Source: an uncultured Phycisphaeraceae bacterium | GTDB taxonomy: Bacteria; Planctomycetota; Phycisphaerae; UBA1845 | Length of the DNA: 59,594 nucleotides | Assembly: GCA_964416845.1 (NCBI GenBank) | Contig: CAYQFV010000003.1 | Span: 1 to 59,594 of the forward strand | Direction of reading: 5' to 3' | Shown: piece by piece, positions 1-59,594 of the stretch | Layout of the letters: each line of letters starts with the position of its first letter | Position numbering within the stretch: position 1 is the first letter of the stretch | Translations under genes and position numbers: made by a program | The notes under the pieces: generated by a model | The model's input: the letters and a program-made list of their open reading frames with translations, nothing else | What the model was told of the DNA's origin: nothing | Database searches by the model: none

Positions 1-300
1 GCCCGAGGAATCCCCTCGCGCGTCGTTGTGGGCCTCGCCTATGTGGAGAACTTTGCCCATCGCAAGAACATCTTCGGGTTCCATATGTGGACTCAGTTCT
101 GGATCGGCGGCAAGTGGATCGACTTCGATGCAGCCTTGCGAGAATCCGATTGCAGCCCGGCGCGAATCGCGCTGGCCACCTCCTCGCTCAGCAACTCCGG
201 CGTCGGTGATGTCGCATTCGCCATCATGGATATCATCACCGGGCTGGAAATCAAAATCGACGACGTCAAGCTTCGCCCAGCACCCTCCAACCCCAAGTGA
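1..300 (+). CDS. Transglutaminase-like domain protein, C-terminal part (5' truncated)
   Basis: Frame open from base 1: ARGIPSRVVVGLAY...FHMWTQFWIGGKWIDFDAA fits the G-I-P-x-R, H-x-W and W-x-x-x-D pattern of transglutaminase-like cores. Confidence 0.75.
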   Translation, partial: ARGIPSRVVVGLAYVENFAHRKNIFGFHMWTQFWIGGKWIDFDAALRESDCSPARIALATSSLSNSGVGDVAFAIMDIITGLEIKIDDVKLRPAPSNPK

Positions 301-857
301 GTCAAAAAGCGAAACCCCGCGCCGGACATCTCGTCGCACAACGCTTCGAGTGTCGGACTCGCATCATCGACGCAGGGCCTCGCAGGCGCGTTCTGTTTCT
401 GCGAAGGACCATCGGGATTCAGCGCACAGCACCCCCGCCGACGCGTGCACGGTCGCACGCGACCTGCCGTGAGTGAATTGACTATCGTGACGACAAACCC
501 CAAGGCCACCGGGTCAATCGCGATCCAAACCCCACGCCGCGAGACCCGCCGAGTACATTATCGAGCCGAGAGAAGCCCGATCCAGCCACATTCGTAACAT
601 TCTCTCTTCGGGAGACTTACAATCGTTGTTCCGCCATGGACACTTGGTCGGTGCGGTCGCGAAGCCCGGTCTGAACATGCTCGCGACGCACGGATACGTT
701 GCGTTTCCGGTCGAACTTAGCACAGATTTCCTCCCGCCGACCGCTATGACATCTTCGAAGGAATCGAGCAACCGCCGCGAGCCGGAATCCGGCGCAAACT
801 ACTACTATATAAATAGTTATCGCAAAATGCCATCGTGTGGCACTTCGTGGGGGATCA

Positions 858-886
858 TTGACACCCCCAGGCCGGCGCGATAGAGT
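858..886 (+). promoter_or_regulatory. Sigma70-type promoter upstream of the pyrK leader
   Basis: TTGACA (858-863), 17-nt spacer, TAGAGT (881-886). Confidence 0.65.
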
Positions 887-970
887 CCGGCCCGGACGAG
901 ACATGACTCGACCCTCGAAAAACCAACGCCTTCGGGCGATGTGCTATTCGGCTTTCTATAGCCGTGGCGG

Positions 971-1014
971 ACTTCCGGAGCTGCACATTGTGTCAGCTCC
1001 GGAAGTTTTTATTT
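971..1014 (+). terminator. Intrinsic terminator or attenuator hairpin in the pyrK leader
   Basis: Perfect 13-bp stem ACTTCCGGAGCTG (971-983) / CAGCTCCGGAAGT (994-1006), followed by a T-rich tract. Confidence 0.7.
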
Positions 1015-1057
1015 CGACCATCGACACTCGATCTCCCGCGTTCGACGGTCCTGAATT

Positions 1058-2017
1058 ATGAACGACACTGCCGAATCGATCGCACCGCAGAGCAGGCTTG
1101 TCGACGGGCGCGTCGTCATCAATCGCCGAGTCTGCCGCGAACATTATCGACTCACCGTCAACTACCCACACACTTGTGTCGCTTTGCCGGGGCAATTCCT
1201 GCACCTTGCTCCGGCCAACGCGAACTCGGTGGCGATGCATGTGAGTTCGGAACGTCGCGTTATGGGGACCAGCTCATCGCCCGTGCCGTTGCTCCGGCGA
1301 GCATTCAGCATTGCCGGACTCCGCCCTACATCGAGCGGATGCACCGATCTTGACATCATCTATCGCGTGGTCGGCACGTCGACGCGATGGCTTTCGTCAT
1401 TACGACAAGACGACGTCATCAGCATACTCGGCCCTTTGGGCAACGCGTTTCCGATCAACACGTCGAAAACCCGGGCGATCCTTGTTGCGGGCGGCGTTGG
1501 GTTACCGCCGATGCTTTGGCTGGCGGGGGCGTTGAATTCCGCCGGTCGACAAACGGTGGCGATCGTCGGTGCTCACAGCGCTGATTTGCTCGCGCTCACG
1601 CTGACCACGACTGACGACATCGCACGCGACGGCCACACGGCGGGTCTTTGGGCGCAGGAGTTTTCCGCCGACAACACGCCGGTCATCATTTGTACCGACG
1701 ACGGCTCGATCGGGTTCCGCGGCTACGTTGGCGGCGCGTTGTCTGAGTTGACCGGCGAGGACGACTTCGATGCCAGCGACGTTGTGGTGTACACGTGTGG
1801 TCCGGAGGTCATGATGCGGGCCATTGCCGAGCAGTGCATCGCCCGCAACATTGAATGCTACGTGTGCATGGAACGCTCGATGGCGTGTGGGACGGGAACG
1901 TGCCAATCGTGCGTTGTGCCGGTCCACGATGACGACGCAACCGACGGATGGCGTTACGAGCTGTGTTGCGCCCAGGGCCCTGTGTTTGCAGCGAGACGGG
2001 TCATTTGGTCTGCATGA
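1058..2017 (+). CDS. pyrK: Dihydroorotate dehydrogenase electron transfer subunit (PyrK-like)
   Basis: FAD motif RRAFSIA, NAD motif AGGVGLPP, YTCGPE, C-terminal 2Fe-2S motif MACGTGTCQSC...C. Confidence 0.8.
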   Translation: MNDTAESIAPQSRLVDGRVVINRRVCREHYRLTVNYPHTCVALPGQFLHLAPANANSVAMHVSSERRVMGTSSSPVPLLRRAFSIAGLRPTSSGCTDLDIIYRVVGTSTRWLSSLRQDDVISILGPLGNAFPINTSKTRAILVAGGVGLPPMLWLAGALNSAGRQTVAIVGAHSADLLALTLTTTDDIARDGHTAGLWAQEFSADNTPVIICTDDGSIGFRGYVGGALSELTGEDDFDASDVVVYTCGPEVMMRAIAEQCIARNIECYVCMERSMACGTGTCQSCVVPVHDDDATDGWRYELCCAQGPVFAARRVIWSA

Positions 2018-2601
2018 ACCGGCGGGGGCGTCCAGCACGTCTCGCATCGAGGCTCGAAATCGCCCACACCGGCAACCATGCGGCCATTGATGATCGGCGT
2101 GAGGCGCTGTGTACGGCCGGCCTGGTCGCCGCATCGACCGCACCGAGCGTGCTTGACCGTCACGACATCCGCTAGCGATCGCAGACGGTCAACGATGGGG
2201 AACGGCTGGCCCCAGCTATCTCGGTCCAGCGCGGTGATGCTTACCGAAACGCCGCGTGTGACAAACACTTGGCACACTTCTACGAGGTGATGATCGAAGA
2301 AGTGTCCTTCGTCGATCGCGACGAACTCGACCCGATTGGTGGCCAGTGACAACGCCAAGTCCGCCCGGTCGATCGCGTCCGCGGCGCATCGCCGCTGACG
2401 ATGACTCACGACGCAATTCGCGTCGTATCGGTCATCGATCGCGTGTTTGAACACCTTCACCGCGCTCGGCGAACGAAGCGCGACCTGATCGATCAGTGCT
2501 TCGGTTTTGCCCGCGAACATGCACCCGCAAATGACATGCAGCAGTCCGCGGGCCGACCTGGCGGAAGCGAACGTACTCGTGCTGGCGGCAACGTATCGCA
2601 T
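1954..2601 (-). CDS. tdk: Thymidine kinase
   Basis: GCMFAGKT P-loop, IDEGHFF, zinc pairs CGRC and EPRCETC; start chosen at ATG 2601. Confidence 0.9.
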   Translation of the reverse strand: MRYVAASTSTFASARSARGLLHVICGCMFAGKTEALIDQVALRSPSAVKVFKHAIDDRYDANCVVSHRQRRCAADAIDRADLALSLATNRVEFVAIDEGHFFDHHLVEVCQVFVTRGVSVSITALDRDSWGQPFPIVDRLRSLADVVTVKHARCGRCGDQAGRTQRLTPIINGRMVAGVGDFEPRCETCWTPPPVHADQMTRLAANTGPWAQHSS

Positions 2602-2745
2602 GGGCGGCGATTCTCGCAGGCAACGCGTCCCATGGGAAGTGAAAAAGATACAAGATGTTTCGCGACGCTCAGTTCCTCGCCAGGCCGCGGGTCGATCGCC
2701 ACTTACAGTAAGCTGCGAAGCGCAATCCAACCCATGCGCGACGTT

Positions 2746-3600
2746 TCAACGGTCCGCAGGTTGGGGCGGCGAACTGGCGTGCGCGACCGCCAGGAGTTCG
2801 ACCGCCACGCGATTTCGTCGATCAAGTGACACCGCTCGTTCCAAGACGCCCACGGCATCTCCGTATCGCCCCGTGAAGAACCGATAGTAACCTACCAGCG
2901 TCCACAGGGCGGAATCGTCTCCTGCGTCGCGGGCTGCTTTCTCAAGTTGATTCATGTGCCTCACCAACTCGGCGGGGTCGTCGAAATCGCGTCGTAGGTC
3001 AATCGGCAGGTAGGGTATCTTCGGTTGAAGCTGGAAGGCTCGACGGATCAGCAAATACGCCTGGTCGTAGCGCCGCAGCGCGACGGCGGCATGAGCGCCG
3101 CGTAGCCGGCTGGCAGGGTCGCCTTGGTTTTGCTTCGCTGCGAGGAGGAAGCTCCGCGATGCTTCTCCATAGCGGCGGTGGCGAAAATGCTCGTCACCGG
3201 TGGCCATCAGGTTTTCGACGAATGATTCATTCCGGTTGGCGCCGGATTGACGCGCTGCCGCCTCGAGACCGTCCTGGAATCCTTGCTGGTATCCACGGTC
3301 GTACGCATCGCTGGCGGCCAGTTCCTGATACCATGTCTGCGGGGTGTAGCCTGGAGGAATGGAGGTGTTGTCAAACCGATCCCGGGCAGAGAGCGAACGC
3401 CTGCGGTCCGACTCGTATTTTCGATCACCGGGGGCGAGGGGCGGGGGCGGTCTTCCTCGCTCGTCGTGATGGTCTGCTTGGGCCTGCTTTGGTGGCGGTT
3501 GGGCAACCGCTCCATCAACACGCCAACACAGCGCAGACAGCATTACCGTCGCACAACATGCCGCCCGCCAACCGATCCGATTCGCATTCACCGATCGCAT
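2746..3600 (-). CDS. Secreted tetratricopeptide-repeat protein
   Basis: Signal peptide, then helical repeats (GDEHFRHRRYGEA, YDQAYLLIRRAFQLQP, YGDAVGVLERAVSLD). Confidence 0.7.
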   Translation of the reverse strand: MRSVNANRIGWRAACCATVMLSALCWRVDGAVAQPPPKQAQADHHDERGRPPPPLAPGDRKYESDRRRSLSARDRFDNTSIPPGYTPQTWYQELAASDAYDRGYQQGFQDGLEAAARQSGANRNESFVENLMATGDEHFRHRRYGEASRSFLLAAKQNQGDPASRLRGAHAAVALRRYDQAYLLIRRAFQLQPKIPYLPIDLRRDFDDPAELVRHMNQLEKAARDAGDDSALWTLVGYYRFFTGRYGDAVGVLERAVSLDRRNRVAVELLAVAHASSPPQPADR

Positions 3601-3697
3601 TGCGATGCCTCCGCCCATTGGGTCACCAACTCAATTCGGTCACCGATTCGATATGGCTCGCCCACCGACACGAACGCCTTCCTTTCATTCTACACCT

Positions 3698-4381
3698 TCA
3701 GACGCCGCGGGTCGGCGACGAATCTTGCGTCGAAGTCGTTTTTTCGTACGCAACGCGATAGATCGCCCGCTGTTCGCGCCGGTATTTGACTTCGTAGTTG
3801 GTGTTGATTCGGCCGTCCTCACTTCCGAAGGCCGGATCTTCAAAAGGCACCTCGCGCAAATCGTTTCGGACGGAGAGACATTCCACCATCTGATCGAAGT
3901 ACTCCTGGTGGTCGGTCTGCAGCGCCCATCGCCCACCGACCACGAGCGTTCGCACAGCCGACTCGACGAATGCCGGTTGGATCAACCGTCGCTTGTGGTG
4001 ACGCTTCTTCGGCCAGGGATCGGGATGATAGACGTGCATCGCCGACAAGCACTCAGCCGGCAAGTGCTCACGAACGAAGTAGGTCGCGTCTGCACGCAAG
4101 ATGCGCACGTTTCGCACCGACCAACGCGCCATGCGGTCCGCGGTGAACCGGTAGATCTTGTTCGCCCACTCGATGCCGATGAATCGTTTTTCTGGATGTT
4201 GCATCGCGCGGCGGAGAAGGAACCCCCCCTTGCCGCATCCGATCTCAAGTTCAACGTCTCCGGGCGACTCAAACAAGGTTGCAGGCTGCACGATCACGCC
4301 CTCGGGTGGTGGATCGAGAACGATATCGTCAATGGTGATCTTCTTCTCGGGCATCGGCGTGGTCATTGGGTCAATAATCAT
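3698..4381 (-). CDS. trmB: tRNA (guanine-N7)-methyltransferase
   Basis: VELEIGCGKG SAM motif and PDPWPKKRHHKRRL signature. Confidence 0.95.
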   Translation of the reverse strand: MIIDPMTTPMPEKKITIDDIVLDPPPEGVIVQPATLFESPGDVELEIGCGKGGFLLRRAMQHPEKRFIGIEWANKIYRFTADRMARWSVRNVRILRADATYFVREHLPAECLSAMHVYHPDPWPKKRHHKRRLIQPAFVESAVRTLVVGGRWALQTDHQEYFDQMVECLSVRNDLREVPFEDPAFGSEDGRINTNYEVKYRREQRAIYRVAYEKTTSTQDSSPTRGV

Positions 4382-4571
4382 GCTGGGCGTGATGTCTCTA
4401 CTCCGCTTGCTCCGGCCCTAGTTCCGCGAACCGGACTTCTCCGTTATTTCCACGAAAAGCGATGGTCGGCGGAGATCGCCGTCCGTTCGCGCTGGCGGAA
4501 TCTTCAAGCAGGCTCGCGCTGCTTCTCCGACTTTCATTCGCGTACCGATCGGTTATGTTACGGCAATATCG

Positions 4572-5348
4572 ATGAGGCGCAAACTTCAAGACAACATACG
4601 GAACGTTCGACATCGAATCGCGGATGCTTGTGCGCGGTGTGGGCGAAATCCCGACGACATCCGCATGATCGCCGTCACCAAGTCGGTCGGTATGGACGTC
4701 GTGCGTTGCCTCTTGGACATCGGGTTGACCGACCTGGCTGAGAATCGCCCGCTGGAACTCGTTCGACGGGCAGCGATGGTCTCGGAAATCATCGAGCGAC
4801 GAAAGCTGGTATCCCCCGACGACGTGCCGCCCACGCCGAACTGGCACATGGTCGGCCACCTGCAGCGGAATAAGGTCAAACCGATCCTCCCGTATGTCAC
4901 GTTGATCCACTCGGTGGACAGCTTGCGACTGGTCGAAGAAATCAACAAACGCGGGGAAAAGCTCGGCACGTGCGTCGACGTGTTGCTCGAAGTCAACGGC
5001 GGTAATGAGCCCCAGAAGCACGGCACGCCGGTGTGCGCGGCCCCGCATCTCGGGGAGCAAATCGCCATCCTCCCCCACCTGCGACTTCGCGGCCTGATGA
5101 CCATGGCCCCGCTCGGTGCGAACGAGATCACCCTGCGCCACCTCTTCTCTCGCGTTTGGGAGTTGTTCGAAGAGATGAAGGGCGACTATGACGTCGGTCC
5201 CGCTTTCGATACGTACAGCGCGGGCATGAGCGACGATTTCGAGATCGCCGTCCAGTGCGGCGCGACGACGGTCCGCATCGGGTCAGCCTTGTTCGACGGG
5301 ATAGATCGCCTGACCAGCCCGTCTCCCAGCAGTGCGACGACGGCCTGA
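4572..5348 (+). CDS. yggS: YggS-family PLP homeostasis protein
   Basis: IAVTKS, WHMVGHLQRNKVK, GLMTMAP, SAGMSDDFEIAVQCGATTVRIGSALF. Confidence 0.95.
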   Translation: MRRKLQDNIRNVRHRIADACARCGRNPDDIRMIAVTKSVGMDVVRCLLDIGLTDLAENRPLELVRRAAMVSEIIERRKLVSPDDVPPTPNWHMVGHLQRNKVKPILPYVTLIHSVDSLRLVEEINKRGEKLGTCVDVLLEVNGGNEPQKHGTPVCAAPHLGEQIAILPHLRLRGLMTMAPLGANEITLRHLFSRVWELFEEMKGDYDVGPAFDTYSAGMSDDFEIAVQCGATTVRIGSALFDGIDRLTSPSPSSATTA

Positions 5349-5521
5349 CGCGCCGTTGCACGGAATTCGGCGTCTACGAGGGCGAATCCGCGAGATTGCC
5401 CACGGAACCGGCTGGCACTTCGCCTTCGACACGCCCGTCCGTCACACTCTCGCCGGCGACCGGTAGCTATAACTATTCCCACAAATCCGACAGGCGAGAG
5501 AACGCGACACGTCGGGTGTAA

Positions 5522-7210
5522 CTACCGCAGAGCCTTTCTCAAAACCCTTCCGGATGCCTTGTCCGGTGCGTGTATTCCCAGGACCTTGCTGAGTGTGGGT
5601 GCCAGATCCTGAATGTTGATCGGCTTGTCGAACGACCCGGTCTTGAAGCCAGGGCCGGTCAACACGAGCGGCACGTGGGTGTCGTAATCGTACGTTGTCC
5701 CGTGACCTGCGCACACGCCGGTACGATACCAATACCGCGCCAAGTGAAGGTACACGTGACCGCTGCGATCGTCATACTCGTCGTTGGCAACTTCCTTTTC
5801 GAGGGTCGTCATTTTGGATTTCGCGCCGCCGCCCGCACGTGCGGCGACGATGGCTTTGTCGATGCCATCTTGTCGCTCGGCAGCTTGGGCAGCCACTTGG
5901 GCTGCCTCCTTAAGATCGATGCCGTGAAACTTCAACACCGGCTCGTTCAGGTACACCCACGGTAGGTCGATGGCAGAAATGTAATAGATGTTCTCCGATG
6001 TCGGCCCGAACTTGTCGGCGACGGCTTGATGGAGGTCGCCGAACAGCACGTTGAGATCGATCCTGCCGCCACCTTTTCCAAGTTCTTCCATGCGCTCCGG
6101 GCTTGGCCCTACCCCGTGGTCGCCGGTCAGCGCGAGCACATACTGATCGGCTCCGACGGTTTCGTCGAGAAACTTCAGCCATGACGCCACCTGCCGGTCC
6201 GTCCTGGCCATCATGTCGAACATTTCGTGGCTGTCCGGGCCAAACAGGTGTCCGCAATAGTCCGTGCTGGACAAGCTGACCACCAACAGGTCGGGCGTGT
6301 CGTCCTGGCCTAGCTCTTCGTGAATCACCGCCTGACGTGCCGCCTGGAACACGAGTTCGTTGCCATACGGGGAAACCTGTAACTGCTCGTAGTAGATCCG
6401 GTTGGCGGACGGCATTGCTTTGCCGAGCGTCTTGGGAAGAACGTTCATGAACAACACACGTGGTCCGGTTTCGTACGGCGCGTCGTCGATGTCGCAGTTC
6501 TTGTACGCCTCCAACGGCAACAAGCGGTCCCACACCTTGCCGAGAAACTGGTCGGCGTAGCGGTCTACGTTGAGCTGGCGAACCCACTCGGGAACGACGG
6601 GAGCATAGTAGGTGCTCGATACGAAATCCCCGCTCTTGGGCGTGAACCAGACCGCACCATCAGCCGACTTTCCACCGGACAAGACGGCCGACCGCGCTTT
6701 GAGCGAAACCGCCCACACCTTTGCGTCCTCGCCGTACTCGCGTTTTAGCTCGTCGCCAATGGTTGGGGCGGCAAGATTGGCTGGCGAATATCCCTGCGAA
6801 TCGAAGAATTCGACCGGTCCGATGGTGATGTAGTCCGTGTCGTACACGCACTCGATGGCCGCGTCGGAGCCTGAGCGATACCAGAAATTGGAGATAATGC
6901 CGTGCTCCGCCGGGACCGTGCCGCTGACGATCGTGGCGTGGCCGGGGGCGGTCTGGGTACCGCCGAAGCTGAATCGAGCGTTGGTGAAACTCGAACCGTT
7001 TCGGATCAGCCGACGAAAACCGCTCTTGCCGAAACCGTCTCCGTAGCGTGCGAGGTAGTCTCCCGGAAACATGTCCACAACGAGTACGACGGCGAGCCGA
7101 GGCGCTTGGCGATGTACGGAGCAACCCGCGCCAAACGTGGCCATCAAAATCAAGAGAACGAGACCGCTCGTCACACGCGACGATCTTGCTACCGAAACGT
7201 GTCCAATCAT
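5522..7210 (-). CDS. Alkaline phosphatase family protein (PafA-like, secreted)
   Basis: TQTAPGHATI nucleophile motif, STDYCGHLFGP, LTGDHG, GHGTTYDYDTHVP; signal peptide after ATG 7210. Confidence 0.85.
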   Translation of the reverse strand: MIGHVSVARSSRVTSGLVLLILMATFGAGCSVHRQAPRLAVVLVVDMFPGDYLARYGDGFGKSGFRRLIRNGSSFTNARFSFGGTQTAPGHATIVSGTVPAEHGIISNFWYRSGSDAAIECVYDTDYITIGPVEFFDSQGYSPANLAAPTIGDELKREYGEDAKVWAVSLKARSAVLSGGKSADGAVWFTPKSGDFVSSTYYAPVVPEWVRQLNVDRYADQFLGKVWDRLLPLEAYKNCDIDDAPYETGPRVLFMNVLPKTLGKAMPSANRIYYEQLQVSPYGNELVFQAARQAVIHEELGQDDTPDLLVVSLSSTDYCGHLFGPDSHEMFDMMARTDRQVASWLKFLDETVGADQYVLALTGDHGVGPSPERMEELGKGGGRIDLNVLFGDLHQAVADKFGPTSENIYYISAIDLPWVYLNEPVLKFHGIDLKEAAQVAAQAAERQDGIDKAIVAARAGGGAKSKMTTLEKEVANDEYDDRSGHVYLHLARYWYRTGVCAGHGTTYDYDTHVPLVLTGPGFKTGSFDKPINIQDLAPTLSKVLGIHAPDKASGRVLRKALR

Positions 7211-7670
7211 CGAAAGAATACTCCAGTTTCCAAGCCGTTCGCGATTACCGAATCCGACGGCACGCTCGTGCGCCGGCGCGAATCGCTGGATTGTAGCGAA
7301 TGTCGGCACAACCGCGAATGGATATGAAGAGGACTTCGTCGAACTCGACCGGCCACAGGTCTCCGCTGACTTGAACGCGGGCTTGGGTTGGCGGGGTGGA
7401 CCGCCGGCGGCGGGCAGTCTGAACTGAATTGTCGCGATCTCGGCATGTTGCGCTCGCCGGACCGCACCTGCCGAACATTTTGCGAACACGAGGTGGAAAG
7501 TGATTGTGACCTGATGTGACCCGCGACGATCGACGGTGGCAGCAAGCGTAGTATTCTCTGACGGCGCGTCTGATCTTGCGAAACAGCGTTCGCAGGCCGA
7601 TAATCCATCTCAGGTTGGAACATCGGGGCGGGATGAGCTGTGCTTTTCTAAGGTAGGCTGGTTTCTGGGG

Positions 7671-7698
7671 TTGTCAGCGTTGGCGGGTCGGGTATAGT
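7671..7698 (+). promoter_or_regulatory. Sigma70-type promoter of the rpsP operon
   Basis: TTGTCA, 16 nt, TATAGT, about 60 nt upstream of rpsP. Confidence 0.55.
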
Positions 7699-7758
7699 AG
7701 TTCGATTCAAGCCCCGTCGGGTGACGAGGCGGCGGATAGCCAGCGACAGGAGTCTCTT

Positions 7759-8016
7759 GTGTCGGTTAGTCTGAGATTGAAACGAATGGGGCGGCGACAT
7801 AGGCCGTTCTACCGCGTGACCGCGGTGGACAAGCGCAAAAGCCGCGACGGCCGCGTAATCGAGGAGTTGGGCCACTACGATCCGCTCGAAAAGGATGTCG
7901 CCAAGCAGGTCGTGCTTCGCGGCGATCGCATCCAGTATTGGTTGAGCGTGGGTGCCCAGCCTTCCGAAACTGTTCGGGGGCTTATGAAGCGCCTCAACAT
8001 TGGAGAAGCGAAATAG
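7759..8016 (+). CDS. rpsP: 30S ribosomal protein S16
   Basis: [38 protein letters not shown]. Confidence 0.97.
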
Positions 8017-8042
8017 GTGGGCCTTTGTCCGCACCAGGTCCG

Positions 8043-8747
8043 TTGCACGTCGACATTCTGACGCTGTTTCCCGAGTTGTTCACAACGTTCGTCGGGACGA
8101 GCATTGTCGGCCGTGCGATCGAATCTCGGATCGTCGAAATCGCGTGTACCAACTATCGCGATTTTACGACAGACAAGCACCGTAGCGTCGATGACGCACC
8201 GTTTGGCGGTGGGCCTGGCATGGTGCTGATGTGCGAGCCGATGTTTCGGGCGGTGGAATCGCTCCGTCGATATGGGGATTGTGACCCGTCGATCGTCATG
8301 CTAACGCCCCAAGGCGATCGGTTGGATCAGCGACTGGTAGAAGAACTTGCCCGCGAATCGCACTTGGTGCTGCTTTGCGGGCATTATGAAGGATTCGACG
8401 AACGCATTCGCATCGGCTTGAAACCTCGAGAGGTTTCGATTGGCGACTACGTTCTTTCCGGCGGCGAGACCGCCGCAATGGTACTGATCGACGCCGTCGT
8501 GCGGCTTCTTCCGGGCGCTCTTGGCAACGAAGCGGGCGCTGCTGAAGATTCGTTCTCGACGGGTCTGTTGGAGCATCCGCAGTACACTCGACCCCGGTCG
8601 TTTCGGGGGATGGACGTGCCGGAGGTTTTGCTCTCCGGTCATCATGCAGCCATCGACGCATGGCGGCGGGAGCAGGCGGTCGAACGGACACGAAATCGCC
8701 GACCGGACCTGTTGGCAGGCCGGGACGACGCGAAGAACAACGATTGA
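8043..8747 (+). CDS. trmD: tRNA (guanine37-N1)-methyltransferase
   Basis: [50 protein letters not shown]; TTG start uncertain (8025 or 8043). Confidence 0.96.
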
Positions 8748-8793
8748 TCGCCGCGGCAACTGACGGCGACACAGAATAGCGGGAGCAAATGGT

Positions 8794-9246
8794 ATGTCGC
8801 AGCAATTGATCGACCTCGTGGAAAAACCGCACTTGATGGCCAAGCCGCCGGAATTCCGGATCGGCGAGACCGTGGACGTTCACACGCGGATCGTCGAAGG
8901 CGAAAAAGAACGCATTCAGGTGTTCAACGGCGTGGTGATTGCTGCCCGCGGTCGCGGTATGAGCAGCACGTTCACCGTTCGGCGGATCGTCGCCAACGAG
9001 GGCGTTGAGCGCACGTTCATGTTGCACTCGCCGAGGATCGTCAAGATCGAGGTCAAGCGTCACGGCAAGGTTCGCCGCGCGAAGCTGTTCTATCTTCGCG
9101 ATCGCGTCGGCAAGGCTCGCAAGCTCAAGGAAAAACGTCGCGTGACCAAACGCGCCGCGGAAGGCCGCGGCTCGCAAGCGGCGGCGTCTGCGAAGGTCCA
9201 CGGCGGCGAAAGCCAACCGGTGGAAGTCGCAGGCCAACCGGCGTGA
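8794..9246 (+). CDS. rplS: 50S ribosomal protein L19
   Basis: [28 protein letters not shown]. Confidence 0.97.
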
Positions 9247-9602
9247 ACCTCGGGGCGCGGGGCGAGCGAGTCGCCGCGCGATTCCTCAAACGAGCGCGCT
9301 ACAGAATACTAACGCGGAACTATCGCTGTCCTGCCGGCGAAATCGACATCATCGCGGCTGACGGTGACATGCTCGTCTTCGTCGAAGTCAAGACGCGTTG
9401 CTCAAACGAGTCCGCCGATCCCGAGATCAACGTCACGCACACGAAACAACGTCAGATCGAACGCGTCGCCCGCTATTACGTTCAGTCTCGTTCCGCCCAC
9501 GCTCAGCCGTGTCGTTTTGACGTCGTCAGCGTCGTCCTGCCGGGTCGAGGCGAGCCCGTCGTCGAGCACTTCGTCGACGCGTTTCAGGCGTCGGCGCGGT
9601 AG
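9243..9602 (+). CDS. yraN: YraN family protein (UPF0102)
   Basis: [21 protein letters not shown] and CRFDVV; overlaps the rplS stop. Confidence 0.9.
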
Positions 9603-9608
9603 ACCATC

Positions 9609-10385
9609 ATGGGACTCATCGACTCACACGCGCATCTGACGGCAGACGTCTTTGACGTGTCATCGGATGACCTGCTCGATCGGGCGTGCGAAGCTGGCGT
9701 GGATCACGTCATCTCCGTCGGGACCGACGTGTCTGACGCGCGGCGCGTCATCGATCTTGCGACGGAATCTTCACGCGTTTCAGCGGCGGTCGGCATCCAC
9801 CCTCACGAAGCGGGGAAGGTGGCTGGTGACGATTGGTCACGCCTGCCGGAGCTGCTTGCCGACCCGGTCGTCGTGGCTGCCGGGGAAATGGGGCTCGATT
9901 ATCATTACGACTTTGCGGACCGGGGCGCTCAGTTTGCGGCGTTCGAGGAACAACTCGCGCTCGCCTCGCCGACGTCGCTCCCGATCATCATCCACTGTCG
10001 AGAAGCCCACAGCGACACGCTGGCCATCCTCGAAACAGCGGGTTATCGCAACCGAAAGGTCGTCTTCCACTGTTTCACCGGGACCGCTCGCGAGGCCGCC
10101 GAGATTCGAGACCGTGGGTGGCGTCTGTCGTTCACCGGCGTCATCACCTTCAAGAACGCGAAAGAGGTCGGCGACATCGCGACGCAATATCCCATCGACA
10201 GCCTGATGCTGGAAACCGATGCGCCCTATCTGTCGCCCCAGCCTGTTCGTCACGTTCGCCCGAACGAACCTGCCCACCTTGTCCACACCGCTCGCTGGCT
10301 GGCGGAGCGCCGCGGGATCAGTTACGACGAGTTGGTCGAACATACGGTGGCCAACACTCGATCGTTCTTCAATCTCTCGCTGTGA
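9609..10385 (+). CDS. tatD: TatD family hydrolase
   Basis: IDSHAH, GIHPHEA, GEMGLDYHY, IIHCRE, FHCFTG, LETDAPYL. Confidence 0.92.
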   Translation: MGLIDSHAHLTADVFDVSSDDLLDRACEAGVDHVISVGTDVSDARRVIDLATESSRVSAAVGIHPHEAGKVAGDDWSRLPELLADPVVVAAGEMGLDYHYDFADRGAQFAAFEEQLALASPTSLPIIIHCREAHSDTLAILETAGYRNRKVVFHCFTGTAREAAEIRDRGWRLSFTGVITFKNAKEVGDIATQYPIDSLMLETDAPYLSPQPVRHVRPNEPAHLVHTARWLAERRGISYDELVEHTVANTRSFFNLSL

Positions 10386-10406
10386 ATGCAACCGTGACGT
10401 CATCGC

Positions 10407-12470
10407 TCAAGGCGTGACACGATACAGCGTCGCGTAGGGCGGTTGGCCTGATCGGTGCGAAAACGTCTCAACGCGTACCAAGCCGTCACCTTCCGTCGCC
10501 TTAAACAATTCCGGCGTGATCTCCTTCGCGAAACCGTACCGTGACCTTCGCAACCGGCGGATTTCGCCCCAGTTGACCAGCACGTGCGTGTACCCCTTCT
10601 GTCGTAGCCACGCCACCACGTCGGCCGGCTGTTTGGCGGTGCGCACGACTTCCACGAACGGATTTCGATTGAACACGACGCAATAGTCGACGCGGCGTTG
10701 GAAATAGAACGCCTTCGCATCACCGACCAACAGTATCTTGGCGTTCGTCGGCAATCGCCGATTGATCGTAGCGAGGTGTTCGTGTCCGCCGCCGATTCCT
10801 TCGATAAAGAATCGTTCCGCGCCCTCGAGCGGCATGCGTCGACCCGACGATACGAAATGCTCAACGTGCAGCTTGCCAGCCGCGAGCCCATTGAACACTG
10901 CCCCGCCGACTACCAGAAGAACCATCGCACCCGTGCCCGCCATCGACGCGAACCGGTCCAAAGCGCCTCCGCCAAGCAGCACCAGCGGTACGATCATTGG
11001 TACGGTGAATCGCGAGAATAGGTGCGTGGCTGTCATCCAACCGATGATTTGTAGTAGAAGCATCGCCCCTAGCAAAACGTCGTGACGCGTTCGCCCTGCG
11101 CGAACGAGCGCGCTGGCAGCCAGCAGCAACACCAACGGGCCGAATCGTTGCGACGGATCGCCGGCGGTGGCGGACCACAATCGTGCCAGTCGCGCCGTCA
11201 ACGACGACTCTGGAAGTGACGGTTGGTGACACTCTCGGAAATGCTCAGCTTCAGTCGCACCCCATCCCGGCGGATACGCTCCGAGCAGGCTGCTTGCGAT
11301 CGGAAACACCGGATCGCCGGTGGTGACCGTGTTGCGGATCAGCCATGGCGAGAATGCGAGCAATGTCATCAGGCAGAACGCGGCTGACTGCTTTAGACGC
11401 TCGCCGATGCTTGCGCTGCGAAGAAACACGACGACCATCAGGAGCGGCATGGCCACCAACAAGACGGCTGTATACTTGCACCCGCAACAAAACCCGCACA
11501 TCAAGCCCGCAAGACGAATCCACGCCAGCCGCGACGATGATGTCATGTCGGTCTCGCCGGATCGGAGCACCGCTGCCGTCGCAATCATCGCGAACATCAG
11601 CATCGCGTTCTCGACGTATGCGATGCCGCTGAGATAGGTCAGCCACCCCACGGTCGCGGTCAGCACGCCGGTCGTTAATCCCGCGCGTCGAGACCGCCGC
11701 CTGCCCGCCATGACGGCTGCTAACACCATGACCGCTGCAAACATCGGGTTGAACAATTTGGCTACCGCCGCGCCATCGTACGGGTCACCCATGACGATCA
11801 TGCTCAGCAGCGACAGCATCTCGACGTTCGCGGGGAAACTGCCATAGACGTTGTGCGGGGTGTAGGCAATCTCGCCGGACTGCAAGTACTCTTTGGGCAA
11901 CTCCAAGTGGTATTCCAGGACGTCATAACCCGAGCCTTCTTCCTGCCATAGGAAGCCCGGCGGCGTTAGGGCGGCGGACAGCGACAGCACGACGAACGGG
12001 GTCACGACCCACCACACTCGTCGCAGGCGACCGCGGGTCGCGGCGGTCGCGCTCTGGTCATCGCATCTTCGACGCTGGCAGATCAATCGCACGCCAGTCG
12101 CCACAGCCGCGAGCAACATCATCGCCAGAACGACGGACCACAATTCCCGACCCAACAGGCCGACGCAACCGAGCACGAGTACCAGCGTCGTGGTGAGGCC
12201 GCACCCCATCCCCGCGCCGGCCACGATTTGCCATCCCGACTCCAGCTTCGCCAGCCCCAACGGGCGAAGTGTCCACACGCCGGCAAGCGTCATGCACGCG
12301 AACAGCATCGCCGCGGGCACACCATTGAGTATCAGGAAAACCAGCGACCGCGGCGATTCCACCGCCATCGCCGCTGTACACACGGCCGCGCCCACGATCA
12401 GAACGTCGTATCGTTTCAAGAGGCGACCGAGCGCACGGGTTCTATGCGGAATGTCCGCGGATGGAGTCAA
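10407..12470 (-). CDS. Polytopic membrane protein, GT-C (ArnT/PMT-like) glycosyltransferase candidate
   Basis: Many hydrophobic segments; loop DVLEYHLELP, YVENAM, GCKYT, NTVTTGDPVFP; soluble C-terminal domain. Confidence 0.6.
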   Translation of the reverse strand: MTPSADIPHRTRALGRLLKRYDVLIVGAAVCTAAMAVESPRSLVFLILNGVPAAMLFACMTLAGVWTLRPLGLAKLESGWQIVAGAGMGCGLTTTLVLVLGCVGLLGRELWSVVLAMMLLAAVATGVRLICQRRRCDDQSATAATRGRLRRVWWVVTPFVVLSLSAALTPPGFLWQEEGSGYDVLEYHLELPKEYLQSGEIAYTPHNVYGSFPANVEMLSLLSMIVMGDPYDGAAVAKLFNPMFAAVMVLAAVMAGRRRSRRAGLTTGVLTATVGWLTYLSGIAYVENAMLMFAMIATAAVLRSGETDMTSSSRLAWIRLAGLMCGFCCGCKYTAVLLVAMPLLMVVVFLRSASIGERLKQSAAFCLMTLLAFSPWLIRNTVTTGDPVFPIASSLLGAYPPGWGATEAEHFRECHQPSLPESSLTARLARLWSATAGDPSQRFGPLVLLLAASALVRAGRTRHDVLLGAMLLLQIIGWMTATHLFSRFTVPMIVPLVLLGGGALDRFASMAGTGAMVLLVVGGAVFNGLAAGKLHVEHFVSSGRRMPLEGAERFFIEGIGGGHEHLATINRRLPTNAKILLVGDAKAFYFQRRVDYCVVFNRNPFVEVVRTAKQPADVVAWLRQKGYTHVLVNWGEIRRLRRSRYGFAKEITPELFKATEGDGLVRVETFSHRSGQPPYATLYRVTP

Positions 12471-14251
12471 GGCGACTGCTCGAAGACGATGCGGCGGTAT
12501 TGAATCAGGCTGGACAACGCATACTGCAAGTTCTCCAACGGAAGACGGTTGTCCGCCAGCGACGTGCGCACCCCGCCGACCACGTCGTCAGCCACGCGAA
12601 GGTAATACGTTTCCGGCCGGCGAACCTGGAGTTGCATCACGAATCTCGCTGCCCGGGTCGCGGCCAGTTCGTAGCGGACGGCCCGTTGGGTGTCGCCGAA
12701 CTTTCGCGCCGCGCGCAGGCAATGGACCCATCCGCGCAGGCACACCGCCGTCCGAATGTCGGGCGGACCGCCTTCCACCATGACCACGCCGCCACGCAAT
12801 TCGGCGGAGGCGCAGTTGGCAGGTGTTAACTGGTCGGCCACCAATCGGTCGGCAAGCTCGAACGCGAATCGGGCAAACTGCCGACGATTCGACGCGACCG
12901 CCATTTGGGCGAACGGCTGTTGCAACCAAGCGGCTGACATCGCCGTCGCATCGCTTGCGAGTGCTCGTGGTCGATAGTGACCGAACGCGCGATTGAACGC
13001 ATCCAGAATCTTCCCGTCAGGATGATGCTCGTACTCGGTGGCCAACCCCAGCAGCGCCAAGGCGGGGTACACATCCAGCCCCGTCAACCGGCGGGCCGGC
13101 GGAAAGGCCGTCAGAAACTCGCCCGACGGCTGCTGCAACCACAACTGGCCTGCCAACAGCTTCGTGACCGTCTCTCGATACCGCTCGCCGTCCGGAGCGA
13201 CCATCATCGCGAGGGCCGCCTGCGCGGTGAGACCTAGCTTGTTCTTTCCGTCGGCCGATGCGACAAACGCCGCACCCGCAACGGCCGGCAACGACAACAC
13301 CGCAGCTTGATGCGCGGCGATGGCAGCTTTCGCGGACGACATCGCAGCAGGGATGCGTGAATCGGCTGCGTACTCCGCGATGGCCCAGGCGGCGCCCGCC
13401 TGGTGCACCGCGCTGTCGCGTTTCGTGTAGGCGTTGGTTGTCGGCTCGTACTCGTAGGCGAACAGTCCCGATGGTCGCTGACGAAACATCAATACTTTCG
13501 CCATCCGGTCGATTGCCGCGTTGACCGCCGGTTCGGTAACGCCGTCTGCCGGCAACAGAACGACACCTCGCCGCAACGCAACGACGTCGTCACCTTCCGC
13601 GGGCGAATACCAATGACAAGTGCGGAATCTCCACAGCGTCATCTGATCGGCCGTTCGGCCGAAGCTCTTGACGAGCCGGGTGAGTGCTTCGCGCACCGGT
13701 TGATTTTTGATGACCATCTCCGACGGGCAGACCCGCCGTACGGTATCCCCAACGCGCACGCTCAGGCCATCGAGCCCCGGGTCGAAACGCCGCTCAATCT
13801 TGCCGGGCGCGAACCAATCACCATCGATTTCGACCGGCACTTCCTGGCCGATGACTTCGATCTCGACCGACGTGCCCGCGCGATCGCCAGTCGGAATGAG
13901 GCCGGTCAATTTCGCGTCGCGGGCCGCCGCGATGGCAGCTTCCACCGTTGTCTTGACCACGGGACCGCGTCCGGATGTTCCCGTCCCCAACAGCTTGCCC
14001 GCCTCGCGCACCGTCACGACGACGTGGCATTGCAGATCAGAAAGCGTGGAAGGAACGTAGCTCAATTCATAGATCGATCCATCGCGTTGATAGGCGTCAT
14101 ACGCCCGACGGGCGACGCGACATAGGAAGCGCTGATCGCGATGATCGATGGCAGGTGGTTTTGCAGCCAAGCGGGACTGGCAGAATGCGGTGTCTGCGCT
14201 GACTGCGACGCACAACCCAACCGTGAACACGCAAAAGTTGTGACGGCTCAT
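12467..14251 (-). CDS. Secreted protein with AMMECR1-like N-terminal domain and alpha/alpha-toroid C-terminal domain
   Basis: Signal peptide; VVVTVREAGKLLGTG and VEIEV resemble AMMECR1; helical repeats after MFRQRPSGLFAYEYEP and WLQQPSGEF. Confidence 0.5.
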   Translation of the reverse strand: MSRHNFCVFTVGLCVAVSADTAFCQSRLAAKPPAIDHRDQRFLCRVARRAYDAYQRDGSIYELSYVPSTLSDLQCHVVVTVREAGKLLGTGTSGRGPVVKTTVEAAIAAARDAKLTGLIPTGDRAGTSVEIEVIGQEVPVEIDGDWFAPGKIERRFDPGLDGLSVRVGDTVRRVCPSEMVIKNQPVREALTRLVKSFGRTADQMTLWRFRTCHWYSPAEGDDVVALRRGVVLLPADGVTEPAVNAAIDRMAKVLMFRQRPSGLFAYEYEPTTNAYTKRDSAVHQAGAAWAIAEYAADSRIPAAMSSAKAAIAAHQAAVLSLPAVAGAAFVASADGKNKLGLTAQAALAMMVAPDGERYRETVTKLLAGQLWLQQPSGEFLTAFPPARRLTGLDVYPALALLGLATEYEHHPDGKILDAFNRAFGHYRPRALASDATAMSAAWLQQPFAQMAVASNRRQFARFAFELADRLVADQLTPANCASAELRGGVVMVEGGPPDIRTAVCLRGWVHCLRAARKFGDTQRAVRYELAATRAARFVMQLQVRRPETYYLRVADDVVGGVRTSLADNRLPLENLQYALSSLIQYRRIVFEQSP

Positions 14252-14316
14252 CCGCCGAAGTATAGTTGCGCGACCTTGGTATCTCAACACGACCGTCGCC
14301 CGTAAGAGAATGCGTC

Positions 14317-15231
14317 TTGGCCAAGAACAACGCCGATTTTTCCAAACCCATCATCGAGGCTGCCATCCGCATCGCGAAATCTGCGTCGGCCCGCGCTTTG
14401 ATGATCCACGCCGACGCGGTCTTGGACTTTGAGCGACTCAAGACCGCGATCCATGAACCGACGGAACTGGTCATCATCACCCGCGACGTTCGGACAGCAA
14501 CGCGTATCGCGGAACGTGGCATCCACCATCTCGACGTTCCCGATTTCAACCTCACCAGGATGGGGCAGATCAAGATGGCTACCCTCATCGCCTTTTCGCA
14601 GGGGATGTTGAAGGGCGGCGACGTGTTCGTTTTCTTGACCGGCGTTGTGGGCCAATCCATCGACACGCTCGTGGTGATGGCCGTCGGCAAGGAATATGAG
14701 CTCTTTCAATCCGTCGGCCAACCCAAGCTCACGGAGCACATTCGCCGCGTGGTGTTTCAGCGTGCCCTGACGCTCATGCTCGAACTTGCCCACGAAGGTC
14801 GCGAGGGCAAGCCGATCGGCACGCTCATCGTGGTCGGCGACTATCGTGAAGTTCAGAAATACTGCCAACAGAACATCATCAACCCGTTCAAAGGGTACAC
14901 CGAGAAGGAACGCAACATCCTCGACCACCGCATCGGCGAGACCATTAAGGAGTTCGCGCACATCGACGGCGCTTTCATCGTTAAGGGTACGGGCGTCGTC
15001 ATGTCCGCTGGCACGACGCTGACGCCGAACGTCGCAGGCAATTCGCTCCCACAGGGGCTTGGCGCTCGCCACTCCGCCGCAGCCGCCATCACTGCATCGA
15101 CCAAGAGTATCGCGATGACCGTGAGCGAATCGACCGGCACGGTTCGGATTTGGCGTCGCGGAAAAATGATTACCGAAATCGAGAAAGCTCCCCCCACCCC
15201 GCCCACCGACGCATCAATCTGCGAAGATTAG
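14317..15231 (+). CDS. Diadenylate cyclase (DisA_N/DAC domain), DacZ/CdaZ-like architecture
   Basis: ELAHEGREGKPIGT, IDGAF, LGARHSAAAAIT; N-terminal ~150-aa extra domain; no TM segment; TTG start assumed. Confidence 0.8.
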   Translation: MAKNNADFSKPIIEAAIRIAKSASARALMIHADAVLDFERLKTAIHEPTELVIITRDVRTATRIAERGIHHLDVPDFNLTRMGQIKMATLIAFSQGMLKGGDVFVFLTGVVGQSIDTLVVMAVGKEYELFQSVGQPKLTEHIRRVVFQRALTLMLELAHEGREGKPIGTLIVVGDYREVQKYCQQNIINPFKGYTEKERNILDHRIGETIKEFAHIDGAFIVKGTGVVMSAGTTLTPNVAGNSLPQGLGARHSAAAAITASTKSIAMTVSESTGTVRIWRRGKMITEIEKAPPTPPTDASICED

Positions 15232-15789
15232 CAGGATGAACGAAAGGCCATCGTTGGCTGCTCGCTGGGCACAAGACGCCATCTTCGCGCCAATATCTCG
15301 TCGCCATCTCGAAAAAAACTGCGATCGCGACAGATCTGCGACATCGCCGCGTATACCCAGTGAACGGGCGTCGGAGTGTCCGAGACTTGCCCCGCCGCAT
15401 CGCGAAAGACCCGCAAGGTCGCTCGTATCGCGCCGGGGCAAATCAAGGGGTGAGCCGATCGACGCCCGAATGTGCAAGATAGTGAGCACGAGGCGTGGAG
15501 TTGCCATGATAAAATCGAACCTCCATCCCACCAAGCGTTCGACGACTCTGCAGGCCTGCTCCGCGCCTCGGCCGCTGCACCCAACAAGAAACCCTCTTTT
15601 CCTCCCTCAACCCAACGAGGTGAACGACGCGCTCGCGCGGGTACTCGGTGCGATCCAGCCACCGCACCCGACAAAACTGTGATCCCAAAGGAAAGCAGCC
15701 CGCGCGAGCGCCCTTCACCTTCGGCGGGAGGTGCATAACGTCGGTCAGACGCTCCGGACCAGCAGAAAGTGAATCGAGGCGGATCAGGA

Positions 15790-17436
15790 TCAGATCGGTG
15801 ATGGCGCAGAGATGTGCCGGATGCGAAGTGTCACAACAAGGCAGACGAGAATCGTTACGACCAGCGCTGCCAGCGAAAAACAATCGTCGAACGAGATGCT
15901 GGCCGGGCCGACCGGCAACGGGATCGGCACCGCGAACATCAACGACGCCGGCGCGATAAGTAGCCACCGCCACCAACCGCCACGATTATTCGGCGCGAAC
16001 GACGCAATAAGCCACAGCACCGCGACACTTCCATATCCCCACGGCAGGAACGGGCTGCGCAGTTGGCCTAAGACCAGCAACGCAATCCACGTCTGCGCGA
16101 GCAGAACTCTTCGCTGATCCAAACACTCGGGAGATGGTGACGTCGTTGCAGGCCGTCGATCTCGCAGGCCGGCGATGACGATGACCACACCGAGCATGAC
16201 CGTGTGACACCAGACGTATACCTTCGACATCGTTAATGCGTCGAGGTTGCCGAGGACGCCCAACTTCTGAAGTTTGAAGGCCGCCCCCATGACGGAGGAG
16301 TTCACGGCGATCGCACGTGGATTCGTCCATGCGAAGTTGAATGCTTCTCCGCTGAACAATCGGCCCAATTGGAAACCGACGAACGCGTCAAACGGTTTGA
16401 CACCGAAGACCAGGAGCGTTGCGACGCAGATCGCCACCATCGCCCCGCAGGTCCACAGTACGGCTGACCACCTTCGGCGGACGATCAGATAGACAAGCAA
16501 TAGCCCCGGAAAAAGCTTCGAGACGATCGCGAACCCGAGGAGCAATCCTCCGAAAGCGTACCGGCGCGTTTCAAGCGCCAACATGCCCAACATCGCCATC
16601 GTGATGATGAGAAAGTGCGTGTTGCCGACTTGGAGCGTGCCCAAGGTATTCGGCGCTATGAGCACCAGAGGCCAGACAAACCAGTACGCGTGAAACCTGC
16701 CATCGCCGATCCAATGGGCCAGCATCCATACGGCCGCGCCGAACAGCACAACATTGAGCACGAACCAGTATGTCCGCATCTGGAAGAAATTGCTGGTCAC
16801 CGCCATCAGGGCGCGCGGAAGGATCAAGAAGGGCGGCGGATACTGGTAGCGGTCAATCGTCAGCGCGTCGCCGATGGTGCGATGGATGTCCGTTTTCTGT
16901 TGCGGATCGCGGTACAACTTCGCGTCGTAGATGTTGTCAACGCCGTCCGACGCGTACCGAGCCCCTAGAACATAGCAGGTGAAACAATTGTGTTGGACGA
17001 AGAAGGGCTTGGCGAAAACAGCGTCGCCCAAGGGACGTAGCGTTGGATTGATGGCGTTTTCGGTCTTCGAAACGTCGAGCATGTACGTGCCCAACATTGT
17101 GACGCGGTACGTCGCCAACAGGCTGAACATGACCCAAGCGATGACGAACAGGCGCCGCCGACCGTCGCCGCCACCACCACCACCACCACCTTGCGGTCCA
17201 AACCGAACGATGAGCGGGATCGCCAAGATCGACAGCAGCGCAGCAGCTACGGCGGACACCAGTACCGAAGCGCCTGCCGCCAGCGCACCGATGATTGCCA
17301 TCGGCGCGACCGCGCCAGCCACCACGACCAGCACGCACCACCGCATTGTCGACCACGCACTCGCCGTCAATGGATTCACTCCATGGTCAATCCGGTTCGA
17401 AGCGACTCTTGTCGCACTGCTCAAGAGCAGTGACAC
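15790..17436 (-). CDS. Glycosyltransferase family 87 (DUF2029-like) membrane protein
   Basis: YQYPPPFLIL, TLQVGN, KLFPGLLL, multiple TM helices; start uncertain. Confidence 0.7.
   Translation of the reverse strand: MSLLLSSATRVASNRIDHGVNPLTASAWSTMRWCVLVVVAGAVAPMAIIGALAAGASVLVSAVAAALLSILAIPLIVRFGPQGGGGGGGGDGRRRLFVIAWVMFSLLATYRVTMLGTYMLDVSKTENAINPTLRPLGDAVFAKPFFVQHNCFTCYVLGARYASDGVDNIYDAKLYRDPQQKTDIHRTIGDALTIDRYQYPPPFLILPRALMAVTSNFFQMRTYWFVLNVVLFGAAVWMLAHWIGDGRFHAYWFVWPLVLIAPNTLGTLQVGNTHFLIITMAMLGMLALETRRYAFGGLLLGFAIVSKLFPGLLLVYLIVRRRWSAVLWTCGAMVAICVATLLVFGVKPFDAFVGFQLGRLFSGEAFNFAWTNPRAIAVNSSVMGAAFKLQKLGVLGNLDALTMSKVYVWCHTVMLGVVIVIAGLRDRRPATTSPSPECLDQRRVLLAQTWIALLVLGQLRSPFLPWGYGSVAVLWLIASFAPNNRGGWWRWLLIAPASLMFAVPIPLPVGPASISFDDCFSLAALVVTILVCLVVTLRIRHISAPSPI
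17171..17190. repeat. (CCA)n trinucleotide repeat encoding a poly-Gly run
   Basis: CCACCACCACCACCACCACC; six tandem GGT codons plus two GGC give Gly8. Confidence 0.9.
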
Positions 17437-17525
17437 ACTCGCAAGCTCAAGCGTGACGCCGGTCGGCGTGACAATCTCGTCGTGCGGCGAACGAGCTCCA
17501 AACGGGCGTTACGCGGTTCGCACAA

Positions 17526-18632
17526 TCAGGACGCGAAGAAGCTGGTCACCGACGAGATCACATGTTCAATCTGCTCGTCGGTCATCTCCGGAAAACAGGG
17601 CAGTGTCAGACATCGCTGCGATACCGACTCGGTGACGGGCATGTCGTGCGCGCGATGCTTGAACGTGCGTACCGCGGGCTGTTGATGAATCGGCGTCTTG
17701 TAGTGAATGCCCGTGCCGACGTTGCACTCGCCAAGGTGATGATGCAGTTCGTCGCGGCGGTCGGTCAAGATGACATAGCAATGGTAATTGTGCTCCGCAT
17801 CGTCGGACACGTGGGGCGTCACAATCGGCAACTCGGCGAACGCACCGTTGTATCGCCCGGCGATGATTCGTCGTCGGACGTTGTTGGCATCCAACATCGG
17901 AAGCTTGGCTCGAAGGATCGCCGCCTGAAGCTCGTCGATGCGCATGTTGTAGCCGACGATCACGTGCTCGAACTTGCTCTTGTGGCCGTGGTGACGCAAT
18001 AGCTGCAACCGCTCGTACGCTGCCGCGTCTGACGTGGTGACGAAACCGGCCTCGCCGAACGCTCCGAGATTCTTTGTGAAGTAGAAACTAAACGCCGCCG
18101 CATCTCCCATCCCACCGGCCGGCCGGCCTTTGTATCGCGATCCGTGCGCTTGGGCGGCATCTTCGATCGTCTTGAGGCCGTTGTCGCGAGCAATTTTCGA
18201 GATGGCGTCCATGTCCGCCGTTTGGCCGAACAGATGCACCGGCATGATGGCGGTTGTTTTCTCCGTGATCGCTTCGGCGATGCGTCCGGGGTCCATCGTG
18301 TACGTGTCCGGGGCGATGTCGATCATGACCGGTACGCCGCCGGCGTGAACGACCGACTCCACCGTGGCGAAAAACGTGTGCGACGGGACGATGACTTCGA
18401 ATCCCGGCGGGAAGTCGAATGCCATCATCGCCAGTGTGACCGCGTCTGTCCCGGACGAGCAACCCAATCCGAATTCCGCACCACAATACGTGCGAAACTC
18501 CTGCTCGAACGCCCGAACGTTCTCGCCGAGGAACAGTTGCATGCCGTCGAGAATGGACTCAAAAGAAGCGAGAACCTTGTCACGCACAGGCTCGAACGTC
18601 GCTCGGAGATCGACAAGCGGAACGTGGACCAT
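17526..18632 (-). CDS. DegT/DnrJ/EryC1/StrS family aminotransferase
   Basis: SSGTDA, PVHLFGQ, IEDAAQAHG, SFYFTKNLGAFGEAG, GYNMRIDELQAA. Confidence 0.92.
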   Translation of the reverse strand: MVHVPLVDLRATFEPVRDKVLASFESILDGMQLFLGENVRAFEQEFRTYCGAEFGLGCSSGTDAVTLAMMAFDFPPGFEVIVPSHTFFATVESVVHAGGVPVMIDIAPDTYTMDPGRIAEAITEKTTAIMPVHLFGQTADMDAISKIARDNGLKTIEDAAQAHGSRYKGRPAGGMGDAAAFSFYFTKNLGAFGEAGFVTTSDAAAYERLQLLRHHGHKSKFEHVIVGYNMRIDELQAAILRAKLPMLDANNVRRRIIAGRYNGAFAELPIVTPHVSDDAEHNYHCYVILTDRRDELHHHLGECNVGTGIHYKTPIHQQPAVRTFKHRAHDMPVTESVSQRCLTLPCFPEMTDEQIEHVISSVTSFFAS

Positions 18633-18753
18633 CGTGAAACCCTCCTCTAACCGGAACGCCCTTTTGCGAAGCGCTCATCGGCACCATAACGACGATTGCG
18701 GGCACGATCAATCGGACTTGCCGCAGCCGACGCGACGGACGAAGGACAAAGTC

Positions 18754-19689
18754 TCACGCGCCGCCCGTGAGGTGCAGCATCAGCGCCTTCTGCGCGTGAA
18801 GACGGTTCTCAGCCTGATCGAAAATGGCGGAGTTGGGCAAACGCGACGTACCGTAGTCGATCTCGTCACCGTAGTGGGCCGGCAGGCAGTGTAGAATGAT
18901 TGCGTCGGCGCCTGCTAACTTCATGGTCTCCGCGTCGATGGTGTACTTCGCGAAGATCTTCTTTCGAGCCTCCGCTTCGTCCTCCTGCCCCATGGACGCC
19001 CACACGTCGGTGTAGAGCACGTCGGCGCCGGTCGCGGCGGCTAGGTCGCTCGAGACGGTGATCTGCGAGCCTGTGGTCGAGCCGATCTGCGACGCCTGGG
19101 CCTTCACCTCGGCTTGCGGTTCGTATCCCGTCGGGCAAATGACCGTCATGTTCATGCCCATGACGGCAGCCCCGAGCATCAACGAATGGGCGACGTTGTT
19201 GCCGTCGCCGATGTAGCACGCGTTAAGCCCGTCGAGCTTGCCCTTGCGCTCGACGATCGTCTGAAAGTCGGCGAGGATTTGACAGGGGTGTTCGAGATCG
19301 CTCAGGCCGTTGATGACCGGCACCGTCGCATGCTTGGCGATGTCCGCAACGATGTTGTGACCAAAGACGCGTGCCATGATGATGTCGACGTAGCGAGACA
19401 ACACCAGCGCGATGTCCTCGGTCGTTTCTCGTTGCTCCAGCTTGATGTCCGTCGGCGCGAGGTAGATCGCATGCCCGCCGAGTTGCGTCATGCCCGTTTC
19501 GAAAGAAACGCGCGTTCGCAGGGACGGCTTTTGAAAGATCATGGCCAATGTCTTGCCCTGCATGGGCGCCCGGGCGATCTGTGAGCCTTCCGCTTTGAGC
19601 TCAGCGGCTGTTTTGAGAACGGCTGAAATCTCGTCGGCTGAGAAGTCGAGCATGGAGAGAAAATGACGCGCTTCGCGACGTACGCTCAC
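18754..19689 (-). CDS. argF: Ornithine carbamoyltransferase
   Basis: FQKPSLRTRVSF, HPCQILAD, GDGNNVAHS, YTDVWASMG, HCLP, QAENRLH. Confidence 0.96.
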   Translation of the reverse strand: MSVRREARHFLSMLDFSADEISAVLKTAAELKAEGSQIARAPMQGKTLAMIFQKPSLRTRVSFETGMTQLGGHAIYLAPTDIKLEQRETTEDIALVLSRYVDIIMARVFGHNIVADIAKHATVPVINGLSDLEHPCQILADFQTIVERKGKLDGLNACYIGDGNNVAHSLMLGAAVMGMNMTVICPTGYEPQAEVKAQASQIGSTTGSQITVSSDLAAATGADVLYTDVWASMGQEDEAEARKKIFAKYTIDAETMKLAGADAIILHCLPAHYGDEIDYGTSRLPNSAIFDQAENRLHAQKALMLHLTGGA

Positions 19690-19719
19690 GGGAAACTCCT
19701 TACATCTTTTATTGGGGGC

Positions 19720-20256
19720 TTATTCATGCGAGCTGAGGTCAGGTGAATCAGACATTTGCGCAGGTTCGTTCTGAACATAGTGCTCCAAATACTGCAAGAA
19801 AACTGGGTTCATTATTTCAGAAATCTTCACATCTCCACTATCAAGGCAATCGCCTTCTTGAAAAAACTCATTGCCCTCTGCTTCCAACGTCAACCAGCCC
19901 TTCCAAGCGGACGCTACGTTCGCCAGTTCGTGAGGATCGGAACCGGCAACCACCTGGCTAGCCCGGTACGCGAACCACAGATATTTCGTCATGAGCGACC
20001 AATTATGGACTACGATCCAAGCACAAAGGAGAACAATTACTACCGGCCATTTCCATTCTGCGGCCCCCTCCACAAGTCGCGTTAATCCAATGATCGCCGC
20101 GATGCCACCAATCCACAAACCAATATCTCTGTTCTTCCTCGCCCTTGCGTGTTTCTCTTCCGAAACGAAGCAACGCGCGATGGCTCGAAAAGTCCATGAA
20201 CGTAGTCTCAATTCACGGCGCTGTGTGGCATCCTTCTTGGGCTCCCCAGATGACAC
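19720..20256 (-). CDS. Hypothetical membrane protein (low GC)
   Basis: GAGGAG 8 nt before GTG; two hydrophobic segments; about 50% GC by hand count over 19741-20160. Confidence 0.6.
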   Translation of the reverse strand: MSSGEPKKDATQRRELRLRSWTFRAIARCFVSEEKHARARKNRDIGLWIGGIAAIIGLTRLVEGAAEWKWPVVIVLLCAWIVVHNWSLMTKYLWFAYRASQVVAGSDPHELANVASAWKGWLTLEAEGNEFFQEGDCLDSGDVKISEIMNPVFLQYLEHYVQNEPAQMSDSPDLSSHE

Positions 20257-20420
20257 GGCATTGTCTCCTCACGACGGCTATACCTTGGCATTGTCGTAGG
20301 CGCACGCGATTGGAAGCCACAAGGTCGAGGCGGCGTTCGTGCACTGCTCGAGAGCAGTGGCACACCCGTCCGCGAGTAATCCGGCAGCGTTTTCAGGCAC
20401 CTTGGGTACGATTCGCGGTC

Positions 20421-21650
20421 TTAGCACAGAACCTTTTCGACGCGCTCGAATGCCCAGTCGACTTCTTCCTTGGTGATGACCAGCGGCGGGGCTAGTCGGA
20501 TCACCTGGTCGTGCGTTTCCTTGCACAGCAACCCTTCGGCCATGAGCTGCTCGCAGAGCGGCCGCGCCTTGCCGGCGGATTCCTTGATGACGATGCCGAT
20601 CCACAAGCCTCGTCCGCGAACGAAGTCGATTTTGTCGGACTTGAGGTTGCGAAGTCTGGTCATGAGGTCTTCGCCCAGCAGCTTGGCATTGTTCTGCATT
20701 TCGCCTGTCTTGAGAATCTCGATGACCTTTCGCGCAACGGCGCACGCGAGCGGATTGCCGCCGAACGTGCTGCCGTGGTCGCCGGGCGTGAACACGCTGA
20801 GAATCTCGCGTGACGACACGACCGCGGAGATCGGCATGATGCCACCCCCGAGAGCCTTGCCAAGGATGAAAATGTCCGGCTGCACGCCCTCGTGCTCGCA
20901 GGCGAACGTCGCGCCAGTGCGCCCGAGTCCGGATTGAATCTCGTCGGCGATGAACAGGACGTTGTTCTGCGTGCACACTTCGCGAACCTCTCGCAGGTAT
21001 CCGTCGGGTGGTACAACGACGCCCGCTTCACCCTGAATGGGTTCAACCAGAAAGCCGACCGTGTTCGCGTCGATGGCGTTCTTGAGCGCGTCGATGTCGC
21101 CGTACTTGACGATCTCAAAACCGGGCGTGAACGGGCCAAACCCTTCGCGACATTGCGGGTCGGTGCTGAAGCTGATGACGGTGGTGGTTCGCCCGTGGAA
21201 ATTGTCGGTGCAGCAGATGATTTTGGCCTGATCCGCGGGAACGCCTTTGCGGGTATATCCCCATTTGCGGGCGGTTTTGATGGCGGTTTCGACGCCCTCA
21301 GCACCGGTGTTCATGGGCAGAACCGCCTCCATCGAGCACAGAGCGGCCAACTCCCGACACAGTGGGCCGAGTTGGTCGTTGTGGAACGCTCGCGACGTCA
21401 GCGTGACGCGGTCGAGTTGCTCCTTGGCGACGGCGACTAGATCCGGTCGACCGTGGCCGAAGTTGACGGCTGAGTACGCAGCCAGCATGTCCATGTATCG
21501 TTTTCCGTCGACATCCTCGACCCAAACGCCGCTCGCCTTGGCGACGACCACCGGGAGCGGGTGATAGTTGTGCGCGCCGTACGTTCCAACGAGTTCGATG
21601 TGCTGTGCCCCGGTCAATGCCGACGCCTGATCCTGCACCTGAGTATTCAT
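20421..21650 (-). CDS. rocD: Ornithine aminotransferase (class III PLP)
   Basis: GAHNYHPLPVV, LTSRAFHND, PMNTGAEGVETA, NFHGRT, EPIQGEAG, DEIQSGLGRTG, GKALGGG, HGSTFGGNP. Confidence 0.93.
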   Translation of the reverse strand: MNTQVQDQASALTGAQHIELVGTYGAHNYHPLPVVVAKASGVWVEDVDGKRYMDMLAAYSAVNFGHGRPDLVAVAKEQLDRVTLTSRAFHNDQLGPLCRELAALCSMEAVLPMNTGAEGVETAIKTARKWGYTRKGVPADQAKIICCTDNFHGRTTTVISFSTDPQCREGFGPFTPGFEIVKYGDIDALKNAIDANTVGFLVEPIQGEAGVVVPPDGYLREVREVCTQNNVLFIADEIQSGLGRTGATFACEHEGVQPDIFILGKALGGGIMPISAVVSSREILSVFTPGDHGSTFGGNPLACAVARKVIEILKTGEMQNNAKLLGEDLMTRLRNLKSDKIDFVRGRGLWIGIVIKESAGKARPLCEQLMAEGLLCKETHDQVIRLAPPLVITKEEVDWAFERVEKVLC

Positions 21651-21908
21651 TCCAATTCCCTCTGTAAAACGCCTTCTCGTTCGCTGGTCATTTCTTCGAT
21701 GGTTCGCCCACGCCGTCGTGGCTACCGACGGGCGAACGCGGTCGCGCGCCAGACCACTCATATCAAAGTCGGTCACCACAATCAACCCAACCTCGGGTTG
21801 CGGATGTGTTTTGCCGATGTCGCTGGTCGGGTCGCTCGCGGTTGACCGCTTCCTGGCGGACGCGGATGACGCGCGCGGATGCCCCGCGAGAGCGGGCGTG
21901 ACGGAGGG

Positions 21909-24900
21909 CTAGACACCGGCAGGTTCTGCGGCGGTCGGGGCTGCTTCGCTGACGCGTGGGGATGGTACGTCGGTGTTGGGAATCTGAAACGGAATGGGTG
22001 TGCGGGAGCGGCCGAAGAGCTTCACGCTGTTCGGTCCGAGAATCTGAATCGCCTTTCGAGCGAAATCAGCTGAAAAACCGACGCGATGTTGCTGATCGCA
22101 ACGCAGCGTGATGAGCATGTCGTCCGGCGACCTGATTTGTAAGTAAATTTCCTTGTCACCGCGATGCTCGGTGAACAGGGCAGCCAGTTTGCTCAACAGC
22201 GGTTCGGGATCTCCGACGTTTGGCACGATGAGGCAAATGCTTTGCGACAACACGGCCGGCGCGGCGGCGGCGGGGATCACGTCGGACACGCGCAGGCAGG
22301 GGTCTTCGCGCTTGCGATCCACCTGTCCGCACAAGAACACAATGCTGTCGGGCGTCAGCATGGGGCGAAGCTTGTCGAGACTGTTGGGAAACACGATCCC
22401 CTCGATCGAGCCTTTGAGGTCTTCGAGCTTGACGATGCCCATTTTCTTCCCTGCTTTGGTGAGGATGGCCCGCATCGACGAGACCATTCCACCCAGCACG
22501 ACCTCGCTCCCCTCACCCATCGTCGAAAGATCGACGGTGCTGCACGATGCGCAGGCGGTGATCAATTCGCTTGCGCCGGCGAGCGGATGGCGGGTGACGT
22601 AGAACCCGAGGGCGGCCTTCTCTCGGGCGAGCATTTCGGCTTCGTTCCACTCGTCGACCGGCAGGGGTGGCTCGCCGTGGTCGGCAAGTTGTTGTTCGCC
22701 GAAGAGGCCCATCTGCCCGGTTCGCTTGTCTTTCTGGGCCTTCTGACCGAAGTCGATCGCGGAATCCAACACGAGCGTTAGCGCCTTTCTCATAGCGCCG
22801 GTGCGATCGAACGCCCCGCAGTTGATGAGGGCTTCCATCGCCGCGCGATTGCAGGCTGACAGGTCAACCCGTTCGCAAAAGTCGTAGATGCTCCTAAACT
22901 CGCCGCCGTCGTCACGGGCATTTCGTATGGCGATGACGGCCTTTTCACCGACACCCTTGACCGCCCCGAGCCCGAAGCGAATGACGCGTTGCGACCGACC
23001 GTCGCGCTGGATGGTGTCGACGGTGAAGTCGTTGTCAGACGTGTTGATGTCGGGCGGCAGGACTGTGATCCCGATACGTTTGCATTCTTCGAAACAGCCC
23101 AAGACCTTGTCGCTGTTGGACATTTCGAATGTCAGAACGGCGGCCATAAATTCGACCGGGAAGTACGCTTTGAGATACGCGGTCTTGAACGCGACCAGCG
23201 CGTATCCCGTCGAATGGGCCTTGTTGAAGGCGTAGCCACCGAATTTGAGGATGTCTTCGAATACCTTCTCCGCATCTTGTCGCGACACGCCGTTGGCGGT
23301 GCAGCCGGAATAAAACGGTTCACGCTCCGCCTCGATCATCGACGTCTTCTTCTTGCTGATCGCCTTGGCCAATCGAAACGCGCGTTTTAGTTCGATGTTC
23401 CCCAGCCGGTTGACCAATCGCGACACCTGCTCTTGATAGACCATGATGCCGTAGGTTTCCGACAGCACGTCGGTCATGATGGGGTGGGCGGTGGTCCAGG
23501 CTTCGCCATGCTTGCGAGCTACGTAGGCGTCGATGTATTGCATGGGACCGGGGCGGAACAGGGCGTTGGCGGCGATTAAGTCTTCGATGCGATTCGGCTT
23601 CATGCGCATGATGACGTCGCGCATGCCGTCGGATTCAAACTGAAACACGCCCTTGGTCTCGCCGCGTGCGAAAAGCGAATACACGCGCTGATCCGTCAGA
23701 TCGAGCTTGTCCAGATTCAGCGGTTTGCCGGTGGACTTCTCCACCAACTGCTTGGCCCGTTCGATGGTCGTTAGCGTGCGCAGGCCGAGAAAATCGAATT
23801 TGAGAAGACCGACCTTTTCGACCGTGGGCCCGTCGTACTGCGTTACAATCTGATCTTCGGTAGGCGGCTTGTAGAGCGGAAGAAACGAGTCCAAGCGCTC
23901 GTCAGCGACCACGATGCCCGCCGCGTGGACGCCTGCGTGACGAGACAGGCCTTCGAGTTTGCGGGCGATGTCGATGATCTTCTTGGTCTCGCCGTCGCGG
24001 TTGTAGCGGGCTTTCAATTCCGGTTCCGCTTCGAGTGCCCGGTCGATCGTGATGTTCAACTCAGCCGGGATGAGGTTGGTCAGCTCGGTCGCTTCCTTGA
24101 ACCCCATGCCCATCACGCGGGCAACGTCCTTGACGGCGGCCTTCGCTTTCAGCGTTCCGAATGTGATGATTTGAGCAACGTGTCCGTACTTGCTGCGAAC
24201 GTAATCGATGACCGCTCCACGATTGGTTTGACACATGTCGACGTCGATATCGGGCATCTCGTCGCGATCGGGGTCCATGAAACGTTCGAAGTACAAGCCG
24301 TATCGCAACGGGTCAGGCTCGGAGATGCCCAGGCAATAGCTGACCACCGAGCTGCACCCGCTGCCGCGTGCGCCGCACGGAATGCCCTGCTCGCGGGCGT
24401 AGTTCATGAAATCCCAGACGATCAGGAAATAGCCGCTGAAACCCTTGCTCGAAATCACGCCGAGTTCGTAGTCGATGCGCTCGTGGACTTCCTTGTTGAA
24501 ATCGTCGTATCGCTCCTCCGCGCCGCGGTAGACCAACTCGCGAAGGTATTCGTCCTCACCACGATCGGACGGCAGGCGGTACACCGGCGAGTGTCGTTTG
24601 TTGAATTGCAGGTCCACGTTGCACAAGTCCGCGACGCGAAGGGTGTTGGCGATCGCATCGGGTCGATCGACGAACAGGGCGGCCATCTCGTCGGACGACT
24701 TAAAATAGAACTGGTCTGACGGGAACTTCAGACGGTTTTCTTCGGTGACGAGGCTGCGCGTACTGATGCAGCAGAGCACGTCGTGGGCTTCGGAATCGGA
24801 GTGTTCGAGGTAGTGTACGTCGTTGGTGGCGATGATCGCCACGCCCAACCGGTCGGCAATGTCGATCAACTCCGGGTTGATCATCCGCTGCTCGTCCATG

Positions 24901-25442
24901 TTGTGCTGCTGAAGCTCGATGAAGAATCGATCCGGCCCGAAGATGTCCAGATACGTTTTGGCGATCTCCTCCGCCCGTTTGCGATCATGTCGCAACAGCG
25001 CCTGCGGAATCTCCGCTCCCAAGCACGTGCTGGTGCACAGCAGGCCGGCTGCGTGTTCTCGCAGCGTTTCCTTGTCGATTCGGGGTCGATAGTAGAACCC
25101 CTCGAGGTAGCCGATGCTCGCCAGCTTCAGCAGGTTGTGATAGCCCTCGTTGTTCATCGCGAGAAGCAGGAGGTGGTAGCTTGCTTCCTTCATGCGCGAC
25201 TGTTTGACGCGTCGATCGTTGGGGGCCATGTACGTTTCGCAGCCGATGATCGGCTTGACCCCCGCGGCGACCGCAGCATTGTAAAACTCGATCGCACCGA
25301 ACAAATTGCCGTGGTCGGTGACCGCGACGGCGGGCATGTCCATCGCCTTGGCGGTCTCGACGAGCGGCTTCAGGCGAGTCGCGCCGTCGAGCAAGCTGTA
25401 GTGCGTGTGTACATGAAGATGAACGAACGAATTCGCGGGCAT
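21909..25442 (-). CDS. dnaE: DNA polymerase III alpha subunit
   Basis: PHP domain HLHVHTHYSLLDG, GARGSG, MPDIDVD, GYAFNKAHS, C-terminal OB fold; no intein-sized insertion. Confidence 0.97.
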   Translation of the reverse strand: MPANSFVHLHVHTHYSLLDGATRLKPLVETAKAMDMPAVAVTDHGNLFGAIEFYNAAVAAGVKPIIGCETYMAPNDRRVKQSRMKEASYHLLLLAMNNEGYHNLLKLASIGYLEGFYYRPRIDKETLREHAAGLLCTSTCLGAEIPQALLRHDRKRAEEIAKTYLDIFGPDRFFIELQQHNMDEQRMINPELIDIADRLGVAIIATNDVHYLEHSDSEAHDVLCCISTRSLVTEENRLKFPSDQFYFKSSDEMAALFVDRPDAIANTLRVADLCNVDLQFNKRHSPVYRLPSDRGEDEYLRELVYRGAEERYDDFNKEVHERIDYELGVISSKGFSGYFLIVWDFMNYAREQGIPCGARGSGCSSVVSYCLGISEPDPLRYGLYFERFMDPDRDEMPDIDVDMCQTNRGAVIDYVRSKYGHVAQIITFGTLKAKAAVKDVARVMGMGFKEATELTNLIPAELNITIDRALEAEPELKARYNRDGETKKIIDIARKLEGLSRHAGVHAAGIVVADERLDSFLPLYKPPTEDQIVTQYDGPTVEKVGLLKFDFLGLRTLTTIERAKQLVEKSTGKPLNLDKLDLTDQRVYSLFARGETKGVFQFESDGMRDVIMRMKPNRIEDLIAANALFRPGPMQYIDAYVARKHGEAWTTAHPIMTDVLSETYGIMVYQEQVSRLVNRLGNIELKRAFRLAKAISKKKTSMIEAEREPFYSGCTANGVSRQDAEKVFEDILKFGGYAFNKAHSTGYALVAFKTAYLKAYFPVEFMAAVLTFEMSNSDKVLGCFEECKRIGITVLPPDINTSDNDFTVDTIQRDGRSQRVIRFGLGAVKGVGEKAVIAIRNARDDGGEFRSIYDFCERVDLSACNRAAMEALINCGAFDRTGAMRKALTLVLDSAIDFGQKAQKDKRTGQMGLFGEQQLADHGEPPLPVDEWNEAEMLAREKAALGFYVTRHPLAGASELITACASCSTVDLSTMGEGSEVVLGGMVSSMRAILTKAGKKMGIVKLEDLKGSIEGIVFPNSLDKLRPMLTPDSIVFLCGQVDRKREDPCLRVSDVIPAAAAPAVLSQSICLIVPNVGDPEPLLSKLAALFTEHRGDKEIYLQIRSPDDMLITLRCDQQHRVGFSADFARKAIQILGPNSVKLFGRSRTPIPFQIPNTDVPSPRVSEAAPTAAEPAGV

Positions 25443-25674
25443 TGGCCGACGGTGCTCCGTCACGAGCCGAAAGGGCGGTAGGAAAACAACACCATGATCG
25501 ATGCCCATCGTACGCCAACGACCCGGCCGGTCAAACGAGAACGAATGCTCGTCAGGCGGCGCCTGTGTGTTGTTCGGCGCGTGCTCAACAACGTATTGAA
25601 TTCGATGCAGTTATATGGATTTCGTCAGAATTGGCCCTGATGCGCGGCATCTTCCGGTGTCGTGGCGTGAAGCG

Positions 25675-27339
25675 TTACCGCCGCCAGGCGTGCCTGGCAG
25701 CGATGGGCATCCGCCGGCCGCTGCCAAACGCCCGGCTGGTCACCTTCAAGCCGGTCGCTGCTTGGATGCGTTTGTATTCGTTGCGGTCAACTCTCCCGAT
25801 GACGTCGCGCACCAACTTCTCATCGAATCCGGCGGTGACGATCTCCGCGACGGCTTCGTCGCGCTCAACGTACCGTTCAAGAATAGCGTCAAGGACGTCG
25901 TACGCCGGCAAGCTGTCCTGATCGGTTTGACATTCACGCAGCTCTGCGGACGGCGGTTTGGTGATGGTGTTCTCCGGAATGATCGCTCGGCCTGCGTGGT
26001 CGTTGATGTGTGTCGCCAGTTGATACACCATGGTCTTGGGGACGTCACTGAGGACCGCCAGCCCGCCGCACATGTCGCCGTAAAGCGTGCAATAGCCGAC
26101 GGCTAGCTCGCTCTTGTTGCCCGTAGTCAGGAGCAGCCAGCCGAATTTGTTTGATAGGGACATCAGAATACCGCCGCGAATCCGGGCTTGAATGTTCTCC
26201 TCGGTCACGTCGGGCTGACGGCCGTCAAAATGGGGTTCGAGCACGCGTTCGACGACGTCGTGAATGTCCGAGATCGGAATCGAACGAAGGGGCAAGCCAA
26301 GATTGTCCGCCAGCATTCGCGCATCCGCCACGCTGTGTTCGCTGCTGTAGCGGGACGGCATGGCGACCAAATGCACGTGGTCCGCCCCAACCGCATCAGC
26401 CGCGATCACGGCGGTCACCGCGGAGTCTATTCCACCCGAAGCGCCGACGACGACGTCGGTGAACCCACACTTGTGTATGTAGTCTCGAGTGCCCAGCGCA
26501 AGGGCATCGTGAACCGACGCGACTCCTTCCGGCATCTTCTCGATACGGGTGGGCGACGCGTCCACATCGACGACGAGAAAATCTTCGGCGAACGATTTCG
26601 CCTGCGCGACGATCCGACCGTTCGAGTCGAGCACACCGCTCGCTCCATCGAATATCAGATCATCATTGCCGCCGACCTGATTCACATAGACCAGCGGCAG
26701 CCCCAGCCGCTTCGCCTTCGACGCGAACAAGGCCAAACGGTGTTGAGGCTTGTCGACCGAAAACGGGGATGCCCCGACGTTGACAATGATCTCCGCTCCG
26801 CCGGACGCTAACTCCGCAATCGGATCACCGCAGTACAAACGGCGCGCGAACACCTCGTCGTCGGCCCACATGTCCTCGCAAACGCTCAACCCGACGCGAT
26901 CGGTCGCGCCGTCCACAGCGACCGGGACGACGCACGCTTGCGTGCCCGGCTCGAAATAGCGAGATTCGTCAAACACGTCGTACGTTGGCAACAGCATCTT
27001 GGCGTAGGTGGTCTGCACGCTTCCGTTTGCACAAACCGCCACCGCGTTGAACAGTGGCTTGCCGCGGACTTCCGGGTTCAGTTGAACCACGCCGACGATG
27101 ACCGTGACGCGGCGCGCCGATTCGGCGATCCGTTCCAACGCAATCCTGTTCGCCTCCACGAACGACGTCTTCAGCAGGAGATCCTGCGGCGGGTATCCGG
27201 TGATGGCCAACTCCGGAAAGACCACGATGTCTGCTTTGGCGTCTGTCGCCGCAGCGATATGTTCCATGATCTTTGCCGTGTTCCCGTCCACGTCGCCGAC
27301 GATGGGATTCATTTGTGCGAGCGCAACAATCATTAACAT
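25675..27339 (-). CDS. nadE: Glutamine-dependent NAD+ synthetase
   Basis: Nitrilase domain (VFPEL, K, SVCEDMW) plus synthetase domain (ASGGIDS, ENIQARIRG, TGNKSE, YCTLYGD). Confidence 0.95.
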   Translation of the reverse strand: MLMIVALAQMNPIVGDVDGNTAKIMEHIAAATDAKADIVVFPELAITGYPPQDLLLKTSFVEANRIALERIAESARRVTVIVGVVQLNPEVRGKPLFNAVAVCANGSVQTTYAKMLLPTYDVFDESRYFEPGTQACVVPVAVDGATDRVGLSVCEDMWADDEVFARRLYCGDPIAELASGGAEIIVNVGASPFSVDKPQHRLALFASKAKRLGLPLVYVNQVGGNDDLIFDGASGVLDSNGRIVAQAKSFAEDFLVVDVDASPTRIEKMPEGVASVHDALALGTRDYIHKCGFTDVVVGASGGIDSAVTAVIAADAVGADHVHLVAMPSRYSSEHSVADARMLADNLGLPLRSIPISDIHDVVERVLEPHFDGRQPDVTEENIQARIRGGILMSLSNKFGWLLLTTGNKSELAVGYCTLYGDMCGGLAVLSDVPKTMVYQLATHINDHAGRAIIPENTITKPPSAELRECQTDQDSLPAYDVLDAILERYVERDEAVAEIVTAGFDEKLVRDVIGRVDRNEYKRIQAATGLKVTSRAFGSGRRMPIAARHAWRR

Positions 27340-27528
27340 AGCGTCCAAACGAGCGATCCATCGGGACTCGTGTCATTCCGGCGAGCGATTCGACCGCCTG
27401 TTGCCGACCGCCGGCGTGCATCCCTCCGTCGCTTCAGCCGGGCATTGTTGCACCGGTGACCCCGGGGTGTCCACATAGACGCCCAAAAAGTGTAGAATTC
27501 CCCAAGCCTGAGAAAGGAGACAATCTCC

Positions 27529-27753
27529 GTGAAGACGTTACGTTTCAACATCGACGGGATGCATTGTGACGGCTGTGTCGGTTCTGTCCGCGGCGAGCTT
27601 GAACGCTTGAACGGCGTGACCGCCAGCGAGGTCGACCTGCATCACGCCGATGTGTCGTTCGACGAGTCCTCGTGCGGTGCAGCGGAAATCGTGGCGGCCA
27701 TCCAAGCCGCCGGATCGTTCAACGTGACGGGTTTTGTCCCCGTTGAGGAGTAA
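27529..27753 (+). CDS. copZ: Heavy-metal-associated domain copper chaperone (CopZ-like)
   Basis: GMHCDGC motif in a 74-aa protein; AAGGAG RBS; directly upstream of the ATPase. Confidence 0.85.
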   Translation: MKTLRFNIDGMHCDGCVGSVRGELERLNGVTASEVDLHHADVSFDESSCGAAEIVAAIQAAGSFNVTGFVPVEE

Positions 27754-30037
27754 CGCCATCGCCGCACCACCAGCCACGGTCTCGCCGAGTAATGAAACCG
27801 TTCGCAAACTGCGCATCGTGGGGATGACCTGCGGAAGCTGCGTTGCGCGCGTGGAACGCGCTCTTCAATCGGTCGACGGCGTGCGGGAAGCGCGCGTCAA
27901 TCTCACCACCGAGACAGCCACCGTCAACGTCGAAAACGATGCGATCACGCCCGACAGCCTCATCCAGGCTGTCCGCGACGCGGGATACGACGCCGAACGA
28001 AGCCGCGGCGGATCCGATGCCCAACGAGTACGCGATTCCACACACCAGGTACAGTTGCGGGAACAGCGTCAAGCCATGGTCCAGGCAATCGGCCTGGGAG
28101 TTCCCATCGTCGCGCTCGACTTCCTCGCTCCAATGCTCGAATCGTCGCTCCCGGGTAGTCACGTCTGGTGGCGTGTTCTGCAAGGGGCATTGTGCACGAT
28201 GCTGCTCAGGTCACCCGCCGGCGCGCCCATACTCGTCGGGGGGCTTCGGGCGGTCATCCATCGTTCCGCCAACATGGACGTGCTCATCACGCTCGGCGTG
28301 ACGAGTGCCTACCTTTTCAGCGTCGCAAGTGTATTCCTCCCGTCCCTGTCGGCCTTTCACTTTGGCGCGGCGGCGATGATTCTCGCGTTCATCAACGTCG
28401 GCAAGTTCTTCGAGCTGCGCGCCCGCCGTGAGGCGTCGGGTGCGGTCGCGGCGCTGGCGCGTCGCATGCCGAAGACGGGCGTGCGCGTGACCAACGGAGA
28501 GATTGAGACTGTTCCCATCGACGACATCAAAGTCGGCGACATGCTCCGGGTCACCGAGGACAACGTCGTCCCGGTCGACGGCGTGGTCGTGTCCGGGTCC
28601 GCGGCGCTCGACCAATCCGCCATGACGGGCGAGTCGATTCCCGTCGCCCGCCGCACCGGCGATGACGTTCTCGCCGGCTGCATCGTTCGTGAAGGTTCGA
28701 TCAATATTCGGGCGACCGCCTTGGGTGCTGATTCCGCAATCGGAGCGATCATACAGGCTGTCGACAATGCCCAGACCGGCAAGACGCAAATGCAACGCAT
28801 CGCCGACAAGGTGGCTGGTGTGTTCGTTCCGGTCGTGGTCACCATCGCGGTCGTTACGCTGATCGGATGGTCCATCGCGGGCGCACCGTTCTCCGACGCC
28901 CTGACAGCTGCCATCGCCGTTCTCGTCATTGCCTGCCCATGCGCGATGGGACTAGCCACGCCCACGGCAGTTATGGTTGCGACGGGCAACGCCGCGTTGG
29001 ATGGCATTCTGGTGCGAGACGCAGCCGCGCTCGAAGCTGCCGGCAAGGTCGACACGATTCTCTTCGACAAGACCGGAACGCTCACGACCGGAATGGCGAC
29101 CGTCAAAAAAGTGTTTGACGAGCCTGTCGGTCCGGTCACTCGCGACGAGAATGATGTTTTGCAGTTGGCGGCGTCCGCTGAACAGTTCTCGCAGCATCCG
29201 TTTGCTCGCGCCATCGTCGCGAGCGCGAAATCCTCTCAGATGTCCTTGGCCGATCCGGCCTCTTTCCAAAGCGAGGCGGGTTTTGGCGTCAGCGCGACGA
29301 TCGACGATAAGGCGGTCCTGGTGGGTAGCCCGGCGTTCATGGCGAAACACGAAATCGACCTGACACCGTTGGAAGATCGCATGGAAACCATGGCGATGGA
29401 TGGGCAGTCGATCGTGGTACTGGCGGTCGACGGTCACGTCGCGGGATTGATCGGGTTGACCGACACCATTCGCACCGGTGCTGCCGAGGCGATTGAACGC
29501 GTCGAGCGGATGGGCATCGCAACTGCGATGATCACCGGAGATCACTCACACACTGCTCAAGCGGTCGCTGCGTCGGTGGGCATTAAAGACGTCGCCGCCG
29601 AGACGCGTCCGCAGGACAAGCTCGCCGAAGTCGCACGCCGGCAGCAGCACGGTCGGCGCGTCGCCTTCGTGGGAGACGGGATTAACGACGCACCAGCGCT
29701 GACCGCTGCGGATGTGGGCATTGCGTTCGCCGCCGGAACCGACGTCGCGAACGCCGCCGCCGACATTACGCTGGTCAGCGACGATCTCTCCCTCATTCCA
29801 GAAGCCGTCGACATGGCGCGCCGTAGCGTGCGCATCATCAAGGAAAACCTCTTCTGGGCGTTTTTCTACAACGCAGCAGCCATTCCCCTCGCCGCAACCG
29901 GACGAATTCACCCCGGCGTGGCGGCGGCGGCCATGATGGTCTCGTCGATCACCGTTGTGCTTAACTCGTTGCGTCTTCGCAAAAGACCGACGTCAGCCAG
30001 CAGACAGCACGCCCCAGTCAAGCCCAGCACGTCGTGA
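27734..30037 (+). CDS. copA: Copper-translocating P1B-type ATPase
   Basis: GMTCGSC, TGES, CPC, DKTGTLT, HP, GDGINDAP, YN and MxxSS metal-site motifs; start uncertain. Confidence 0.92.
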   Translation: MSPLRSNAIAAPPATVSPSNETVRKLRIVGMTCGSCVARVERALQSVDGVREARVNLTTETATVNVENDAITPDSLIQAVRDAGYDAERSRGGSDAQRVRDSTHQVQLREQRQAMVQAIGLGVPIVALDFLAPMLESSLPGSHVWWRVLQGALCTMLLRSPAGAPILVGGLRAVIHRSANMDVLITLGVTSAYLFSVASVFLPSLSAFHFGAAAMILAFINVGKFFELRARREASGAVAALARRMPKTGVRVTNGEIETVPIDDIKVGDMLRVTEDNVVPVDGVVVSGSAALDQSAMTGESIPVARRTGDDVLAGCIVREGSINIRATALGADSAIGAIIQAVDNAQTGKTQMQRIADKVAGVFVPVVVTIAVVTLIGWSIAGAPFSDALTAAIAVLVIACPCAMGLATPTAVMVATGNAALDGILVRDAAALEAAGKVDTILFDKTGTLTTGMATVKKVFDEPVGPVTRDENDVLQLAASAEQFSQHPFARAIVASAKSSQMSLADPASFQSEAGFGVSATIDDKAVLVGSPAFMAKHEIDLTPLEDRMETMAMDGQSIVVLAVDGHVAGLIGLTDTIRTGAAEAIERVERMGIATAMITGDHSHTAQAVAASVGIKDVAAETRPQDKLAEVARRQQHGRRVAFVGDGINDAPALTAADVGIAFAAGTDVANAAADITLVSDDLSLIPEAVDMARRSVRIIKENLFWAFFYNAAAIPLAATGRIHPGVAAAAMMVSSITVVLNSLRLRKRPTSASRQHAPVKPSTS

Positions 30038-30058
30038 CGACCGTGCACCCTTGCAGCT

Positions 30059-30556
30059 CTATTGTTGTGTCGGAGCGTCTCCGGTGTCCTGGTCGCTCCG
30101 ATACGCCCCACACTCGCAGGCTACGGTGAACTCTTCAGCCGATGATTTAAGGCGCTCCCACGACTGGCGAATCCGGTCGGCCTCAACGCCGTCGATATAG
30201 CCGTCGTCCTCGATGGAACGCGTCACCGTCAGTAGCAATTGGCTGAACTCCTTAACGAGCTTTTGCGTCTCGCCGAGCAGGTCCATTCGCGGGGGCTTGG
30301 CGGGGACCCTTGGATTGGAAACAAAAAAGCCTCCCGCTTCGTGACAAAGCCAGTTGACCACCGCCTTGCTCGATGTCACGCGGACGATGTCGGCCAGCCG
30401 ATCCAGCGGATTGCGAGCGCCGCTAGCGTCGGCATCCTCACGATTGGATTCTTGGCACCACTTGTACACCAGCGCCTGCGACAGTCGCAGTTCGGCAGCC
30501 AACGCCTTGACGCCGATATTCTCCGACGCCTCTCGAAGTACCTCATGCGATTGCAT
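30059..30556 (-). CDS. Phage regulatory CII-like helix-turn-helix protein
   Basis: N-terminal HTH (VKALAAELRLSQALVYKW), NPLDRL, WLCHEAGG, helical C-terminus. Confidence 0.55.
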   Translation of the reverse strand: MQSHEVLREASENIGVKALAAELRLSQALVYKWCQESNREDADASGARNPLDRLADIVRVTSSKAVVNWLCHEAGGFFVSNPRVPAKPPRMDLLGETQKLVKEFSQLLLTVTRSIEDDGYIDGVEADRIRQSWERLKSSAEEFTVACECGAYRSDQDTGDAPTQQ

Positions 30557-30740
30557 CGGTCATCCTCCCGCAGACACTTCTTGCCGGTCGCCCGGCAGAT
30601 CGCTGCTTGGATTCTTGCGATCGAATTCTCGGTTCGATTCCGAACGCCCCAACGGGCGACCAGCGAGTATAATCGACAATCGACCGGCGCGTCACCCGTA
30701 CGCGCGTCGCCTGGGACGGATAAAGATCCGACGGACGATC

Positions 30741-31607
30741 ATGCAAACGAAACGCGAGATTAAGTCTCTTCTGGAGTCCGCGGGCGTCCATCCCAAACGG
30801 CGATTCGGCCAGAACTTCCTCATCGACGGTAATCTGATGCGAACGCTGGTCGACGCCGCCGGTCTCACGCCGGACGATTTCGTACTCGAAGTTGGCGCGG
30901 GCACCGGGGCGCTCACCGAATGCCTCGCCGATCGCGCCGGCCGCGTCGTCTCGATCGAGATCGACCCCGCGCTGCACGCGATCGTGTCACAACGCCTTCA
31001 ACGTGCGAACAACACGACCGTCATTCTAACCGACGTCCTGGCGGCCAAGCATCGAATAGCGCCGGTCGTCGAACAGGCCCTCCAGATCGCGTGCAATGAC
31101 GTCGCTGGGCGATTCATGCTGGTCGCCAACCTCCCTTACAACATCGCCACGCCGTTGATCGTGAATCTTCTCCTGGGAACACCGGCCGTTCAACGCTTTT
31201 GCTTCACCGTCCAGCGTGAAGTCGGCGACCGTTTCCTGGCCGTACCCGCCACCAAAGCGTATGGCCCGGTCAGCATTCTGTTGCAATGCTCGTGCACCAT
31301 CCGGCGACTCGCGACCCTACCGCCCCACGTGTTTTGGCCAAGCCCCGCCATCGAATCAACCATGATGTGCATGGACGTGGTCGAGTCGCCATTCGAAACG
31401 AAGGAACAGCTCGCCCGATTCAACAATCTCTTGAAGGCTGCTTTCGCCCACCGACGCAAGACGCTGCGATACAATCTCGCCGCCATGCCCGATGTGTGCG
31501 ACGTGCATCCGGAAAGAAGTGGATTCGACCTGTCGAGACGGCCGGAGTCACTGTCGGTCGACGAGTGGATTGAACTCGCTCGCCGCGTCGATCCCCAACT
31601 CGCATAG
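30741..31607 (+). CDS. rsmA: 16S rRNA adenine dimethyltransferase
   Basis: RFGQNFLID, VLEVGAGTG, VANLPYNI. Confidence 0.95.
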   Translation: MQTKREIKSLLESAGVHPKRRFGQNFLIDGNLMRTLVDAAGLTPDDFVLEVGAGTGALTECLADRAGRVVSIEIDPALHAIVSQRLQRANNTTVILTDVLAAKHRIAPVVEQALQIACNDVAGRFMLVANLPYNIATPLIVNLLLGTPAVQRFCFTVQREVGDRFLAVPATKAYGPVSILLQCSCTIRRLATLPPHVFWPSPAIESTMMCMDVVESPFETKEQLARFNNLLKAAFAHRRKTLRYNLAAMPDVCDVHPERSGFDLSRRPESLSVDEWIELARRVDPQLA

Positions 31608-31713
31608 GAGACGAGCCATGACTCAGCCGGCGGCGCGAATTGTGCGATCCCCAGAACGAACGCCCGTACCCATGCGGGGGTCAAATCGTCGCGAAACAGG
31701 ATTGATGTCGAAG

Positions 31714-32727
31714 TTACCGACGGCGGCGCGGTGATCGGCTGGTCTTGTGTTCCCTCGGCCGGGTGACGGGCGTTCGGCGCGTTTCGTGCGGATCAGGATA
31801 TGGCTGCGGAAGTGCGATCCACTCCCACAACGAGGCGAAATCAGCCTCTATCACGACGACAGCCTGATCGTCATGCCCCCACGTGGTCCGAACGGTGTGC
31901 ACGTTCCCAAGCCAATTGCTGAACAGGACGGCGAGGTCCGGTCGATCGTCGATCCGATGCCCAACGGTCAGTCGGCCAAAGCTGTCGAGTGGCAGGCTTC
32001 TGACATATACGGCCAACCGTTGACGAGCGTCGAGGCGAGCTCGGTTGGACGCGATCAACTTGCCGGCCACGCTGCCACGACGCGACGACGGTGGTCGCCC
32101 ATGCCCAGTCACTCGGTACACTTGGCTGGCCCATTCGGGACGGCCAACGAATCGCCGCCTGTCAGGCTGCGGCACGTCGCGGAGCATCGGCAGGCCTTGG
32201 CCGATGACCACGATGGAGTCGATGTCGTTCAGGGCCGCGATCCGATTGAAATCGTGCCCACCGAACCGACCGTCACCATAACGGACGTTCAGTTGCTTGA
32301 GCCCGGCGATCACGTCTTTGATGGAGACTTTCACTCGGACGGTGCAGATTCGATTGATTGTGTATCGCGGCTTGGACACCGCAACCCCGCCCAAGCGGTC
32401 CCACATCGCCGCTTCAATGTTCGGATTCGATCGAATGAACGTCTCGACGTGCACCCCGTGTCCCATTTGCAAAGATTCGATTCGCCTCGCGAGCCGGCCC
32501 ATCGCGTCCCGCTGGGCAGCTTCTGCGGCGCTGACATAGACGTGCTCAGCGAACCCCTCCCACCCAGGAGCAGGGAGACGACGCGTCGAGGGGGTTGGCG
32601 GATGCTTTGGTCTGCGTTTGCGCTCGCGCTGAGCCGACGCAGGCACGCTCGTCAGCAGCACTGCCACCACGAGCGCTGCGAAGCTTCGGAACGCCCAGCC
32701 GCCGGGCCCGCGCGTCCCACTCATCAT
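31714..32727 (-). CDS. Secreted protein with two LPP20-like repeats
   Basis: Signal peptide; repeats AQRDAMGRLARRI and ARLDARQRLAVYV. Confidence 0.55.
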   Translation of the reverse strand: MMSGTRGPGGWAFRSFAALVVAVLLTSVPASAQRERKRRPKHPPTPSTRRLPAPGWEGFAEHVYVSAAEAAQRDAMGRLARRIESLQMGHGVHVETFIRSNPNIEAAMWDRLGGVAVSKPRYTINRICTVRVKVSIKDVIAGLKQLNVRYGDGRFGGHDFNRIAALNDIDSIVVIGQGLPMLRDVPQPDRRRFVGRPEWASQVYRVTGHGRPPSSRRGSVAGKLIASNRARLDARQRLAVYVRSLPLDSFGRLTVGHRIDDRPDLAVLFSNWLGNVHTVRTTWGHDDQAVVVIEADFASLWEWIALPQPYPDPHETRRTPVTRPREHKTSRSPRRRR

Positions 32728-32866
32728 GAACGAAGTCTGGGGACGCTCGCCACCGACTTCGACACAGCGGCATTGGTATTGCGTTGTAGCGTGGCGATTG
32801 CTGATGGAGCAGTTCATGCGAATCCTCTCAAACCGGATCGAACAGTCCGCAACGATGTCACGGACG

Positions 32867-34171
32867 TCAATCTGTTCCGCGAGCTTCGATCGTCATCTGC
32901 GCGTGCAGTGCCCCCCAGACGGCCGGCCCGCTCACCGAAAGCGACACCGTCGCCGACGAATCGTCGAAATCGCGTTGCTCGACGACCGAATCCACGACCA
33001 GAGCGCGAACTTGCGATTTTAACTCCCGACGCGATGCGAAGTACCGTTTGACCGACATTGTTGGCGTTAGCGGCAACTCGCCCAAACGGTCAAACAGGCG
33101 CTCGCGCGCGTCCCTTGTAGCAGCCCGTACCGCTCGGACACGTCCATCGCGTGACCCGATCGCGTCGTCGACAGATCGGCCGATTGCGCGGATTCTCTCG
33201 CCAGCCCAATCGGGACTGTCAACGCCCGAGAGGCTCGAAGCAGTGGACATGACCCGCACTGCCGGAGCTCCCGTCCCGGTGGCCTCGACCATCGAGCCAG
33301 CGAAACACTTCGATACCTGCTCGATGTCTTCAACCGTCGCACGATGACCACGATAGAAGCGTTTGTAGAGCTTGAGCATCAAATTGCTGGCTTGCTTCAC
33401 TGGAATCGACACCGTCACATCCACCAACAATTCGTTGTGATGAAAATATCGCCGCGATTCCTTCGCGCCCAAGACGAGGCGATCGGCGTGGTCGGCGAGG
33501 CTGACTTCCTCCGCCAACAGGTCGCCGAACAGCATGCTCGAGTTGATTCGCACGCACATCAGCCGCTCGAGCAGTCTACGCCGAGCATCGAGACGGGCCA
33601 TGCGAATCGCCGCCAGTTTGTCCCGCGCGGAAACCGGCCGCCAAATGTCCGGGTAGGCATACGGACGCGTCGTCGGGACGGCGGCGCCGATGATGTCCTC
33701 GATACCTTGAGGTAATTCCGGGTGAAGTTCGGCCCGAGGAGCACCGGCACCAACGATCGACAATAAGTCTTTGCCAAAACGGACTCCAAGCTTGTCAAAA
33801 TCGGACCTCAGGATTTGGCCCCCCTTGTGGTGGCGCTGAAACACCGACCGAAGTTCCGCAACAATCTTCGACATGGGGACACTCGCCGAGACCTCGCACG
33901 TGCCGTCGTCATGAAACGTGGCAGGCCCGACCTCGACGTGTTTGACGAAGGCATCGATTTCCGACTTGATGGCCCCACATTCGCTCGCGAAGTCATGAAC
34001 GAAAACCCCGGGGCGAATCTCGATCCCGTTGATCGTCGCGCACAGTTTGCGATAGCAATCCGCCTCGGCGTCTCGCCTTGCCAGCAATTGCGACTGATCA
34101 CCCGACTGACCCGCAGCGCTCACCGCCAAGGTCAGCACTGCGAAACACGTGCGCTTTCTTAAGTGGATCAT
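32867..34171 (-). CDS. Secreted protein with three LPP20-like repeats
   Basis: Signal peptide; repeats AEADCYRKL, ARLDARRRLLERL, ATRDARERLFDRL. Confidence 0.55.
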   Translation of the reverse strand: MIHLRKRTCFAVLTLAVSAAGQSGDQSQLLARRDAEADCYRKLCATINGIEIRPGVFVHDFASECGAIKSEIDAFVKHVEVGPATFHDDGTCEVSASVPMSKIVAELRSVFQRHHKGGQILRSDFDKLGVRFGKDLLSIVGAGAPRAELHPELPQGIEDIIGAAVPTTRPYAYPDIWRPVSARDKLAAIRMARLDARRRLLERLMCVRINSSMLFGDLLAEEVSLADHADRLVLGAKESRRYFHHNELLVDVTVSIPVKQASNLMLKLYKRFYRGHRATVEDIEQVSKCFAGSMVEATGTGAPAVRVMSTASSLSGVDSPDWAGERIRAIGRSVDDAIGSRDGRVRAVRAATRDARERLFDRLGELPLTPTMSVKRYFASRRELKSQVRALVVDSVVEQRDFDDSSATVSLSVSGPAVWGALHAQMTIEARGTD

Positions 34172-34521
34172 GTTCCCACTGTCTCCCCGGCCCGATCGCG
34201 AAACCATAATCTATCGGCGCCAAAAACTCCAGATCGTCGCGGCCGCACAAGGCCAGAATTATACCATTCCCGGCTGCCGTGTGACTGTTGCGTGCACAAG
34301 TTTGGCTTTAGATCGTCCAACCCGCCAGCCCAAAACCGGCCAAGGTTGGGCGTCTACCGCAAACCTGCCCGCCGCCGCCTCGCGGTGACTGGCATCGGTT
34401 GTTCGGAACGGCCACATGGTGACGTTCGATCCGCTGACGGCGTGCCCAGGCCGTGACGGGCGTTGACACCGGCGTCGTCTCGCCCTAACACATAGTCGGT
34501 TCGCGTGCGCCGATACGCTCA

Positions 34522-35733
34522 ATGATTCCGAGAAGAACAACACGACAGGTCGTCGTCGGAGGGATTCCCATCGGCGGCGGTGCGCCGGTCACGATCCAAT
34601 CCATGACCAGCACGCAGACGCATGCCATCGACGAGACCGTCGCACAGGTACGGTCGCTCGCAGAGGCTGGCTGCGATCTTGTCCGCGTCGCCGTTCCGCA
34701 GAAGCGAGACACCCAGGCCCTTCCCGCGATCATCGAACAATCCCCCGTTCCCATCATCGCCGACGTGCACTTTCACTATGAGCGAGCAATCGAAGCCATC
34801 GAAGCAGGCGCTCACAAAATCAGGCTCAACCCCGGCAACATCCCAGACCGAGGCCAGGTCGACCGCGTCATCGCCGCGTGTCGCGAGCGCAGTATCCCGA
34901 TCCGCGTCGGCGTCAATGAAGGAAGCGTCGTCGAACGAAAGGACAAATCCCGTCGGGCATCGCAACAGGCAGCCATCGCTCAAAACCCGCGCGACGAGTT
35001 GGTCGCCCTGATGGTCGACACGCTCGAAGACTACCTTCGCATCTTCGACGAGAACAACTTCCACGACGTCGTCCTTAGCCTCAAGAGCATCGACGCGACC
35101 ATCGTCATCGACGCGTATCGCGCCGCCGCCGAGCGATTCGACCTGCCCCTGCACCTCGGGTTGACTCACGCGGGACCGCCCGAGACCGGAACCGTTCGAT
35201 CCATCGCCGCGCTCGGCGCACTGCTCGCGGGAGGAATCGGCGACACCATCCGCATCTCGTACGCTGCCGATCCCGTCCACGAAGTGGAGGACGCCAAGGA
35301 ACTGCTCTGCTCGCTTGGATTGCGCAATCGCGTGGAACCGGAGCTGATCGCCTGCCCCACCTGCGGGCGAATCGAAATCGACCTCATAAAGCTCGTCACC
35401 GACGTTCGCAAAAAGCTCACGACCATCAAGACGCCCGTCAAAGTCGCAGTCATGGGTTGCGTGGTCAACGGGCCCGGAGAGGCGGAAGGCGCCGACGTCG
35501 CTGTCTTCGCCGGCAAAGGCCGCGGAATCATCTACGTTCAAGGCAAACAGACCCGCACGGTGTCAGAGAGGGACATGCTCGACGCGCTCTATGAAGAATG
35601 CGTCGCATTCGCCGAGCGCGTCGAAAGCGGCCAAGCAACTCTCTCGTCCGTAGGAGTCAGCATAGTCCCACCCGACCCGCTCCCGCGCGCCGACGGCTCT
35701 CTGCCGCTAACCGTCCTTCCTCGAGCGAACTAG
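34522..35733 (+). CDS. ispG: (E)-4-hydroxy-3-methylbut-2-enyl-diphosphate synthase
   Basis: IQSMT, ADVHF, RLNPGN, IRVGVNEGS, GIGDTIRIS, ACPTCGR, VMGCVVNGPGE. Confidence 0.96.
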   Translation: MIPRRTTRQVVVGGIPIGGGAPVTIQSMTSTQTHAIDETVAQVRSLAEAGCDLVRVAVPQKRDTQALPAIIEQSPVPIIADVHFHYERAIEAIEAGAHKIRLNPGNIPDRGQVDRVIAACRERSIPIRVGVNEGSVVERKDKSRRASQQAAIAQNPRDELVALMVDTLEDYLRIFDENNFHDVVLSLKSIDATIVIDAYRAAAERFDLPLHLGLTHAGPPETGTVRSIAALGALLAGGIGDTIRISYAADPVHEVEDAKELLCSLGLRNRVEPELIACPTCGRIEIDLIKLVTDVRKKLTTIKTPVKVAVMGCVVNGPGEAEGADVAVFAGKGRGIIYVQGKQTRTVSERDMLDALYEECVAFAERVESGQATLSSVGVSIVPPDPLPRADGSLPLTVLPRAN

Positions 35734-35776
35734 CCGCGCGGTGGGCGCATCTCATTCCGAACGCTCGTCTTGATTC

Positions 35777-37396
35777 TTAGTGTATAGGCCAGTCTGCGTG
35801 CGACCAGTAGAACGCCCAGTTCGGGCCACGGTGGACGGTGGCAAAGTACGTGAGGATCGCAAACCCGACCAGAAAGCACGTGAACAACGCGACCGCACCC
35901 ATCCGCGTCGAGTTGGTCGTCTTGACCACCAAGACCGACCAGCACGCGAACAAGAATACGAAGACGGTTCCCGGATTGAAGAGCGTGATGACAATCTGAG
36001 GGACGTTCGCGGTCGCAGACCAGTTTCGGAGCCACCCGAAGTTGACCGTGAAGCACAGCATGCCAACCACAGTTGCCGCGCTGAAGAGCAAGCTCCACAG
36101 AGCGACACGCCTGCCTCGTCGGCCGCTAAACCAGACACCGACGTCCTCGGGTTCACGATCCAAGTAAGGTACGAGTGCCAAGCCGAGAACCACGATCGCG
36201 GGGATGCCCACTCCTCCCATGAAAGCGGAATAGGAAACCAACTCCTGCAAGCCCAGGAAGTACCATGGCGCCTTGGCCGGGTTCTCCGGTACAGCCGCGT
36301 CGGCCATCTCCTTCAGCGGCGCGTCGAAGAATGCGCCAAGCAGGAGCATGGCGAGTACCGTGAACATCGTGGCTGTCGTAATGACGTACAACACGCCCGG
36401 CCAAGTCGGAATTGTGTTGCGCATCTCTCGATTCACCTGCGGGGTGGAACCCTTCATCAGCCCCATCAACCCGTAAGTCTTGATGGATGTCGCGCGTCCT
36501 GCTGCATCCGAGCCTGCCGAATCCAACACGGGAGTGTCAGCCGCAACGGCATCGTCGGCCGACTTCGGGCGCGTGAGCCCGCCGTCTTTTCGAATACGCC
36601 AAAAATGCACGCCGATCAAGATTGTCGTAATGACTGGCAGAACTATAACGTGGAGGACGTAGAACCGAATGAGCGCCTCTTGCCCGACGTAGTGCGAGCC
36701 CAGCAGCAGTTCCTTCTGGATGCGCCCAATGTGGAAATACTGTGTGATACCGAGCGCGTCGGTCAGTTCCTGCGGCGATTGAGCGATGTTGGCGCCGATC
36801 GTGACCGCCCAATATGCGAGCTGGTCCCAGGGGAGTAGGTAACCGGTGAAGCTCAGCGCCAGCGTAATGACGAAGAGCGCCATTCCTATGACCCAGTTGA
36901 ATTGCCGTGGCTTCTTGTACGCGGCGGTGTAGAACGCTCTGGCCATGTGCAGAATAACGCAGGCAACCATCGCGTGTGCTGACCAGCGGTGTACGTTACG
37001 AATGAAGCGGCCAGTGGGAACGACGTAAATGATGTCCAGCATCGAGGTGTAAGCCTGATCGACCGACGGCTTGTAATACACCATGAGCAAAACGCCTGTA
37101 ATGCAAAGAATGACGAACAAGACGAAGGTGGCCACTCCCAACCCGAAGGTCGTTGTCGCCTTGATCGCATGGAGGTGGGTTCGCGTCGGAAGGACGTGCA
37201 GAAAGAAATTCGTGAAGATAGTTTGCGATCTGGCGCGATCCGACGTCGGACGTCCGTGTCGGATCACCGAGTCACGAAAGGCGCGCGGGGTTGTAGCGAT
37301 ATTGCGAACGAACTCGCGCAACGCCGGCCGATCGCGAGTCGAATCAGACTGCGGGGCGGCGGATTCGGAAAGCTCGTCTTGTTTCGATTTCTTCAT
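35777..37396 (-). CDS. Cytochrome b subunit of a Rieske/cytb complex (b6-like part fused to subunit IV-like part)
   Basis: Heme His pairs HRWSAH...LH and LH...VH; GYLLPWDQLAYWA; PAKAPWYFLGLQEL in the C-terminal part. Confidence 0.92.
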   Translation of the reverse strand: MKKSKQDELSESAAPQSDSTRDRPALREFVRNIATTPRAFRDSVIRHGRPTSDRARSQTIFTNFFLHVLPTRTHLHAIKATTTFGLGVATFVLFVILCITGVLLMVYYKPSVDQAYTSMLDIIYVVPTGRFIRNVHRWSAHAMVACVILHMARAFYTAAYKKPRQFNWVIGMALFVITLALSFTGYLLPWDQLAYWAVTIGANIAQSPQELTDALGITQYFHIGRIQKELLLGSHYVGQEALIRFYVLHVIVLPVITTILIGVHFWRIRKDGGLTRPKSADDAVAADTPVLDSAGSDAAGRATSIKTYGLMGLMKGSTPQVNREMRNTIPTWPGVLYVITTATMFTVLAMLLLGAFFDAPLKEMADAAVPENPAKAPWYFLGLQELVSYSAFMGGVGIPAIVVLGLALVPYLDREPEDVGVWFSGRRGRRVALWSLLFSAATVVGMLCFTVNFGWLRNWSATANVPQIVITLFNPGTVFVFLFACWSVLVVKTTNSTRMGAVALFTCFLVGFAILTYFATVHRGPNWAFYWSHADWPIH

Positions 37397-37437
37397 ATCA
37401 GTTTCAACTCAAGCACCGTTTCTGCGTGGCTTGGGAC

Positions 37438-37923
37438 TCAAGCTTCAAAGATCGAACCTTCCTTGACTTCCTTCAAGGTGTCTGCGACAAGCGATCCTTC
37501 CGGCGAAACGCTCAGATCGGCCCAGATTAGTCCCTTTGGGGCAGGACCGCCGGTTACCAGTCCGTTGGCGTCGAACCTCGATCCGTGGCAAGGGCACTTG
37601 AACGTGCCATCTTCAGCCCGGTTCGTGATGCAGCCCAAATGGGTGCAAACGGCGGAGATGGCGTGAAACCCTTCGTCACTGCGGAACAGCCAAAGGTGCG
37701 GGGATGGGAAGTACGTGGCGGAACCAATGGCGAATTGGTCCGGACGCCCGAGCTTCACCTTCGAGTCGGATTCGGGGAACACCGAGGGCATTGGCAGTCG
37801 CAATGCCCCCATAATGGCCATGACAAACGCGACGACGGTCGTCCACGCCGCCGCCAACCCCAGGAAATCGCGCCGCGTTGCCGGCGGCTTGAATCGTTCA
37901 CTTTGCTCGATCGTTGATTGCAT
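37438..37923 (-). CDS. Rieske 2Fe-2S subunit
   Basis: Tat-like RRDFL plus TM helix; CTHLGC and CPCHGS. Confidence 0.95.
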   Translation of the reverse strand: MQSTIEQSERFKPPATRRDFLGLAAAWTTVVAFVMAIMGALRLPMPSVFPESDSKVKLGRPDQFAIGSATYFPSPHLWLFRSDEGFHAISAVCTHLGCITNRAEDGTFKCPCHGSRFDANGLVTGGPAPKGLIWADLSVSPEGSLVADTLKEVKEGSIFEA

Positions 37924-37931
37924 CGGTTCTC

Positions 37932-39872
37932 TCATCCCGCAGCGGCTGTATTCTTGCCGCCGACTCCAGTCCACTCACCAGAAAAGCTGAACCGCTCCAT
38001 GGTGATCGCACCCACGGGACACCGTTCGGCACACAGTGCACAGCGGATGCACTTCTGCTCGTCCTTGATGATCGCGCCTTGAGAGGAAAGGTCCGCGTCT
38101 CCGTATCGGTCGCGCAGCAACTCGGCCAGGTCGGGGACGCTGGCCAGGCGGTCGCACGACACAAGTTGTAAACAGAGTTCAGGGCAGACGTCGGCACAGC
38201 CCCCACAAAGGATACATACTTCGGAATCAAATATGGTGTTAACGCCGCAGTCCAAACAACGACATGCCTCGGCAACTGCAGATGCCTCGCCGTATCCGCA
38301 CTCAACAGCTTTCGCATGGTCGGTATGGCGTTCCAAAGGAGATATCTTCGGAATCGGCGTGCGCGGAACCTTCTCATAGTCCTTTTCACGGGAATACCCG
38401 GGAATACCCAGATGAACGAAGGTGTGTCGTTCGCCGAGCGGCTGACCCGTCAGGTACGTGTGAACACTTCGTGCGCACTTCTTCCCGCTCGCCACCGCGT
38501 CGATCAGCAGGCGAGGTCCGTACGCTATATCACCTGCAAGGAACACGTCCGGCGCGCCTGTTTGAAGCGTATTCGTATCGCAAGGCAACACGCCGCGGTC
38601 GTTCGGTTCCAAGTCATCGCAGTCGCTCAGGAACGACAGATCAGCCTGCTGGCCAATGGCCCAGACCACCGTATCCACGTCGAGCGTCACACGATCATCA
38701 TCGTCGAACTGAGGCGCGAAGCGGCGATTCTCATCGAACACTCGCAAACATCGCTTGAACACCGCGCCGCGAACCGCGCCGTCCGGCGTCCGCAGAATCT
38801 CGACAGGCCCCAACGATGGATGGAGTTCGACGCCCTCTTCGTGGCCTTCAAGGATCTCAATGTCGTCGGCAGGCATTTCCTCAATGCTTTCGAGGCAACA
38901 GAGATGAACCTCACTGACATTCGCTTGCCGAAGCGCACTGCGGGACACGTCGTGGCCAACCTGGCGGATGACGGTTCTGGAAATGTCGTATGCAACATTG
39001 CCTCCGCCAATGACCACGACGCGCTGGCCGAGCTGCGAGAACGTCGATGCAGGACTTCGGTTGTACAACGCGGTGTCGCGAAGAAACTCTACGCCGCCAA
39101 AGACACCCGGGCCTTTGCCTCCCGGGATGGGAATCTCTCGCGACCGCTTTGCGCCCACGGCGATGATCGTGGCGACGTGGCTCTTGCGGATGTCGGCCAA
39201 CGAAACGTCACGACCGACTTGCGTATTGCATAAGAACTCCACGCCCAGGGCCCGGATGAGTTCGACTTCCGCTTCGATCAGATCACGTGGAAGTCGGTAT
39301 TCCGGAATGCCGACCGCCAACATCCCAGCGGGAACCGGTTCCATCTCCAACACAACCGGGCGATACCCCAGCAGTGCCAAGTCGTGGGCGGCAGCAAGGC
39401 CCGCCGGCCCGGATCCGATGATCGCAATCCTCGGCCCCGTCGGTTTCTCCTGGCCTATTCCTTGAAGCGTACTCCGTAAAGCGTGCAACTCCTCCATTCC
39501 GCTACATTCACGTCCCGGAGACGCGCGGATAATTCTCTTAAGCAGATCAATGACCTTAATCGCGCCCTTGGTGTCTGACTTCGGGCTGAATCGCTCTGCG
39601 ACGAATCGCTTCAGCGCACGAATGGACACCGCCTCGTCGATAGCGCCACGGCGGCAGGCGGCTTCACACGGAGCGCCGCACACACGTCCACATATACTCG
39701 CGAGCGGATTCGGGCCACGAGCGATCAGGTATGCGCCCTCAAAGTCACCATTAGCAATCGCCCGCACGTAACCTCGCGCGTCAGTGTGGACCGGGCAGGC
39801 GTATTGGCATTTGATCTGCCGCTGCCAATATTCATCATCCGGAACTTCGACGTTAACAGGAGAATAATCCAT
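37932..39872 (-). CDS. FAD/NAD(P)-binding oxidoreductase with multiple 4Fe-4S clusters (GltD/NfnB-like plus ferredoxin)
   Basis: CQYACPVH, CGRVCGAPCEAAC, GSGPAG, GGGNVA, EACRCLDC, CILCGGCADVCP, CIRCALCAERCP; no signal peptide. Confidence 0.88.
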   Translation of the reverse strand: MDYSPVNVEVPDDEYWQRQIKCQYACPVHTDARGYVRAIANGDFEGAYLIARGPNPLASICGRVCGAPCEAACRRGAIDEAVSIRALKRFVAERFSPKSDTKGAIKVIDLLKRIIRASPGRECSGMEELHALRSTLQGIGQEKPTGPRIAIIGSGPAGLAAAHDLALLGYRPVVLEMEPVPAGMLAVGIPEYRLPRDLIEAEVELIRALGVEFLCNTQVGRDVSLADIRKSHVATIIAVGAKRSREIPIPGGKGPGVFGGVEFLRDTALYNRSPASTFSQLGQRVVVIGGGNVAYDISRTVIRQVGHDVSRSALRQANVSEVHLCCLESIEEMPADDIEILEGHEEGVELHPSLGPVEILRTPDGAVRGAVFKRCLRVFDENRRFAPQFDDDDRVTLDVDTVVWAIGQQADLSFLSDCDDLEPNDRGVLPCDTNTLQTGAPDVFLAGDIAYGPRLLIDAVASGKKCARSVHTYLTGQPLGERHTFVHLGIPGYSREKDYEKVPRTPIPKISPLERHTDHAKAVECGYGEASAVAEACRCLDCGVNTIFDSEVCILCGGCADVCPELCLQLVSCDRLASVPDLAELLRDRYGDADLSSQGAIIKDEQKCIRCALCAERCPVGAITMERFSFSGEWTGVGGKNTAAAG

Positions 39873-39905
39873 ACGGGTCACCGTGCGCCTAGCTGACAAG
39901 CATTC

Positions 39906-41600
39906 CTATTTCCTGTTCTTCGCAGAAGGTTCCGGTAAGCCTGCGAGCGTACGAACATAGTGTACGAGTTGCCACACTTCGTTGTCGCTGAGGGCTTTTT
40001 GCGCCGGCATCGGCGTGCCCGGAATGCCGACCCGAATCCGCTTGAAGACGTCTTCCGGCTTGTCTCCGCCAGGGAAATAGCCAGTGGTGAGATCCCACGC
40101 CTTAATGCTCCGGCCGCGGTCGTCTACCAACTCCTGCGGACCGTCGCCCTTCCCCTTGTCACCGTGGCAGGACGCGCAGTTGGTCTTATAGAGCTTCGCG
40201 CCAACGGCGGGATCCGGCCGGAACGCAGAGCCAGGCCACGGAACCAGTATGATTCCCTTTGGAGTCAAACGCTTTTCCGCAATTTCCTCGATATCCTCAG
40301 GGGTGACATCGTCGTCATCCGAGAACGCCTCCGTCAGTTTTGCGATTGTGCCTTCCCGATTAATCTCGCGAATATACTTCGCCACAGCCAGCACCTCATC
40401 TTCGGTAAGCTGCGGATTGGACGGCATCTCGCCAAACCGCCGCCCTGTACTGATCGTTCGGACCAAGTCCTCTTGGGTCGGCACACCGTTAATCGCGGAA
40501 ACGTATCGGAACCGCTCATGCCAAAAGTCGCGAGGCTGCCCCTTGATGGTTGCCGCCGCAGGCCCGTTCCCGAGTCCCTTGCCACCGTGACACGCCCCGC
40601 AGAACATTTTGTACAGCGTTTCGCCGCTGGCGAGCGCTGCGTCTTCGTCTATCCGCGGTGGACGCGGCATATGTGTCGCGGGGGCATTCTTTCGATGAAA
40701 GCTCATCATGTACAATGCCAGTGTGCGAGCTTCCTGCGGGGTAAAGCCCATCTTCGGCATCACCGTTCCCGGCGACACCGTTGACGGCGACAGAAAGTGC
40801 TCATAAAGCCATTCCTGCACAGTGTGCTCGCCTTCAACGTGCGTGAAATCGTAATCGTGAGTTCTCTTGTCACCGACGTAGGTCAGGTCCGCGCCAAGAT
40901 CACCACCACCACCACGGTATCGGTGGCAGCCGAGACACCCATTCTCAACCACCAGGCGTTTCCCCTTTACAAGCACTTCGGCCCCCGGAAGCGAAAGCGC
41001 GAGGACCGCCTTCGTGATGCGCGGCTTCGCGACGTCCGGCGCCCCGGCCTGGAAGGAGAAAGCGTACAGATCCGACTGCCCGCCATAAAGGTCGACTTCG
41101 TAGTGGCAGCGCCCACAACTTGTATAGACTGTTGCGTCCCGGAGTAGTGGAGTCATGACATTGGGAACCGGTACGTCGTTGGCGTCCCAACCGTGGGCGG
41201 ATTCCGCCGTGATGGCCCGCCCCTCTCCCTGGTGACAAATCGTACACCCAAACTTCTCCAGAGGGTGGTGCTTGAGTAGATCACCGGGATGTGCCGACAG
41301 TGGCGTCGCAGCGCTCGTCATCTTTGGATTGGCCACCCCCAGATGGCAAGTCGTACAACGATCGATACGCCTCAATTCAGGCAAGAACACCTGTCGGATG
41401 GAAACGTCGAAGGAGGCCGCCGATCGCCTATCACGCTCGGTGTCCGCATCGGCTCGCAGAAGTCGTTGGTACGATCGTTGAAATGCCCGCCAGTGGCCTG
41501 AGTAGTTCTCGCGATAGGCCTCCACCGCCAACACGGCAATCGAGGACGCCGACGCGAACAGCAAGGCCGTCTTCATCATACGCAGTGGATTGCGATCCAT
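39906..41600 (-). CDS. Membrane-anchored hexaheme cytochrome c
   Basis: Six CxxCH (CTTCH, CTICH, CGRCH, CLGCH, CGACH, CASCH); N-terminal hydrophobic anchor. Confidence 0.9.
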   Translation of the reverse strand: MDRNPLRMMKTALLFASASSIAVLAVEAYRENYSGHWRAFQRSYQRLLRADADTERDRRSAASFDVSIRQVFLPELRRIDRCTTCHLGVANPKMTSAATPLSAHPGDLLKHHPLEKFGCTICHQGEGRAITAESAHGWDANDVPVPNVMTPLLRDATVYTSCGRCHYEVDLYGGQSDLYAFSFQAGAPDVAKPRITKAVLALSLPGAEVLVKGKRLVVENGCLGCHRYRGGGGDLGADLTYVGDKRTHDYDFTHVEGEHTVQEWLYEHFLSPSTVSPGTVMPKMGFTPQEARTLALYMMSFHRKNAPATHMPRPPRIDEDAALASGETLYKMFCGACHGGKGLGNGPAAATIKGQPRDFWHERFRYVSAINGVPTQEDLVRTISTGRRFGEMPSNPQLTEDEVLAVAKYIREINREGTIAKLTEAFSDDDDVTPEDIEEIAEKRLTPKGIILVPWPGSAFRPDPAVGAKLYKTNCASCHGDKGKGDGPQELVDDRGRSIKAWDLTTGYFPGGDKPEDVFKRIRVGIPGTPMPAQKALSDNEVWQLVHYVRTLAGLPEPSAKNRK

Positions 41601-41937
41601 TGAACAGTTCTTCCTCGCTACTCATTCCTCACGTGCGAAGACGTACGATCCTCTGACCGCGATTCGCTCATGATTCCCAAAGTAGCGCGCGCCCGCCTCG
41701 GCCAAGAGAGCGGAATCCCGACTAGCGTGCGCCCACACCTGAGCCCACATGGTATTTCTACTCAATGTGCGCAGCTCCGCTCTTAGCATTTCCTCACACG
41801 CCGCCTCGAAACGAAGCATCACCCGACCCGGTACCGGCACCATTGCCGTCTATCAGGCAACGGCCTGTACGGTTGTCGCCCGCACTGAACAACGGCGACG
41901 CGATCCGCCCGCCATCGCATTCATCGTTTGCAAATCG

Positions 41938-42168
41938 TTACTCGTTGATCACTTCCGGCCCGGACTCATCGTGCTCGGCAGGCGCTTCCTCATGCTCTCC
42001 ATTGAGGAAGAACAAAGTGTCACAATTGAAGATATTGCACGTGTTCTCAGCGAAGAACGCATTCGGATCGCGTAACAAGGCTTCACACCCGGGGAGCAAG
42101 ATTCCTCCAACAGCAAAAGCAACGCTCGCCAAACCGCCGAGAAAAGCGTGCAACCGATTACGTTTCAT
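41938..42168 (-). CDS. Small lipoprotein (76 aa) with C-x4-C motif
   Basis: GGAG RBS; lipobox-like LLPGC; NTCNIFNCDTLFF; paralogous to the neighbouring ORF. Confidence 0.7.
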   Translation of the reverse strand: MKRNRLHAFLGGLASVAFAVGGILLPGCEALLRDPNAFFAENTCNIFNCDTLFFLNGEHEEAPAEHDESGPEVINE

Positions 42169-42235
42169 GATTCGTGACTCCGGGAAGCCAATGCTATGGA
42201 GAAAATACGACGCGATGGCAGTCAGGACCACATCG

Positions 42236-42472
42236 CTAGTGTCCACCCCCGCCACCGCCTTCATCAGCGGAAGCAACGTCCGCATCCATCGTCGGGCGTG
42301 TCGACAACGGCAGAAGGTCTTCCACGAAGAAGAGGACGTCGCAATTTAGGAACTCGCAGGCGTTGCGGCTCGCAAACTTGAGCGGGTTAAAACTACATCC
42401 CGGTGCGAAAGCGATGCCGCACAACACAGTGATCAAGACAACCGCAGTTTCCCTAATTGATCGGATTCGCAT
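42236..42472 (-). CDS. Small lipoprotein (78 aa) with C-x4-C motif
   Basis: GGAG RBS; lipobox-like FAPGC; NACEFLNCDVLFF; paralogous to the neighbouring ORF. Confidence 0.7.
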   Translation of the reverse strand: MRIRSIRETAVVLITVLCGIAFAPGCSFNPLKFASRNACEFLNCDVLFFVEDLLPLSTRPTMDADVASADEGGGGGGH

Positions 42473-42532
42473 ATCTCTGAATACTCCAAGGATGGTCGCA
42501 TCACGCCGACCAGGATGTCTGTTTCCGATCCT

Positions 42533-42865
42533 TCAGTTGGCGGACTTCAAGAACTTCAGGATTTTTCGGTGCTCCTCTGCCGTAAGGTTTCCCCGCACGC
42601 GCATGTGAAGCGCGATCACGTCCCATTCTCGATCGCTGCGCTCGCTCGGGTCGCGAAGATTGTGACACCGCGCACAATTCTGGCGCCAGAGCAACGCTCC
42701 GCCGCGGTCCGGACCGTCCGAATCGGCGGCGACGGCGGTCGACGTGCCACCGCCATCCGCCGTCGTCACTTTCGCGGAACTCAGCGTCTTCTGACATCCG
42801 CCAGATACTGCGGAAATCGCCGCCGCACCCGCAAAGGCAAGTAGCGCCAATAGTCTTGTATTCAT
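42533..42865 (-). CDS. Monoheme cytochrome c lipoprotein
   Basis: Lipobox-like SGGC; single CARCH; HMR as possible distal ligand. Confidence 0.8.
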   Translation of the reverse strand: MNTRLLALLAFAGAAAISAVSGGCQKTLSSAKVTTADGGGTSTAVAADSDGPDRGGALLWRQNCARCHNLRDPSERSDREWDVIALHMRVRGNLTAEEHRKILKFLKSAN

Positions 42866-42892
42866 CGCCTTCTCCACAGCGAGGATTCCATA

Positions 42893-44278
42893 TCAGAATC
42901 CAATGGCAAATTGCATGAAGAATCCGTCTTCATTGTCGTCACCACGCACGTTGTCGTGCGTGTAAGTGGCCTTCCAAACGATGTTCGGACGGATCCAGTA
43001 ATCGAGCCCGAATGTCAACCGCTCACGATCCGCACCGCGGGTTGTGGGGCCGGATTCGCGTACCTGATCATAGCGAACAACGAATTCGACGTTCTTGAGG
43101 TCAATGCTATCGCCGAGCGTGAAGCTTGTGAGTGTCGGCCGGTACGCCCCTTGCACGAACCATCCGTTGCGCTTGTTGTTGAACGTGAACGGATCGAATG
43201 GCCCGGTAAAGACGAACTTGTCGGTGTCCACCCACATGGCCTCCCCTCGGAAGTCCAATCGGCCTTTGATGGCCTCGATCTCGCGTGCGTAACTGAAGTC
43301 AACGCCCTGAATAAGCGTATCAACGCCCCGGGACGCCGAACCGCTGTCACCGACTCTCCCGGTCAGAAAAGAATATCCGACTTCCAACTCCGGTATTGGC
43401 AAGAATCCGACTCTGCCGCCAAACGTCTTGTCGTTGTTGTTGTCACGGAAGTTCTCGAACCCGAGTTTTCCTGCGGAGGCAAACGCCGTGTCGTCGAAGT
43501 TCGGACCGTTCACATAGTATGTGGCATAGTTGAACTTCGTGTCGCCAACCGCAAACCCACCGCGCAACTGGACACCGAGCCCCGTTTCTCCCATCAGTCC
43601 GCGCTCATAGATGAGCGGCATGGTGGTCGTCTTGTTGATCCACGGCGGATGCCACCGCTCCCAAAACGTACCGAACGGTATCAGAAACTTGCCCGCGCCG
43701 ATAGTCATGTAGTCGTTGAGCAAGTAACTGAGCTGGAACTGCCCGAGTTCGACTTCGGTCTCTTCGTCGTCCAGTGCGAGCTCGATTTGCGTCTCGAGCA
43801 ACAGCCTGTCGATCGGCTTCCACAAAAGAATCGGAGCAATGGCAGCGCCGAATGTTGAATCTATATTGTCGCGATCCTGAAACGTCACGACTGCCGATCC
43901 GCCGAGCGCAAAGTTCGTCATGCCCGGCAGCAAAGGTTCCGTCACGTCGGTCAACTCCTCCCGCATGTCTTGAAGGATGGACTCGCGCTGACGTAACGCA
44001 AACGCGTCAAATCTCGCCTGCCAGTCTTCCGGCGATGTGTCGCCCACACTGGTCTTGAGTTCCGTAAGTTCCTTGCGAAGTTTTTCGTTCTCTTGCTTGA
44101 GCTGCACATACTCGCCTCGGAACTGCTGATACTCCTTCAGGAACTTCTCGAATTCGCGCCGTGTCAATGGTGCATCGCCGGCGGAATCCTGCTGCGCGAC
44201 GAGAGTCGACACTGGACCCGCGATGCACAGGAAAGCCAGTGCAAACAACCCGAATCGTGACGCATGGAGAGTTTTCAT
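42893..44278 (-). CDS. Outer-membrane beta-barrel (porin) with N-terminal coiled coil
   Basis: Signal peptide, heptad-rich segment, alternating beta-strand pattern, terminal FMQFAIGF. Confidence 0.8.
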   Translation of the reverse strand: MKTLHASRFGLFALAFLCIAGPVSTLVAQQDSAGDAPLTRREFEKFLKEYQQFRGEYVQLKQENEKLRKELTELKTSVGDTSPEDWQARFDAFALRQRESILQDMREELTDVTEPLLPGMTNFALGGSAVVTFQDRDNIDSTFGAAIAPILLWKPIDRLLLETQIELALDDEETEVELGQFQLSYLLNDYMTIGAGKFLIPFGTFWERWHPPWINKTTTMPLIYERGLMGETGLGVQLRGGFAVGDTKFNYATYYVNGPNFDDTAFASAGKLGFENFRDNNNDKTFGGRVGFLPIPELEVGYSFLTGRVGDSGSASRGVDTLIQGVDFSYAREIEAIKGRLDFRGEAMWVDTDKFVFTGPFDPFTFNNKRNGWFVQGAYRPTLTSFTLGDSIDLKNVEFVVRYDQVRESGPTTRGADRERLTFGLDYWIRPNIVWKATYTHDNVRGDDNEDGFFMQFAIGF

Positions 44279-44333
44279 ACCATCATCCAGGCCGGGACCC
44301 GCTCGTAGTGCTGGGTCGGTTTCAGTGCTCTGC

Positions 44334-45071
44334 CTATTTTTGCTTTAGAGTGAATTCGACGCGAACCTCGCCGCCGGCGGTCACCGTGACGTTGGCCTTT
44401 TGCTTGCCAAGCTTCTCTTGCCATATCACCACCGTGTACGTACCCGCCGGAACGTTTTCGAAACGAAACGTTCCGTCTGCACCGGTCACGGCGTAATACG
44501 GGTTCTTGGCAACCACAACCCAACTTGACATCCATGGGTGAATGTCGCAGCCAACGTGAATACGCTCGGTGTAGTCGAAGGTAACATCCAACTTCTTCAT
44601 CCCTCCCGGCATGGACCGGTTGAACGGTTCGTTCTTCTTTGCATAGAGATGAACGTTGTGGAGTATTCCGTCACTGTTCAGAATATTCAGTGGTTCCCCT
44701 TGTGGTACGACGACGATGTGTGGAGAGAATTGGCAACCGTGCTGGTTAAGAATAGCTGGGTTGTCCGCATCGATACTAAAGGGCTTGCCGTGAGCGATCT
44801 TTTTAATGTACGCAACAACCCAGCGGACTTTGGCATCGGCGGAAACGACGAGGTCTTCATTTTGAATAGGCTTGACGTGACAAGGTTTATCCTGTCCGGC
44901 CACAGTAAGCGTACGCTGTTTGGGAATCGCGCCTTCCCAGTTGACCACACCCACAATTGTTCCGCCGTTTTTGACCTCCATCGGTTTGTACTTGGCAGCG
45001 GCCGGACGGGCTGAAAAACACACAACCGCCAGGCATGTCAGCACGGCGAAGGACTGATTTCTAGTTTGCAC
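44334..45071 (-). CDS. Periplasmic cupredoxin-like protein with carboxypeptidase-regulatory-like domain
   Basis: HNVH...CDIHPWM type-1 copper ligand pattern; TGADGTFRFENVPAGTYTVVIW module. Confidence 0.75.
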   Translation of the reverse strand: MQTRNQSFAVLTCLAVVCFSARPAAAKYKPMEVKNGGTIVGVVNWEGAIPKQRTLTVAGQDKPCHVKPIQNEDLVVSADAKVRWVVAYIKKIAHGKPFSIDADNPAILNQHGCQFSPHIVVVPQGEPLNILNSDGILHNVHLYAKKNEPFNRSMPGGMKKLDVTFDYTERIHVGCDIHPWMSSWVVVAKNPYYAVTGADGTFRFENVPAGTYTVVIWQEKLGKQKANVTVTAGGEVRVEFTLKQK

Positions 45072-45115
45072 TCTGTAGCTCCAATCGTTCTCTTAGTGTT
45101 TCTGGGATCGCTGCA

Positions 45116-45973
45116 TCACACTTGCCCGGCCAAGAAACGCACGTAGTAGACGAGTTGCCAGACTTGTTCGTCGCTCAGGGCGACGGCCGCCGACATCGGC
45201 GTGCCAGGAACGCCGCAACGAATCCGCTTGAAGACTTCCTCCACGGTGGTCCCGCCCCGAAACTCGCCGGACGTCAAATCTCGGACACTGATGGGCTTGC
45301 CTTGTTCATCGAGAGGTTTGGCGAGTCCGTCACCGCGTCCAGTCAAGCCGTGGCAAGACGCACAGTTCGCCGCGTACAGCTTGCGACCCGCTTCAGTGTC
45401 GCGTTGAAACTCAGATCCTGGTCGTGTCACGTGGATCGCACCGCGCGGCTTGACACGAATGTGCGATATCTCTTCGATCTCCTCCTCCGACGTGTCGTCA
45501 TCGTCGGAGAACTCTTCACGCAGATCGTCAAGCCAGCCGAGGCGTTGGATCTCTCTGACGTAATCGGCGAGCACGCGGACTTCCGCATCGGTGAGTTGCG
45601 GACCCGCGGGCATCTGACCGTAGCGCCGACCGTTCCGGATCGAGTCGCTCAAGTCCTCATCGGTCGGCACTCCATTCAGCGTCGAGACGTAACGGAATCG
45701 CTCGTGCCGGAAGTCTCGGGGTGCAACGTCAAGCGCGATCGCAGCTGGCCCTCGCCCCGTTCCAGTATCGCCGTGGCAGGGCGCGCAGTGCGCGGTGAAG
45801 AGCTCGTGGCCTTTCAACGTAGCGACCGCTTCGGTAGTGACCGCGTCGGTGGTGGCCATGGATGCTGTCGAGGCAGGGGCTCGGCACGCCGTTTGGCTGA
45901 ACGCTACCCCGCACGCCAAACCCAAAGCTGCGGTCACCACAACTCCGCCACATGTCACCTTCATTGGGATCAT
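45116..45973 (-). CDS. Periplasmic diheme cytochrome c
   Basis: CAPCH and CASCH with distal Met motifs GQMP and GTPM; signal-like N-terminus. Confidence 0.88.
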   Translation of the reverse strand: MIPMKVTCGGVVVTAALGLACGVAFSQTACRAPASTASMATTDAVTTEAVATLKGHELFTAHCAPCHGDTGTGRGPAAIALDVAPRDFRHERFRYVSTLNGVPTDEDLSDSIRNGRRYGQMPAGPQLTDAEVRVLADYVREIQRLGWLDDLREEFSDDDDTSEEEIEEISHIRVKPRGAIHVTRPGSEFQRDTEAGRKLYAANCASCHGLTGRGDGLAKPLDEQGKPISVRDLTSGEFRGGTTVEEVFKRIRCGVPGTPMSAAVALSDEQVWQLVYYVRFLAGQV

Positions 45974-46057
45974 CTCCGTGTCATCGCTCAAATGTTCTGC
46001 AACGACATTCGACCGGTTCGCCTGCAAAGAGCGCGCGAGCGCTATTTGACAGGGCCA

Positions 46058-46073
46058 TGCACGCGTAGCGCCA
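46058..46073 (-). promoter_or_regulatory. Sigma54 -24/-12 promoter candidate for the redox cluster
   Basis: Minus strand TGGCGCTACGCGTGCA has exact GG-N10-GC spacing; next to a sigma54 activator gene. Confidence 0.55.
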
Positions 46074-46318
46074 GTGAAAAGATCGAGCCGGTCCTACTTC
46101 GACATAAACTCCGTTTTTGACTAGGCTTGCGGGCGAGACACGATCGACGGGTCGTTTCGCAAAAATGAGAAACTGTCGCTGCGTTTCGCAAGTCTGCAAC
46201 GCCCGTGGCTTGAAACGGGCATGCAGGATACGATGCGGTTGGTGCGAATCTGCCTCGCACGCCGCGGCGACAGCCATGCGAGCGGGAGATTTCGGCGTCC
46301 CGTCAATTCTGCCGAGGA

Positions 46319-47944
46319 GTGAGACTCGTGAAGACCACGCGTACACACGCACTGAACATCCGCCGGATCGTCGGTGGGACGCTCATGCTCGTGTGTTTCG
46401 GCGCCAATGTGCTCGCTGTGATCTATGTCACGCGGGAACACAAACTGATCGAGGACACCATCTCGGAGACGACGTCGGACCACGGGGTAGCGTGGGCACG
46501 GCTTTGCGCCGTCGAGATGCAAAGTGGAGGTGTTGCGGGTCTTCAGCGCCTGATTGACGCGATCGGACAGAGCCGCGGCGTTCGCCTTGCCATGGTCGTG
46601 GGCAACTCCGGGCGGGTCGTTGCTGCGACGGACCCGTCGCAAGTCGGTCGGGTGCATCGCATCGATCACGACGCCATCGCCGAAGACCAGCCGTCAGAAG
46701 CGCACCACGTAGAAGAACTCGGGCCGTCGCCTACGGGTTTCTTTCATGAGGAAGGACACACCTTCCAATTCGTCTTCCCCATTCGCAACGACGGAAAAGA
46801 CTACGGCGAACTCATATTGGATGTGAATACCGCCTGGGGCAACCTGCAGGCGAAAGCGCTGGCGCTGAAAGGCTTGGCGCTTGTCTTTGCCGTGACCTTG
46901 CTGATAGGGTTGGCAGCGTGGGCTCTCGACTGGCGATTGCGTAAGGCTGTCAAAGCCCTCATCGCCGCAACCCGAGCCATCGCCAAGGGCGAGCGAACCT
47001 TCGACGTCGAGGTCGGAACCGGCGACGAATTGGACATTCTGGGAGATAGCGTCAAGCAACTCGCCGAGGCGCTTCAAGACACCGAGGAGAGAGTGGCACA
47101 CTGGCATCGAGAACTTGAATCCACAATCGCCAACCGAACTGCACAGCTCGAAGAGTCGCAACAGCTTCTTGCCGAACGCGAAAAGATGGCCGCGCTGGGG
47201 TTGATGGCCGCGGGCATCGTGCACGAGATCGGAAACCCTCTAACTGCGATGTCGGCGATCGTCCAGCGAATACAGCTTAAAGCCAATGCGGCGCTTGGAG
47301 AAAAGTGCGGCGTGTTGGTCGAGCAGATCGATCGGATCTCAAGAATTGTCGACGACATGCGCCAAGTGGCGAGGCCGGTGTCCGCCAGAGGTTATTCGAC
47401 GAACGTCAATGAGACGCTGCGCATCGCCATCAAGGTGACGCAATACGACCCCCGGTCGAAGATGGTGAAGATTAGCACCGAGCTTGCGAACGAGGTTCCC
47501 CGAGTATCGGGCAATGCCGACCGATGGCAGCAAGTCTTCATCAACCTGATCATCAATGCGTTGGACGCCATGCCCGACGGAGGACAGCTAACCGTTTCGA
47601 CTTCTGTTTCCGGCGAGCTTGTGATCATTTCTTTTCGCGATACCGGCAGTGGCATGACGCCCGATCAGATCAGGAACCTGTATCACCCTTTCTTTACGAC
47701 AAAGGCGAGCGGGGGGATGGGATTGGGACTGTCGGTTTGCAATAGCATCGTACGGAGCTACGGAGGCGACATCGCGGTAACAAGTCAACTCGGATCGGGT
47801 ACCGAGTTTCGGATTACCCTCCCACCATACGAGGAGCGGCCCCGTTCGGCCACGTATCCGAAGACCGGTGTTCACGACGACGAGGTTCCCGACGCGACGT
47901 TTGACCCGAAGTTGCTTCACGCCCCACGGAAAGCGACACCGTAG
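46319..47944 (+). CDS. Sensor histidine kinase (2 TM, HAMP, HisKA, HATPase)
   Basis: GIVHEIGNPL, VFINLIINALDA, DTGSG, PFFTTK, GMGLGLSV. Confidence 0.93.
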   Translation: MRLVKTTRTHALNIRRIVGGTLMLVCFGANVLAVIYVTREHKLIEDTISETTSDHGVAWARLCAVEMQSGGVAGLQRLIDAIGQSRGVRLAMVVGNSGRVVAATDPSQVGRVHRIDHDAIAEDQPSEAHHVEELGPSPTGFFHEEGHTFQFVFPIRNDGKDYGELILDVNTAWGNLQAKALALKGLALVFAVTLLIGLAAWALDWRLRKAVKALIAATRAIAKGERTFDVEVGTGDELDILGDSVKQLAEALQDTEERVAHWHRELESTIANRTAQLEESQQLLAEREKMAALGLMAAGIVHEIGNPLTAMSAIVQRIQLKANAALGEKCGVLVEQIDRISRIVDDMRQVARPVSARGYSTNVNETLRIAIKVTQYDPRSKMVKISTELANEVPRVSGNADRWQQVFINLIINALDAMPDGGQLTVSTSVSGELVIISFRDTGSGMTPDQIRNLYHPFFTTKASGGMGLGLSVCNSIVRSYGGDIAVTSQLGSGTEFRITLPPYEERPRSATYPKTGVHDDEVPDATFDPKLLHAPRKATP

Positions 47945-47947
47945 CTC

Positions 47948-49315
47948 ATGTCTGCCACCATCTTGATCGTTGAAGACGAGCGCGCCATTCGGGAAGAGTT
48001 GGCCGATTTCCTCCGCGAGGAGGGGTTCTCGTGTGTTCTGGCTTCCAATGGCCAAGAGGGTATTGCGTGCGTCGATGGTCGCGACCTTGACGTGGTCCTC
48101 CTCGATGTCCGCCTTCCGGACATGTGTGGCATTGATGTGCTGGCCCGCTTGAGAGCACTTGCCCCCGAATCGCACGTCTTCATCATGACAGCACATCCAT
48201 CGGTCGATACGGTCGTCTCGGCGCTCAGGCTGGGCGCCATCGACTACGTGACCAAGCCGCTCATCCTCGAGGACTTACTACAGAAAATCAGACGATCGAT
48301 CGAATTCCGTGCTCAGCAAATGGAAATCCGCTGGTATCGTCAGCAATTGCAAATCGAATACGGTTTCTCGAACATCATTGGCAAGTCTCAAGCAATGAAG
48401 GATGTATTCACCCTGGTCCAACGCGTCGCTTCGACCGAATCACCGGTCCTCGTCACCGGCGAAAGCGGAACAGGCAAAGAACTGATTGCCAACGCGATTC
48501 ACCATAACGGAACCCGGAGAGATGCACGCCTCATCCCACTCAACTGTGCGGCGATTCCGGCGGCGTTGCTCGAATCTCAGATGTTCGGACACCTGAAAGG
48601 AGCGTTCACGGGTGCAGATGTGCGAACTGCAGGCCTGTTCGCAGCCGCCAGCGGTGGGACACTGCTTCTTGACGAAATCGGCGAGTTGCCACTGGAGCTT
48701 CAGCCCAAGCTGCTTCGAGCGGTAGAGCAGCAGAGCGTTCTCCCCGTCGGTGCGACCGAGCCGGTGAGCATTGACACGCGCATCATCGCGTCGACGAATA
48801 CCGATCTTCAGCAGGCTGTAAAGGACGGCCGCTTTCGGGCCGACTTATTCTACCGGCTCGCCATCGTGACCATCGAGATTCCGCCGTTACGCGACAGAGT
48901 CGAAGACATCCCCGCGCTCGTTGAACGGTTCGTCGCCAAGCTGAACACGAAGTTGCGAAAGAACTTCCGTGGCGTATCGAATGCGGCACTCGGACACCTG
49001 CTGCGATACCGTTGGCCTGGCAATGTGCGAGAGCTGCAGAATGTCATTGAGCGGGCCATGATCCTACAAGATGGCGATTTGATCACGCCTTCGGCACTGC
49101 CGTCAAGCTTGCTCGAACGGCCCCATCCGGACCGCGTCGTCGGACCGCTGAAAGCCGCCGTCCATGAGTTTGAAAAAGAATACATCAACCGTATTCTCCA
49201 AGTAACGAATGGAGACAAGCAACTTGCAGCCGAGTTGCTTGGCGTCAGCGTGAGCTCGATCTATCGCAGACTTCAAGCCATCGAAGACGAAACCGGTGAA
49301 TTCGGGCACAACTGA
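47948..49315 (+). CDS. Sigma54-dependent response regulator (NtrC family)
   Basis: Receiver (VEDE, LDVRLP, KP); AAA+ ([29 protein letters not shown]); C-terminal HTH. Confidence 0.95.
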
Positions 49316-49393
49316 GCACTCGATTGCCCCACCTCGCATCCAAATCATGTGCCAGCCGTTGTGAAAGTTTGGCCAGCGTAAACATCGGCGCGG

Positions 49394-50797
49394 TCATGAG
49401 CGTTCTTGGCGGCCGGGTGCGGTATCGTCGCCACCGGTCGTAGAAGGCCGCCGCGGCGGTCTCTCGGACGTGGCGAACGTTTTCTTGCGCCGCAGGATGT
49501 GGTGGTAATGTTGTGCAAACCGGTGCGACTCGTCGCGAACTTGTTGCAACACTCTTAAGGCCTCATTGTTGCGAGAAAATCGCACCGGGGCGCTGCGGGC
49601 CTGAATGTAGACTTCCTCCATGCGCTTGGCGAGCGAGATGACCATGGGCGGCTGAATGTTCATTTCTTCAAACGCTTCTTGGGCAGCGTGAAGCTGCCCC
49701 AAACCGCCGTCGATCAGGATGACGTCCGGGTAGAGTTCTTCGCCGACGGCTGCGTGCCGATATCGCCGCGACACCACTTCACGAATGCTCGCGTAGTCGT
49801 CCGTGCCGATGACCGTCTGAATCTTGAATCTCCGGTATGCATTCTTGAACGGCTTGCCGTCAATGAAGCACACGAGAGAGCCCACGGTCTCCTCGCCCAT
49901 CAGATTGGCAATATCAATGCCTTCAATACAGCGAGGCGGGCGTTCCAGCCCTAGCAATGCGGCGAGCTTTTCGAGACCCTTCGCGGGATCGATGTAAAAC
50001 ACTTCCGGTTGGGCGTCGTCGACAACATCGCCGGACAGCGCCAACGAGTTGATCGCCTTGATTCGGTCTCTCAGGCGGGCAGCCTCTGCGTAATCGCGAT
50101 GGGACGAGGCCTCTTTCATTTCCTTGGTCATCTGCCGAACGACGACACTGCGTTTCGAGGCTAGGAACTTCTTCAACCGCTGAATGTCTTTCTTGTAGTC
50201 CTCCTTCGCAATCAACGCGGCGCACGGTGCAGTGCACTGGTTGATCGCATGCAGCAGGCAAGGCCGAAAGAACCGACGCGATTCGTCACCCTCTGCAATG
50301 TCAAGCTCGCACGTGCGAAACTTGAACACTCTTTGCAGGGCGTTGACTGCGTCCCGCACGCCGGACGGGCTGGAGAATGGCCCGTAGAGTTTACTGCCCT
50401 TCAGTCTTGGCGTGCGTGTTACGAATACAGCCGGAAAGTCGTCACGAGTCGTGATCTCAATGTAGGGGAAGGTCTTGTCGTCTTTCAGCATCGCGTTGAA
50501 CGGCGGCTGAATGTCCTTGATGAGACGGCTCTCTCGCAATAGGGCGTCCACTTCAGTATCGCAGTCGAGGAATGCGACATCGGTGACCATGGTGGCCATC
50601 CGGGCGATCTCCGGACCGCGAGTGTTGAGCAGGTCCGCGGACGGTTGAAAATAGCTGCTCACGCGAGAGCGCAAGTCCTTCGCCTTGCCGATGTACAGCA
50701 CACGGCCTTCGGCGTCCTCGAACAAGTACACGCCTGGCGACTTTGGAAGACTCGCGATCTTCTCGCGAATGCGATCGATTCGGTCTGCGTCATTCAT
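49394..50797 (-). CDS. uvrC: Excinuclease ABC subunit C (no C-terminal HhH)
   Basis: GIY-YIG PGVYLF...YIGKAKDLRSRV, UVR helix, EGIDIA, ILIDGGLGQL, RDESHRFA. Confidence 0.92.
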   Translation of the reverse strand: MNDADRIDRIREKIASLPKSPGVYLFEDAEGRVLYIGKAKDLRSRVSSYFQPSADLLNTRGPEIARMATMVTDVAFLDCDTEVDALLRESRLIKDIQPPFNAMLKDDKTFPYIEITTRDDFPAVFVTRTPRLKGSKLYGPFSSPSGVRDAVNALQRVFKFRTCELDIAEGDESRRFFRPCLLHAINQCTAPCAALIAKEDYKKDIQRLKKFLASKRSVVVRQMTKEMKEASSHRDYAEAARLRDRIKAINSLALSGDVVDDAQPEVFYIDPAKGLEKLAALLGLERPPRCIEGIDIANLMGEETVGSLVCFIDGKPFKNAYRRFKIQTVIGTDDYASIREVVSRRYRHAAVGEELYPDVILIDGGLGQLHAAQEAFEEMNIQPPMVISLAKRMEEVYIQARSAPVRFSRNNEALRVLQQVRDESHRFAQHYHHILRRKKTFATSERPPRRPSTTGGDDTAPGRQERS

Positions 50798-50947
50798 CGT
50801 CGATCATTCTATCGAATCGCACCATCCGGCGGTACTGAGAATCGACGACAACGCCCGCGTGTTGGGCGGGGGTTGGTGTGTGCTGACGCACGCGAGTAGG
50901 TGTTGGGGCGAGCGTGGAAACCGCTACGAACGTTTCAAGGAAAGGAT

Positions 50948-52147
50948 CTACTTTCGGGCCGGTATGATGCCCTCGGACGCGAGAGCAGCGACGTCGCCTT
51001 GGGGCAGACCGCTTTCGGTGAGGATGGATTCGGTGTGCTGGCTGTATCGCGGTGCAAAGGGATATTCCGCCGCGGCGCGATCCAGATCCACCGCGGGGGG
51101 CGGGAGCTTGATGGGCTTGCCGTCGGGGCGGCGCGTGGTGGTGAGTACCGGGGCGATCGCCTCCATGTCGCGAACCTGCTGAACGGTGTGGATCGGTGCA
51201 TGCGGTATCTTGTTCTTTGAGAACTCTCGTATCAGTTCTTCAGAGCAGCACGTAGCCGTGACGTTTGCGATGTCCTGGTGGATCGCCGCCCGCTGGGAGT
51301 GGCGGCCTGCGTTGGTGCGGCGAATCTCGCAGTTCAGCGACCGGAACTTCGGGAGTTCGACCAGCCGCAACCACTGCAGGTCGTTGCCGATGGCGATCAA
51401 GATGTGCCCATCCCGCGTGGGATAGACGTTGACGGGTATGAACTTGCGATGCTCGTTGCCGCAACGCGTCACCTCGAGCGTGTCGCAATCGCAGTCGAGC
51501 AAGGGGAGGGTGGTGATTAGCCAGGAGGCTGCTGCTTGCAGCATGGAGACGTGGATCGCACGGCCTTCACCGGTCTCCGCCCGTTCAGCGAGCGCGAGAC
51601 AGACGTTTGCGTAGACCTCATCGCCCGCCTTGAGGTCGACGATGGGTATGCCCGACAGCATGGGCGGTCCATTTGGATCGCCGGTTACCTCCATGAAGCC
51701 GGCCATCGCCTGGATGGCGGGATCGTATCCCGGCGTGTTCGGATATTGCGGTCCCATAGCGGAGATGCCGGCCCAGATGATGTCCGGCTTGGCCTCTTTG
51801 AGCGTATCGTAGTCGATCCCCAGCGCCTGATATCGCGCGGGGAGTGTGTTGCAGCAGAAGATGTCGACATGCAGCGTGGCGATCAACGTCTTGAGCAGCT
51901 CGCGACCCTTGGGGTGCTTGAGGTTCAGCGCGATGGCTTCTTTCCCTACATTCGGCGCGACGAAGTAGGAGCGCCGGTCGTCATCCGCAACCATGCCGCC
52001 GATGTAGCGATTGGGATCGCCGGGCAGGTCCGAACCGTCGGAAGTGGATTCCAGTCGAATGACGCGCCAACCCAGTTGCACAAACCGCAGCGTCGCATAA
52101 CTCAGGGAGAGCGCCTGTTCCATGGAGATGACCGTGCGGCGTTTCAT
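50948..52147 (-). CDS. Class III CoA-transferase (CaiB/BaiF), IaaL-like
   Basis: [36 protein letters not shown]. Confidence 0.85.
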
Positions 52148-54465
52148 GGGCGTTGCCCATCCCGCTGTTTCAACCCGCGTAGAACTCGTTCCGGGGTTAG
52201 TGGCAACTCGTAGAACCTGACACCGGTTGCATTGTACAGAGCGTTGACGATCGCCGCGGCGGTGCAGATGGCCGGCGCTTCGCCGACGCCCTTCGCCCCG
52301 ACCGGCCCCTCGGGGTCGTTGGTCTCGATGAAGTGCATGTCGATCTGCGGGATTTCCGGAGCGGTGACCAACTTGTAGTCGCGGAAGCTTGGGTTCTGCA
52401 CTCGACCATCCTTCACGATCAGGTGTTCCGCGATCGCGTACCCCATGCCCATCACCACGCCGCCCTCGATCTGTCCTTCGATGCCCATCGCGTTGATCAC
52501 CCTGCCGACATCGTGGGCTGATGTCACCTTCAGGATGCGGATGACGCCGGTGCGGGTGTCGACCTCCAACTCCACAACTTGCGTGCCGAACGCATACGAA
52601 GCGGAGACGTCGCCTTTGAATTCGCCGTCCTGCATGACGCTGGGTGGCTCATAGTAGTCGGAGGTGATGACCACGTCGTTCTTGCGGGCGAAGTGCAGCG
52701 AACGAATGAGTTTGCCGAGTTCCAGCAGCGGCTCACCGGTTTCTTGCGTAACAACCCGTCCCTTCCGCAAGTCGAGCGTGCCGGGATCGACCGTAAGTTT
52801 CTCGCCGGCTGCTTTGAGCAGCTTGTCCTTCGCTTTGCGGGCGGCGCCTCTCGCAGAGTTCCCGGCGATGAACGTGGTGCGGCTGGCGTGGACGCCCACG
52901 TCCCATGGCGTGATTTCGGTATCGTTGTTGATGACGGAGATGGCGGAGACCGGCAGGCCAAGTTCCTCGCCGACCAATTGCGCAATGACCGTTTCGGATC
53001 CCTGGCCTATCTCGGTCGAGCCGGTGATCACCGTGACGTGTGCGTGATCGTCAATCTTCAGAATCGTGCCGCACCCGTCTGAGCGATAAATCTTCGCCCC
53101 GCCGCCCACATGGAGCAACGACGCCATCCCAATGCCACGCTTGATGGGACAACATGCGCTGGTCGGGGTGGCCTGAGCTTCGAGATTCGCATCGTGGCGA
53201 GTGACGAACCGGCTGTTTTCGGTTGCGGCGTTCAAGCACTGGGACAAGCCGCACGTGCGAAACACCATGCCCTGCGGCGTGGTTTCTCCCGTCTGCTGAG
53301 CGTTGTGCAGGCGAAATGCCAACGGGTCCATGCCGACCGCCTCGGCCAACTTGTCCATGTGCGACTCGACGGCGAACGTCGCTTGCAGATTGCCGAAACC
53401 GCGGAATGAGCCGCTGTAAGGATTGTTCGTGTACACGACGGTGGTGTGATAGCGACAGTGCGGCACACGATACAGAGACGACACCGTCTGCATGATGACA
53501 AAAGGCGTGGTCGCGCCCCAGGATGTGTAGCCGCCGTTGTCGTGCAACGTCCGACAGTCTCGAAACGTGAGCGTGCCGTCCTTCGCCACGCCGCTGCGTA
53601 AGGTCAGCTCCACCGGCTGGCGTGTCGGAGAAGCCAGAAATTCCTCTTCTCGTGAAAACAGCAGGCGTACCGGTCGGCGGGTTGCTCTTGCCAGGAAGAT
53701 GCAGATCGGCTCGAACGGGTAGATGTCCAGTTTGCTGCCGAACGCTCCGCCGATGACCGGCTGAATCACGCGGATCTTCTCCGGCGGAACATCGATGACT
53801 GGCGCGATTTCTTTCTTGTAGAGGAACGGAACCTGGGTCTGCGAGTGGACGGTGAGGTTGCCCTCGGAATCGAATTGGGCGACCACGCCGCTGACCCCCA
53901 TGCAGCAGTGGGCCACGAAGTGCAATCGAAAAGTGTCCTCGATCACGATGGCTGATTCAGCCTCACCTCGGGCGATGTCGCCATGGCTGTAGTCGTACGT
54001 GAAGGGAACGTTGGTCGGATGCTGGTCATGGATGACGGGCGCTCCGTCCTGAAGCGCCTCCGCAGGCGAGAAAACGGCTGGCAGGTCTTCGTAGTCGACG
54101 TCGATCAGCTTGATCGCCTGCTCGGCGATGTCTTGCGTTTCGGCAGCCACGGCGGCAATCTCATCGCGCTCGCAGCGCACCTTGTCCCGTTTGAGCGGCG
54201 GGTTGTCCCTGCCATGACCGAGCCCCACACCGGGTGTGTCAGCCGCAGTGATGACCGCGTGAACTCCGGGCAACGCCCTCGCCGCACTGGTGTCGATGCG
54301 GACGATTCGCGCGTGCACGCGTTCACTTCGCAGAATCTTGCCGACCAGCATTCCCGGCAGATCGACGTCATGGACGTACTGCGCAGCCCCGGTGACCTTC
54401 TTGGGAGCGTCGAGCTTGGGCACGCGCTTGCCGATCAGTGTTTCTTTCTCGACGGCGGTGGTCAT
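52144..54465 (-). CDS. Xanthine dehydrogenase family molybdopterin subunit, IaaK-like
   Basis: [37 protein letters not shown]; start at ATG 54465. Confidence 0.9.
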
Positions 54466-54959
54466 ACGTGTTCCCTCGACGATGGCCGATTGCGGTCCAG
54501 CGCTGCCGCGATGGCATCGATGATTTTGTGATAGCCGGTACAGCGACACAGGTTGCCTTCGATGCCGCGTTTGATCTGGTCGACGCTGAGATTCGCATCC
54601 CGATTCAAGAGGGATGTGCCCTGCATAATCACACCCGGTGTGCAGAATCCGCACTGGGTTGCTCCGCGTTCGACGAACGCCCGTTGCATCGCGGACAGTC
54701 CGTCGGCAGTCTGCACGCCTTCGATCGTGGTCAGCCTCCGCCCGTCGCAGTCGACGGCAAACATCAGGCAGGCGTTCACAGTCTTTCCGTCAACGAGAAT
54801 CGTGCACGCTCCACACTCGCCTTCGCCGCATCCGTACTTGGTTCCAGTCAGTCTCAACTCGTCGCGGAGCATGGTTAGCGTGTCCGTGGTGACCGGCACG
54901 TCAACACACACTGCATTGCCGTTGAGCGTGAAACTAATCTCTTGCTTGATGCACTTCAT
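54462..54959 (-). CDS. Xanthine dehydrogenase family 2x(2Fe-2S) subunit, IaaJ-like
   Basis: GCGEGECGAC...C and QCGFC...NLCRC. Confidence 0.93.
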   Translation of the reverse strand: MKCIKQEISFTLNGNAVCVDVPVTTDTLTMLRDELRLTGTKYGCGEGECGACTILVDGKTVNACLMFAVDCDGRRLTTIEGVQTADGLSAMQRAFVERGATQCGFCTPGVIMQGTSLLNRDANLSVDQIKRGIEGNLCRCTGYHKIIDAIAAALDRNRPSSREHV

Positions 54960-55806
54960 GCAGCAACCGTTCCGTCAATTCACGAATCAACTGCGTTCGA
55001 TACCACGCCGACGCACGCACGTCGGAAATCGGCGAAACCTCCTGCGCAGCCACCTGCGCGACTTCCGCGATGTGGGTGTCGTCCAGCGCGACGTCTGCCA
55101 GGGCAGCCTCGGTTTTGCGCCCGCGAATCGGAGTCGGCGCGACCGCCCCAAACGCAACCCGAGCATCCTTGAAGGAGCCGTTCTCCTTCACGCCCGCGAG
55201 TCCGACCGAGACCACGGCGATATCCAGCGCCGGCCGGGTACCGAACTTGTGGAATCTGCACACTGTGTGCGGCTTGGGCAGGGGAAACTCGACCGCCGAC
55301 AGAACCTCATCACACTCGATACGAGTCTTGCCCGGGCCGACGAAAAAATCGCAGAGCGGCACGCGACGGCACACCACGCAGCCGTTTCGCCACGATGCTA
55401 ACTCGACTTCAGCGTCCAGCAAAAGCAACGGAATAATCATGTCACCTGCGGGGGAAGCGTTGCAGATGTTGCCGCCGATGGTGGCTGCGTTACGCACCTG
55501 CCCGCTGGCGAAGCAATCCGCCGCCTGAACCACGACATTGGCCGCCTGTCTGAGAAACTCGCTGGCGAGAATATCAGTGATTGACGTCAGCCCACCGATG
55601 CGAACTACATCGTCCGATTCACTGATACCCCGGAGATCGGCAATGCGGTTGACGTTGACCAGTGTCGGTCGAAGCGGACGCGCGCCGGCGCGCATCTGTG
55701 GCAAGACGTCCGTCCCGCCGGCGAACATCGTCGCCGGGCCTTCGGCGAGGATCTGCGTCACCTCGAGGAGCGATTCGGGGACTTCGTATCGTTCGACAAC
55801 TTCCAT
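54934..55806 (-). CDS. Xanthine dehydrogenase family FAD subunit, IaaI-like
   Basis: AGGTD, QVRNAATIGGNICNASPAGD, GAVAPTP; no 4Fe-4S insertion. Confidence 0.92.
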   Translation of the reverse strand: MEVVERYEVPESLLEVTQILAEGPATMFAGGTDVLPQMRAGARPLRPTLVNVNRIADLRGISESDDVVRIGGLTSITDILASEFLRQAANVVVQAADCFASGQVRNAATIGGNICNASPAGDMIIPLLLLDAEVELASWRNGCVVCRRVPLCDFFVGPGKTRIECDEVLSAVEFPLPKPHTVCRFHKFGTRPALDIAVVSVGLAGVKENGSFKDARVAFGAVAPTPIRGRKTEAALADVALDDTHIAEVAQVAAQEVSPISDVRASAWYRTQLIRELTERLLHEVHQARD

Positions 55807-55859
55807 AGTCCTACCGTTCAGATGACCGGCCGAGTCGCGGATTCAATCCTAACCAGCCA

Positions 55860-57470
55860 CTAGACACGCACCGGCTCCTCGTATCGTCCGTAGACTTCAA
55901 CCAAACATGCGGTCAGTTCGCCGACGGTGGCATACGCTTGGACGGCGTCGATGATTGCAGGCATGACGTTCCGCCCGGCGGATGCGTCATCGCGAACCCG
56001 CTGCAAAGTACGTTTTACGTCGTTGTTGTTCCGTTCAGCTTTGATACGCTCCAAACGCTGTACCCGCTCGGCACAAGCGCTTTCGCTGAACGAATGAAAC
56101 TCGACCTGTTGCTGCTCCTCTTCGACGCGGTAGCAGTTCTTTCCAACCTTTCGAATCTCGCCGCTTTCCAGCTTCTTTTCCCGTTCGTAGGCCTGTTTCG
56201 ACACCTCATTCTGAATGTGGCCTTCGGCGATGCCGCGAACAATGCCGCCCCGCTCGTCGACTTCCTTCATCTCCGCCCGAATCTTCTCTTCCATCTGATT
56301 CGTCAAGGTCTCGACGTAGTACGACCCCGCGAGCGGATCGACCGTGTCGCACAAGCCCATCTCTTCCATCAGTATCTGCATCGTACGCAGTGAAATCCGC
56401 GAAGCCTTCTCCGACGGAATCGTGTATGCCTCGTCGTAACAGCACAAAGCCATCGTCTGCGTTCCGGACAGAGCGCTGATCAGCGCGTAGTACGCGCCGC
56501 GAACGATGTTGTTCTCAGGCTGTTCAATGGTCAGACCGGCTCCGCCGCCGCCGGCGATCATGCGCATCCACATCGAGCGCGGGTCTTGGGCGTCGTACTC
56601 GTTCTTGATGATCTTCGCCCAGCACCGACGTCCGGCGCGAAACTTGGCGACCTGTTCGAACAGATTGCCGTGCAGATCGAAGTTGAACGACAGCCGCGAG
56701 GCGAAATCATCGATCTTCAGGCCTCTCTCCAGCAAATGGTCGATGTACGCCCGGGCGATGCAGAACGCGTAGGCCATCTCCTGCACTGGAGTCGCTCCGG
56801 ACTCGCGGATGTGGTAGCCACACACGCTCACCGGGCTGTAGAGCGGGGCGTGCTCCGCACAGTACAAGACCGTGTCGCCCACCAGCTTGATCGACGGCTC
56901 AACTGGGAAGACCCACGTGCCGCGACCGATGAACTCCTTGAGGATATCATTCTGGGCCGTTCCGCGCAGTTTTCGAATGTCGTATCCGCGCTTCTGGGCC
57001 ACGGCAAAATACATCGCGATCAGTGTGGCCGCTGCTCCGTTGATGGTGAGAGAGACAGTGATTTTCTCAAGGTCAATGCCATCGAACGCGGTCTCGAGAT
57101 CCTCCAGCGTGTCGACCGCCATCCCCACGCGGCCGACCTCTCCTGCAGCGGCGGGATCGTCGGAGTCCAGTCCGTTCTGGGTCGGCAGATCGAACGCCAC
57201 GTTCAATCCCGTCTGTCCGTTGTCGATCAGATAGCGGAAGCGCTTGTTCGTTTCCTGCGGCTGGCCGAAGCCGGCGTACTGCCGCATGGTCCAGGGTCGC
57301 CGGCGATACATGTACTTGTGAATGCCGCGCGTGAACGGAAACTCGCCGGGATCGCCGATGTCGTCAACGCCACCGCTGGCCTCGACGTCGGCCGGCGTGT
57401 AGATCGGCTTAATCTCCAGGTTCGACTCGTTGACCAGCGGTTCGATATCCGGCGCTTTCTTGCGATTCAT
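55860..57470 (-). CDS. Coenzyme B12-dependent acyl-CoA mutase, substrate-binding subunit, IaaH-like
   Basis: PFTRG, WTMRQYAGF, QNDILKE, GYHIRE, DPLAGSYYVE; atypical pocket residues. Confidence 0.9.
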   Translation of the reverse strand: MNRKKAPDIEPLVNESNLEIKPIYTPADVEASGGVDDIGDPGEFPFTRGIHKYMYRRRPWTMRQYAGFGQPQETNKRFRYLIDNGQTGLNVAFDLPTQNGLDSDDPAAAGEVGRVGMAVDTLEDLETAFDGIDLEKITVSLTINGAAATLIAMYFAVAQKRGYDIRKLRGTAQNDILKEFIGRGTWVFPVEPSIKLVGDTVLYCAEHAPLYSPVSVCGYHIRESGATPVQEMAYAFCIARAYIDHLLERGLKIDDFASRLSFNFDLHGNLFEQVAKFRAGRRCWAKIIKNEYDAQDPRSMWMRMIAGGGGAGLTIEQPENNIVRGAYYALISALSGTQTMALCCYDEAYTIPSEKASRISLRTMQILMEEMGLCDTVDPLAGSYYVETLTNQMEEKIRAEMKEVDERGGIVRGIAEGHIQNEVSKQAYEREKKLESGEIRKVGKNCYRVEEEQQQVEFHSFSESACAERVQRLERIKAERNNNDVKRTLQRVRDDASAGRNVMPAIIDAVQAYATVGELTACLVEVYGRYEEPVRV

Positions 57471-57868
57471 CGTACGTTCTCACGAATGAAATCAGCGATG
57501 GCTTGCATCTGCGTACCGACGGCGAAGACTGCATCAACGCCGAGTTCCTTCAGGCGTGCATGATCCCGCTCGGGGATGTTACCGCCAACGATCCACAGCA
57601 TGTCGCTCGCCCCGTGGTTCCGCATCAGTTGTGAGACTTGTTCGCAAATGGGGATGTGCGAACCGGAGAGAATTGACAGCCCCAGTACGTCCGCTCTCTC
57701 CTCAACGGCGCGACGGACGATCTGTTCGGGCGTTTTCTTCAGGCCGGTGTAGACCACGTCAAAACCCGCATCCATCAGCACGCGAGCGACGACTTTCGCA
57801 CCCACGTCGTGACCGTCCAGGCCGGGCTTGGCCAGCAGAACCCTGATTCGCTTCTCCCGGTCGCTCAT
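57467..57868 (-). CDS. Cobalamin-binding mutase small subunit, IaaG-like
   Basis: KPGLDGHDVGAK (DxHxxG), GLSILSGSH, VGG. Confidence 0.93.
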   Translation of the reverse strand: MSDREKRIRVLLAKPGLDGHDVGAKVVARVLMDAGFDVVYTGLKKTPEQIVRRAVEERADVLGLSILSGSHIPICEQVSQLMRNHGASDMLWIVGGNIPERDHARLKELGVDAVFAVGTQMQAIADFIRENVR

Positions 57869-58995
57869 GCCGTCAGATCCTTTGCAATGATCAGCTTGTT
57901 GATCTCGCTGGTCCCGCCGCCGTAGAGCGTGAAACGAATGTCGCGCAAGTAACGCTGAGCGGCGAATTCCTTGGCGTAACCGTACGAGCCGAGGATGCGG
58001 GTCGCGTGATCACAGGTCTCGACGGCCCGCTCGGTCGCGAACAACTTGGCCATCGACGCTTCGCGCGTGCATGGTCGACCCTGATCCCTCAGCCACGCCG
58101 AGTAGTGGACCAGATGCGTGGCAGCTTCGAGGTTCGTCGCCATGTCGGCAAGCTGCATCTGAATCGCCTGAAACTTGTTGATCGGTCTCCCGAACTGCCG
58201 GCGCTGCGCGGAGTACGCTAGCGCGTCTTGCAAAGCAGCACCAGCCACACCGTTGGCGAGTGCTCCGGTCATGATCCGAATGTCGGCCAGGATTTCTCTC
58301 AAAAGGCGTTCGCCTTCGCCTTCTTCGCCAAGCCGGTGATCCTCCGGGACGAAACAATTCTCGAAGAACACTTCGGACGTCGGGGAGGCGAGGCAACCCA
58401 TCTTTTCGATCGCCCTGCCGACTTTGAGTCCGGCGAATTCCTTTTCCACAAGGAAGATCGTCAGACGTTTGTCCTCGCCGCTACGGGCAAACACGGTGAA
58501 GAAGTCCGCCAGCGGCGCCGAGGTGATCCACGTCTTCTGGCCGTTGAGGCGATATCCGCCCTCGACCTTCTCAGCAAACGTGACGATGGCCGACAGGTCG
58601 CTGCCTGCATCGGGTTCGGTGATACAGATCGTTCCGATCTTCTCGCCACGAATCGCGGGCTTGAGCAATCGTTCGTGAACGTCGTCGTTGCCAAGGGCGA
58701 ACAGGAAGTGCGTGCCCATCAGGGATTGCATGGCTGCCCCGGCTGCGACGGAGAGGGAACCGCGGGCGACTTCGCTGATCGCCAGGCAGAAACTCAAGAG
58801 ATTCTGCCCCGCGCCTCCGAGCACTTCGGGATACCGCAGGCCAAACAAGCCCAGGTCGGCTAGTTCCCCGAACAGTTCCCTGGGAAATTCGCCGGCCTCA
58901 TCAATGGCTGCTGCCTGCGGCTTGATCCGCTCATCGCAGAAGCGACTGAACGTGTCCCGCAGGAGCTGCTGATCTTGTGATAGCTCAAAATCCAT
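57865..58995 (-). CDS. Acyl-CoA dehydrogenase family protein lacking catalytic Glu, IaaF-like
   Basis: ITEPDAGSD, LNGQKTWIT, QFGRPI, FQAIQ, LGSYGY, YGGGTSEI. Confidence 0.88.
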   Translation of the reverse strand: MDFELSQDQQLLRDTFSRFCDERIKPQAAAIDEAGEFPRELFGELADLGLFGLRYPEVLGGAGQNLLSFCLAISEVARGSLSVAAGAAMQSLMGTHFLFALGNDDVHERLLKPAIRGEKIGTICITEPDAGSDLSAIVTFAEKVEGGYRLNGQKTWITSAPLADFFTVFARSGEDKRLTIFLVEKEFAGLKVGRAIEKMGCLASPTSEVFFENCFVPEDHRLGEEGEGERLLREILADIRIMTGALANGVAGAALQDALAYSAQRRQFGRPINKFQAIQMQLADMATNLEAATHLVHYSAWLRDQGRPCTREASMAKLFATERAVETCDHATRILGSYGYAKEFAAQRYLRDIRFTLYGGGTSEINKLIIAKDLTA

Positions 58996-59009
58996 TATCG
59001 CATCGTTCT

Positions 59010-59594
59010 TCAGTTTTGCCGGCGATGTCTCCTCTTTGACGTCGCCTCTTGATCGATCGCGAGGGAGACTTCGTCGAGCACAACGCCGTAGTCGTCCCGC
59101 GCAGACTGGATGGAAATTACACCGTTTCGCACTTCCTCGGCGACGCGCTCTGCGGAGCGATCGTGGGGATCGCCAAGACCGCCGCCACCGCCGGCCTGTT
59201 GGTGGTAAATCGTGCCGGCTGGAAGACCGGTGACCAGGTCGAGGCTACGTGGGATCTTCTCGGTACCGTTCGGCAACCGCAGCTTGATAGAATTCAGGCT
59301 GCCGTCGCCCCCGCCGTGCACACCGAAGGCCGCCTCGACGTCGCCATCTCCGAAGACGACCAGCTGGGTGTCATCGGCCCCGATCTCGAAAATGGTCTCC
59401 ACGCCCAGACCGCCACGCCACTGCCCCACACCGGCCGAGTCGCACAGGTACTCGTGCTTGCGCAAGACGTGCGGCGTTTGCTGCTCGAACATCTCGTAGT
59501 CCTGATCCAGCAATCCGCCGGACGCATCGATCATGCCGATGTGATCGTAGCCGTCCACGCCTCGCACCGCGCCCGAACCGCCCTTCAACCCCAT
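59010..59594 (-). CDS. Hydantoinase B/oxoprolinase subunit, C-terminal part (5' truncated), IaaE-like
   Basis: DSAGVGQWRGGLG, GGGGGLGDP, GVISIQSARDDYGV. Confidence 0.85.
   Translation of the reverse strand: MGLKGGSGAVRGVDGYDHIGMIDASGGLLDQDYEMFEQQTPHVLRKHEYLCDSAGVGQWRGGLGVETIFEIGADDTQLVVFGDGDVEAAFGVHGGGDGSLNSIKLRLPNGTEKIPRSLDLVTGLPAGTIYHQQAGGGGGLGDPHDRSAERVAEEVRNGVISIQSARDDYGVVLDEVSLAIDQEATSKRRHRRQN

Follow-up and report, generated by a model that had tools for sequence, protein, structure and literature searches.

A cluster of ten genes (g01 to g10) on the minus strand of DNA from an uncultured planctomycete (positions 35777–45973 of the window, i.e., the whole stretch of 59,594 nucleotides that was analysed) is a mosaic, made up of two usually separate modules. 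One is a porin, small-cytochrome and blue-copper module, which is widespread but undescribed, and the other is a Rieske/cytochrome b (bc) module. The cluster is a lineage-specific junction of these two mobile modules and not one ancient conduit. The chances appear about even that sigma-54 controls all ten genes as a single unit, in which the two modules together let electrons branch off in the periplasm to a small solute that is probably a metal ion. As such, the cluster offers a candidate link, open to testing, of a small redox-active solute with the quinone pool. The content, order and common strand of the ten genes had been given in the initial annotation and are borne out by open reading frames, domains and motifs; a motif scan counted two CxxCH motifs in g01, one in g04 and six in g07. 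Since two other loci, L001 (GCA_054033115.1) and L169 (GCA_024275565.1), keep all ten genes in identical order next to the same divergent kinase/activator pair, with protein identities of 55–87% to the window cluster, the arrangement is not due to chance. Neither a catalytic subunit nor a terminal oxidase is encoded in the ten-gene cluster, and its substrate and the direction of electron flow are, therefore, guesses.

The nature of the porin weighs heavily on how the cluster is read. g03 (42893–44278) encodes an outer-membrane protein with a signal peptide and a weak match to Porin_O_P. Its AF2 model (pLDDT 79) is a 16-strand barrel with an L3-like loop that folds inward and a helical, coiled-coil-like periplasmic stalk of ~75 residues, and Foldseek matched it to OmpT/OmpU, OmpM1, OprP/OprO and OmpF, which upholds its earlier identification as a porin. 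As modelled, g03 would be an OprP/OmpF-like diffusion barrel and not an MtrB-like sheath, and it is predicted to be incapable of sheathing a cytochrome the way MtrB or PioB do. The cytochromes that adjoin it are class-I mono- and diheme proteins and not heme wires. If g03 is indeed a diffusion barrel, the best reading of the cluster is a periplasmic electron branch without a heme wire across the outer membrane. A conduit of the MtrCAB/PioAB type, with such a wire, is close to excluded. It would be in line with the position of a porin gene among c-type cytochrome genes and with faint Pfam matches of the N-terminal part of g07 to multiheme families. However, the 16 strands and the internal loop of g03 contrast with the 26 strands quoted for decaheme-sheathing porins (bioRxiv 10.1101/228056), the hexaheme cytochrome is anchored in the cytoplasmic membrane by its N-terminal transmembrane helix and behaves as a bc subunit in 52 of 53 loci, and an extracellular multiheme cytochrome is not encoded in the cluster.

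The remaining genes of the porin half encode small redox proteins and lipoproteins. g01 (45116–45973) is a periplasmic diheme cytochrome c (motifs CAPCH and CASCH) and a paralogue of the diheme region at the C-terminus of g07, with 56% identity over 236 amino acids to residues 319–554 of that protein; its closest PDB chain is the Kuenenia diheme c 6h5l_B. g02 (44334–45071) is a type-1 copper cupredoxin with a C-terminal CarboxypepD_reg Ig-like domain. A Pfam search of g02 did not detect the cupredoxin domain, but its AF2 model (pLDDT 91), with Foldseek matches to amicyanin, plastocyanin and the cupredoxin domain of NirK, together with the invariance of His138, Cys175, His178 and Met181 in an alignment of 29 homologues, confirms the blue-copper-type protein recognized earlier. 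The copper loop is amicyanin-like (C-x2-H-x2-M), and Cys64, Cys113 and His118 are further invariant residues. g04 (42533–42877) is a small monoheme c lipoprotein (motif CARCH), consisting of a ~35-residue linker followed by a ~55-residue heme domain. It belongs to a family of 972 clusters at 50% identity, in which at least 90% of the homologues keep the Cys that comes next to the signal peptide and Trp64, Cys68, Cys71, His72, Trp85 and Met92 are invariant in the alignment; in 70 of 72 loci, the porin gene is followed by a homologue of g04. The two mini-lipoproteins are g05 (42236–42472), with a C-x4-C-D-x-L-F-F motif, an acidic/Gly tail and a His at the end, and g06 (41938–42168; most likely start, 42168), which sequence comparison identifies as its paralogue. 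The lipoboxes of the cluster's lipoproteins (SGGC, APGC and LPGC) are atypical.

These parts could alternatively constitute a split system of the Cyc2 type, in which Fe(II)/Fe(III), or a different metal, would trade electrons with the barrel and g04 at or within the outer membrane, whilst the cupredoxin takes the role of rusticyanin, the diheme c that of Cyc1/CycA1, and the bc complex that of PetI. We consider this unlikely. g03 shares the barrel class of Cyc2 (16-strand, OprO/OprP-like), the very small monoheme domain of g04 is encoded right after the porin in the great majority of loci, fused cytochrome-porin relatives are found among the data, with natural examples in Opitutus, and diheme c, cupredoxin and bc complex parallel the Acidithiobacillus scheme. 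However, the signature AxPxFAR[Q/K][T/Y] that precedes CxxCH is missing from g04 as well as from the fused proteins. Moreover, the cytochrome in the fusions is of the upstream class-I type and is followed by a linker of ~100 residues and a helical stalk before the barrel, and is, therefore, not placed at the pore, and the L3-like loop lies inside the modelled barrel.

The second half of the cluster, g07 to g10, begins with a membrane-anchored hexaheme cytochrome c, g07 (39906–41600), with a transmembrane helix at residues 8–26. This protein is probably the c subunit of the Rieske/cytochrome b complex in the place of cytochrome f/c1; its homologues come after cytochrome b in 52 of 53 bc loci. 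g08 (37932–39899) is a GltD/NfnB-like oxidoreductase subunit for FAD, NAD(P) and [4Fe-4S] (Pfam Pyr_redox_2, Fer4_20 and Fer4), in which a 2x[4Fe-4S] domain lies beside the FAD/NAD(P) domain and Fer4_20, and its PDB matches are NfnA/B-type and GltD-type subunits. A scan of g08 for a transmembrane helix or a signal peptide found neither, and the subunit is presumably cytoplasmic. g09 (37438–37923; most likely start, Met18 at 37923) is a Rieske [2Fe-2S] subunit by Pfam with the Tat motif RRDFL, and its top PDB matches, 9rk4_A and 9rk3_A, which we take to be anammox Rieske structures, score above the Rieske proteins of b6f complexes. g10 (35777–37396) combines a cytochrome b6-like domain (Pfam Cytochrome_B), with b6 chains as top PDB matches, and a five-transmembrane-helix subunit-IV-like domain; these two parts are separate genes in L003 and L171. 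By homology, g07 to g10 are of the same kind as the anammox complexes in which Rieske and cytochrome b are linked to NAD(P), a likeness which had been proposed before and which is strengthened by the PDB matches of the Rieske subunit and by the subunit set described for those complexes (PMC12954380).

Across public data, the two halves are seldom found together, which largely goes against the initial annotation's reading of them as one conduit: the porin was present in only one of 48 long bc-anchored genome loci, and Rieske/cytochrome b in one of 80 porin-anchored metagenome loci. The conserved core of the porin half is a trio of class-I cytochrome c, porin and ~55-residue monoheme lipoprotein. 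This trio mostly stands alone, often with cupredoxins and metal-type regulators alongside; an adjacent quinol module is absent from most porin-set loci, and the porin half is found alone with regulators in L167 and L170. The bc module in turn occurs alone in many phyla, in the fixed order FAD subunit, Rieske, cytochrome b, multiheme c. It is from this rare co-occurrence and from the solitary porin halves that we conclude that the junction is lineage-specific. The porin set has also been joined independently to quinol-handling modules in at least five other gene orders. In L171, it is followed by Rieske, cytochrome b, subunit IV and octaheme c without the FAD subunit; L127 has porin, g04, Rieske and cytochrome b in this order; L083 contains another such junction; in L003, porin set and bc module are joined in divergent orientation; and L166, L136 and the P0209 locus have NrfC/NrfD-type partners beside the porin set. 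In L168, the hexaheme gene accompanies the porin half only, with a separate bc module (L010) in the same MAG. Overall, the interpretation in the initial annotation is supported in part.

Control of the cluster probably lies with two genes that are divergent from it on the plus strand. One (46319–47944) encodes a sensor histidine kinase with a periplasmic segment of ~150 residues between two transmembrane helices (TM-like segments 17–35 and 185–203) and an AtoS/ZraS-like core, and this gene is syntenic in relatives. The other (47948–49315) encodes a sigma-54-dependent response regulator with AtoC, NtrC and ZraR as top NCBIfam matches, all below cut-offs; it adjoins the cluster in L001, L167, L168, L169 and L171. 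A sigma-54-type −24/−12 promoter-like element, TGGCGC-N5-GTGCA (46058–46073, minus strand), with nine of 11 consensus bases, sits 84 nt upstream of the g01 ATG at 45973. At the aligned position, L001 has a perfect TGGCAC-N5-TTGCA, and the sites in L168 and L169 have 9/11 bases; thus, the element is kept upstream of g01 in four loci. Across the whole window, such matches are no commoner than expected by chance and, hence, the weight of the element lies in its positional conservation. Two TGCGAAA repeats, 29 nt apart (46155–46190, minus strand), keep their position between the window and L001 and are possible activator-binding sites.

Between g06 and g07 lies a spacer of 337 nt (41601–41937), which is poorly conserved relative to L001. 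It contains no terminator-like site on the minus strand and no Rfam match, and no sigma-54-like site with at least 9/11 bases was found in it or in the other g06–g07 spacers compared. In L169, the equivalent spacer is 117 nt, and a 73-aa ORF at 41622–41843 was for that reason rejected as a conserved gene. The spacer could hold an unrecognised promoter; the consensus in the promoter scan was that of sigma-70, and planctomycete promoters are poorly known. With a sigma-54 element at g01 only, no terminator in the spacer and the short spacer of L169, a single transcription unit, as claimed at first, seems plausible. Two unrelated neighbouring operons, i.e., a self-contained envelope system beside the cell's respiratory complex III (g07 to g10), would explain why the modules are so rarely together, why the porin set stands alone with a kinase/activator pair in L167 and the bc module alone across many phyla, and would suit the long, poorly conserved spacer and the slightly lower G+C of the porin half (0.56–0.57, vs. 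0.58–0.60 in the bc half). Nevertheless, this is quite improbable: junctions with Rieske/cytochrome b or NrfCD modules turn up independently in six architectures, the hexaheme gene has left its usual last place to abut the porin set and stays so in L168, the sole conserved sigma-54 element is the one upstream of g01, and the spacer can be as short as in L169.

The links of the cluster to metals are neighbourhood anecdotes and HMM matches to metal-specific families that all fall below curated cut-offs. They bear on the solute of the favored reading and also on a further reading, copper handling, in which periplasmic Cu(I) is oxidised or sequestered and its electrons are passed into respiration, with the porin governing how copper crosses. 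CopI, which may act in much this way under low oxygen, serves as the model. It is described as a cupredoxin-like protein that has regions rich in His and Met and confers copper tolerance (PMC13308877). In its favour, the homologues of g05 and g06 have tails rich in His, Asp and Met, and g02 combines type-1 copper with extra invariant Cys and His residues. Soil versions of the module have proteins of the plastocyanin family and czt/sil/cop-like regulators beside them, with a faint CopI match, CusCBA-like pumps adjoin the module in two unrelated loci (L164 and L168), CutA1 is encoded near it in L165, and a CopA-like ATPase is encoded 6 kb from the cluster in the window. In L170, the module is followed by a gene for a P19-like lipoprotein. 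However, copper efflux genes are common, which makes their adjacency weak evidence, and the tails of g05 and g06 in the window are merely mildly acidic. Besides, a role in tolerance leaves the repeated coupling to quinol complexes and the paralogy between hexaheme and diheme cytochromes unexplained. Altogether, we regard copper handling as very unlikely.

In the favored reading, i.e., one unit of two modules with a periplasmic branch, quinol would be oxidised at the Rieske/b6 site, as suggested by homology. One electron would reach the membrane-anchored hexaheme c by way of the Rieske cluster, and the other, by analogy with what has been proposed for anammox complexes, would travel over the b hemes and the Fe-S clusters to the FAD and NAD(P)+ of g08. 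The envelope set, g01 to g06, would supply a soluble diheme c that mirrors the docking end of the hexaheme protein and, in g05 and g06, small lipoproteins with tails of a metal-binding type. The porin may let in or out a redox-active solute of small size, which is most likely Cu, Fe or Mn as an ion or a chelate. Barrels of the OprP family are typically anion-selective, which fits awkwardly with cation substrates. The solute may exchange electrons with the mini-cytochrome g04 and the cupredoxin g02 by simple outer-sphere transfer, and the diheme c g01 would shuttle electrons to or from the hexaheme subunit. The kinase presumably senses a periplasmic signal, upon which the sigma-54 activator would turn on the promoter upstream of g01. 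Flow from quinol to a periplasmic acceptor is narrowly favored, because Rieske/cytochrome b and NrfCD-type partners normally oxidise quinol and reduce periplasmic cytochromes.

Of the systems known, MtrCAB, PioAB and PCC also have porin and c-type cytochrome genes side by side, but the barrel in the window is too small, and neither a barrel-inserted periplasmic decaheme nor a surface multiheme cytochrome is present. The rus/petI chain of Acidithiobacillus ferrooxidans runs from an outer-membrane porin-heme protein via a diheme c and a cupredoxin to a bc complex and towards NAD(P). The window has the same cast of parts, but without demonstrable family-level homology beyond shared folds and without a terminal oxidase in the cluster. 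Furthermore, its bc complex resembles b6f and has an NAD(P) subunit of its own, and the hosts inhabit marine, sediment or soil environments of neutral pH. Cyc2 is described as a barrel of 16 strands that resembles OprO/OprP in structure and bears a single small heme domain at its N-terminus (bioRxiv 10.1101/228056). A similar barrel is paired with a single small heme domain in the window, but there the heme protein is a separate lipoprotein without the Cyc2 motif, and the porin carries a long helical periplasmic stalk.

The extHIJKLMNOPQS cluster of Geobacter sulfurreducens encodes the porin ExtI, with weak similarity to phosphate porins O/P, the adjoining small protein ExtJ of ~100 amino acids, c-type cytochromes, the Rieske protein ExtO, the cytochrome b ExtP and its membrane partner ExtQ (PMC5877670). 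The window similarly unites a porin and a small neighbour with c cytochromes, Rieske and cytochrome b, and ExtP and ExtQ are the top NCBIfam matches for g10. However, the scores for ExtP, ExtQ and ExtS are below curated cut-offs, g03 and g04 did not match the NCBIfam Ext models, the cluster lacks a rhodanese, a selenocysteine cytochrome and a 10- or 12-heme cytochrome, and Geobacter lacks the FAD subunit and the cupredoxin. In the Kuenenia complexes Kustd1480–1485 and Kuste4569–4574, for which electron bifurcation to NAD(P) is likewise no more than a proposal, a b6-like cytochrome b and a five-TM subunit IV are combined with a hexa- or octaheme c that replaces cytochrome f and with a cytoplasmic NAD(P) oxidoreductase subunit (PMC12954380). 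All these components have counterparts in the window, where, of the structures solved, 9rk4 and 9rk3 are the best matches for the Rieske protein. In contrast to the Kuenenia complexes, cytochrome b and subunit IV are fused in one gene, the hexaheme gene comes first and not last, an HAO-like partner is absent, the host is, as far as the window shows, not an anammox bacterium, and the complex is joined to a set of porin, cupredoxin and small cytochromes.

The ten open reading frames (ORFs) on the minus strand at 35777-45973 most probably constitute one regulated unit that links a periplasmic redox partner to the quinone pool and NAD(P). The initial annotation had described them as a single operon with such a linking function. 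This description probably holds as regards the regulated unit, but it needs amendment on two points: the cluster arose recently, as a mosaic, from modules that are independent of each other, and its porin is not a heme conduit. The content and order of the genes were confirmed from the ORFs. The porin half encodes a diheme cytochrome c (g01), a cupredoxin (g02), a porin (g03), a monoheme mini-cytochrome lipoprotein (g04) and two mini-lipoproteins (g05 and g06), and the bc half a hexaheme cytochrome c (g07), a flavoprotein (g08), a Rieske protein (g09) and a cytochrome b (g10). Four of the proteins (g08, g09, g10, and g03) were identified with Pfam and NCBIfam, and no significant match in either database was found for g04, g05, and g06. 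CxxCH motifs are present twice in g01, once in g04, and six times in g07. The cluster is flanked by the housekeeping genes ispG, dnaE, nadE, uvrC, and rsmA. From the names of close homologues, the host is a planctomycete and probably belongs to the class Phycisphaerae.

The bc half is a known kind of complex, which is widespread by itself. According to Pfam and NCBIfam, the flavoprotein g08 is of the GltD/NfnB type and carries Fer4_20 at its N terminus and a 2x[4Fe-4S] domain at its C terminus; its matches in the PDB are NfnA/B-type and GltD-type subunits. It contains neither a signal peptide nor a transmembrane (TM) helix and is a predicted cytoplasmic subunit of the NAD(P) oxidoreductase type with FAD and Fe-S clusters. 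g09 is a Rieske protein according to both Pfam and NCBIfam. Its best PDB matches are 9rk4_A (E 2.6e-20) and 9rk3_A (E 1.6e-18), which, to judge from their molecule names, are probably anammox Rieske proteins (Kuenenia, Kuste4569/Kustd1480), and b6f Rieske proteins all rank lower. The cytochrome b is of the b6 type, with cytochrome b6 chains as best PDB matches over residues 84-272, and the C-terminal half of the protein contains five TM-like segments (residues 335-519) that resemble subunit IV. These two parts are encoded by one fused gene in the window and by two genes in two of the compared loci, L003 and L171. The hexaheme protein is held by a TM anchor and provides a multiheme c in place of cytochrome f/c1. 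The same set of subunits is found in two Rieske/cytochrome b complexes of Kuenenia, in which cytochrome b is b6-like, subunit IV has five helices, the cytochrome c binds six or eight hemes and the NAD(P) oxidoreductase is cytoplasmic, and for which bifurcation of quinol electrons to a high-potential acceptor and NAD(P)+ was proposed, not demonstrated (PMC12954380).

A scan of one genome per species with the hexaheme protein as the query yielded 80 loci, 53 of which encode a flavoprotein, a Rieske protein and a cytochrome b beside the multiheme c. The order flavoprotein, Rieske, cytochrome b, multiheme c is kept in 52 of these 53, and the g07 homologue is syntenic with cytochrome b in 52/53 related loci. 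By the labels of the records, such loci are found in Planctomycetota, Acidobacteriota, Nitrospirota, Desulfobacterota and other 'Deltaproteobacteria', Zixibacteria, Ignavibacteria, Gemmatimonadota, Hydrogenedentota, Verrucomicrobiota, and other phyla. The window differs from the usual bc loci in the fusion of cytochrome b and subunit IV and in the position of the hexaheme gene, which comes first instead of last and hence abuts the porin half. In a magnetotactic Nitrospirota MAG (L035, 12411-14196) and a Desulfocapsaceae MAG (L050, 12398-13942), g02-like and diheme c genes directly follow the genes for flavoprotein, Rieske, cytochrome b, and multiheme c, and no porin gene is present. Thus, the pair of cupredoxin and diheme c associates with this type of bc complex in other phyla too.

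Of the periplasmic proteins, g02 is a predicted type-1 (blue) copper cupredoxin with His, Cys, His, and Met as ligands. In Pfam, an Ig-like CarboxypepD_reg domain alone was seen, and a sequence-only search of the PDB revealed this Ig-like domain and a marginal CuA match and nothing else, so that a fold search was required. An AlphaFold2 model built from 29 homologues (pLDDT 91) matched amicyanin, plastocyanin, pseudoazurin, and the cupredoxin domain of NirK in Foldseek, with a TM score of 0.7, normalised to the target, for amicyanin. His138, Cys175, His178, and Met181 are invariant in the 29 homologues, and the C-x2-H-x2-M loop is like that of amicyanin. Model, fold matches and ligand residues together uphold the earlier label 'blue-copper-type'. 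The diheme protein g01 resembles the C-terminal diheme domain of g07 (56% identity over 236 residues), and both proteins match the HAO-like structure 6h5l from Kuenenia in its chain B, the diheme redox partner of the octaheme protein. g01 would then be a soluble copy of the outer end of the hexaheme protein, as expected of a shuttle that docks where the hexaheme protein docks. A function of g01 as thiosulfate dehydrogenase or another catalytic diheme protein was considered and rejected; its NCBIfam matches are generic class-I ones below cut-off. The mini-lipoproteins g05 and g06 are paralogous. In each, the signal peptide ends in Gly-Cys, and both a C-x4-C-D-x-L-F-F motif and an acidic tail are present.

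The porin g03 shows a weak match to Porin_O_P (phosphate porin O/P) in Pfam, and its assignment as a porin was borne out by an AlphaFold2 model (pLDDT 79) and Foldseek. In the model, a signal peptide and two long helices (residues 40-116) precede a 16-strand barrel, whose strands 5 and 6 are connected by a long loop with short helices. Among solved structures, the closest folds are those of OmpT/OmpU, the stalked porin OmpM1, OprP (2o4v)/OprO (4rjw), and OmpF/OmpC. A 16-strand barrel with an inward loop, as modeled, is predicted to be a diffusion channel for small solutes and too small to enclose a multiheme protein. The barrels of the MtrB type, which enclose a multiheme protein, have 26 strands (bioRxiv 10.1101/228056). 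A conduit of the MtrAB/PioAB type was rejected on the size of the barrel, i.e., 16 strands and an internal loop vs. ~26 strands; unlike those systems, the cluster also lacks a decaheme cytochrome and has a TM-anchored hexaheme protein instead. In the electron conduit suggested earlier, the outer-membrane part would thus be a solute porin, to judge from the modeled size of the barrel.

A different comparison is with Cyc2, the iron oxidase of neutrophilic iron oxidizers, which combines a 16-strand barrel, structurally homologous to OprO/OprP, with a single small heme domain at the N terminus (bioRxiv 10.1101/228056). g03 belongs to the same class of barrels (16 strands, OprO/P-like), but, unlike Cyc2, contains no CxxCH and therefore no fused heme domain. 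The porin and its obligate heme lipoprotein of ~55 residues might together be a two-piece functional analogue of Cyc2, i.e., an outer-membrane oxidoreductase for Fe, Cu, or Mn that is widespread in soil and marine bacteria (as suggested by hundreds of metagenome loci and about 970 protein clusters at 50% identity), was previously unrecognized, and is hard-wired in this planctomycete lineage to a bifurcating Rieske/cytochrome b complex. If so, redox chemistry of metals in the envelope would have a direct link to the quinone pool and NAD(P)H. Neither g04 nor the fused relatives P0219 and P0236-P0238 contain the Cyc2 motif AxPxFAR[Q/K][T/Y]-x5-CxxCH. Moreover, in the Opitutus locus, the upstream cytochrome is fused to the N terminus of the porin, before a long Ala/Pro-rich linker and the helical stalk. 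The natural fusions thus carry the upstream class-I cytochrome and not g04, and the stalk keeps this cytochrome far from the barrel. Because the motif is absent and the fused cytochrome is the other one, the two-piece Cyc2 is kept as a rival and not as the main explanation, and it is considered unlikely.

The g04 family comprises 972 clusters at 50% identity, and nearly all of its members are stand-alone proteins of 90-125 residues. The invariant residues are Trp64, Cys68, Cys71, His72, Trp85, and Met92, and at least 90% of the sequences have the lipoprotein Cys. A search for informative fusions of g04 (phmmer, all libraries) revealed stand-alone proteins or tandem copies only. The tandem copies include P0414, P0450, P0465, P0489, and P0494, homologous proteins of 196-221 residues in which the g04-type heme domain is duplicated or triplicated (2-3 matched stretches).

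A metagenome scan with an alignment of the porin yielded 80 loci, mostly from soil. A g04-like gene lies 3' of the porin gene in 70 of the 72 loci that have room for one, with 37-75% identity; the identity of the porin itself (33-40%) is below that of the g04-like gene in most of these loci. On the 5' side of the porin gene, a small class-I cytochrome c is usually encoded. The resulting trio, often accompanied by a cupredoxin and metal-type regulators, is abundant in metagenomes from soil. Many soil loci also encode a CarboxypepD_reg protein and a plastocyanin-family protein of 408 residues. The small members of the trio have no Pfam family, and the module has no name. No prior description of the porin module or of the whole cluster was found in the literature searched, which does not prove it undescribed; within that literature, the module of porin, mini-cytochrome, and cupredoxin appears to be undescribed, and it is widespread. 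In soil-type loci (L122, 12056-13303), a protein of 415 residues, which has a Tat-like signal and contains a ferritin-like domain (Ferritin_2), is encoded 3' of the trio. In the Opitutus sp. locus (L164, 10001-12200; GCA_039921915.1), the fusion of class-I cytochrome c and porin is followed by a g04-like gene and a CusCBA-like RND pump and preceded by a gene for a VKOR/SPW protein.

The two halves, which the initial annotation joined, are separable and rarely occur together. A Rieske/cytochrome b pair was found beside the porin in one of the 80 porin-anchored loci (L127), and a porin was present in one of the 48 long bc-anchored loci (L083). Among closer relatives, the porin set (porin, 55%) stands alone with the sigma-54 regulator pair in L167, and in L170, it has no bc module in the recovered part of the contig. 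The G+C content is 0.56-0.57 at 42001-46000 in the porin half vs. 0.58-0.60 in the bc half, the average of the window being ~0.60; the lower value of the porin half is compatible with separate origins of the halves. If the halves are independent, the cluster would be no more than an ordinary complex III with an uncharacterised operon for envelope proteins next to it.

Junctions between the two kinds of module recur, however. In L171, regulators, diheme c, cupredoxin, porin, g04, and two small lipoproteins are followed directly by Rieske, cytochrome b, subunit IV, and an octaheme cytochrome c of 1032 residues, and a flavoprotein is lacking. L127 contains porin, g04, Rieske, and cytochrome b in tight packing, and L083 has a g04-like gene, porin, flavoprotein, Rieske, cytochrome b, and multiheme c on a single strand. 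In L003, the order is kinase, activator, flavoprotein, Rieske, cytochrome b, subunit IV, and hexaheme protein; a porin-like gene in divergent orientation and a gene for a diheme c are also present. In L166, L136, and the locus of P0209, genes for an NrfC-like Fe-S protein, an NrfD-like membrane protein, a small protein, and a cytochrome c all precede porin and g04. In L168, a hexaheme gene ends the porin set, with no gene for a flavoprotein, Rieske protein, or cytochrome b after it, and a bc module is found apart from it, on a different contig of this MAG (L010). These recurring junctions, the hexaheme gene of L168 and the likeness between g01 and g07 make a functional link between the halves more likely than chance adjacency.

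Two further MAG contigs, L001 (GCA_054033115.1) and L169 (GCA_024275565.1), contain all ten genes in identical order, together with the pair of a sensor histidine kinase and a sigma-54-dependent response regulator that is divergent from g01. In the window, a candidate sigma-54 site, TGGCGC-N5-GTGCA, is located 84 nt 5' of the ATG of g01 (45973). The aligned site is a perfect TGGCAC-N5-TTGCA in L001 and has 9/11 matches in L168 and L169. Further 5' of g01, two TGCGAAA repeats and a TTATGTCGAA block are kept between the window and L001. Window-wide, the sigma-54 pattern was found 22 times, with 26 expected from shuffles, and is not enriched. As matches occur at chance frequency, the evidence is the conserved position beside a sigma-54 activator rather than the match as such. 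Between g06 and g07, the spacer measures 337 nt in the window and 117 nt in L169 and aligns poorly to L001. No second sigma-54 site with at least 9/11 matches was found before g07 in the four g06-g07 spacers examined, the 337-nt spacer contains no terminator-like site on the minus strand and no Rfam match, and scans for sigma-70 promoters and terminators gave no more than chance. A small gene or RNA in this spacer was also considered. The candidate, an ORF of 73 aa at 41622-41843, is not conserved, given the mere 117 nt in L169, and it was rejected on this ground, the lack of an Rfam match and the poor alignment to L001. As the spacer shows neither a comparable promoter element nor a terminator-like site and is short in L169, one transcript from the g01 promoter is the simplest reading and is predicted from the sequences.

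As to the substrate, no terminal catalytic subunit is encoded in the cluster, in agreement with the initial annotation, and any substrate must, therefore, react directly with the c-type hemes or the type-1 copper site. The tails of g05/g06 homologues (DDHDEMGDDHDE... and MEDMGNMEDMSNMKDMGNMDD) resemble known copper- or cation-binding stretches. His/Met-rich regions are also present in CopI, a cupredoxin-like copper-tolerance protein (PMC13308877). CusCBA-like pumps adjoin the porin module in two unrelated loci, and CutA1 in one locus, a P19-like lipoprotein in L170 and a CopA-like ATPase in the window are encoded near it. Many soil loci contain a kinase and an OmpR-type regulator; the best NCBIfam match of the regulator is the heavy-metal czt/sil/cop subfamily, below cut-off, and this subfamily is among the top matches of the kinase, also below cut-off. 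The substrate is likely a metal ion or chelate, a reading in which the metal-linked matches all lie below curated thresholds and metal genes are common.

The lipoprotein of L170 (5103-6290; 395 residues) is encoded after a stand-alone porin module and has a Gly/His/Asp-rich N terminus and a weak match to P19-type Fe2+ transport (PF10634); a cytochrome c' gene lies 1.3 kb beyond it. The CopA-like copper-exporting P1B-type ATPase (27734-30037, plus strand) has an N-terminal CopZ-like metal-binding domain and is encoded ~6 kb from the end of the cluster, with ispG and genes for two proteins without a family match in between. On the minus strand between the cluster and the ATPase gene, proteins of 367 residues without an NCBIfam match (31714-32817) and of 446 residues with a signal-peptide-like start and without an NCBIfam or Pfam match (32867-34207) are encoded. 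No Pfam match was obtained for two adjacent large ORFs (687 and 607 aa) on the minus strand at 10407-14290. Between 10 and 18 kb, the AT skew of the window is unusually high (0.09-0.16), and the G+C content has a local peak at 0.645. Catabolic-looking genes on the minus strand at 50948-57470 encode a CaiB-family CoA-transferase, a protein with the N-terminal domain of methylmalonyl-CoA mutase and the large subunit of a molybdenum hydroxylase, like that of 4-hydroxybenzoyl-CoA reductase or xanthine dehydrogenase.

Modules of Rieske/cytochrome b and of the NrfCD type normally oxidize quinol and reduce periplasmic cytochromes. Both kinds were found attached to the porin set, which favors electron flow from quinol to a periplasmic acceptor; the chance of this direction is put slightly above even. 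Where the flavoprotein is present, the low-potential branch would reduce NAD(P)+. Reverse flow, in which a metal reductant delivers electrons that then travel uphill as in Acidithiobacillus, is given a little less than an even chance. NAD(P)-linked Rieske/cytochrome b complexes require a periplasmic high-potential partner, and, to our knowledge, none is known outside anammox bacteria. The window encodes a candidate set of partners for such a complex within the same regulated cluster. If the trio handles metal ions, it would be a new marker for the redox cycling of iron, copper, or manganese in soils and sediments.

The closest published parallel to the layout of the whole cluster is the extHIJKLMNOPQS cluster of Geobacter, which comprises a porin with weak similarity to O/P, a neighbor of ~100 residues, cytochromes and a Rieske/cytochrome b core, and whose porin has been implicated in the reduction of selenite and tellurite (PMC5877670). 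The cluster lacks the combination of an ExtI-type porin, an ExtH rhodanese and an ExtKL selenocysteine cytochrome: no rhodanese was found by Pfam or NCBIfam, and g03 and g04 do not match any Ext model. The NCBIfam scores obtained were 243.6 bits for ExtP (cut-off 290), 57.8 for ExtQ (cut-off 150), and 30.4 for ExtS (cut-off 100). As these scores are below the equivalog cut-offs, the ten-gene cluster represents an analogue of the Ext cluster with partial homology to it, rather than a member.

Follow-up and report, generated by a model that had tools for sequence, protein, structure and literature searches.

In Geobacter sulfurreducens, the extHIJKLMNOPQS genes encode ExtI, a porin-like protein with weak similarity to phosphate porins, and also the small protein ExtJ, cytochromes and a Rieske/cytochrome b unit; at 104 aa, the single ExtJ protein is reported to be periplasmic (PMC5877670, PMC6148476). 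The periplasmic copper chaperone PcuC carries a Met/His-rich disordered C-terminal extension that binds Cu2+/Cu+ and donates it to CoxB, a target with a cupredoxin fold, and across PCuAC proteins such extensions show an enrichment of about 2-fold for Met and 4-fold for His (PMC6669012). For the Rieske/cytochrome b complexes of anammox bacteria, a role in NAD(P)H generation has been proposed (PMC12954380).

In respiratory and outer-membrane electron-transfer systems, no components are less well understood than the small proteins. Some small lipoproteins act on a specific beta-barrel, as LptE and LptM do with LptD and RcsF does with OmpA/OmpC, and some of these thread or plug the barrel. In iron systems of the Ftr/P19 and EfeUOB types, cytochromes share the periplasm with cupredoxin-fold and P19-type Cu/Fe proteins, and in the rus/petI system of Acidithiobacillus ferrooxidans electrons leave an outer-membrane oxidase by way of a blue-copper protein, a c4 cytochrome and a bc1 complex. 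Here we describe a pair of small proteins, A and B, that marks an undescribed envelope redox module in uncultured Planctomycetota of mats and sediments; our search of the literature found no description of this module in Phycisphaerae.

The window is a 59,594-nt stretch of DNA (contig CAYQFV010000003.1) from an uncultured Phycisphaeraceae bacterium, and its source is a microbial mat metagenome. A preliminary description made from the letters alone had singled out two tiny ORFs; both lie on the minus strand at the coordinates it gave, and the peptides it quoted are exact. The two genes consist of the following parts:

41938..42168, minus strand: ORF A, 76 aa, with a signal peptide, the LPGC lipobox-like Cys28 and the core FFAENTCNIFNCDTLFFL
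within 41938..42168, minus strand: tail of ORF A, acidic, with two His and with EHEEAPAEHDESGPEVINE at the end
42007..42039, minus strand: invariant core of ORF A, C-N-I-F-N-C-D-T-L-F-F (C-x4-C, then D-x-L-F-F)
42178..42181, minus strand: GGAG ribosome-binding site, 9 nt 5´ of the ORF A ATG, read directly from the sequence
42236..42472, minus strand: ORF B, 78 aa, with a signal peptide, the APGC lipobox-like Cys26 and the core KFASRNACEFLNCDVLFFVEDLLPLS
within 42236..42472, minus strand: tail of ORF B, ending in ADEGGGGGGH
42326..42358, minus strand: invariant core of ORF B, C-E-F-L-N-C-D-V-L-F-F
42484..42487, minus strand: GGAG ribosome-binding site, 11 nt 5´ of the ORF B ATG, read directly from the sequence

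The GGAG ribosome-binding sites that the preliminary description noted for both ORFs are present, and its view that A and B are paralogues holds, since the two proteins are alignable by BLASTP (E=4e-7). ORF A is best read as starting at the ATG at 42168, with a predicted product of 76 aa and the N-terminus MKRNRL, because its homologues all begin MKR or MRG. No homologue has an equivalent of the longer start (ATG at 42285) or of P0001, the 108-aa version from the gene caller, and we set both aside. By position, these longer versions would overlap the end of ORF B. An antisense ORF of 194 aa (41765-42349, plus strand) was likewise rejected, as conservation tracks the minus-strand reading frames, and an RNA explanation was discarded because no Rfam family matched anywhere in 41000-43500. 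A six-frame motif scan revealed no further copies of the motif in the window, and a consensus scan detected no terminator signal above chance inside the operon. The sole RNA run of the sample, which is tiny (15 million letters), contained nothing from the operon.

Relatives were recovered both by word-indexed search (13 for A and 15 for B) and with a 37-column core profile. Among 1.84 billion proteins, the profile detected 33 representatives (50% identity), which with a single exception are 60-160 aa long and carry the motif. One of the 33, P0058, was set aside as a spurious repeat protein. At the level of 90%-identity clusters, the profile search gave 142 proteins. Where source names were present, they were all Phycisphaerae, Planctomycetes or Planctomycetota, and a scan of 185,579 species genomes returned only four loci, every one in a Planctomycetota MAG. 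Compared with orthologues, pN was 0.20-0.44 and pS 0.55-0.88 (synonymous sites saturated), and dN/dS, where dS was computable, was 0.09-0.20 for A and 0.15-0.30 for B. With relatives in metagenomes and MAGs and a dN/dS of 0.09-0.30 for the two together, the genes are real, as had been argued from their conservation in two copies, and they are under selection. The further suggestion that annotation pipelines could miss them did not stand: NCBI and JGI records do call them, as 'hypothetical protein', so A and B lack a functional annotation and have not been missed.

No recognizable family had been seen in either peptide, and we came to the same result with Pfam, NCBIfam and PDB. Scans of A, B and 49 family members against Pfam and NCBIfam gave scattered sub-threshold matches only, with no copper-chaperone motif of known type in A/B, and PDB sequences searched with a profile yielded nothing beyond a chance match to myosin-Vc (E=4). 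A and B are a genuine new small-protein family, narrowly distributed and with a sharply defined motif and context; the invariance of the motif, the strict pairing and the equally strict gene context define it.

The N-region of the family carries a mean of ~3.4 Lys/Arg and is followed by a hydrophobic region, as is characteristic of a lipoprotein N-terminus, and AlphaFold2 modeled the signal region as a helix (residues 3-21 or 3-22). A twin-arginine motif was present in none of 28 A-type and in one of 125 B-type sequences. The lipobox-like Cys and the C-x4-C pair pointed out in the preliminary description proved to be family features, the first nearly invariant and the second invariant among 30 to 104 members. 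The PROSITE PS51257-type lipobox, [LVI][ASTVI][GAS]-C, fits 105/112 B-type but only 5/25 A-type sequences, and Pro occupies the -2 position in 17/25 A-type sequences as well as in both window copies, which makes lipidation likely and not certain. We regard A and B as probably lipid-anchored. Both window copies (LPGC and APGC) lie outside the strict PROSITE-type rule.

The core, [FY]-x3-N-x-C-x3-N-C-[DE]-x-L-F-F-[LIV], begins 4-16 residues after the lipobox Cys. Both of its Cys are present in every member, and the two Asn and the L-F-F are invariant or nearly so (30 to 104 members). In the A-type proteins of loci L006, L011 and L013, the lipobox Cys lies just 5-6 residues before the core, as in C-x4-C-x4-C-D-x-L-F-F, which suggests that the indispensable part is C-x4-C-[DE]-x-L-F-F, held at the membrane surface. 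Four residues N-terminal of the first core Cys, A-type proteins have Glu/Asp and B-type proteins Arg/Lys, a difference that may hint at a pseudo-symmetric heterodimer. AlphaFold2 gave no tertiary fold for either protein: mean pLDDT was 59 for B (104 sequences) and 58 for A (30 sequences), and apart from the disordered tail the models contain just short helices ahead of the Cys pair. Such low-confidence models would fit a motif that becomes ordered on a partner and, because the core has no autonomous fold at a pLDDT of 58-59, we read it as a candidate docking element.

Several cofactor-based roles were considered. No member has a His after the second core Cys, and a haem-binding protein was rejected for want of C-x2-C-H; an Fe-S protein was rejected given the Sec-type export and the lack of a Tat motif. 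The invariance of both Cys and the presence of at least four c-type cytochrome genes nearby would be accounted for if C-x4-C were a redox-active dithiol and A and B were thiol-disulfide or haem-handling factors for c-type cytochrome maturation. We consider such a role very improbable: the ~25-residue core has no Pfam/NCBIfam match and no thioredoxin-like or CcmH-like domain accompanies it, the spacing is C-x4-C and not C-x2-C, cytochrome maturation systems are general and not module-specific, and the tails would be left unexplained. Since A and B are small, Sec-exported and Cys-containing, with metal-type tails, they could also be imagined as exported RiPP-type precursors of a modified metal-binding peptide, in concept like bufferins or methanobactin, and one member has a very weak match (E=0.14) to the SbtA-type thio(seleno)oxazole precursor model. 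This proposal is extremely improbable in our judgment and was rejected, there being no modifying enzyme nearby: MNIO/DUF692, radical-SAM, cyclodehydratase and peptidase genes are absent from all conserved neighborhoods, and the lipobox argues for an anchored rather than a released protein.

In the window, the genes 5´ of B and those 3´ of A are as follows:

42533..42877, minus strand: monoheme cytochrome c lipoprotein, 114 aa, with an SGGC lipobox, a flexible linker, CARCH and a Met in HMRVR
42893..44278, minus strand: outer-membrane porin-like protein, 461 aa, with an N-terminal coiled-coil segment and a weak PF07396 Porin_O_P match
44334..45071, minus strand: amicyanin-like type-1 copper cupredoxin joined to a CarboxypepD_reg beta-sandwich, 245 aa, with HNVH ... 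C-D-I-H-P-W-M
45116..46027, minus strand: dihaem c4-type cytochrome c, the first gene of the module
46058..46073, minus strand: sigma-54-type promoter-like element TGGCGCTACGCGTGCA (GG-N10-GC), the sole match in the window
46319..49315, plus strand: histidine kinase and sigma-54-dependent response regulator, divergent
39906-41600, minus strand: multihaem cytochrome c, 3´ of the pair
37932-39899, minus strand: GltD-like NAD(P)/FeS flavoprotein
37438-37974, minus strand: Rieske protein
35777-37396, minus strand: cytochrome b, 539 aa

Of the 18 loci that we fetched, about 14 are distinct. Wherever the DNA extends far enough, B is directly followed by A, and the pair always comes after genes for an OprO/P-like porin and a monoheme cytochrome c lipoprotein of ~111-124 aa, the latter directly 5´ of B in all loci examined with the exception of L018, where one gene lies between. 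The usual arrangement is kinase/regulator (divergent), c4, cupredoxin-CarboxypepD_reg, porin, cytochrome c, B and A. A link to a porin-cytochrome module had been offered for the window as an inference; synteny in about 14 distinct loci strongly confirms the placement, and the metagenome profile search with neighborhood check that had been proposed as a test found homologues beside a porin and a cytochrome c. The cupredoxin has a ligand pattern of the amicyanin type (HNVH ... C-x2-H-x2-M), with a weak match to the amicyanin model. Its gene is absent between c4 and porin in L009 and L010, which despite this keep B and, in L010, also A. The true start of the c4 cytochrome is probably an internal ATG. 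The sigma-54-type pattern recurs 5´ of the c4 gene in L001/L002 and L005, and the kinase/sigma-54 regulator pair in L001, L012, L013 and L014. A Tll0287-like haem protein is encoded in L006, L014 and L018. Searches of PDB sequences with the porin, the cupredoxin and the small cytochrome c were uninformative.

The genes after A are less constant. The multihaem cytochrome c, GltD-like, Rieske and cytochrome b genes follow A in the window and in L001-L003, L007 and L014, and a split cytochrome b version follows it in L013, while nothing related follows A in L012, L016 and L017. As the Rieske/cytochrome b genes are absent beside the pair in these three loci, the pair belongs to the porin/cytochrome c/cupredoxin part of the module, and a subunit of the Rieske/cytochrome b complex was rejected. 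The suggested tie of A and B to the redox module therefore stands for the porin, small cytochrome c and cupredoxin, and fails for Rieske/cytochrome b.

Beyond the core, both types of protein carry a tail. In A-type proteins it spans 17-106 residues, of which 29% are Asp, 13% Glu, 10% His and 5.6% Met, and DDHDDMDM-like repeats are frequent in it. B-type tails are 22-46 residues long, with 23.5% Gly, 5.1% His and 5.3% Met; they start with [DE]-[LIM]-[LF]-P-L-S and typically read ...GGGMVMDMGEAEDEGGGHAH. Against a background of 2.1% His and 2.3% Met in the long ORFs of the window, this corresponds to an enrichment of 2.4- to 4.8-fold for His and about 2.3-fold for Met. Although the tail sequences vary, 124/125 B-type proteins have a His among the last three residues, and an H-x-H end is found in 94/125 B-type and 12/28 A-type proteins. 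Such constancy of position speaks for a terminal ligand with a function. The acidic, His-bearing tails reported for the window copies are indeed there, with two His in A and a GGGGGGH end in B. The ORF A tail has no terminal H-x-H and no Met in addition to its only two His, and the single His of ORF B is terminal; the window copies are modest examples of the family tails. Asp/Gly/His-rich stretches after the lipobox also occur as plain linkers in neighboring lipoproteins (L012 and L014), so the composition of the tails could in part reflect a linker habit of these organisms.

Variation among the loci connects the A-type protein with metal proteins. In L011, a tandem cupredoxin with Pfam Copper-bind and SoxE matches carries, as a gene fusion, an A-type N-terminus (lipobox, CSPFTCDILNCDTLFF and an acidic/His linker), and P0057 is apparently the same fusion of an A core and cupredoxin. 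In L014 and L018, the same cupredoxin is encoded as a separate lipoprotein gene directly after A (67% identity over 300 residues). In L012 and L004, A is followed by a gene whose product has two PF10634 (P19/FetP-type Fe2+/Cu) domains, which are preceded by a poly-Gly linker. The fusion and the neighbors connect the A core with copper and iron proteins, and they show that the A tail can serve as a tether.

A and B might be purely structural or assembly partners of the porin (a plug, a tether or a folding aid), much as LptE/LptM are for LptD or RcsF is for OmpA; the tails would then be nothing but spacers, or acidic threads within an anion-selective channel, and would have no metal role. The porin, with its weak Porin_O_P match, and the small cytochrome c are the invariant neighbors, the core is too small for folding alone, and the Gly-/Asp-rich stretches of neighboring lipoproteins are simple linkers, all of which would suit such partners. 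A spacer, however, leaves unexplained both the conservation of the terminal His/H-x-H (124/125 B-type) and the Met/His enrichment; the LptM model matches just 1/49 members (E=0.06-0.09), and the partner in the natural fusion is a cupredoxin and not a barrel protein. We take a purely structural role to be fairly unlikely.

A second alternative retains metal binding and changes its purpose, with the tails catching the metal substrate of a periplasmic iron-oxidizing chain, either Fe(II) entering via the porin or Fe(III) that is kept soluble. The length of the A-type tails (to about 100 residues) with their 29% Asp and 13% Glu, the P19/FetP-type PF10634 domains after A in L012 and L004, and samples that come from a microbial mat and marine sediment would all be in keeping with this, and the gene set (porin, small cytochrome c, blue-copper protein, c4 cytochrome and Rieske/cytochrome b) appears to parallel the rus and petI operons of A. 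ferrooxidans. Yet the module encodes neither Cyc2, MtoA nor another recognized iron oxidase, and the B-type tails are Gly-rich and not acidic. Substrate capture by the tails for such a chain, which would run from the cupredoxin and cytochromes c to Rieske/cytochrome b and on to NAD(P)H, is in our view distinctly unlikely.

With a probability of about 0.45, we instead read A and B as a dedicated lipid-anchored accessory pair of the envelope redox module, in which docking would fall to the core and the binding of metal, likely copper, to the tail. Metal binding, a disulfide and an assembly function had all been raised in the preliminary description; they are reasonable candidates, and the context favors metal handling. 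We infer lipidation, the disulfide, docking, metal binding and the identity of the metal in the following way. A and B would be exported by Sec and lipidated on the Cys, becoming small proteins at the membrane surface. Directly behind the lipidated Cys, the two Cys of the ~25-residue core would form a small periplasmic disulfide loop, and the core would pair A with B, probably as a heterodimer, and/or fix both to the porin/cytochrome assembly. The flexible tail (Asp/His/Met-rich in A, Gly-rich with Met/His in B) would then bind metal, most likely copper for the blue-copper proteins; alternatively, it might hold the metal substrate of the module. The idea of a copper arm draws on the likeness to the Met/His-rich disordered extension of PcuC.

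In a more speculative arrangement, which we hold to be quite improbable, the core would clamp on the periplasmic face of the porin and the tails would thread the channel, displaying H-x-H on the cell surface. If so, the tail could catch extracellular copper or iron and pass metal or electrons to the tethered cytochrome c and the cupredoxins, and the module would be a minimal conduit for metal or electron uptake with no multihaem or Cyc2-type outer-membrane cytochrome. If, as in the accessory-pair reading, A and B are a metal-handling or docking subunit, they would offer a handle on the assembly and substrate of the module, and their motif would be a simple sequence marker for the module in metagenomes. 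Both proteins are short enough for synthesis, and their metal binding and disulfide state are directly testable.

How, then, do A and B compare with the systems introduced above? They lack the hallmarks of PCuAC, of Sco, of c-type cytochromes, of LptM, of Tat cofactor proteins and of MNIO-type RiPPs. The likeness to PCuAC/PcuC lies in the tails, which are predicted to be disordered and are enriched in His and Met by similar factors. However, A and B have neither the PCuAC core H(M)x10Mx21HxM nor a Pfam/NCBIfam match (49 members), they are lipobox proteins whose ordered part is only the ~25-residue Cys-loop motif, and their presumed targets are type-1 copper proteins and not CuA. Sco/SenC and thioredoxin-fold proteins need C-x3-C (Sco) or C-x2-C, whereas A and B have C-x4-C, give no domain match and are too small.

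Like LptE, LptM and RcsF, A and B are small, predicted to be lipid-anchored and encoded with a beta-barrel. LptM_cons, however, was found in just 1/49 members and below threshold (E=0.086 in Pfam and E=0.057 in NCBIfam) and, to our knowledge, none of these barrel partners has His/Met/Asp-rich tails or occurs as a paralogous pair. We also know of no small proteins like A and B in the Ftr/P19, EfeUOB or rus/petI systems, and neither an Ftr1/EfeU permease nor Cyc2 is encoded in the module described here. The likeness to the anammox complexes concerns the neighbors and not A/B, namely the Rieske protein, cytochrome b, multihaem cytochrome c and GltD-like NAD(P)/FeS flavoprotein (PMC12954380), and the A/B pair also occurs with no such complex alongside.

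Compared by description, ExtJ is a single protein, whereas here there are two paralogues of ~75-90 aa with a C-x4-C/LFF core and metal-type tails, and an NCBIfam scan gave no match of the Ext models to A, B or the porin. The module in the window also differs in having cupredoxins and an NAD(P) flavoprotein, and in having no rhodanese or selenoprotein cytochrome. The window cytochrome b nevertheless scores 244 bits against the NCBIfam ExtP model, and ExtQ is also matched. At the level of the whole system, the Geobacter ext cluster is the closest parallel to the module that A and B mark.

In the public gene-caller version of ORF A (P0001, 108 aa), translation begins ahead of the conserved MKR start and the reading frame runs into the end of ORF B (region 42169-42285, minus strand); this is probably a start-codon error. 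Separately, position 42172, inside the spacer between the GGAG of ORF A and its ATG, is a T in the window and a C in the contig assembled from the source run.

Among the related loci fetched from other sequences (L numbers), some A-type members carry tails of ~100 residues made of DDHDDM-type repeats (L006 3937-4440; L010 2838-3266), and the A-type core or the A gene is joined or followed by further domains:

L011 22-1119, A-type core fused to a tandem cupredoxin
L014 8311-9360, tandem cupredoxin as a separate lipoprotein gene directly after A
L018 3361-4371, tandem cupredoxin as a separate lipoprotein gene directly after A
L012 10651-11895, PF10634 lipoprotein gene immediately 3´ of the A gene
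L004 10428-11465, PF10634 lipoprotein gene immediately 3´ of the A gene

The lipoproteins in L012 and L004 have a run of 17 Gly behind the lipobox and two PF10634 (P19/FetP-type Fe2+ transport) domains.

In the window itself, the following features lie in, beside or downstream of the module:

46319-49315, plus strand, histidine kinase and sigma-54 response regulator, divergent and adjoining the sigma-54-type element
46058-46073, minus strand, sigma-54-type GG-N10-GC element TGGCGCTACGCGTGCA, upstream of the module
44334-45071, minus strand, CarboxypepD_reg protein with an amicyanin-type N-terminal part
35777-41600, minus strand, Rieske/cytochrome b unit with a multihaem cytochrome c (564 aa) and a GltD-like NAD(P)/FAD/FeS protein (655 aa)
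34519-35541, 32867-34207 and 31714-32817, all minus strand, three fairly large ORFs that follow cytochrome b

In L001/L002 and L005 as well, the c4 gene is preceded by the GG-N10-GC pattern. For the 44334-45071 protein, Pfam annotates the CarboxypepD_reg domain only; its N-terminal part contains the type-1 copper ligands in the amicyanin-type arrangement (ILHNVH ... GCDIHPWM). Of the 18 loci fetched, 13 have a conserved counterpart of this protein (47-70% identity). None of the three ORFs beyond cytochrome b matched Pfam, nor did 34519-35541, the one scanned against NCBIfam, match a model there.

Against NCBIfam, the window cytochrome b (539 aa) hit the ExtP and ExtQ models, both with scores under the cut-off. 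The Rieske/cytochrome b unit as a whole is similar to complexes of this type, linked to NAD(P), that have been discussed for anammox bacteria, although the host here is a Phycisphaerae-like organism.

Follow-up and report, generated by a model that had tools for sequence, protein, structure and literature searches.

Gene content of the operon

The window analysed here is a stretch of 59,594 nucleotides whose minus strand carries, between positions 50948 and 59594, eight closely coupled genes. All were recovered with the coordinates, domains (Pfam, NCBIfam) and overlaps ascribed to them in an initial annotation. The contig end truncates the first, which encodes the C-terminal 194 aa of an IaaE-like hydantoinase B/oxoprolinase-type subunit (HydB; 59010..59594; Pfam Hydantoinase_B); the match covers positions 381-519 of the 519 in the profile, and full-length HydB proteins in relatives have 572-584 aa. 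It is followed by an IaaF-like acyl-CoA dehydrogenase (ACAD; 57865..58995) with three ACAD domains in Pfam, a small B12-binding mutase subunit in the IaaG position (57467..57868; Pfam B12-binding, TIGR00640) and an acyl-CoA mutase large subunit in the IaaH position (55860..57470; Pfam MM_CoA_mutase, 641 bits). Then come the three subunits of a molybdenum hydroxylase: a FAD subunit in the IaaI position (54934..55806; FAD_binding_5 and CO_deh_flav_C), a 2x[2Fe-2S] subunit in the IaaJ position (54462..54959; Fer2 and Fer2_2) and a molybdopterin subunit in the IaaK position (52144..54465; Ald_Xan_dh_C, MoCoBD_1 and MoCoBD_2). The last most likely starts at the ATG at 54465 (773 aa), not at the GTG at 54654 given in the list of open reading frames, and gene calls on related contigs also yield a 773-aa protein. 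The operon's final gene encodes a class III CoA-transferase in the IaaL position (50948..52147; CoA_transf_3, 222 bits), after which comes uvrC (49394-50797).

Four of the junctions (ACAD/B12, B12/mutase, FeS/Mo and Mo/CoA-transferase) are 4-nt ATGA overlaps, the FAD and FeS genes overlap by 26 nt, and only HydB/ACAD and mutase/FAD are separated, by 14 and 53 nt. Since dozens of independent contigs repeat the identical eight-gene order, the arrangement is not due to chance. It is best explained as part of a Phycisphaerae operon that is the orthologue of the Aromatoleum genes for the anaerobic iaa pathway, the window probably covering its 3′ two-thirds.

Orthology to iaaE-L and predicted functions

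The known system is iaaABCDEFGHIJKLMPQR of Aromatoleum aromaticum EbN1 and A. evansii KB740, which converts indoleacetate anaerobically into 2-aminobenzoyl-CoA (Ebenau-Jehle 2012; Schuhle 2016, 2021). The order E-F-G-H-I-J-K-L of the window is that of a Burkholderiales iaa cluster (L007: thiolase, AMP-ligase, HydA, HydB, ACAD, B12, mutase, FAD, FeS, Mo, CoA-transferase), and in Aromatoleum buckelii the order agrees over the locus compared, from the thiolase in the iaaA position to the cut start of iaaF. Identity to the Burkholderiales counterparts ranges from 48 to 73%: 73% for HydB (71% to the IaaE-position HydB of A. buckelii), 65% for the ACAD (67% to the N-terminal 246 aa of A. buckelii IaaF), 56% for the B12-binding subunit, 69% for the mutase, 48% for the FAD, 61% for the 2Fe-2S and 66% for the Mo subunit, and 62% for the CoA-transferase. 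In the relatives, hydantoinase A and thiolase are 64 and 58% identical to their iaa-cluster counterparts. Judged by these identities, by gene order and by the IaaF tree described below, the eight genes are orthologues of Aromatoleum-type iaaE-L, as had been claimed. Both systems have in common the IaaF motif and clade, a Tyr/Arg B12 mutase, a three-subunit Mo hydroxylase and a class III CoA-transferase; the planctomycete loci differ in their host (Phycisphaerae, not Betaproteobacteria) and in the variable position of the thiolase.

The functions proposed for all eight products are predictions from orthology. Biochemical demonstration concerns Aromatoleum enzymes only: it has been provided for IaaF (PMC8360864), the activities of IaaB and IaaL are reported in that article's account of Schuhle et al. 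2016, and the reactions of IaaCE, IaaGH and IaaIJK are proposals.

The active-site oddity noticed at the outset is indeed present in the dehydrogenase, whose C-terminal motif (...RFTLYGGGTSEI) has GGG in place of the YEG found in other ACADs. This replacement is the signature of the IaaF subclass, benzylmalonyl-CoA dehydrogenase (PMC8360864), and it occurs in the window ACAD, in 120/120 close homologues and in 85/85 family loci examined. A neighbour-joining tree places the planctomycete sequences in a clade of their own, sister to IaaF of Aromatoleum and Burkholderiales and distant from other ACADs. The enzyme is predicted to be a decarboxylating (2-aminobenzyl)malonyl-CoA dehydrogenase.

In the B12 subunit, the DxHxxG motif reads DGHDVG (residue 18). 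The large subunit retains a Tyr (RQYAGF) and an Arg (GRGTW), which we take to be those that bind the free carboxylate in structures of methylmalonyl-CoA mutase, whereas in HcmA, its best PDB match, the corresponding residues are Ile and Gln. The specificity residues GRGTW and CGYH.RESG are identical in the planctomycete and Burkholderiales versions, and the predicted activity is that of a (2-aminophenyl)succinyl-CoA/(2-aminobenzyl)malonyl-CoA mutase. As for the CoA-transferase, it is predicted to act on (2-aminophenyl)succinyl-CoA, both intra- and intermolecularly; for IaaL, transfer of CoA between phenylsuccinate and succinyl-CoA has been reported (PMC8360864).

Among solved structures, the Mo subunit comes closest to the alpha subunit of 4-hydroxybenzoyl-CoA reductase (433 bits, the next one reaching 300), and this proximity to HcrABC (PDB 1RM6) suggests a binding site for a CoA thioester. 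Unlike in HcrABC, the flavoprotein is an ordinary hydroxylase FAD subunit of ~290 aa: its best PDB relatives are hydroxylase flavoproteins of ~288 aa, and the reductase beta subunit (HcrB) is absent from its PDB matches at E<=1e-15. The match to TIGR03194 (626 bits) stays below the cut-off of that family (995), and the enzyme would be expected to hydroxylate, not to dehydroxylate. A GVGE motif lies close to the C-terminus of the Mo subunit; its Glu is presumably the catalytic one of the XDH family. The complex is a predicted indoleacetyl-CoA 2-hydroxylase. In NCBIfam, hydantoinase A/B come closest to CapA and CapB, among the ATP-dependent lactam hydrolases (caprolactamase, N-methylhydantoinase, 5-oxoprolinase), but the scores of 670 and 423 bits are far under the equivalog cut-offs (1000), and the predicted substrate here is an oxindole lactam. 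IaaCE has been placed in the hydantoinase A/B family (PMC8453981).

Entry module and proposed pathway

The window contains no iorAB, hydA or other entry gene, and because it ends within hydB the first step has to be inferred from relatives. The closest (L038, ACAD 91% identical) is likewise cut inside hydB, while the nearest with visible upstream DNA has an ACAD 89% identical. All 11 planctomycete-type contigs that reach far enough (L003, L004, L008, L039, L041, L042, L065, L073, L100, L109 and L115) encode hydantoinase A and, directly upstream of it, iorA-iorB, with stop and start codons often overlapping at the junction with hydA. This is exactly the slot occupied in Aromatoleum by the indoleacetate-CoA ligase gene iaaB. 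An AMP-binding ligase of that type was found in or beside the cluster in 0/11 of these contigs, but is present in most Burkholderiales-type ones. The alpha subunits of the relatives (POR_N, TPP_enzyme_C and Fer4; ~625-637 aa) and their beta subunits (a POR domain; ~220-233 aa) were compared with TIGR03336 and TIGR03334: in L003, IorA lies above the IOR_alpha equivalog cut-off (688 vs 651 bits) and IorB under its curated cut-off (148 vs 206 bits). Elsewhere, indolepyruvate oxidoreductase (IOR) is a stand-alone enzyme of amino-acid fermentation yielding arylacetates; in these relatives its two genes open an operon that would dismantle the indole ring.

With iorAB standing in place of iaaB, the physiological substrate is most likely tryptophan, not free auxin. 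On balance we think that the operon probably specifies a ligase-free variant of the iaa pathway fed by indolepyruvate. Tryptophan would supply indolepyruvate by transamination, and IorAB would convert it, with CoA and oxidised ferredoxin, directly into indoleacetyl-CoA. The three-subunit Mo enzyme (FAD, 2Fe-2S, Mo) would then hydroxylate C2 with water, and the ATP-dependent hydantoinase A/B would open the lactam of 2-oxoindoleacetyl-CoA to (2-aminophenyl)succinyl-CoA, leaving the thioester on the "wrong" carboxyl. After the CoA-transferase has shifted CoA to the other carboxyl, the B12 mutase could rearrange the skeleton to (2-aminobenzyl)malonyl-CoA, which the GGG-type ACAD would oxidise and decarboxylate to 2-aminocinnamoyl-CoA. 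Finally, β-oxidation would give 2-aminobenzoyl-CoA and acetyl-CoA, using a thiolase, encoded in the cluster in four of the relatives' loci compared, and a hydratase and a dehydrogenase presumably encoded elsewhere. No gene for an aromatic aminotransferase, enoyl-CoA hydratase, hydroxyacyl-CoA dehydrogenase, ETF or the benzoyl-CoA pathway occurs in the window. The initial annotation had free indoleacetate oxidised first; this is contradicted by the current Aromatoleum scheme, in which IaaB activates it to indoleacetyl-CoA beforehand (PMC8360864).

Alternative readings, host and distribution

Could free auxin nevertheless be the true substrate? A ligase might be encoded elsewhere, or the free acid might be hydroxylated and opened before activation by IaaL, with IOR as a parallel feeder. 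Reportedly, this was the order in an older scheme of 2012, in which an IaaL-type CoA-transferase used succinyl-CoA. The identities to the Burkholderiales cluster (48-73%) and to A. buckelii HydB and IaaF (71 and 67%) agree with this reading, as does the CoA transfer reported for IaaL, and in this organism the window is cut ahead of the entry genes, which leaves room for a ligase. We find it possible but rather doubtful: the relatives have iorAB translationally coupled to hydA where the ligase should be, the Mo subunit is nearest to a CoA-thioester enzyme, and no IaaM-type binding protein or IaaQ/R regulator adjoins the cluster in the window, uvrC lying next to iaaL. Of the auxin degradation cluster first claimed, the iaa core stands, and the free-auxin feed does not fit the relatives (iaaB 0/11, iorAB 11/11). 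It is less likely still that the same enzymes serve a related substrate, such as substituted (5-hydroxy, halogenated) indolepyruvates or indoleacetates or another N-heteroaryl 2-oxo acid, with a product other than 2-aminobenzoyl-CoA. IOR enzymes are generally known as broad oxidoreductases accepting several arylpyruvates, and the planctomycete proteins diverge by 27-52% from the Burkholderiales ones. In addition, a deeper third lineage of GGG-type clusters in metagenome loci has OFOR/IOR-like genes within the cluster in different OFOR fusions, which makes the entry module plastic. Against this stand the high identity of all eight proteins to Aromatoleum-type enzymes, the conserved IaaF signature and clade, the shared mutase specificity residues, and the relatives' IorA above its equivalog cut-off.

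That the locus is an assembly or binning artefact (a proteobacterial iaa fragment on a planctomycete contig), or a recent and possibly non-functional island, is scarcely credible and, as far as the data go, refuted. Four assemblies do break within hydB, and most proteins are 62-73% identical across phyla, which implies that the genes were transferred horizontally at some stage. However, an independent assembly from JGI (L001) matches positions 50092-59301 at 99.95% identity, the iaaL-uvrC junction included; the iaa genes do not stand out from housekeeping genes in GC and GC3 (0.69-0.78 vs 0.66-0.79); no reading frame is broken; and the nearest relatives of the genes lie in other Planctomycetota/Phycisphaerae MAGs, not in proteobacteria. 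With internal identities of 73-91%, the planctomycete clade is deep, and any transfer must therefore be old. The DnaE encoded on this contig has relatives in Phycisphaerae/Planctomycetota alone, and the planctomycete-like host first supposed is upheld by this, by the uniform composition and by the second assembly.

Sulfate reducers and an archaeon had earlier been found to carry clusters resembling iaa, and the operons of the strict anaerobes Desulfatiglans anilini, strain NaphS2 and Ferroglobus placidus, reported with a dedicated ETF paralogue, likewise place the iaa core outside denitrifiers (PMC8360864). No such paralogue was seen beside the planctomycete clusters examined. Tryptophan oxidation by F. 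placidus was reportedly treated by Aklujkar in 2014, and a link of tryptophan catabolism to an iaa-type route is said to have been proposed for that organism. The host had been called unexpected and undescribed: in the literature searched, no description of a planctomycete iaa cluster was found, but the cluster is widespread in Phycisphaerae/Planctomycetota metagenomes. The host is a new phylum for the pathway and not a singular anomaly: at an identity of 73% or higher, the close IaaF clusters number more than 100, and every named one comes from a Planctomycetota/Phycisphaerae MAG.

An iaa-type gene cluster in a planctomycete host

The minus strand between 50948 and 59594 carries eight successive reading frames. 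In the direction of transcription they encode the 3′ part of a hydantoinase B (HydB, 59010-59594; profile positions 381-519 of 519, the contig ending within the gene), an acyl-CoA dehydrogenase (ACAD, 57865-58995), a B12-binding subunit (57467-57868), the large subunit of a methylmalonyl-CoA-mutase-type enzyme (55860-57470), the FAD (54934-55806), 2Fe-2S (54462-54959) and Mo (52144-54465) subunits of a xanthine-dehydrogenase-family enzyme, and a class III CoA-transferase (50948-52147). Pfam and NCBIfam give all eight the domains that the initial annotation had proposed. The genes are tightly packed, with four 4-nt ATGA overlaps, one 26-nt overlap and gaps of 14 and 53 nt. For the Mo subunit, the ATG at 54465 (773 aa) is a more likely start than an upstream GTG, and all gene calls of relatives agree with it. 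A promoter and terminator scan of the operon yielded nothing exceeding shuffled expectation.

The IaaF subclass of dehydrogenases is marked by a GGG that replaces the catalytic YEG, and all of its members are encoded in iaa-type operons (PMC8360864). The window dehydrogenase bears this signature, as anticipated from the sequence: its C-terminal end (...RDIRFTLYGGGTSEINKLIIAKDLTA) reads ...FTLYGGGTSEI, and the motif is common to its 120 closest homologues (120/120) and to the 85 family loci (85/85). A reference locus was fetched with the iaaF forward primer given in PMC8360864. This 22-mer corresponds to a start sequence widespread among high-GC ACAD genes, and it matched 29 loci. Strain EbN1 was not among these, and the sole iaa locus was that of Aromatoleum buckelii U120, where an 8-kb block limits the comparison to thiolase, AMP-ligase, hydantoinase A (HydA), HydB and an IaaF cut after 246 aa; the window proteins share 71% identity with this HydB and 67% with the N-terminus of this IaaF. 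Aromatoleum genes G-L are represented by a Burkholderiales MAG (L007), in which thiolase, ligase, HydA, HydB, ACAD, B12 subunit, mutase, FAD, FeS and Mo subunits and CoA-transferase form a full cluster, and by an Aromatoleum-like metagenome contig (L070) whose upstream genes are 93-97% identical to those of A. buckelii.

From HydB to the CoA-transferase, the window order is that of L007 and of many metagenome loci, and the succession iaaE-F-G-H-I-J-K-L, as proposed in the initial annotation, holds in the Burkholderiales cluster; the published gene list is iaaABCDEFGHIJKLMPQR (PMC9613470). Identities between window and L007 proteins reach 73% for HydB (the IaaE-position protein, of which the window holds the C-terminal third only), 65% for the ACAD, 56% for the B12 subunit, 69% for the mutase, 48%, 61% and 66% for the FAD, FeS and Mo subunits, and 62% for the CoA-transferase. 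The window dehydrogenase is 65-68% identical to Burkholderiales IaaF, and its 50%-identity cluster is represented by a betaproteobacterial-type fragment (68% identical), all other full-length representatives being at most 51% identical; distant GGG-type representatives in this look-up are named Dormibacteraeota and Deltaproteobacteria, and none Aromatoleum. In a neighbour-joining tree the planctomycete dehydrogenases are sister to the Aromatoleum/Burkholderiales IaaF clade, apart from all other ACADs, and the expected grouping with IaaF orthologues is recovered for this protein. The predicted orthology of the window genes with iaaE-L is well supported by the GGG motif, the gene order, the per-protein identities and this tree. 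A tblastn search of the PLSDB plasmids with the dehydrogenase found no iaa cluster; its matches were generic ACADs, at most 43% identical and located in unrelated fatty-acid or leucine-type clusters.

The host had been named as planctomycete-like, and three lines of evidence agree with this. The named top matches of DnaE on the contig are all Phycisphaerae, Phycisphaerales or Planctomycetota MAG proteins (best overall identity 75%), the closest named relatives of the dehydrogenase also come from Planctomycetes/Phycisphaerae MAGs, and the iaa genes do not differ from the housekeeping genes in GC or GC3. An independent JGI assembly (L001) is 99.95% identical over 50092-59301, and the junction between cluster and uvrC is therefore real. 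Together, assembly, composition and planctomycete relatives refute a chimera or a recently acquired island. Nor is the cluster rare: the window dehydrogenase has relatives in more than 100 distinct 90%-identity clusters at 73% identity or above. Among these organisms conservation is higher for the iaa proteins, with identities of up to 91%, than for DnaE, which reaches 75% at most. We infer an old horizontal transfer between phyla, since most of the proteins are 62-73% identical to their Burkholderiales counterparts.

Genes at the entry of the pathway

Assembly stops inside hydB not only in the window but also in two independent re-assemblies of this sequence (L001 and L002) and in the closest relative, L038, which comes from another MAG and whose ACAD is 91% identical. 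This suggests that the 5′ part of the operon contains a repeat or a paralogue, or varies between strains. What, then, lies upstream? Eleven planctomycete-type contigs reach this region, six obtained by exact-protein look-ups and five by a metagenome scan, and all 11 read iorA, iorB, hydA, hydB, ACAD and onward, often with overlapping stop and start codons. In these relatives, from which the evidence for iorA and iorB comes (the window itself ending within hydB), IorA combines POR_N, TPP_enzyme_C and Fer4 domains over about 625-637 aa, and IorB is a POR protein of about 220-233 aa. In the Planctomycetes MAG GCA_022574055.1 (L003), IorA scores 688.1 bits, above the 650.9-bit equivalog cut-off of NCBIfam TIGR03336, and TIGR03334 is the best family for IorB at 148.5 bits, below its cut-off of 205.8. 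HydA is present in 11/11 and is 64% identical to the IaaC-position HydA of A. buckelii. An AMP-forming ligase (IaaB) is found in the cluster of none of the 11, iorAB standing at the iaaB position.

In most Burkholderiales-type contigs thiolase and ligase genes precede the ACAD, and hydA-hydB usually come after these two. A thiolase with 58% identity to the A. buckelii enzyme lies upstream in L003 and after the CoA-transferase in three other planctomycete-type contigs (L039, L041 and L042), whereas in the window that place is taken by uvrC. Unlike Aromatoleum, the window has no counterpart of the accessory genes iaaM (binding protein) or iaaQ/R (regulators) adjoining the cluster, and neither a solute-binding protein nor a MarR-type regulator was seen beside the cluster in the relatives' loci. 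TPP enzymes of OFOR/IOR-like type, fused in other ways, also occur in a third, deeper GGG-type lineage (52-64% identity), where they accompany either a fused hydroxyacyl-CoA dehydrogenase/enoyl-CoA hydratase or DUF35 and an SCP-x-type thiolase; oxidoreductase entry is therefore common outside Betaproteobacteria. The Phycisphaerae cluster is the same iaa core in a new phylum, with a different entry module.

Proposed route and substrate

Among solved structures, the Mo subunit is closest to the alpha subunit of 4-hydroxybenzoyl-CoA reductase (433 bits, the next best reaching 300), and the FAD subunit resembles ordinary hydroxylase flavoproteins in its PDB matches; these two likenesses suggest that the three-subunit enzyme is a hydroxylase acting on a CoA thioester. 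It differs from 4-hydroxybenzoyl-CoA reductase itself, as its subunits stay below the equivalog cut-offs (alpha 626 against 995 bits, beta 107 against 405, gamma 149 against 258) and HcrB is absent from the PDB matches of the FAD subunit at E<=1e-15. The beta subunit of the reductase type carries an extra [4Fe-4S] insertion. In the mutase, the DxHxxG cobalamin ligand motif of the small subunit is present as DGHDVG, and the large subunit keeps, like its Burkholderiales version, a Tyr (RQYAGF) and an Arg (GRGTW) which we take from methylmalonyl-CoA mutase structures to bind the free carboxylate. The hydroxyisobutyryl-CoA mutase HcmA, its best PDB match, has Ile and Gln at these positions. The retained residues fit a dicarboxylic aryl-succinyl-CoA/benzylmalonyl-CoA substrate.

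The following route may be proposed. Tryptophan would be transaminated to indolepyruvate, which IorAB, as known from the relatives, would convert to indoleacetyl-CoA, CO2 and reduced ferredoxin. The Mo hydroxylase would then give 2-oxoindoleacetyl-CoA, whose lactam HydAB would open in an ATP-dependent reaction to (2-aminophenyl)succinyl-CoA. After the IaaL-type transferase has shifted the CoA to the other carboxyl, the B12 mutase would form (2-aminobenzyl)malonyl-CoA, the IaaF-type dehydrogenase would yield 2-aminocinnamoyl-CoA and CO2, and beta-oxidation would lead to 2-aminobenzoyl-CoA and acetyl-CoA. For the Phycisphaerae operon all of these assignments are predictions by orthology, the IOR step being deduced from relatives. 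Biochemical documentation covers the IaaF, IaaB and IaaL reactions only, and Aromatoleum enzymes only (PMC8360864 and work cited there). Aminotransferase, beta-oxidation, ETF and benzoyl-CoA genes do not appear in the window annotation, and the question of the IaaF electron acceptor is raised anew because no ETF gene lies nearby. Should the organism lack a benzoyl-CoA pathway altogether, anthranilate would be the probable end product.

The initial annotation had taken auxin as the substrate and had placed the oxidation of free indoleacetate (IAA) first. Its orthology, gene order, active-site signature and host stand, but both of these points are probably wrong. The Fig. 1 legend of PMC8360864 has indoleacetate activated to its CoA thioester first, and a thioester-type hydroxylase matches that order, not the older one. 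As for the substrate, iorAB replaces the ligase in 11/11 relatives reaching upstream, and since the IOR product, indoleacetyl-CoA, is also what IaaB makes from IAA and ATP, the operon is read as probably fed by tryptophan or indolepyruvate. Free auxin may nonetheless be used, through a ligase encoded elsewhere or through activation after ring opening. A related N-heteroaryl compound is a possible substrate too, although the high identity and the conserved specificity residues disfavour it. A biosynthetic role, for instance in supplying a benzylmalonyl-CoA extender unit for polyketides, is rejected in view of the catabolic context with no PKS nearby and of the irreversibility of the IaaF reaction (PMC8360864).

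A broader proposal is advanced tentatively, as slightly less probable than its contrary: that the IOR-fed operon is a complete, ligase-independent anaerobic tryptophan route, widespread among Phycisphaerae and also among other anaerobic lineages, in which different OFOR fusions occur; that the Aromatoleum auxin cluster is derived, a CoA ligase having replaced the oxidoreductase; and that planctomycetes are significant, unrecognised consumers of tryptophan and indole in anoxic habitats. To our knowledge, few complete anaerobic routes for the indole ring of tryptophan have been described. The iaa pathway is the best characterised of them and has been presented as a way for denitrifiers to degrade auxin, and planctomycetes are usually seen as polysaccharide degraders. 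Tryptophan oxidation by an iaa-type route has reportedly been proposed for F. placidus. Operons of iaa type are known from denitrifiers, Rhodopseudomonas, sulfate reducers and Ferroglobus (PMC8360864), and our literature search found no paper in which Planctomycetes/Phycisphaerae or an operonic IOR is connected with the pathway. If the tryptophan-fed reading is right, a conserved and abundant IOR-started version in Phycisphaerae would recast iaa as general anaerobic tryptophan catabolism, and planctomycetes would gain a role in aromatic amino-acid turnover. The loci also supply biochemistry with many diverse orthologues of the Mo hydroxylase, the lactamase and the aryl-succinyl-CoA mutase.

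Accessory and neighbouring genes

Several lineages repeatedly have, within their iaa-like clusters, a small ATC_hydrolase-like gene (PF14196, 160-195 aa; L003 2024-2608, L004 3036-3521, L047, L048, L058, L062, L068 and L115). It stands ahead of iorA or else separates hydB from the ACAD, and is absent from the latter place in the window. It has no NCBIfam match, and the pathway as published offers it no evident role. In two Phycisphaerae-type contigs, L041 (20035-21131) and L042 (20541-21131), the thiolase at the 3′ end is followed by a gene for a 649-aa Oxidored_FMN (OYE) and Pyr_redox_2 protein. This architecture is shared by 2,4-dienoyl-CoA and enoate reductases and by OYE-type aryl-CoA reductases, and the substrate might be a CoA ester further down the route. 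Nucleotidyltransferase/HEPN toxin-antitoxin-like pairs are inserted in L003 between hydB and ACAD (9346-9982) and between mutase and FAD subunit (14186-14909), and another follows the thiolase in L042 (19646-20363). Just downstream of the L003 cluster, on the opposite strand at the contig end, lies a BcrAD_BadFG-family ATPase gene (20328-21131), from a family to which subunits of benzoyl-CoA reductase and activators of 2-hydroxyacyl-CoA dehydratase belong. The third lineage carries fusion proteins of POR_N+TPP_C+POR (845 aa) and TPP_C+Fer4_20+Pyr_redox_2 (1120-1353 aa), with modules at L047 3545-5563 and 15865-18402, L044 11321-13989 and 17536-20898, and L062 977-5038; DUF35/OB-fold and SCP-x-type thiolase genes and a TetR regulator also occur in its clusters.

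In the window, the CoA-transferase is followed by uvrC and then, on the opposite (plus) strand, by a HAMP histidine kinase and a sigma-54-dependent response regulator (46319-49315), one gene away from the operon. A regulatory tie of this pair to the cluster is possible; the pair is not conserved in relatives. The remaining content consists of housekeeping genes and a cytochrome bc/c cluster. Two large overlapping reading frames (687 and 607 aa; 10407-14290, minus strand) have no Pfam match, as is the case for others at 31714-34207 and 42893-44278. The minus-strand genes at 35777-41600 encode a cytochrome b, a Rieske protein, a 655-aa Fer4_20/Pyr_redox_2/Fer4 flavoprotein and a 564-aa multi-haem cytochrome c, and resemble a respiratory module of the bc type, for which the flavoprotein would be an unusual partner.

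Follow-up and report, generated by a model that had tools for sequence, protein, structure and literature searches.

The window, by which we mean the whole stretch of 59,594 nucleotides analysed here, carries a minus-strand operon of the iaa type (50948-59594), whose second visible gene encodes an acyl-CoA dehydrogenase (ACAD), P0001. Together with this ACAD, one strand holds the gene set of an iaa cluster, namely the mutase IaaGH, a CoA-transferase, a hydantoinase-like protein and a molybdenum enzyme (Table 1). The ACAD stop codon overlaps the start of the B12-subunit gene as ATGA, and the B12-subunit stop and the mutase start are joined in the same manner. The molybdenum hydroxylase belongs to the xanthine-dehydrogenase family; its large-subunit gene starts with the ATG at 54463-54465, which produces a 4-nt overlap with the 2Fe-2S gene, and encodes 773 amino acids, as does its counterpart in the relative L001. 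The window is the full length of its contig, whose end cuts the lactamase gene; the upstream genes of the operon are therefore absent from the window, in which neither a CoA ligase nor an indolepyruvate:ferredoxin oxidoreductase (IOR) gene is visible; no ETF gene lies near the ACAD. Directly downstream of the CoA-transferase gene, a UvrC-like protein of 467 amino acids with GIY-YIG, UVR and RNase H endonuclease domains is encoded (49394-50797, minus strand); the same position past the CoA-transferase is occupied in L001 by glutamate-synthase-like and NADH-dehydrogenase-like redox genes, not by a UvrC-like gene.

Table 1. Genes of the iaa-type operon and motifs of its ACAD, in coordinates of the window
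Feature	Position	Strand	Evidence
Hydantoinase B / lactamase beta subunit (IaaE-like), C-terminal 194 aa, cut by contig end	59010..59594	-	PF02538, NF050157
IaaF-type acyl-CoA dehydrogenase (ACAD), 376 aa, P0001	57865..58995	-	three ACAD Pfam domains
Helix-G motif LADIR of P0001, residues 236-240	58276..58290	-	alignment A1 and transitive alignment to 4o5m
GGG motif of P0001, residues 359-361, in place of canonical YEG	57913..57921	-	HMMER alignments
B12-binding small subunit of acyl-CoA mutase (IaaH-like)	57467..57868	-	PF02310, TIGR00640
Acyl-CoA mutase large subunit (IaaG-like)	55860..57470	-	PF01642 (641 bits), TIGR00641
Molybdenum hydroxylase, FAD-binding subunit	54934..55806	-	PF00941, PF03450
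Molybdenum hydroxylase, 2Fe-2S subunit	54462..54959	-	PF01799, PF00111
Molybdopterin-binding large subunit of hydroxylase, 773 aa	52144..54465	-	PF01315, PF02738, PF20256
Family III CoA-transferase (IaaL-like)	50948..52147	-	PF02515 (222 bits)

The relative L001, which is 80% identical and lies on a 110-kb Planctomycetota contig, has the same block of genes, preceded by hydantoinase A and by IorA- and IorB-like genes for an IOR (3555-6109 in L001). Its IorA scores 671.9 bits against the equivalog cutoff of 650.9 for TIGR03336, and the L001 gene table contains no CoA ligase. IorAB-like genes upstream of the ACAD, within the flanks retrieved, were also identified in L002, L005, L043, L056, L063, L068 and L075, and in L001, L002 and L005 they stand directly upstream of hydantoinase A; the IorAB-bearing relatives belong to Planctomycetota, Anaerolineales/Anaerolineae (Chloroflexota) and Desulfobacterales-type organisms. 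This arrangement suggests that the pathway in the IorAB-bearing relatives is fed from tryptophan via indolepyruvate, and not from free auxin. The presence of IorAB and the lack of a visible CoA ligase distinguish the close relatives of P0001 from Aromatoleum aromaticum.

In our study, species-representative genomes were scanned with an alignment of the GGG-bearing members, and the neighbours of the ACAD genes were sought by tblastn with the cluster proteins of the window. As a result, we identified at least 80 related loci. The B12 subunit and the mutase adjoin the ACAD in nearly every listed locus with enough flanking sequence, and most of the listed loci also have hydantoinase A/B, the molybdenum hydroxylase and the CoA-transferase. 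The list includes a Ferroglobus MAG (L025), strain NaphS2 (L030) and Desulfatiglandales MAGs, and iaa clusters have been described in lineages related to these three, according to PMC8360864. IaaF-type genes with their partners also occur in loci that carry Gemmatimonadota, Bacteroidetes, Hyphomicrobiales, Rhodospirillaceae, Methanomassiliicoccales and Solirubrobacterales labels (L004, L007, L010, L014, L023 and L049); either IaaF-type genes are spread over a very wide range of phyla, or part of the binning is in error.

Fold and the two catalytic-glutamate sites

[quoted passage not shown] The N-terminal, middle and C-terminal ACAD domains (PF02771, PF02770 and PF00441) were each detected above their cutoffs, and the AlphaFold2 model (pLDDT 87.6, pTM 0.89) presents a complete ACAD fold that superimposes on human SCAD (8sgs) with a TM-score of 0.95. 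Low confidence in this model is restricted to the surroundings of the GGG loop and to residues 130-132. The motifs of the cofactor region (TEPxAGSD, R265 and F275-Q276), which are invariant in our alignment A1, are intact in P0001. Public annotation gives this gene no closer name than 'acyl-CoA dehydrogenase' or 'butyryl-CoA dehydrogenase'.

The initial annotation had claimed that both canonical catalytic glutamates are absent from this protein, and our gap-free alignments bear this out. Enzymes of the MCAD/SCAD type carry their Glu in the YEG loop; P0001 has Gly360 (57916-57918) at this position, opposite the catalytic Glu in gap-free HMMER alignments to the solved ACADs 1ws9 ('rigEGtsei', GEG), 2dvl and 5lnx (both 'iyEGtsei', YEG). 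IVD/LCAD-type ACADs resemble P0001 in having lost the Glu of YEG (to GAG or GGG); they differ in placing a Glu on helix G directly before an invariant Arg, as in LDLER and DYER, where P0001 has Ile239 (58279-58281). The latter position was established by a transitive alignment anchored on the invariant Arg240: the IVD-type representative P0148, which carries GAG and LNVER, aligns without gaps both to the solved bacterial IVD 4o5m (DYER, 'eigAGtsei') and, in alignment A1, to P0001, so that Ile239 falls on the site of the IVD-type Glu. Proper alignments thus place a Glu at neither base position; a Glu there was one of the outcomes that the initial annotation had named as a refutation of its own reading. 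It had located LADIR exactly, and it had identified YGGGT correctly as a motif (residues 358-362), with coordinates one base away from the true 57910-57924. We also considered a one-residue shift of register that would put the Asp/Glu at position 238 on the IVD Glu, and rejected it: Arg240 and the conserved Gly that follows downstream are spaced as in canonical ACADs, without an indel.

The same pattern was found throughout a set of 240 homologues, composed of the 120 closest to P0001 and 120 homologues of the ACAD of L011, a Betaproteobacteria MAG. The former are 73-91% identical to their query and, where named, come from Planctomycetes/Planctomycetota or Phycisphaerae; the latter are 80-99% identical and, where named, come from Burkholderiales, none of them being labelled Aromatoleum. 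GGG is kept in all 240 (73-99% identity), and position 239 holds I, V or T, with Asp or Glu in none of the 240. It is important to note that this constancy makes chance or a sequencing error an inadequate account of the double loss.

An ACAD with both catalytic glutamates missing could also be the non-catalytic partner in a heteromeric enzyme, like the base-less subunits of the steroid-degrading alpha2beta2 ACADs, a possibility that the initial annotation had raised against itself. A second ACAD gene is indeed present in the fetched flanks of 12 of the 81 listed loci, directly downstream in tandem in the nine that were aligned. The ChsE/FadE28-29-type enzymes are recognised by an adjacent, paired catalytic ACAD gene; the 59.6-kb window contains a single ACAD-like stretch, that of P0001, and the closest relatives (L001-L019) have no second one in the 10 kb around theirs. 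The aligned tandem copies themselves carry GGG or GAG without a helix-G Glu, so that in these nine loci a catalytic partner could be supplied by neither of the two copies. PMC8360864 describes the characterised IaaF as an active homotetramer with FAD, and the cofactor-region motifs are intact in P0001. We therefore regard a non-catalytic role for P0001 as scarcely credible. As a separate observation, the tandem second IaaF-like ACADs (L027, 11193-12326; L053, 11173-12306; also L037, L054, L057, L071, L074, L079 and L081) are 42-43% identical to P0001, and their hosts are Chloroflexota/Anaerolineales and Syntrophobacterales/Syntrophorhabdus-type MAGs; such pairs may indicate a heteromeric IaaF in those lineages.

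Clade membership and predicted reaction

A FastTree phylogeny was computed from 166 sequences, of which 42 were cluster-linked ACADs and 124 were single-domain representatives from an exhaustive search. Tandem double-ACAD fusions, which topped the search for representatives because their scores are summed, were left out by length. The IaaF of A. aromaticum is not in the tree, where the Ferroglobus MAG and NaphS2 sequences stand in for the published members. P0001 and all the mutase-linked ACADs form one clade, separate from the other ACAD subclasses, that contains 49 of the 166 leaves with a support of 98, and P0001 matches 22 of the 23 positions specific to it. GGG is present in 47 of the 49 clade leaves and in 13 ACADs outside the clade, some of which are of the IVD type. 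The motif alone is not diagnostic, since an acidic residue (Glu or Asp) occupies the IVD-type site in 10 of these 13; the useful signature is the absence of an acid from both sites, as the initial annotation had rightly checked, and it applies to about 11 of the 117 non-clade representatives. Two arginines were also noted in the clade. Arg54 (58834-58836) is invariant in the clade, and so is Arg333 (57997-57999), with 49 of its 49 members; 99 of the 117 other ACADs have Gln at position 333, a residue that in MCAD contacts the FAD of the neighbouring subunit. This may have a bearing on a use of acceptors other than ETF by IaaF.

The existence of those other base-less lineages could be read as a sign that P0001 combines the ACAD fold with a different chemistry, for example that of a desulfinase, of an enoyl-CoA reductase (CaiA/AcrC-like) or of a flavin monooxygenase, and its best NCBIfam matches are indeed acryloyl-CoA reductase and other specialised ACADs. 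The 3-sulfinopropionyl-CoA desulfinase AcdDPN7, CaiA and PimD share with P0001 an ACAD fold that lacks the catalytic Glu (AGG, SGG, YGG); they differ in belonging to other clades and other operon contexts. All NCBIfam matches of P0001 lie well under the curated cutoffs (307.7 against 640, for example), P0001 falls in the mutase-linked clade and outside the desulfinase and reductase lineages, and its operon contains no genes for sulfinyl or betaine chemistry, which makes a change of chemistry most improbable. Membership in three particular families was rejected because the scores are far below the curated cutoffs: the desulfinases (NF042439, 244.7 bits, cutoff 600), the acryloyl-CoA reductases and the glutaryl-CoA dehydrogenases (GCDH; NF045552, 273.3 bits, cutoff 470, with the catalytic Glu absent). 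GCDH is nevertheless an instructive comparison. Like P0001 in its predicted role, it is an FAD-dependent ACAD that couples oxidation to the loss of CO2; unlike P0001, it keeps YEG, and its Glu370 abstracts the C2 proton before decarboxylation takes place at the gamma position as a second step.

The closest known counterpart of P0001 is the IaaF of A. aromaticum EbN1 (WP_011236983), characterised by Schuhle et al. in 2021 (PMC8360864) and a member of their benzylmalonyl-CoA dehydrogenase ('BMal') branch. According to that paper, IaaF is a homotetramer with FAD, and its reaction yields cinnamoyl-CoA and CO2 from benzylmalonyl-CoA; it acts on 2-carboxylated substrates only, and it accepts medium-chain alkylmalonyl-CoAs at low rates. 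The authors report that GGG stands in place of YEG in all IaaF orthologues, and propose that elimination of the 2-carboxyl group takes the place of C2 proton abstraction and that the three glycines form a cavity for the carboxyl group. P0001 and the A. aromaticum protein are alike in the ACAD fold, in GGG replacing YEG, in the lack of a helix-G Glu and in a gene whose direct neighbours in its iaa-type cluster encode a B12 mutase; they are also alike in substrate logic, the product of the mutase being a 2-carboxyacyl-CoA. They differ in their hosts, that of P0001 being, by the names of its nearest homologues, an uncultured Planctomycetota/Phycisphaerae-type bacterium. The connection between them runs through iaa-linked homologues at 47-68% identity, and not through direct comparison: P0001 is 59-68% identical to alpha-, beta- and gamma-proteobacterial iaa-linked homologues and 52% identical to that of the Ferroglobus MAG.

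The published GGG signature, the iaa-type operon and membership in the mutase-linked clade together support the assignment of P0001 as an IaaF orthologue, that is, a predicted FAD-dependent decarboxylating (2-aminobenzyl)malonyl-CoA (benzylmalonyl-CoA) dehydrogenase of the anaerobic indoleacetate pathway; we put the probability of this assignment at roughly 0.85. By analogy with the Aromatoleum enzyme, from which we infer both the reaction and the base-free mechanism, the B12 mutase would convert (2-aminophenyl)succinyl-CoA to (2-aminobenzyl)malonyl-CoA, and the ACAD would then form 2-aminocinnamoyl-CoA by passing the hydride of C3 to FAD, with release of the 2-carboxyl group as CO2. The three glycines would open an apolar cavity for this carboxyl group. 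Since C2 would lose no proton, neither the MCAD-type nor the IVD-type Glu would be needed. The PDB matches to P0001, by sequence and by fold, include no structure of an IaaF or a benzylmalonyl-CoA dehydrogenase, and for this reason the base-free mechanism stays a proposal. The initial annotation had described IaaF in the same terms, as a decarboxylating dehydrogenase with no need of a base, which agrees with what PMC8360864 proposes and was thus already published. It had further taken the double loss of Glu as independent support for the iaa assignment; the signature does back that assignment, with less independence than was claimed, because iaa-linked genes were the ones from which the signature had been defined.

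The same oxidative decarboxylation of a mutase-made 2-carboxyacyl-CoA might instead serve a substrate that does not derive from indoleacetate, such as another aryl- or alkyl-succinate, or an N-heterocycle opened by the hydroxylase and the lactamase. The slow turnover of medium-chain alkylmalonyl-CoAs reported for the characterised IaaF in PMC8360864 would agree with this, as would the modest identity of P0001 to homologues from lineages with described iaa clusters and a window that ends before any ligase or IOR gene comes into view. We consider it distinctly unlikely, given that the whole gene set fits the iaa pathway step by step, that a molybdenum hydroxylase and a lactamase are sensible only for a heterocycle such as indole, and that in the closest complete relatives the cluster is headed by an IOR alpha subunit above the TIGR03336 equivalog cutoff, which points to indolepyruvate and indoleacetyl-CoA.

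A conserved acid at position 238

One residue ahead of the IVD-type site, P0001 has Asp238 (58282-58284), and an Asp or Glu is found at this position in 236 of the 240 homologues. The position is acidic in 45 of the 49 clade members and mostly Gly, Arg or Ser outside the clade; at the neighbouring position 237, the usual ACAD Asp is replaced inside the clade by Ala, Ser or Asn. An acid that is conserved in about 95% of the clade, rare in other ACADs and located on helix G next to the IVD-type site could be a displaced catalytic base, in which case the enzyme would be an ordinary proton-abstracting ACAD with a third location for its base. Geometry speaks against this: for an ideal helix, 6.5-7.9 A separate the residue i-1 C-alpha from the place of the carboxylate of Glu(i). 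The reach of a Glu side chain is estimated at about 5 A and that of Asp at about 3.7 A, so on ideal-helix geometry residue 238 would be out of reach as a base. Helix G is unbroken in the AlphaFold2 model (228-264). Moreover, Asp and Glu interchange freely at position 238, a freedom that one would not usually expect of a precisely placed base, and a few clade members, most of them visibly mutase-linked, have Gly, Gln, Val, Arg or Ala there. The restriction of the characterised IaaF to 2-carboxylated substrates, as reported in PMC8360864, is a further point against proton abstraction. The orientation estimated from ideal-helix geometry and the occasional substitutions thus argue against residue 238 as a shifted base, a role that we judge very unlikely.

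The conservation of this acid might have another explanation under the IaaF assignment. Asp/Glu238 is a candidate carboxylate with a function in the active site, at a third location on helix G, which could position the 2-amino group of the physiological substrate or destabilise the 2-carboxylate for decarboxylation; this is a tentative idea, and on balance we hold it to be doubtful. The portions of PMC8360864 cited here make no mention of residue 238. If the idea is true, the published base-free mechanism would be refined.

Significance for the IaaF subclass

The signature of P0001 and the mechanism of IaaF are already known, and since both were published in 2021, the understanding of ACAD catalysis is unchanged by our results. 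They confirm a genuine iaa-type pathway in the window and give a specific predicted reaction to a gene with a generic annotation. The IaaF subclass is extended to Planctomycetota, an unusual host phylum, and it is abundant in metagenomes, where hundreds of near-identical signatures occur and the listed loci are labelled with many phyla. For the annotation of such genes, our study provides a rule by which an IaaF may be recognised: a GGG motif, a non-acidic residue before the helix-G Arg, and a neighbouring B12 mutase.
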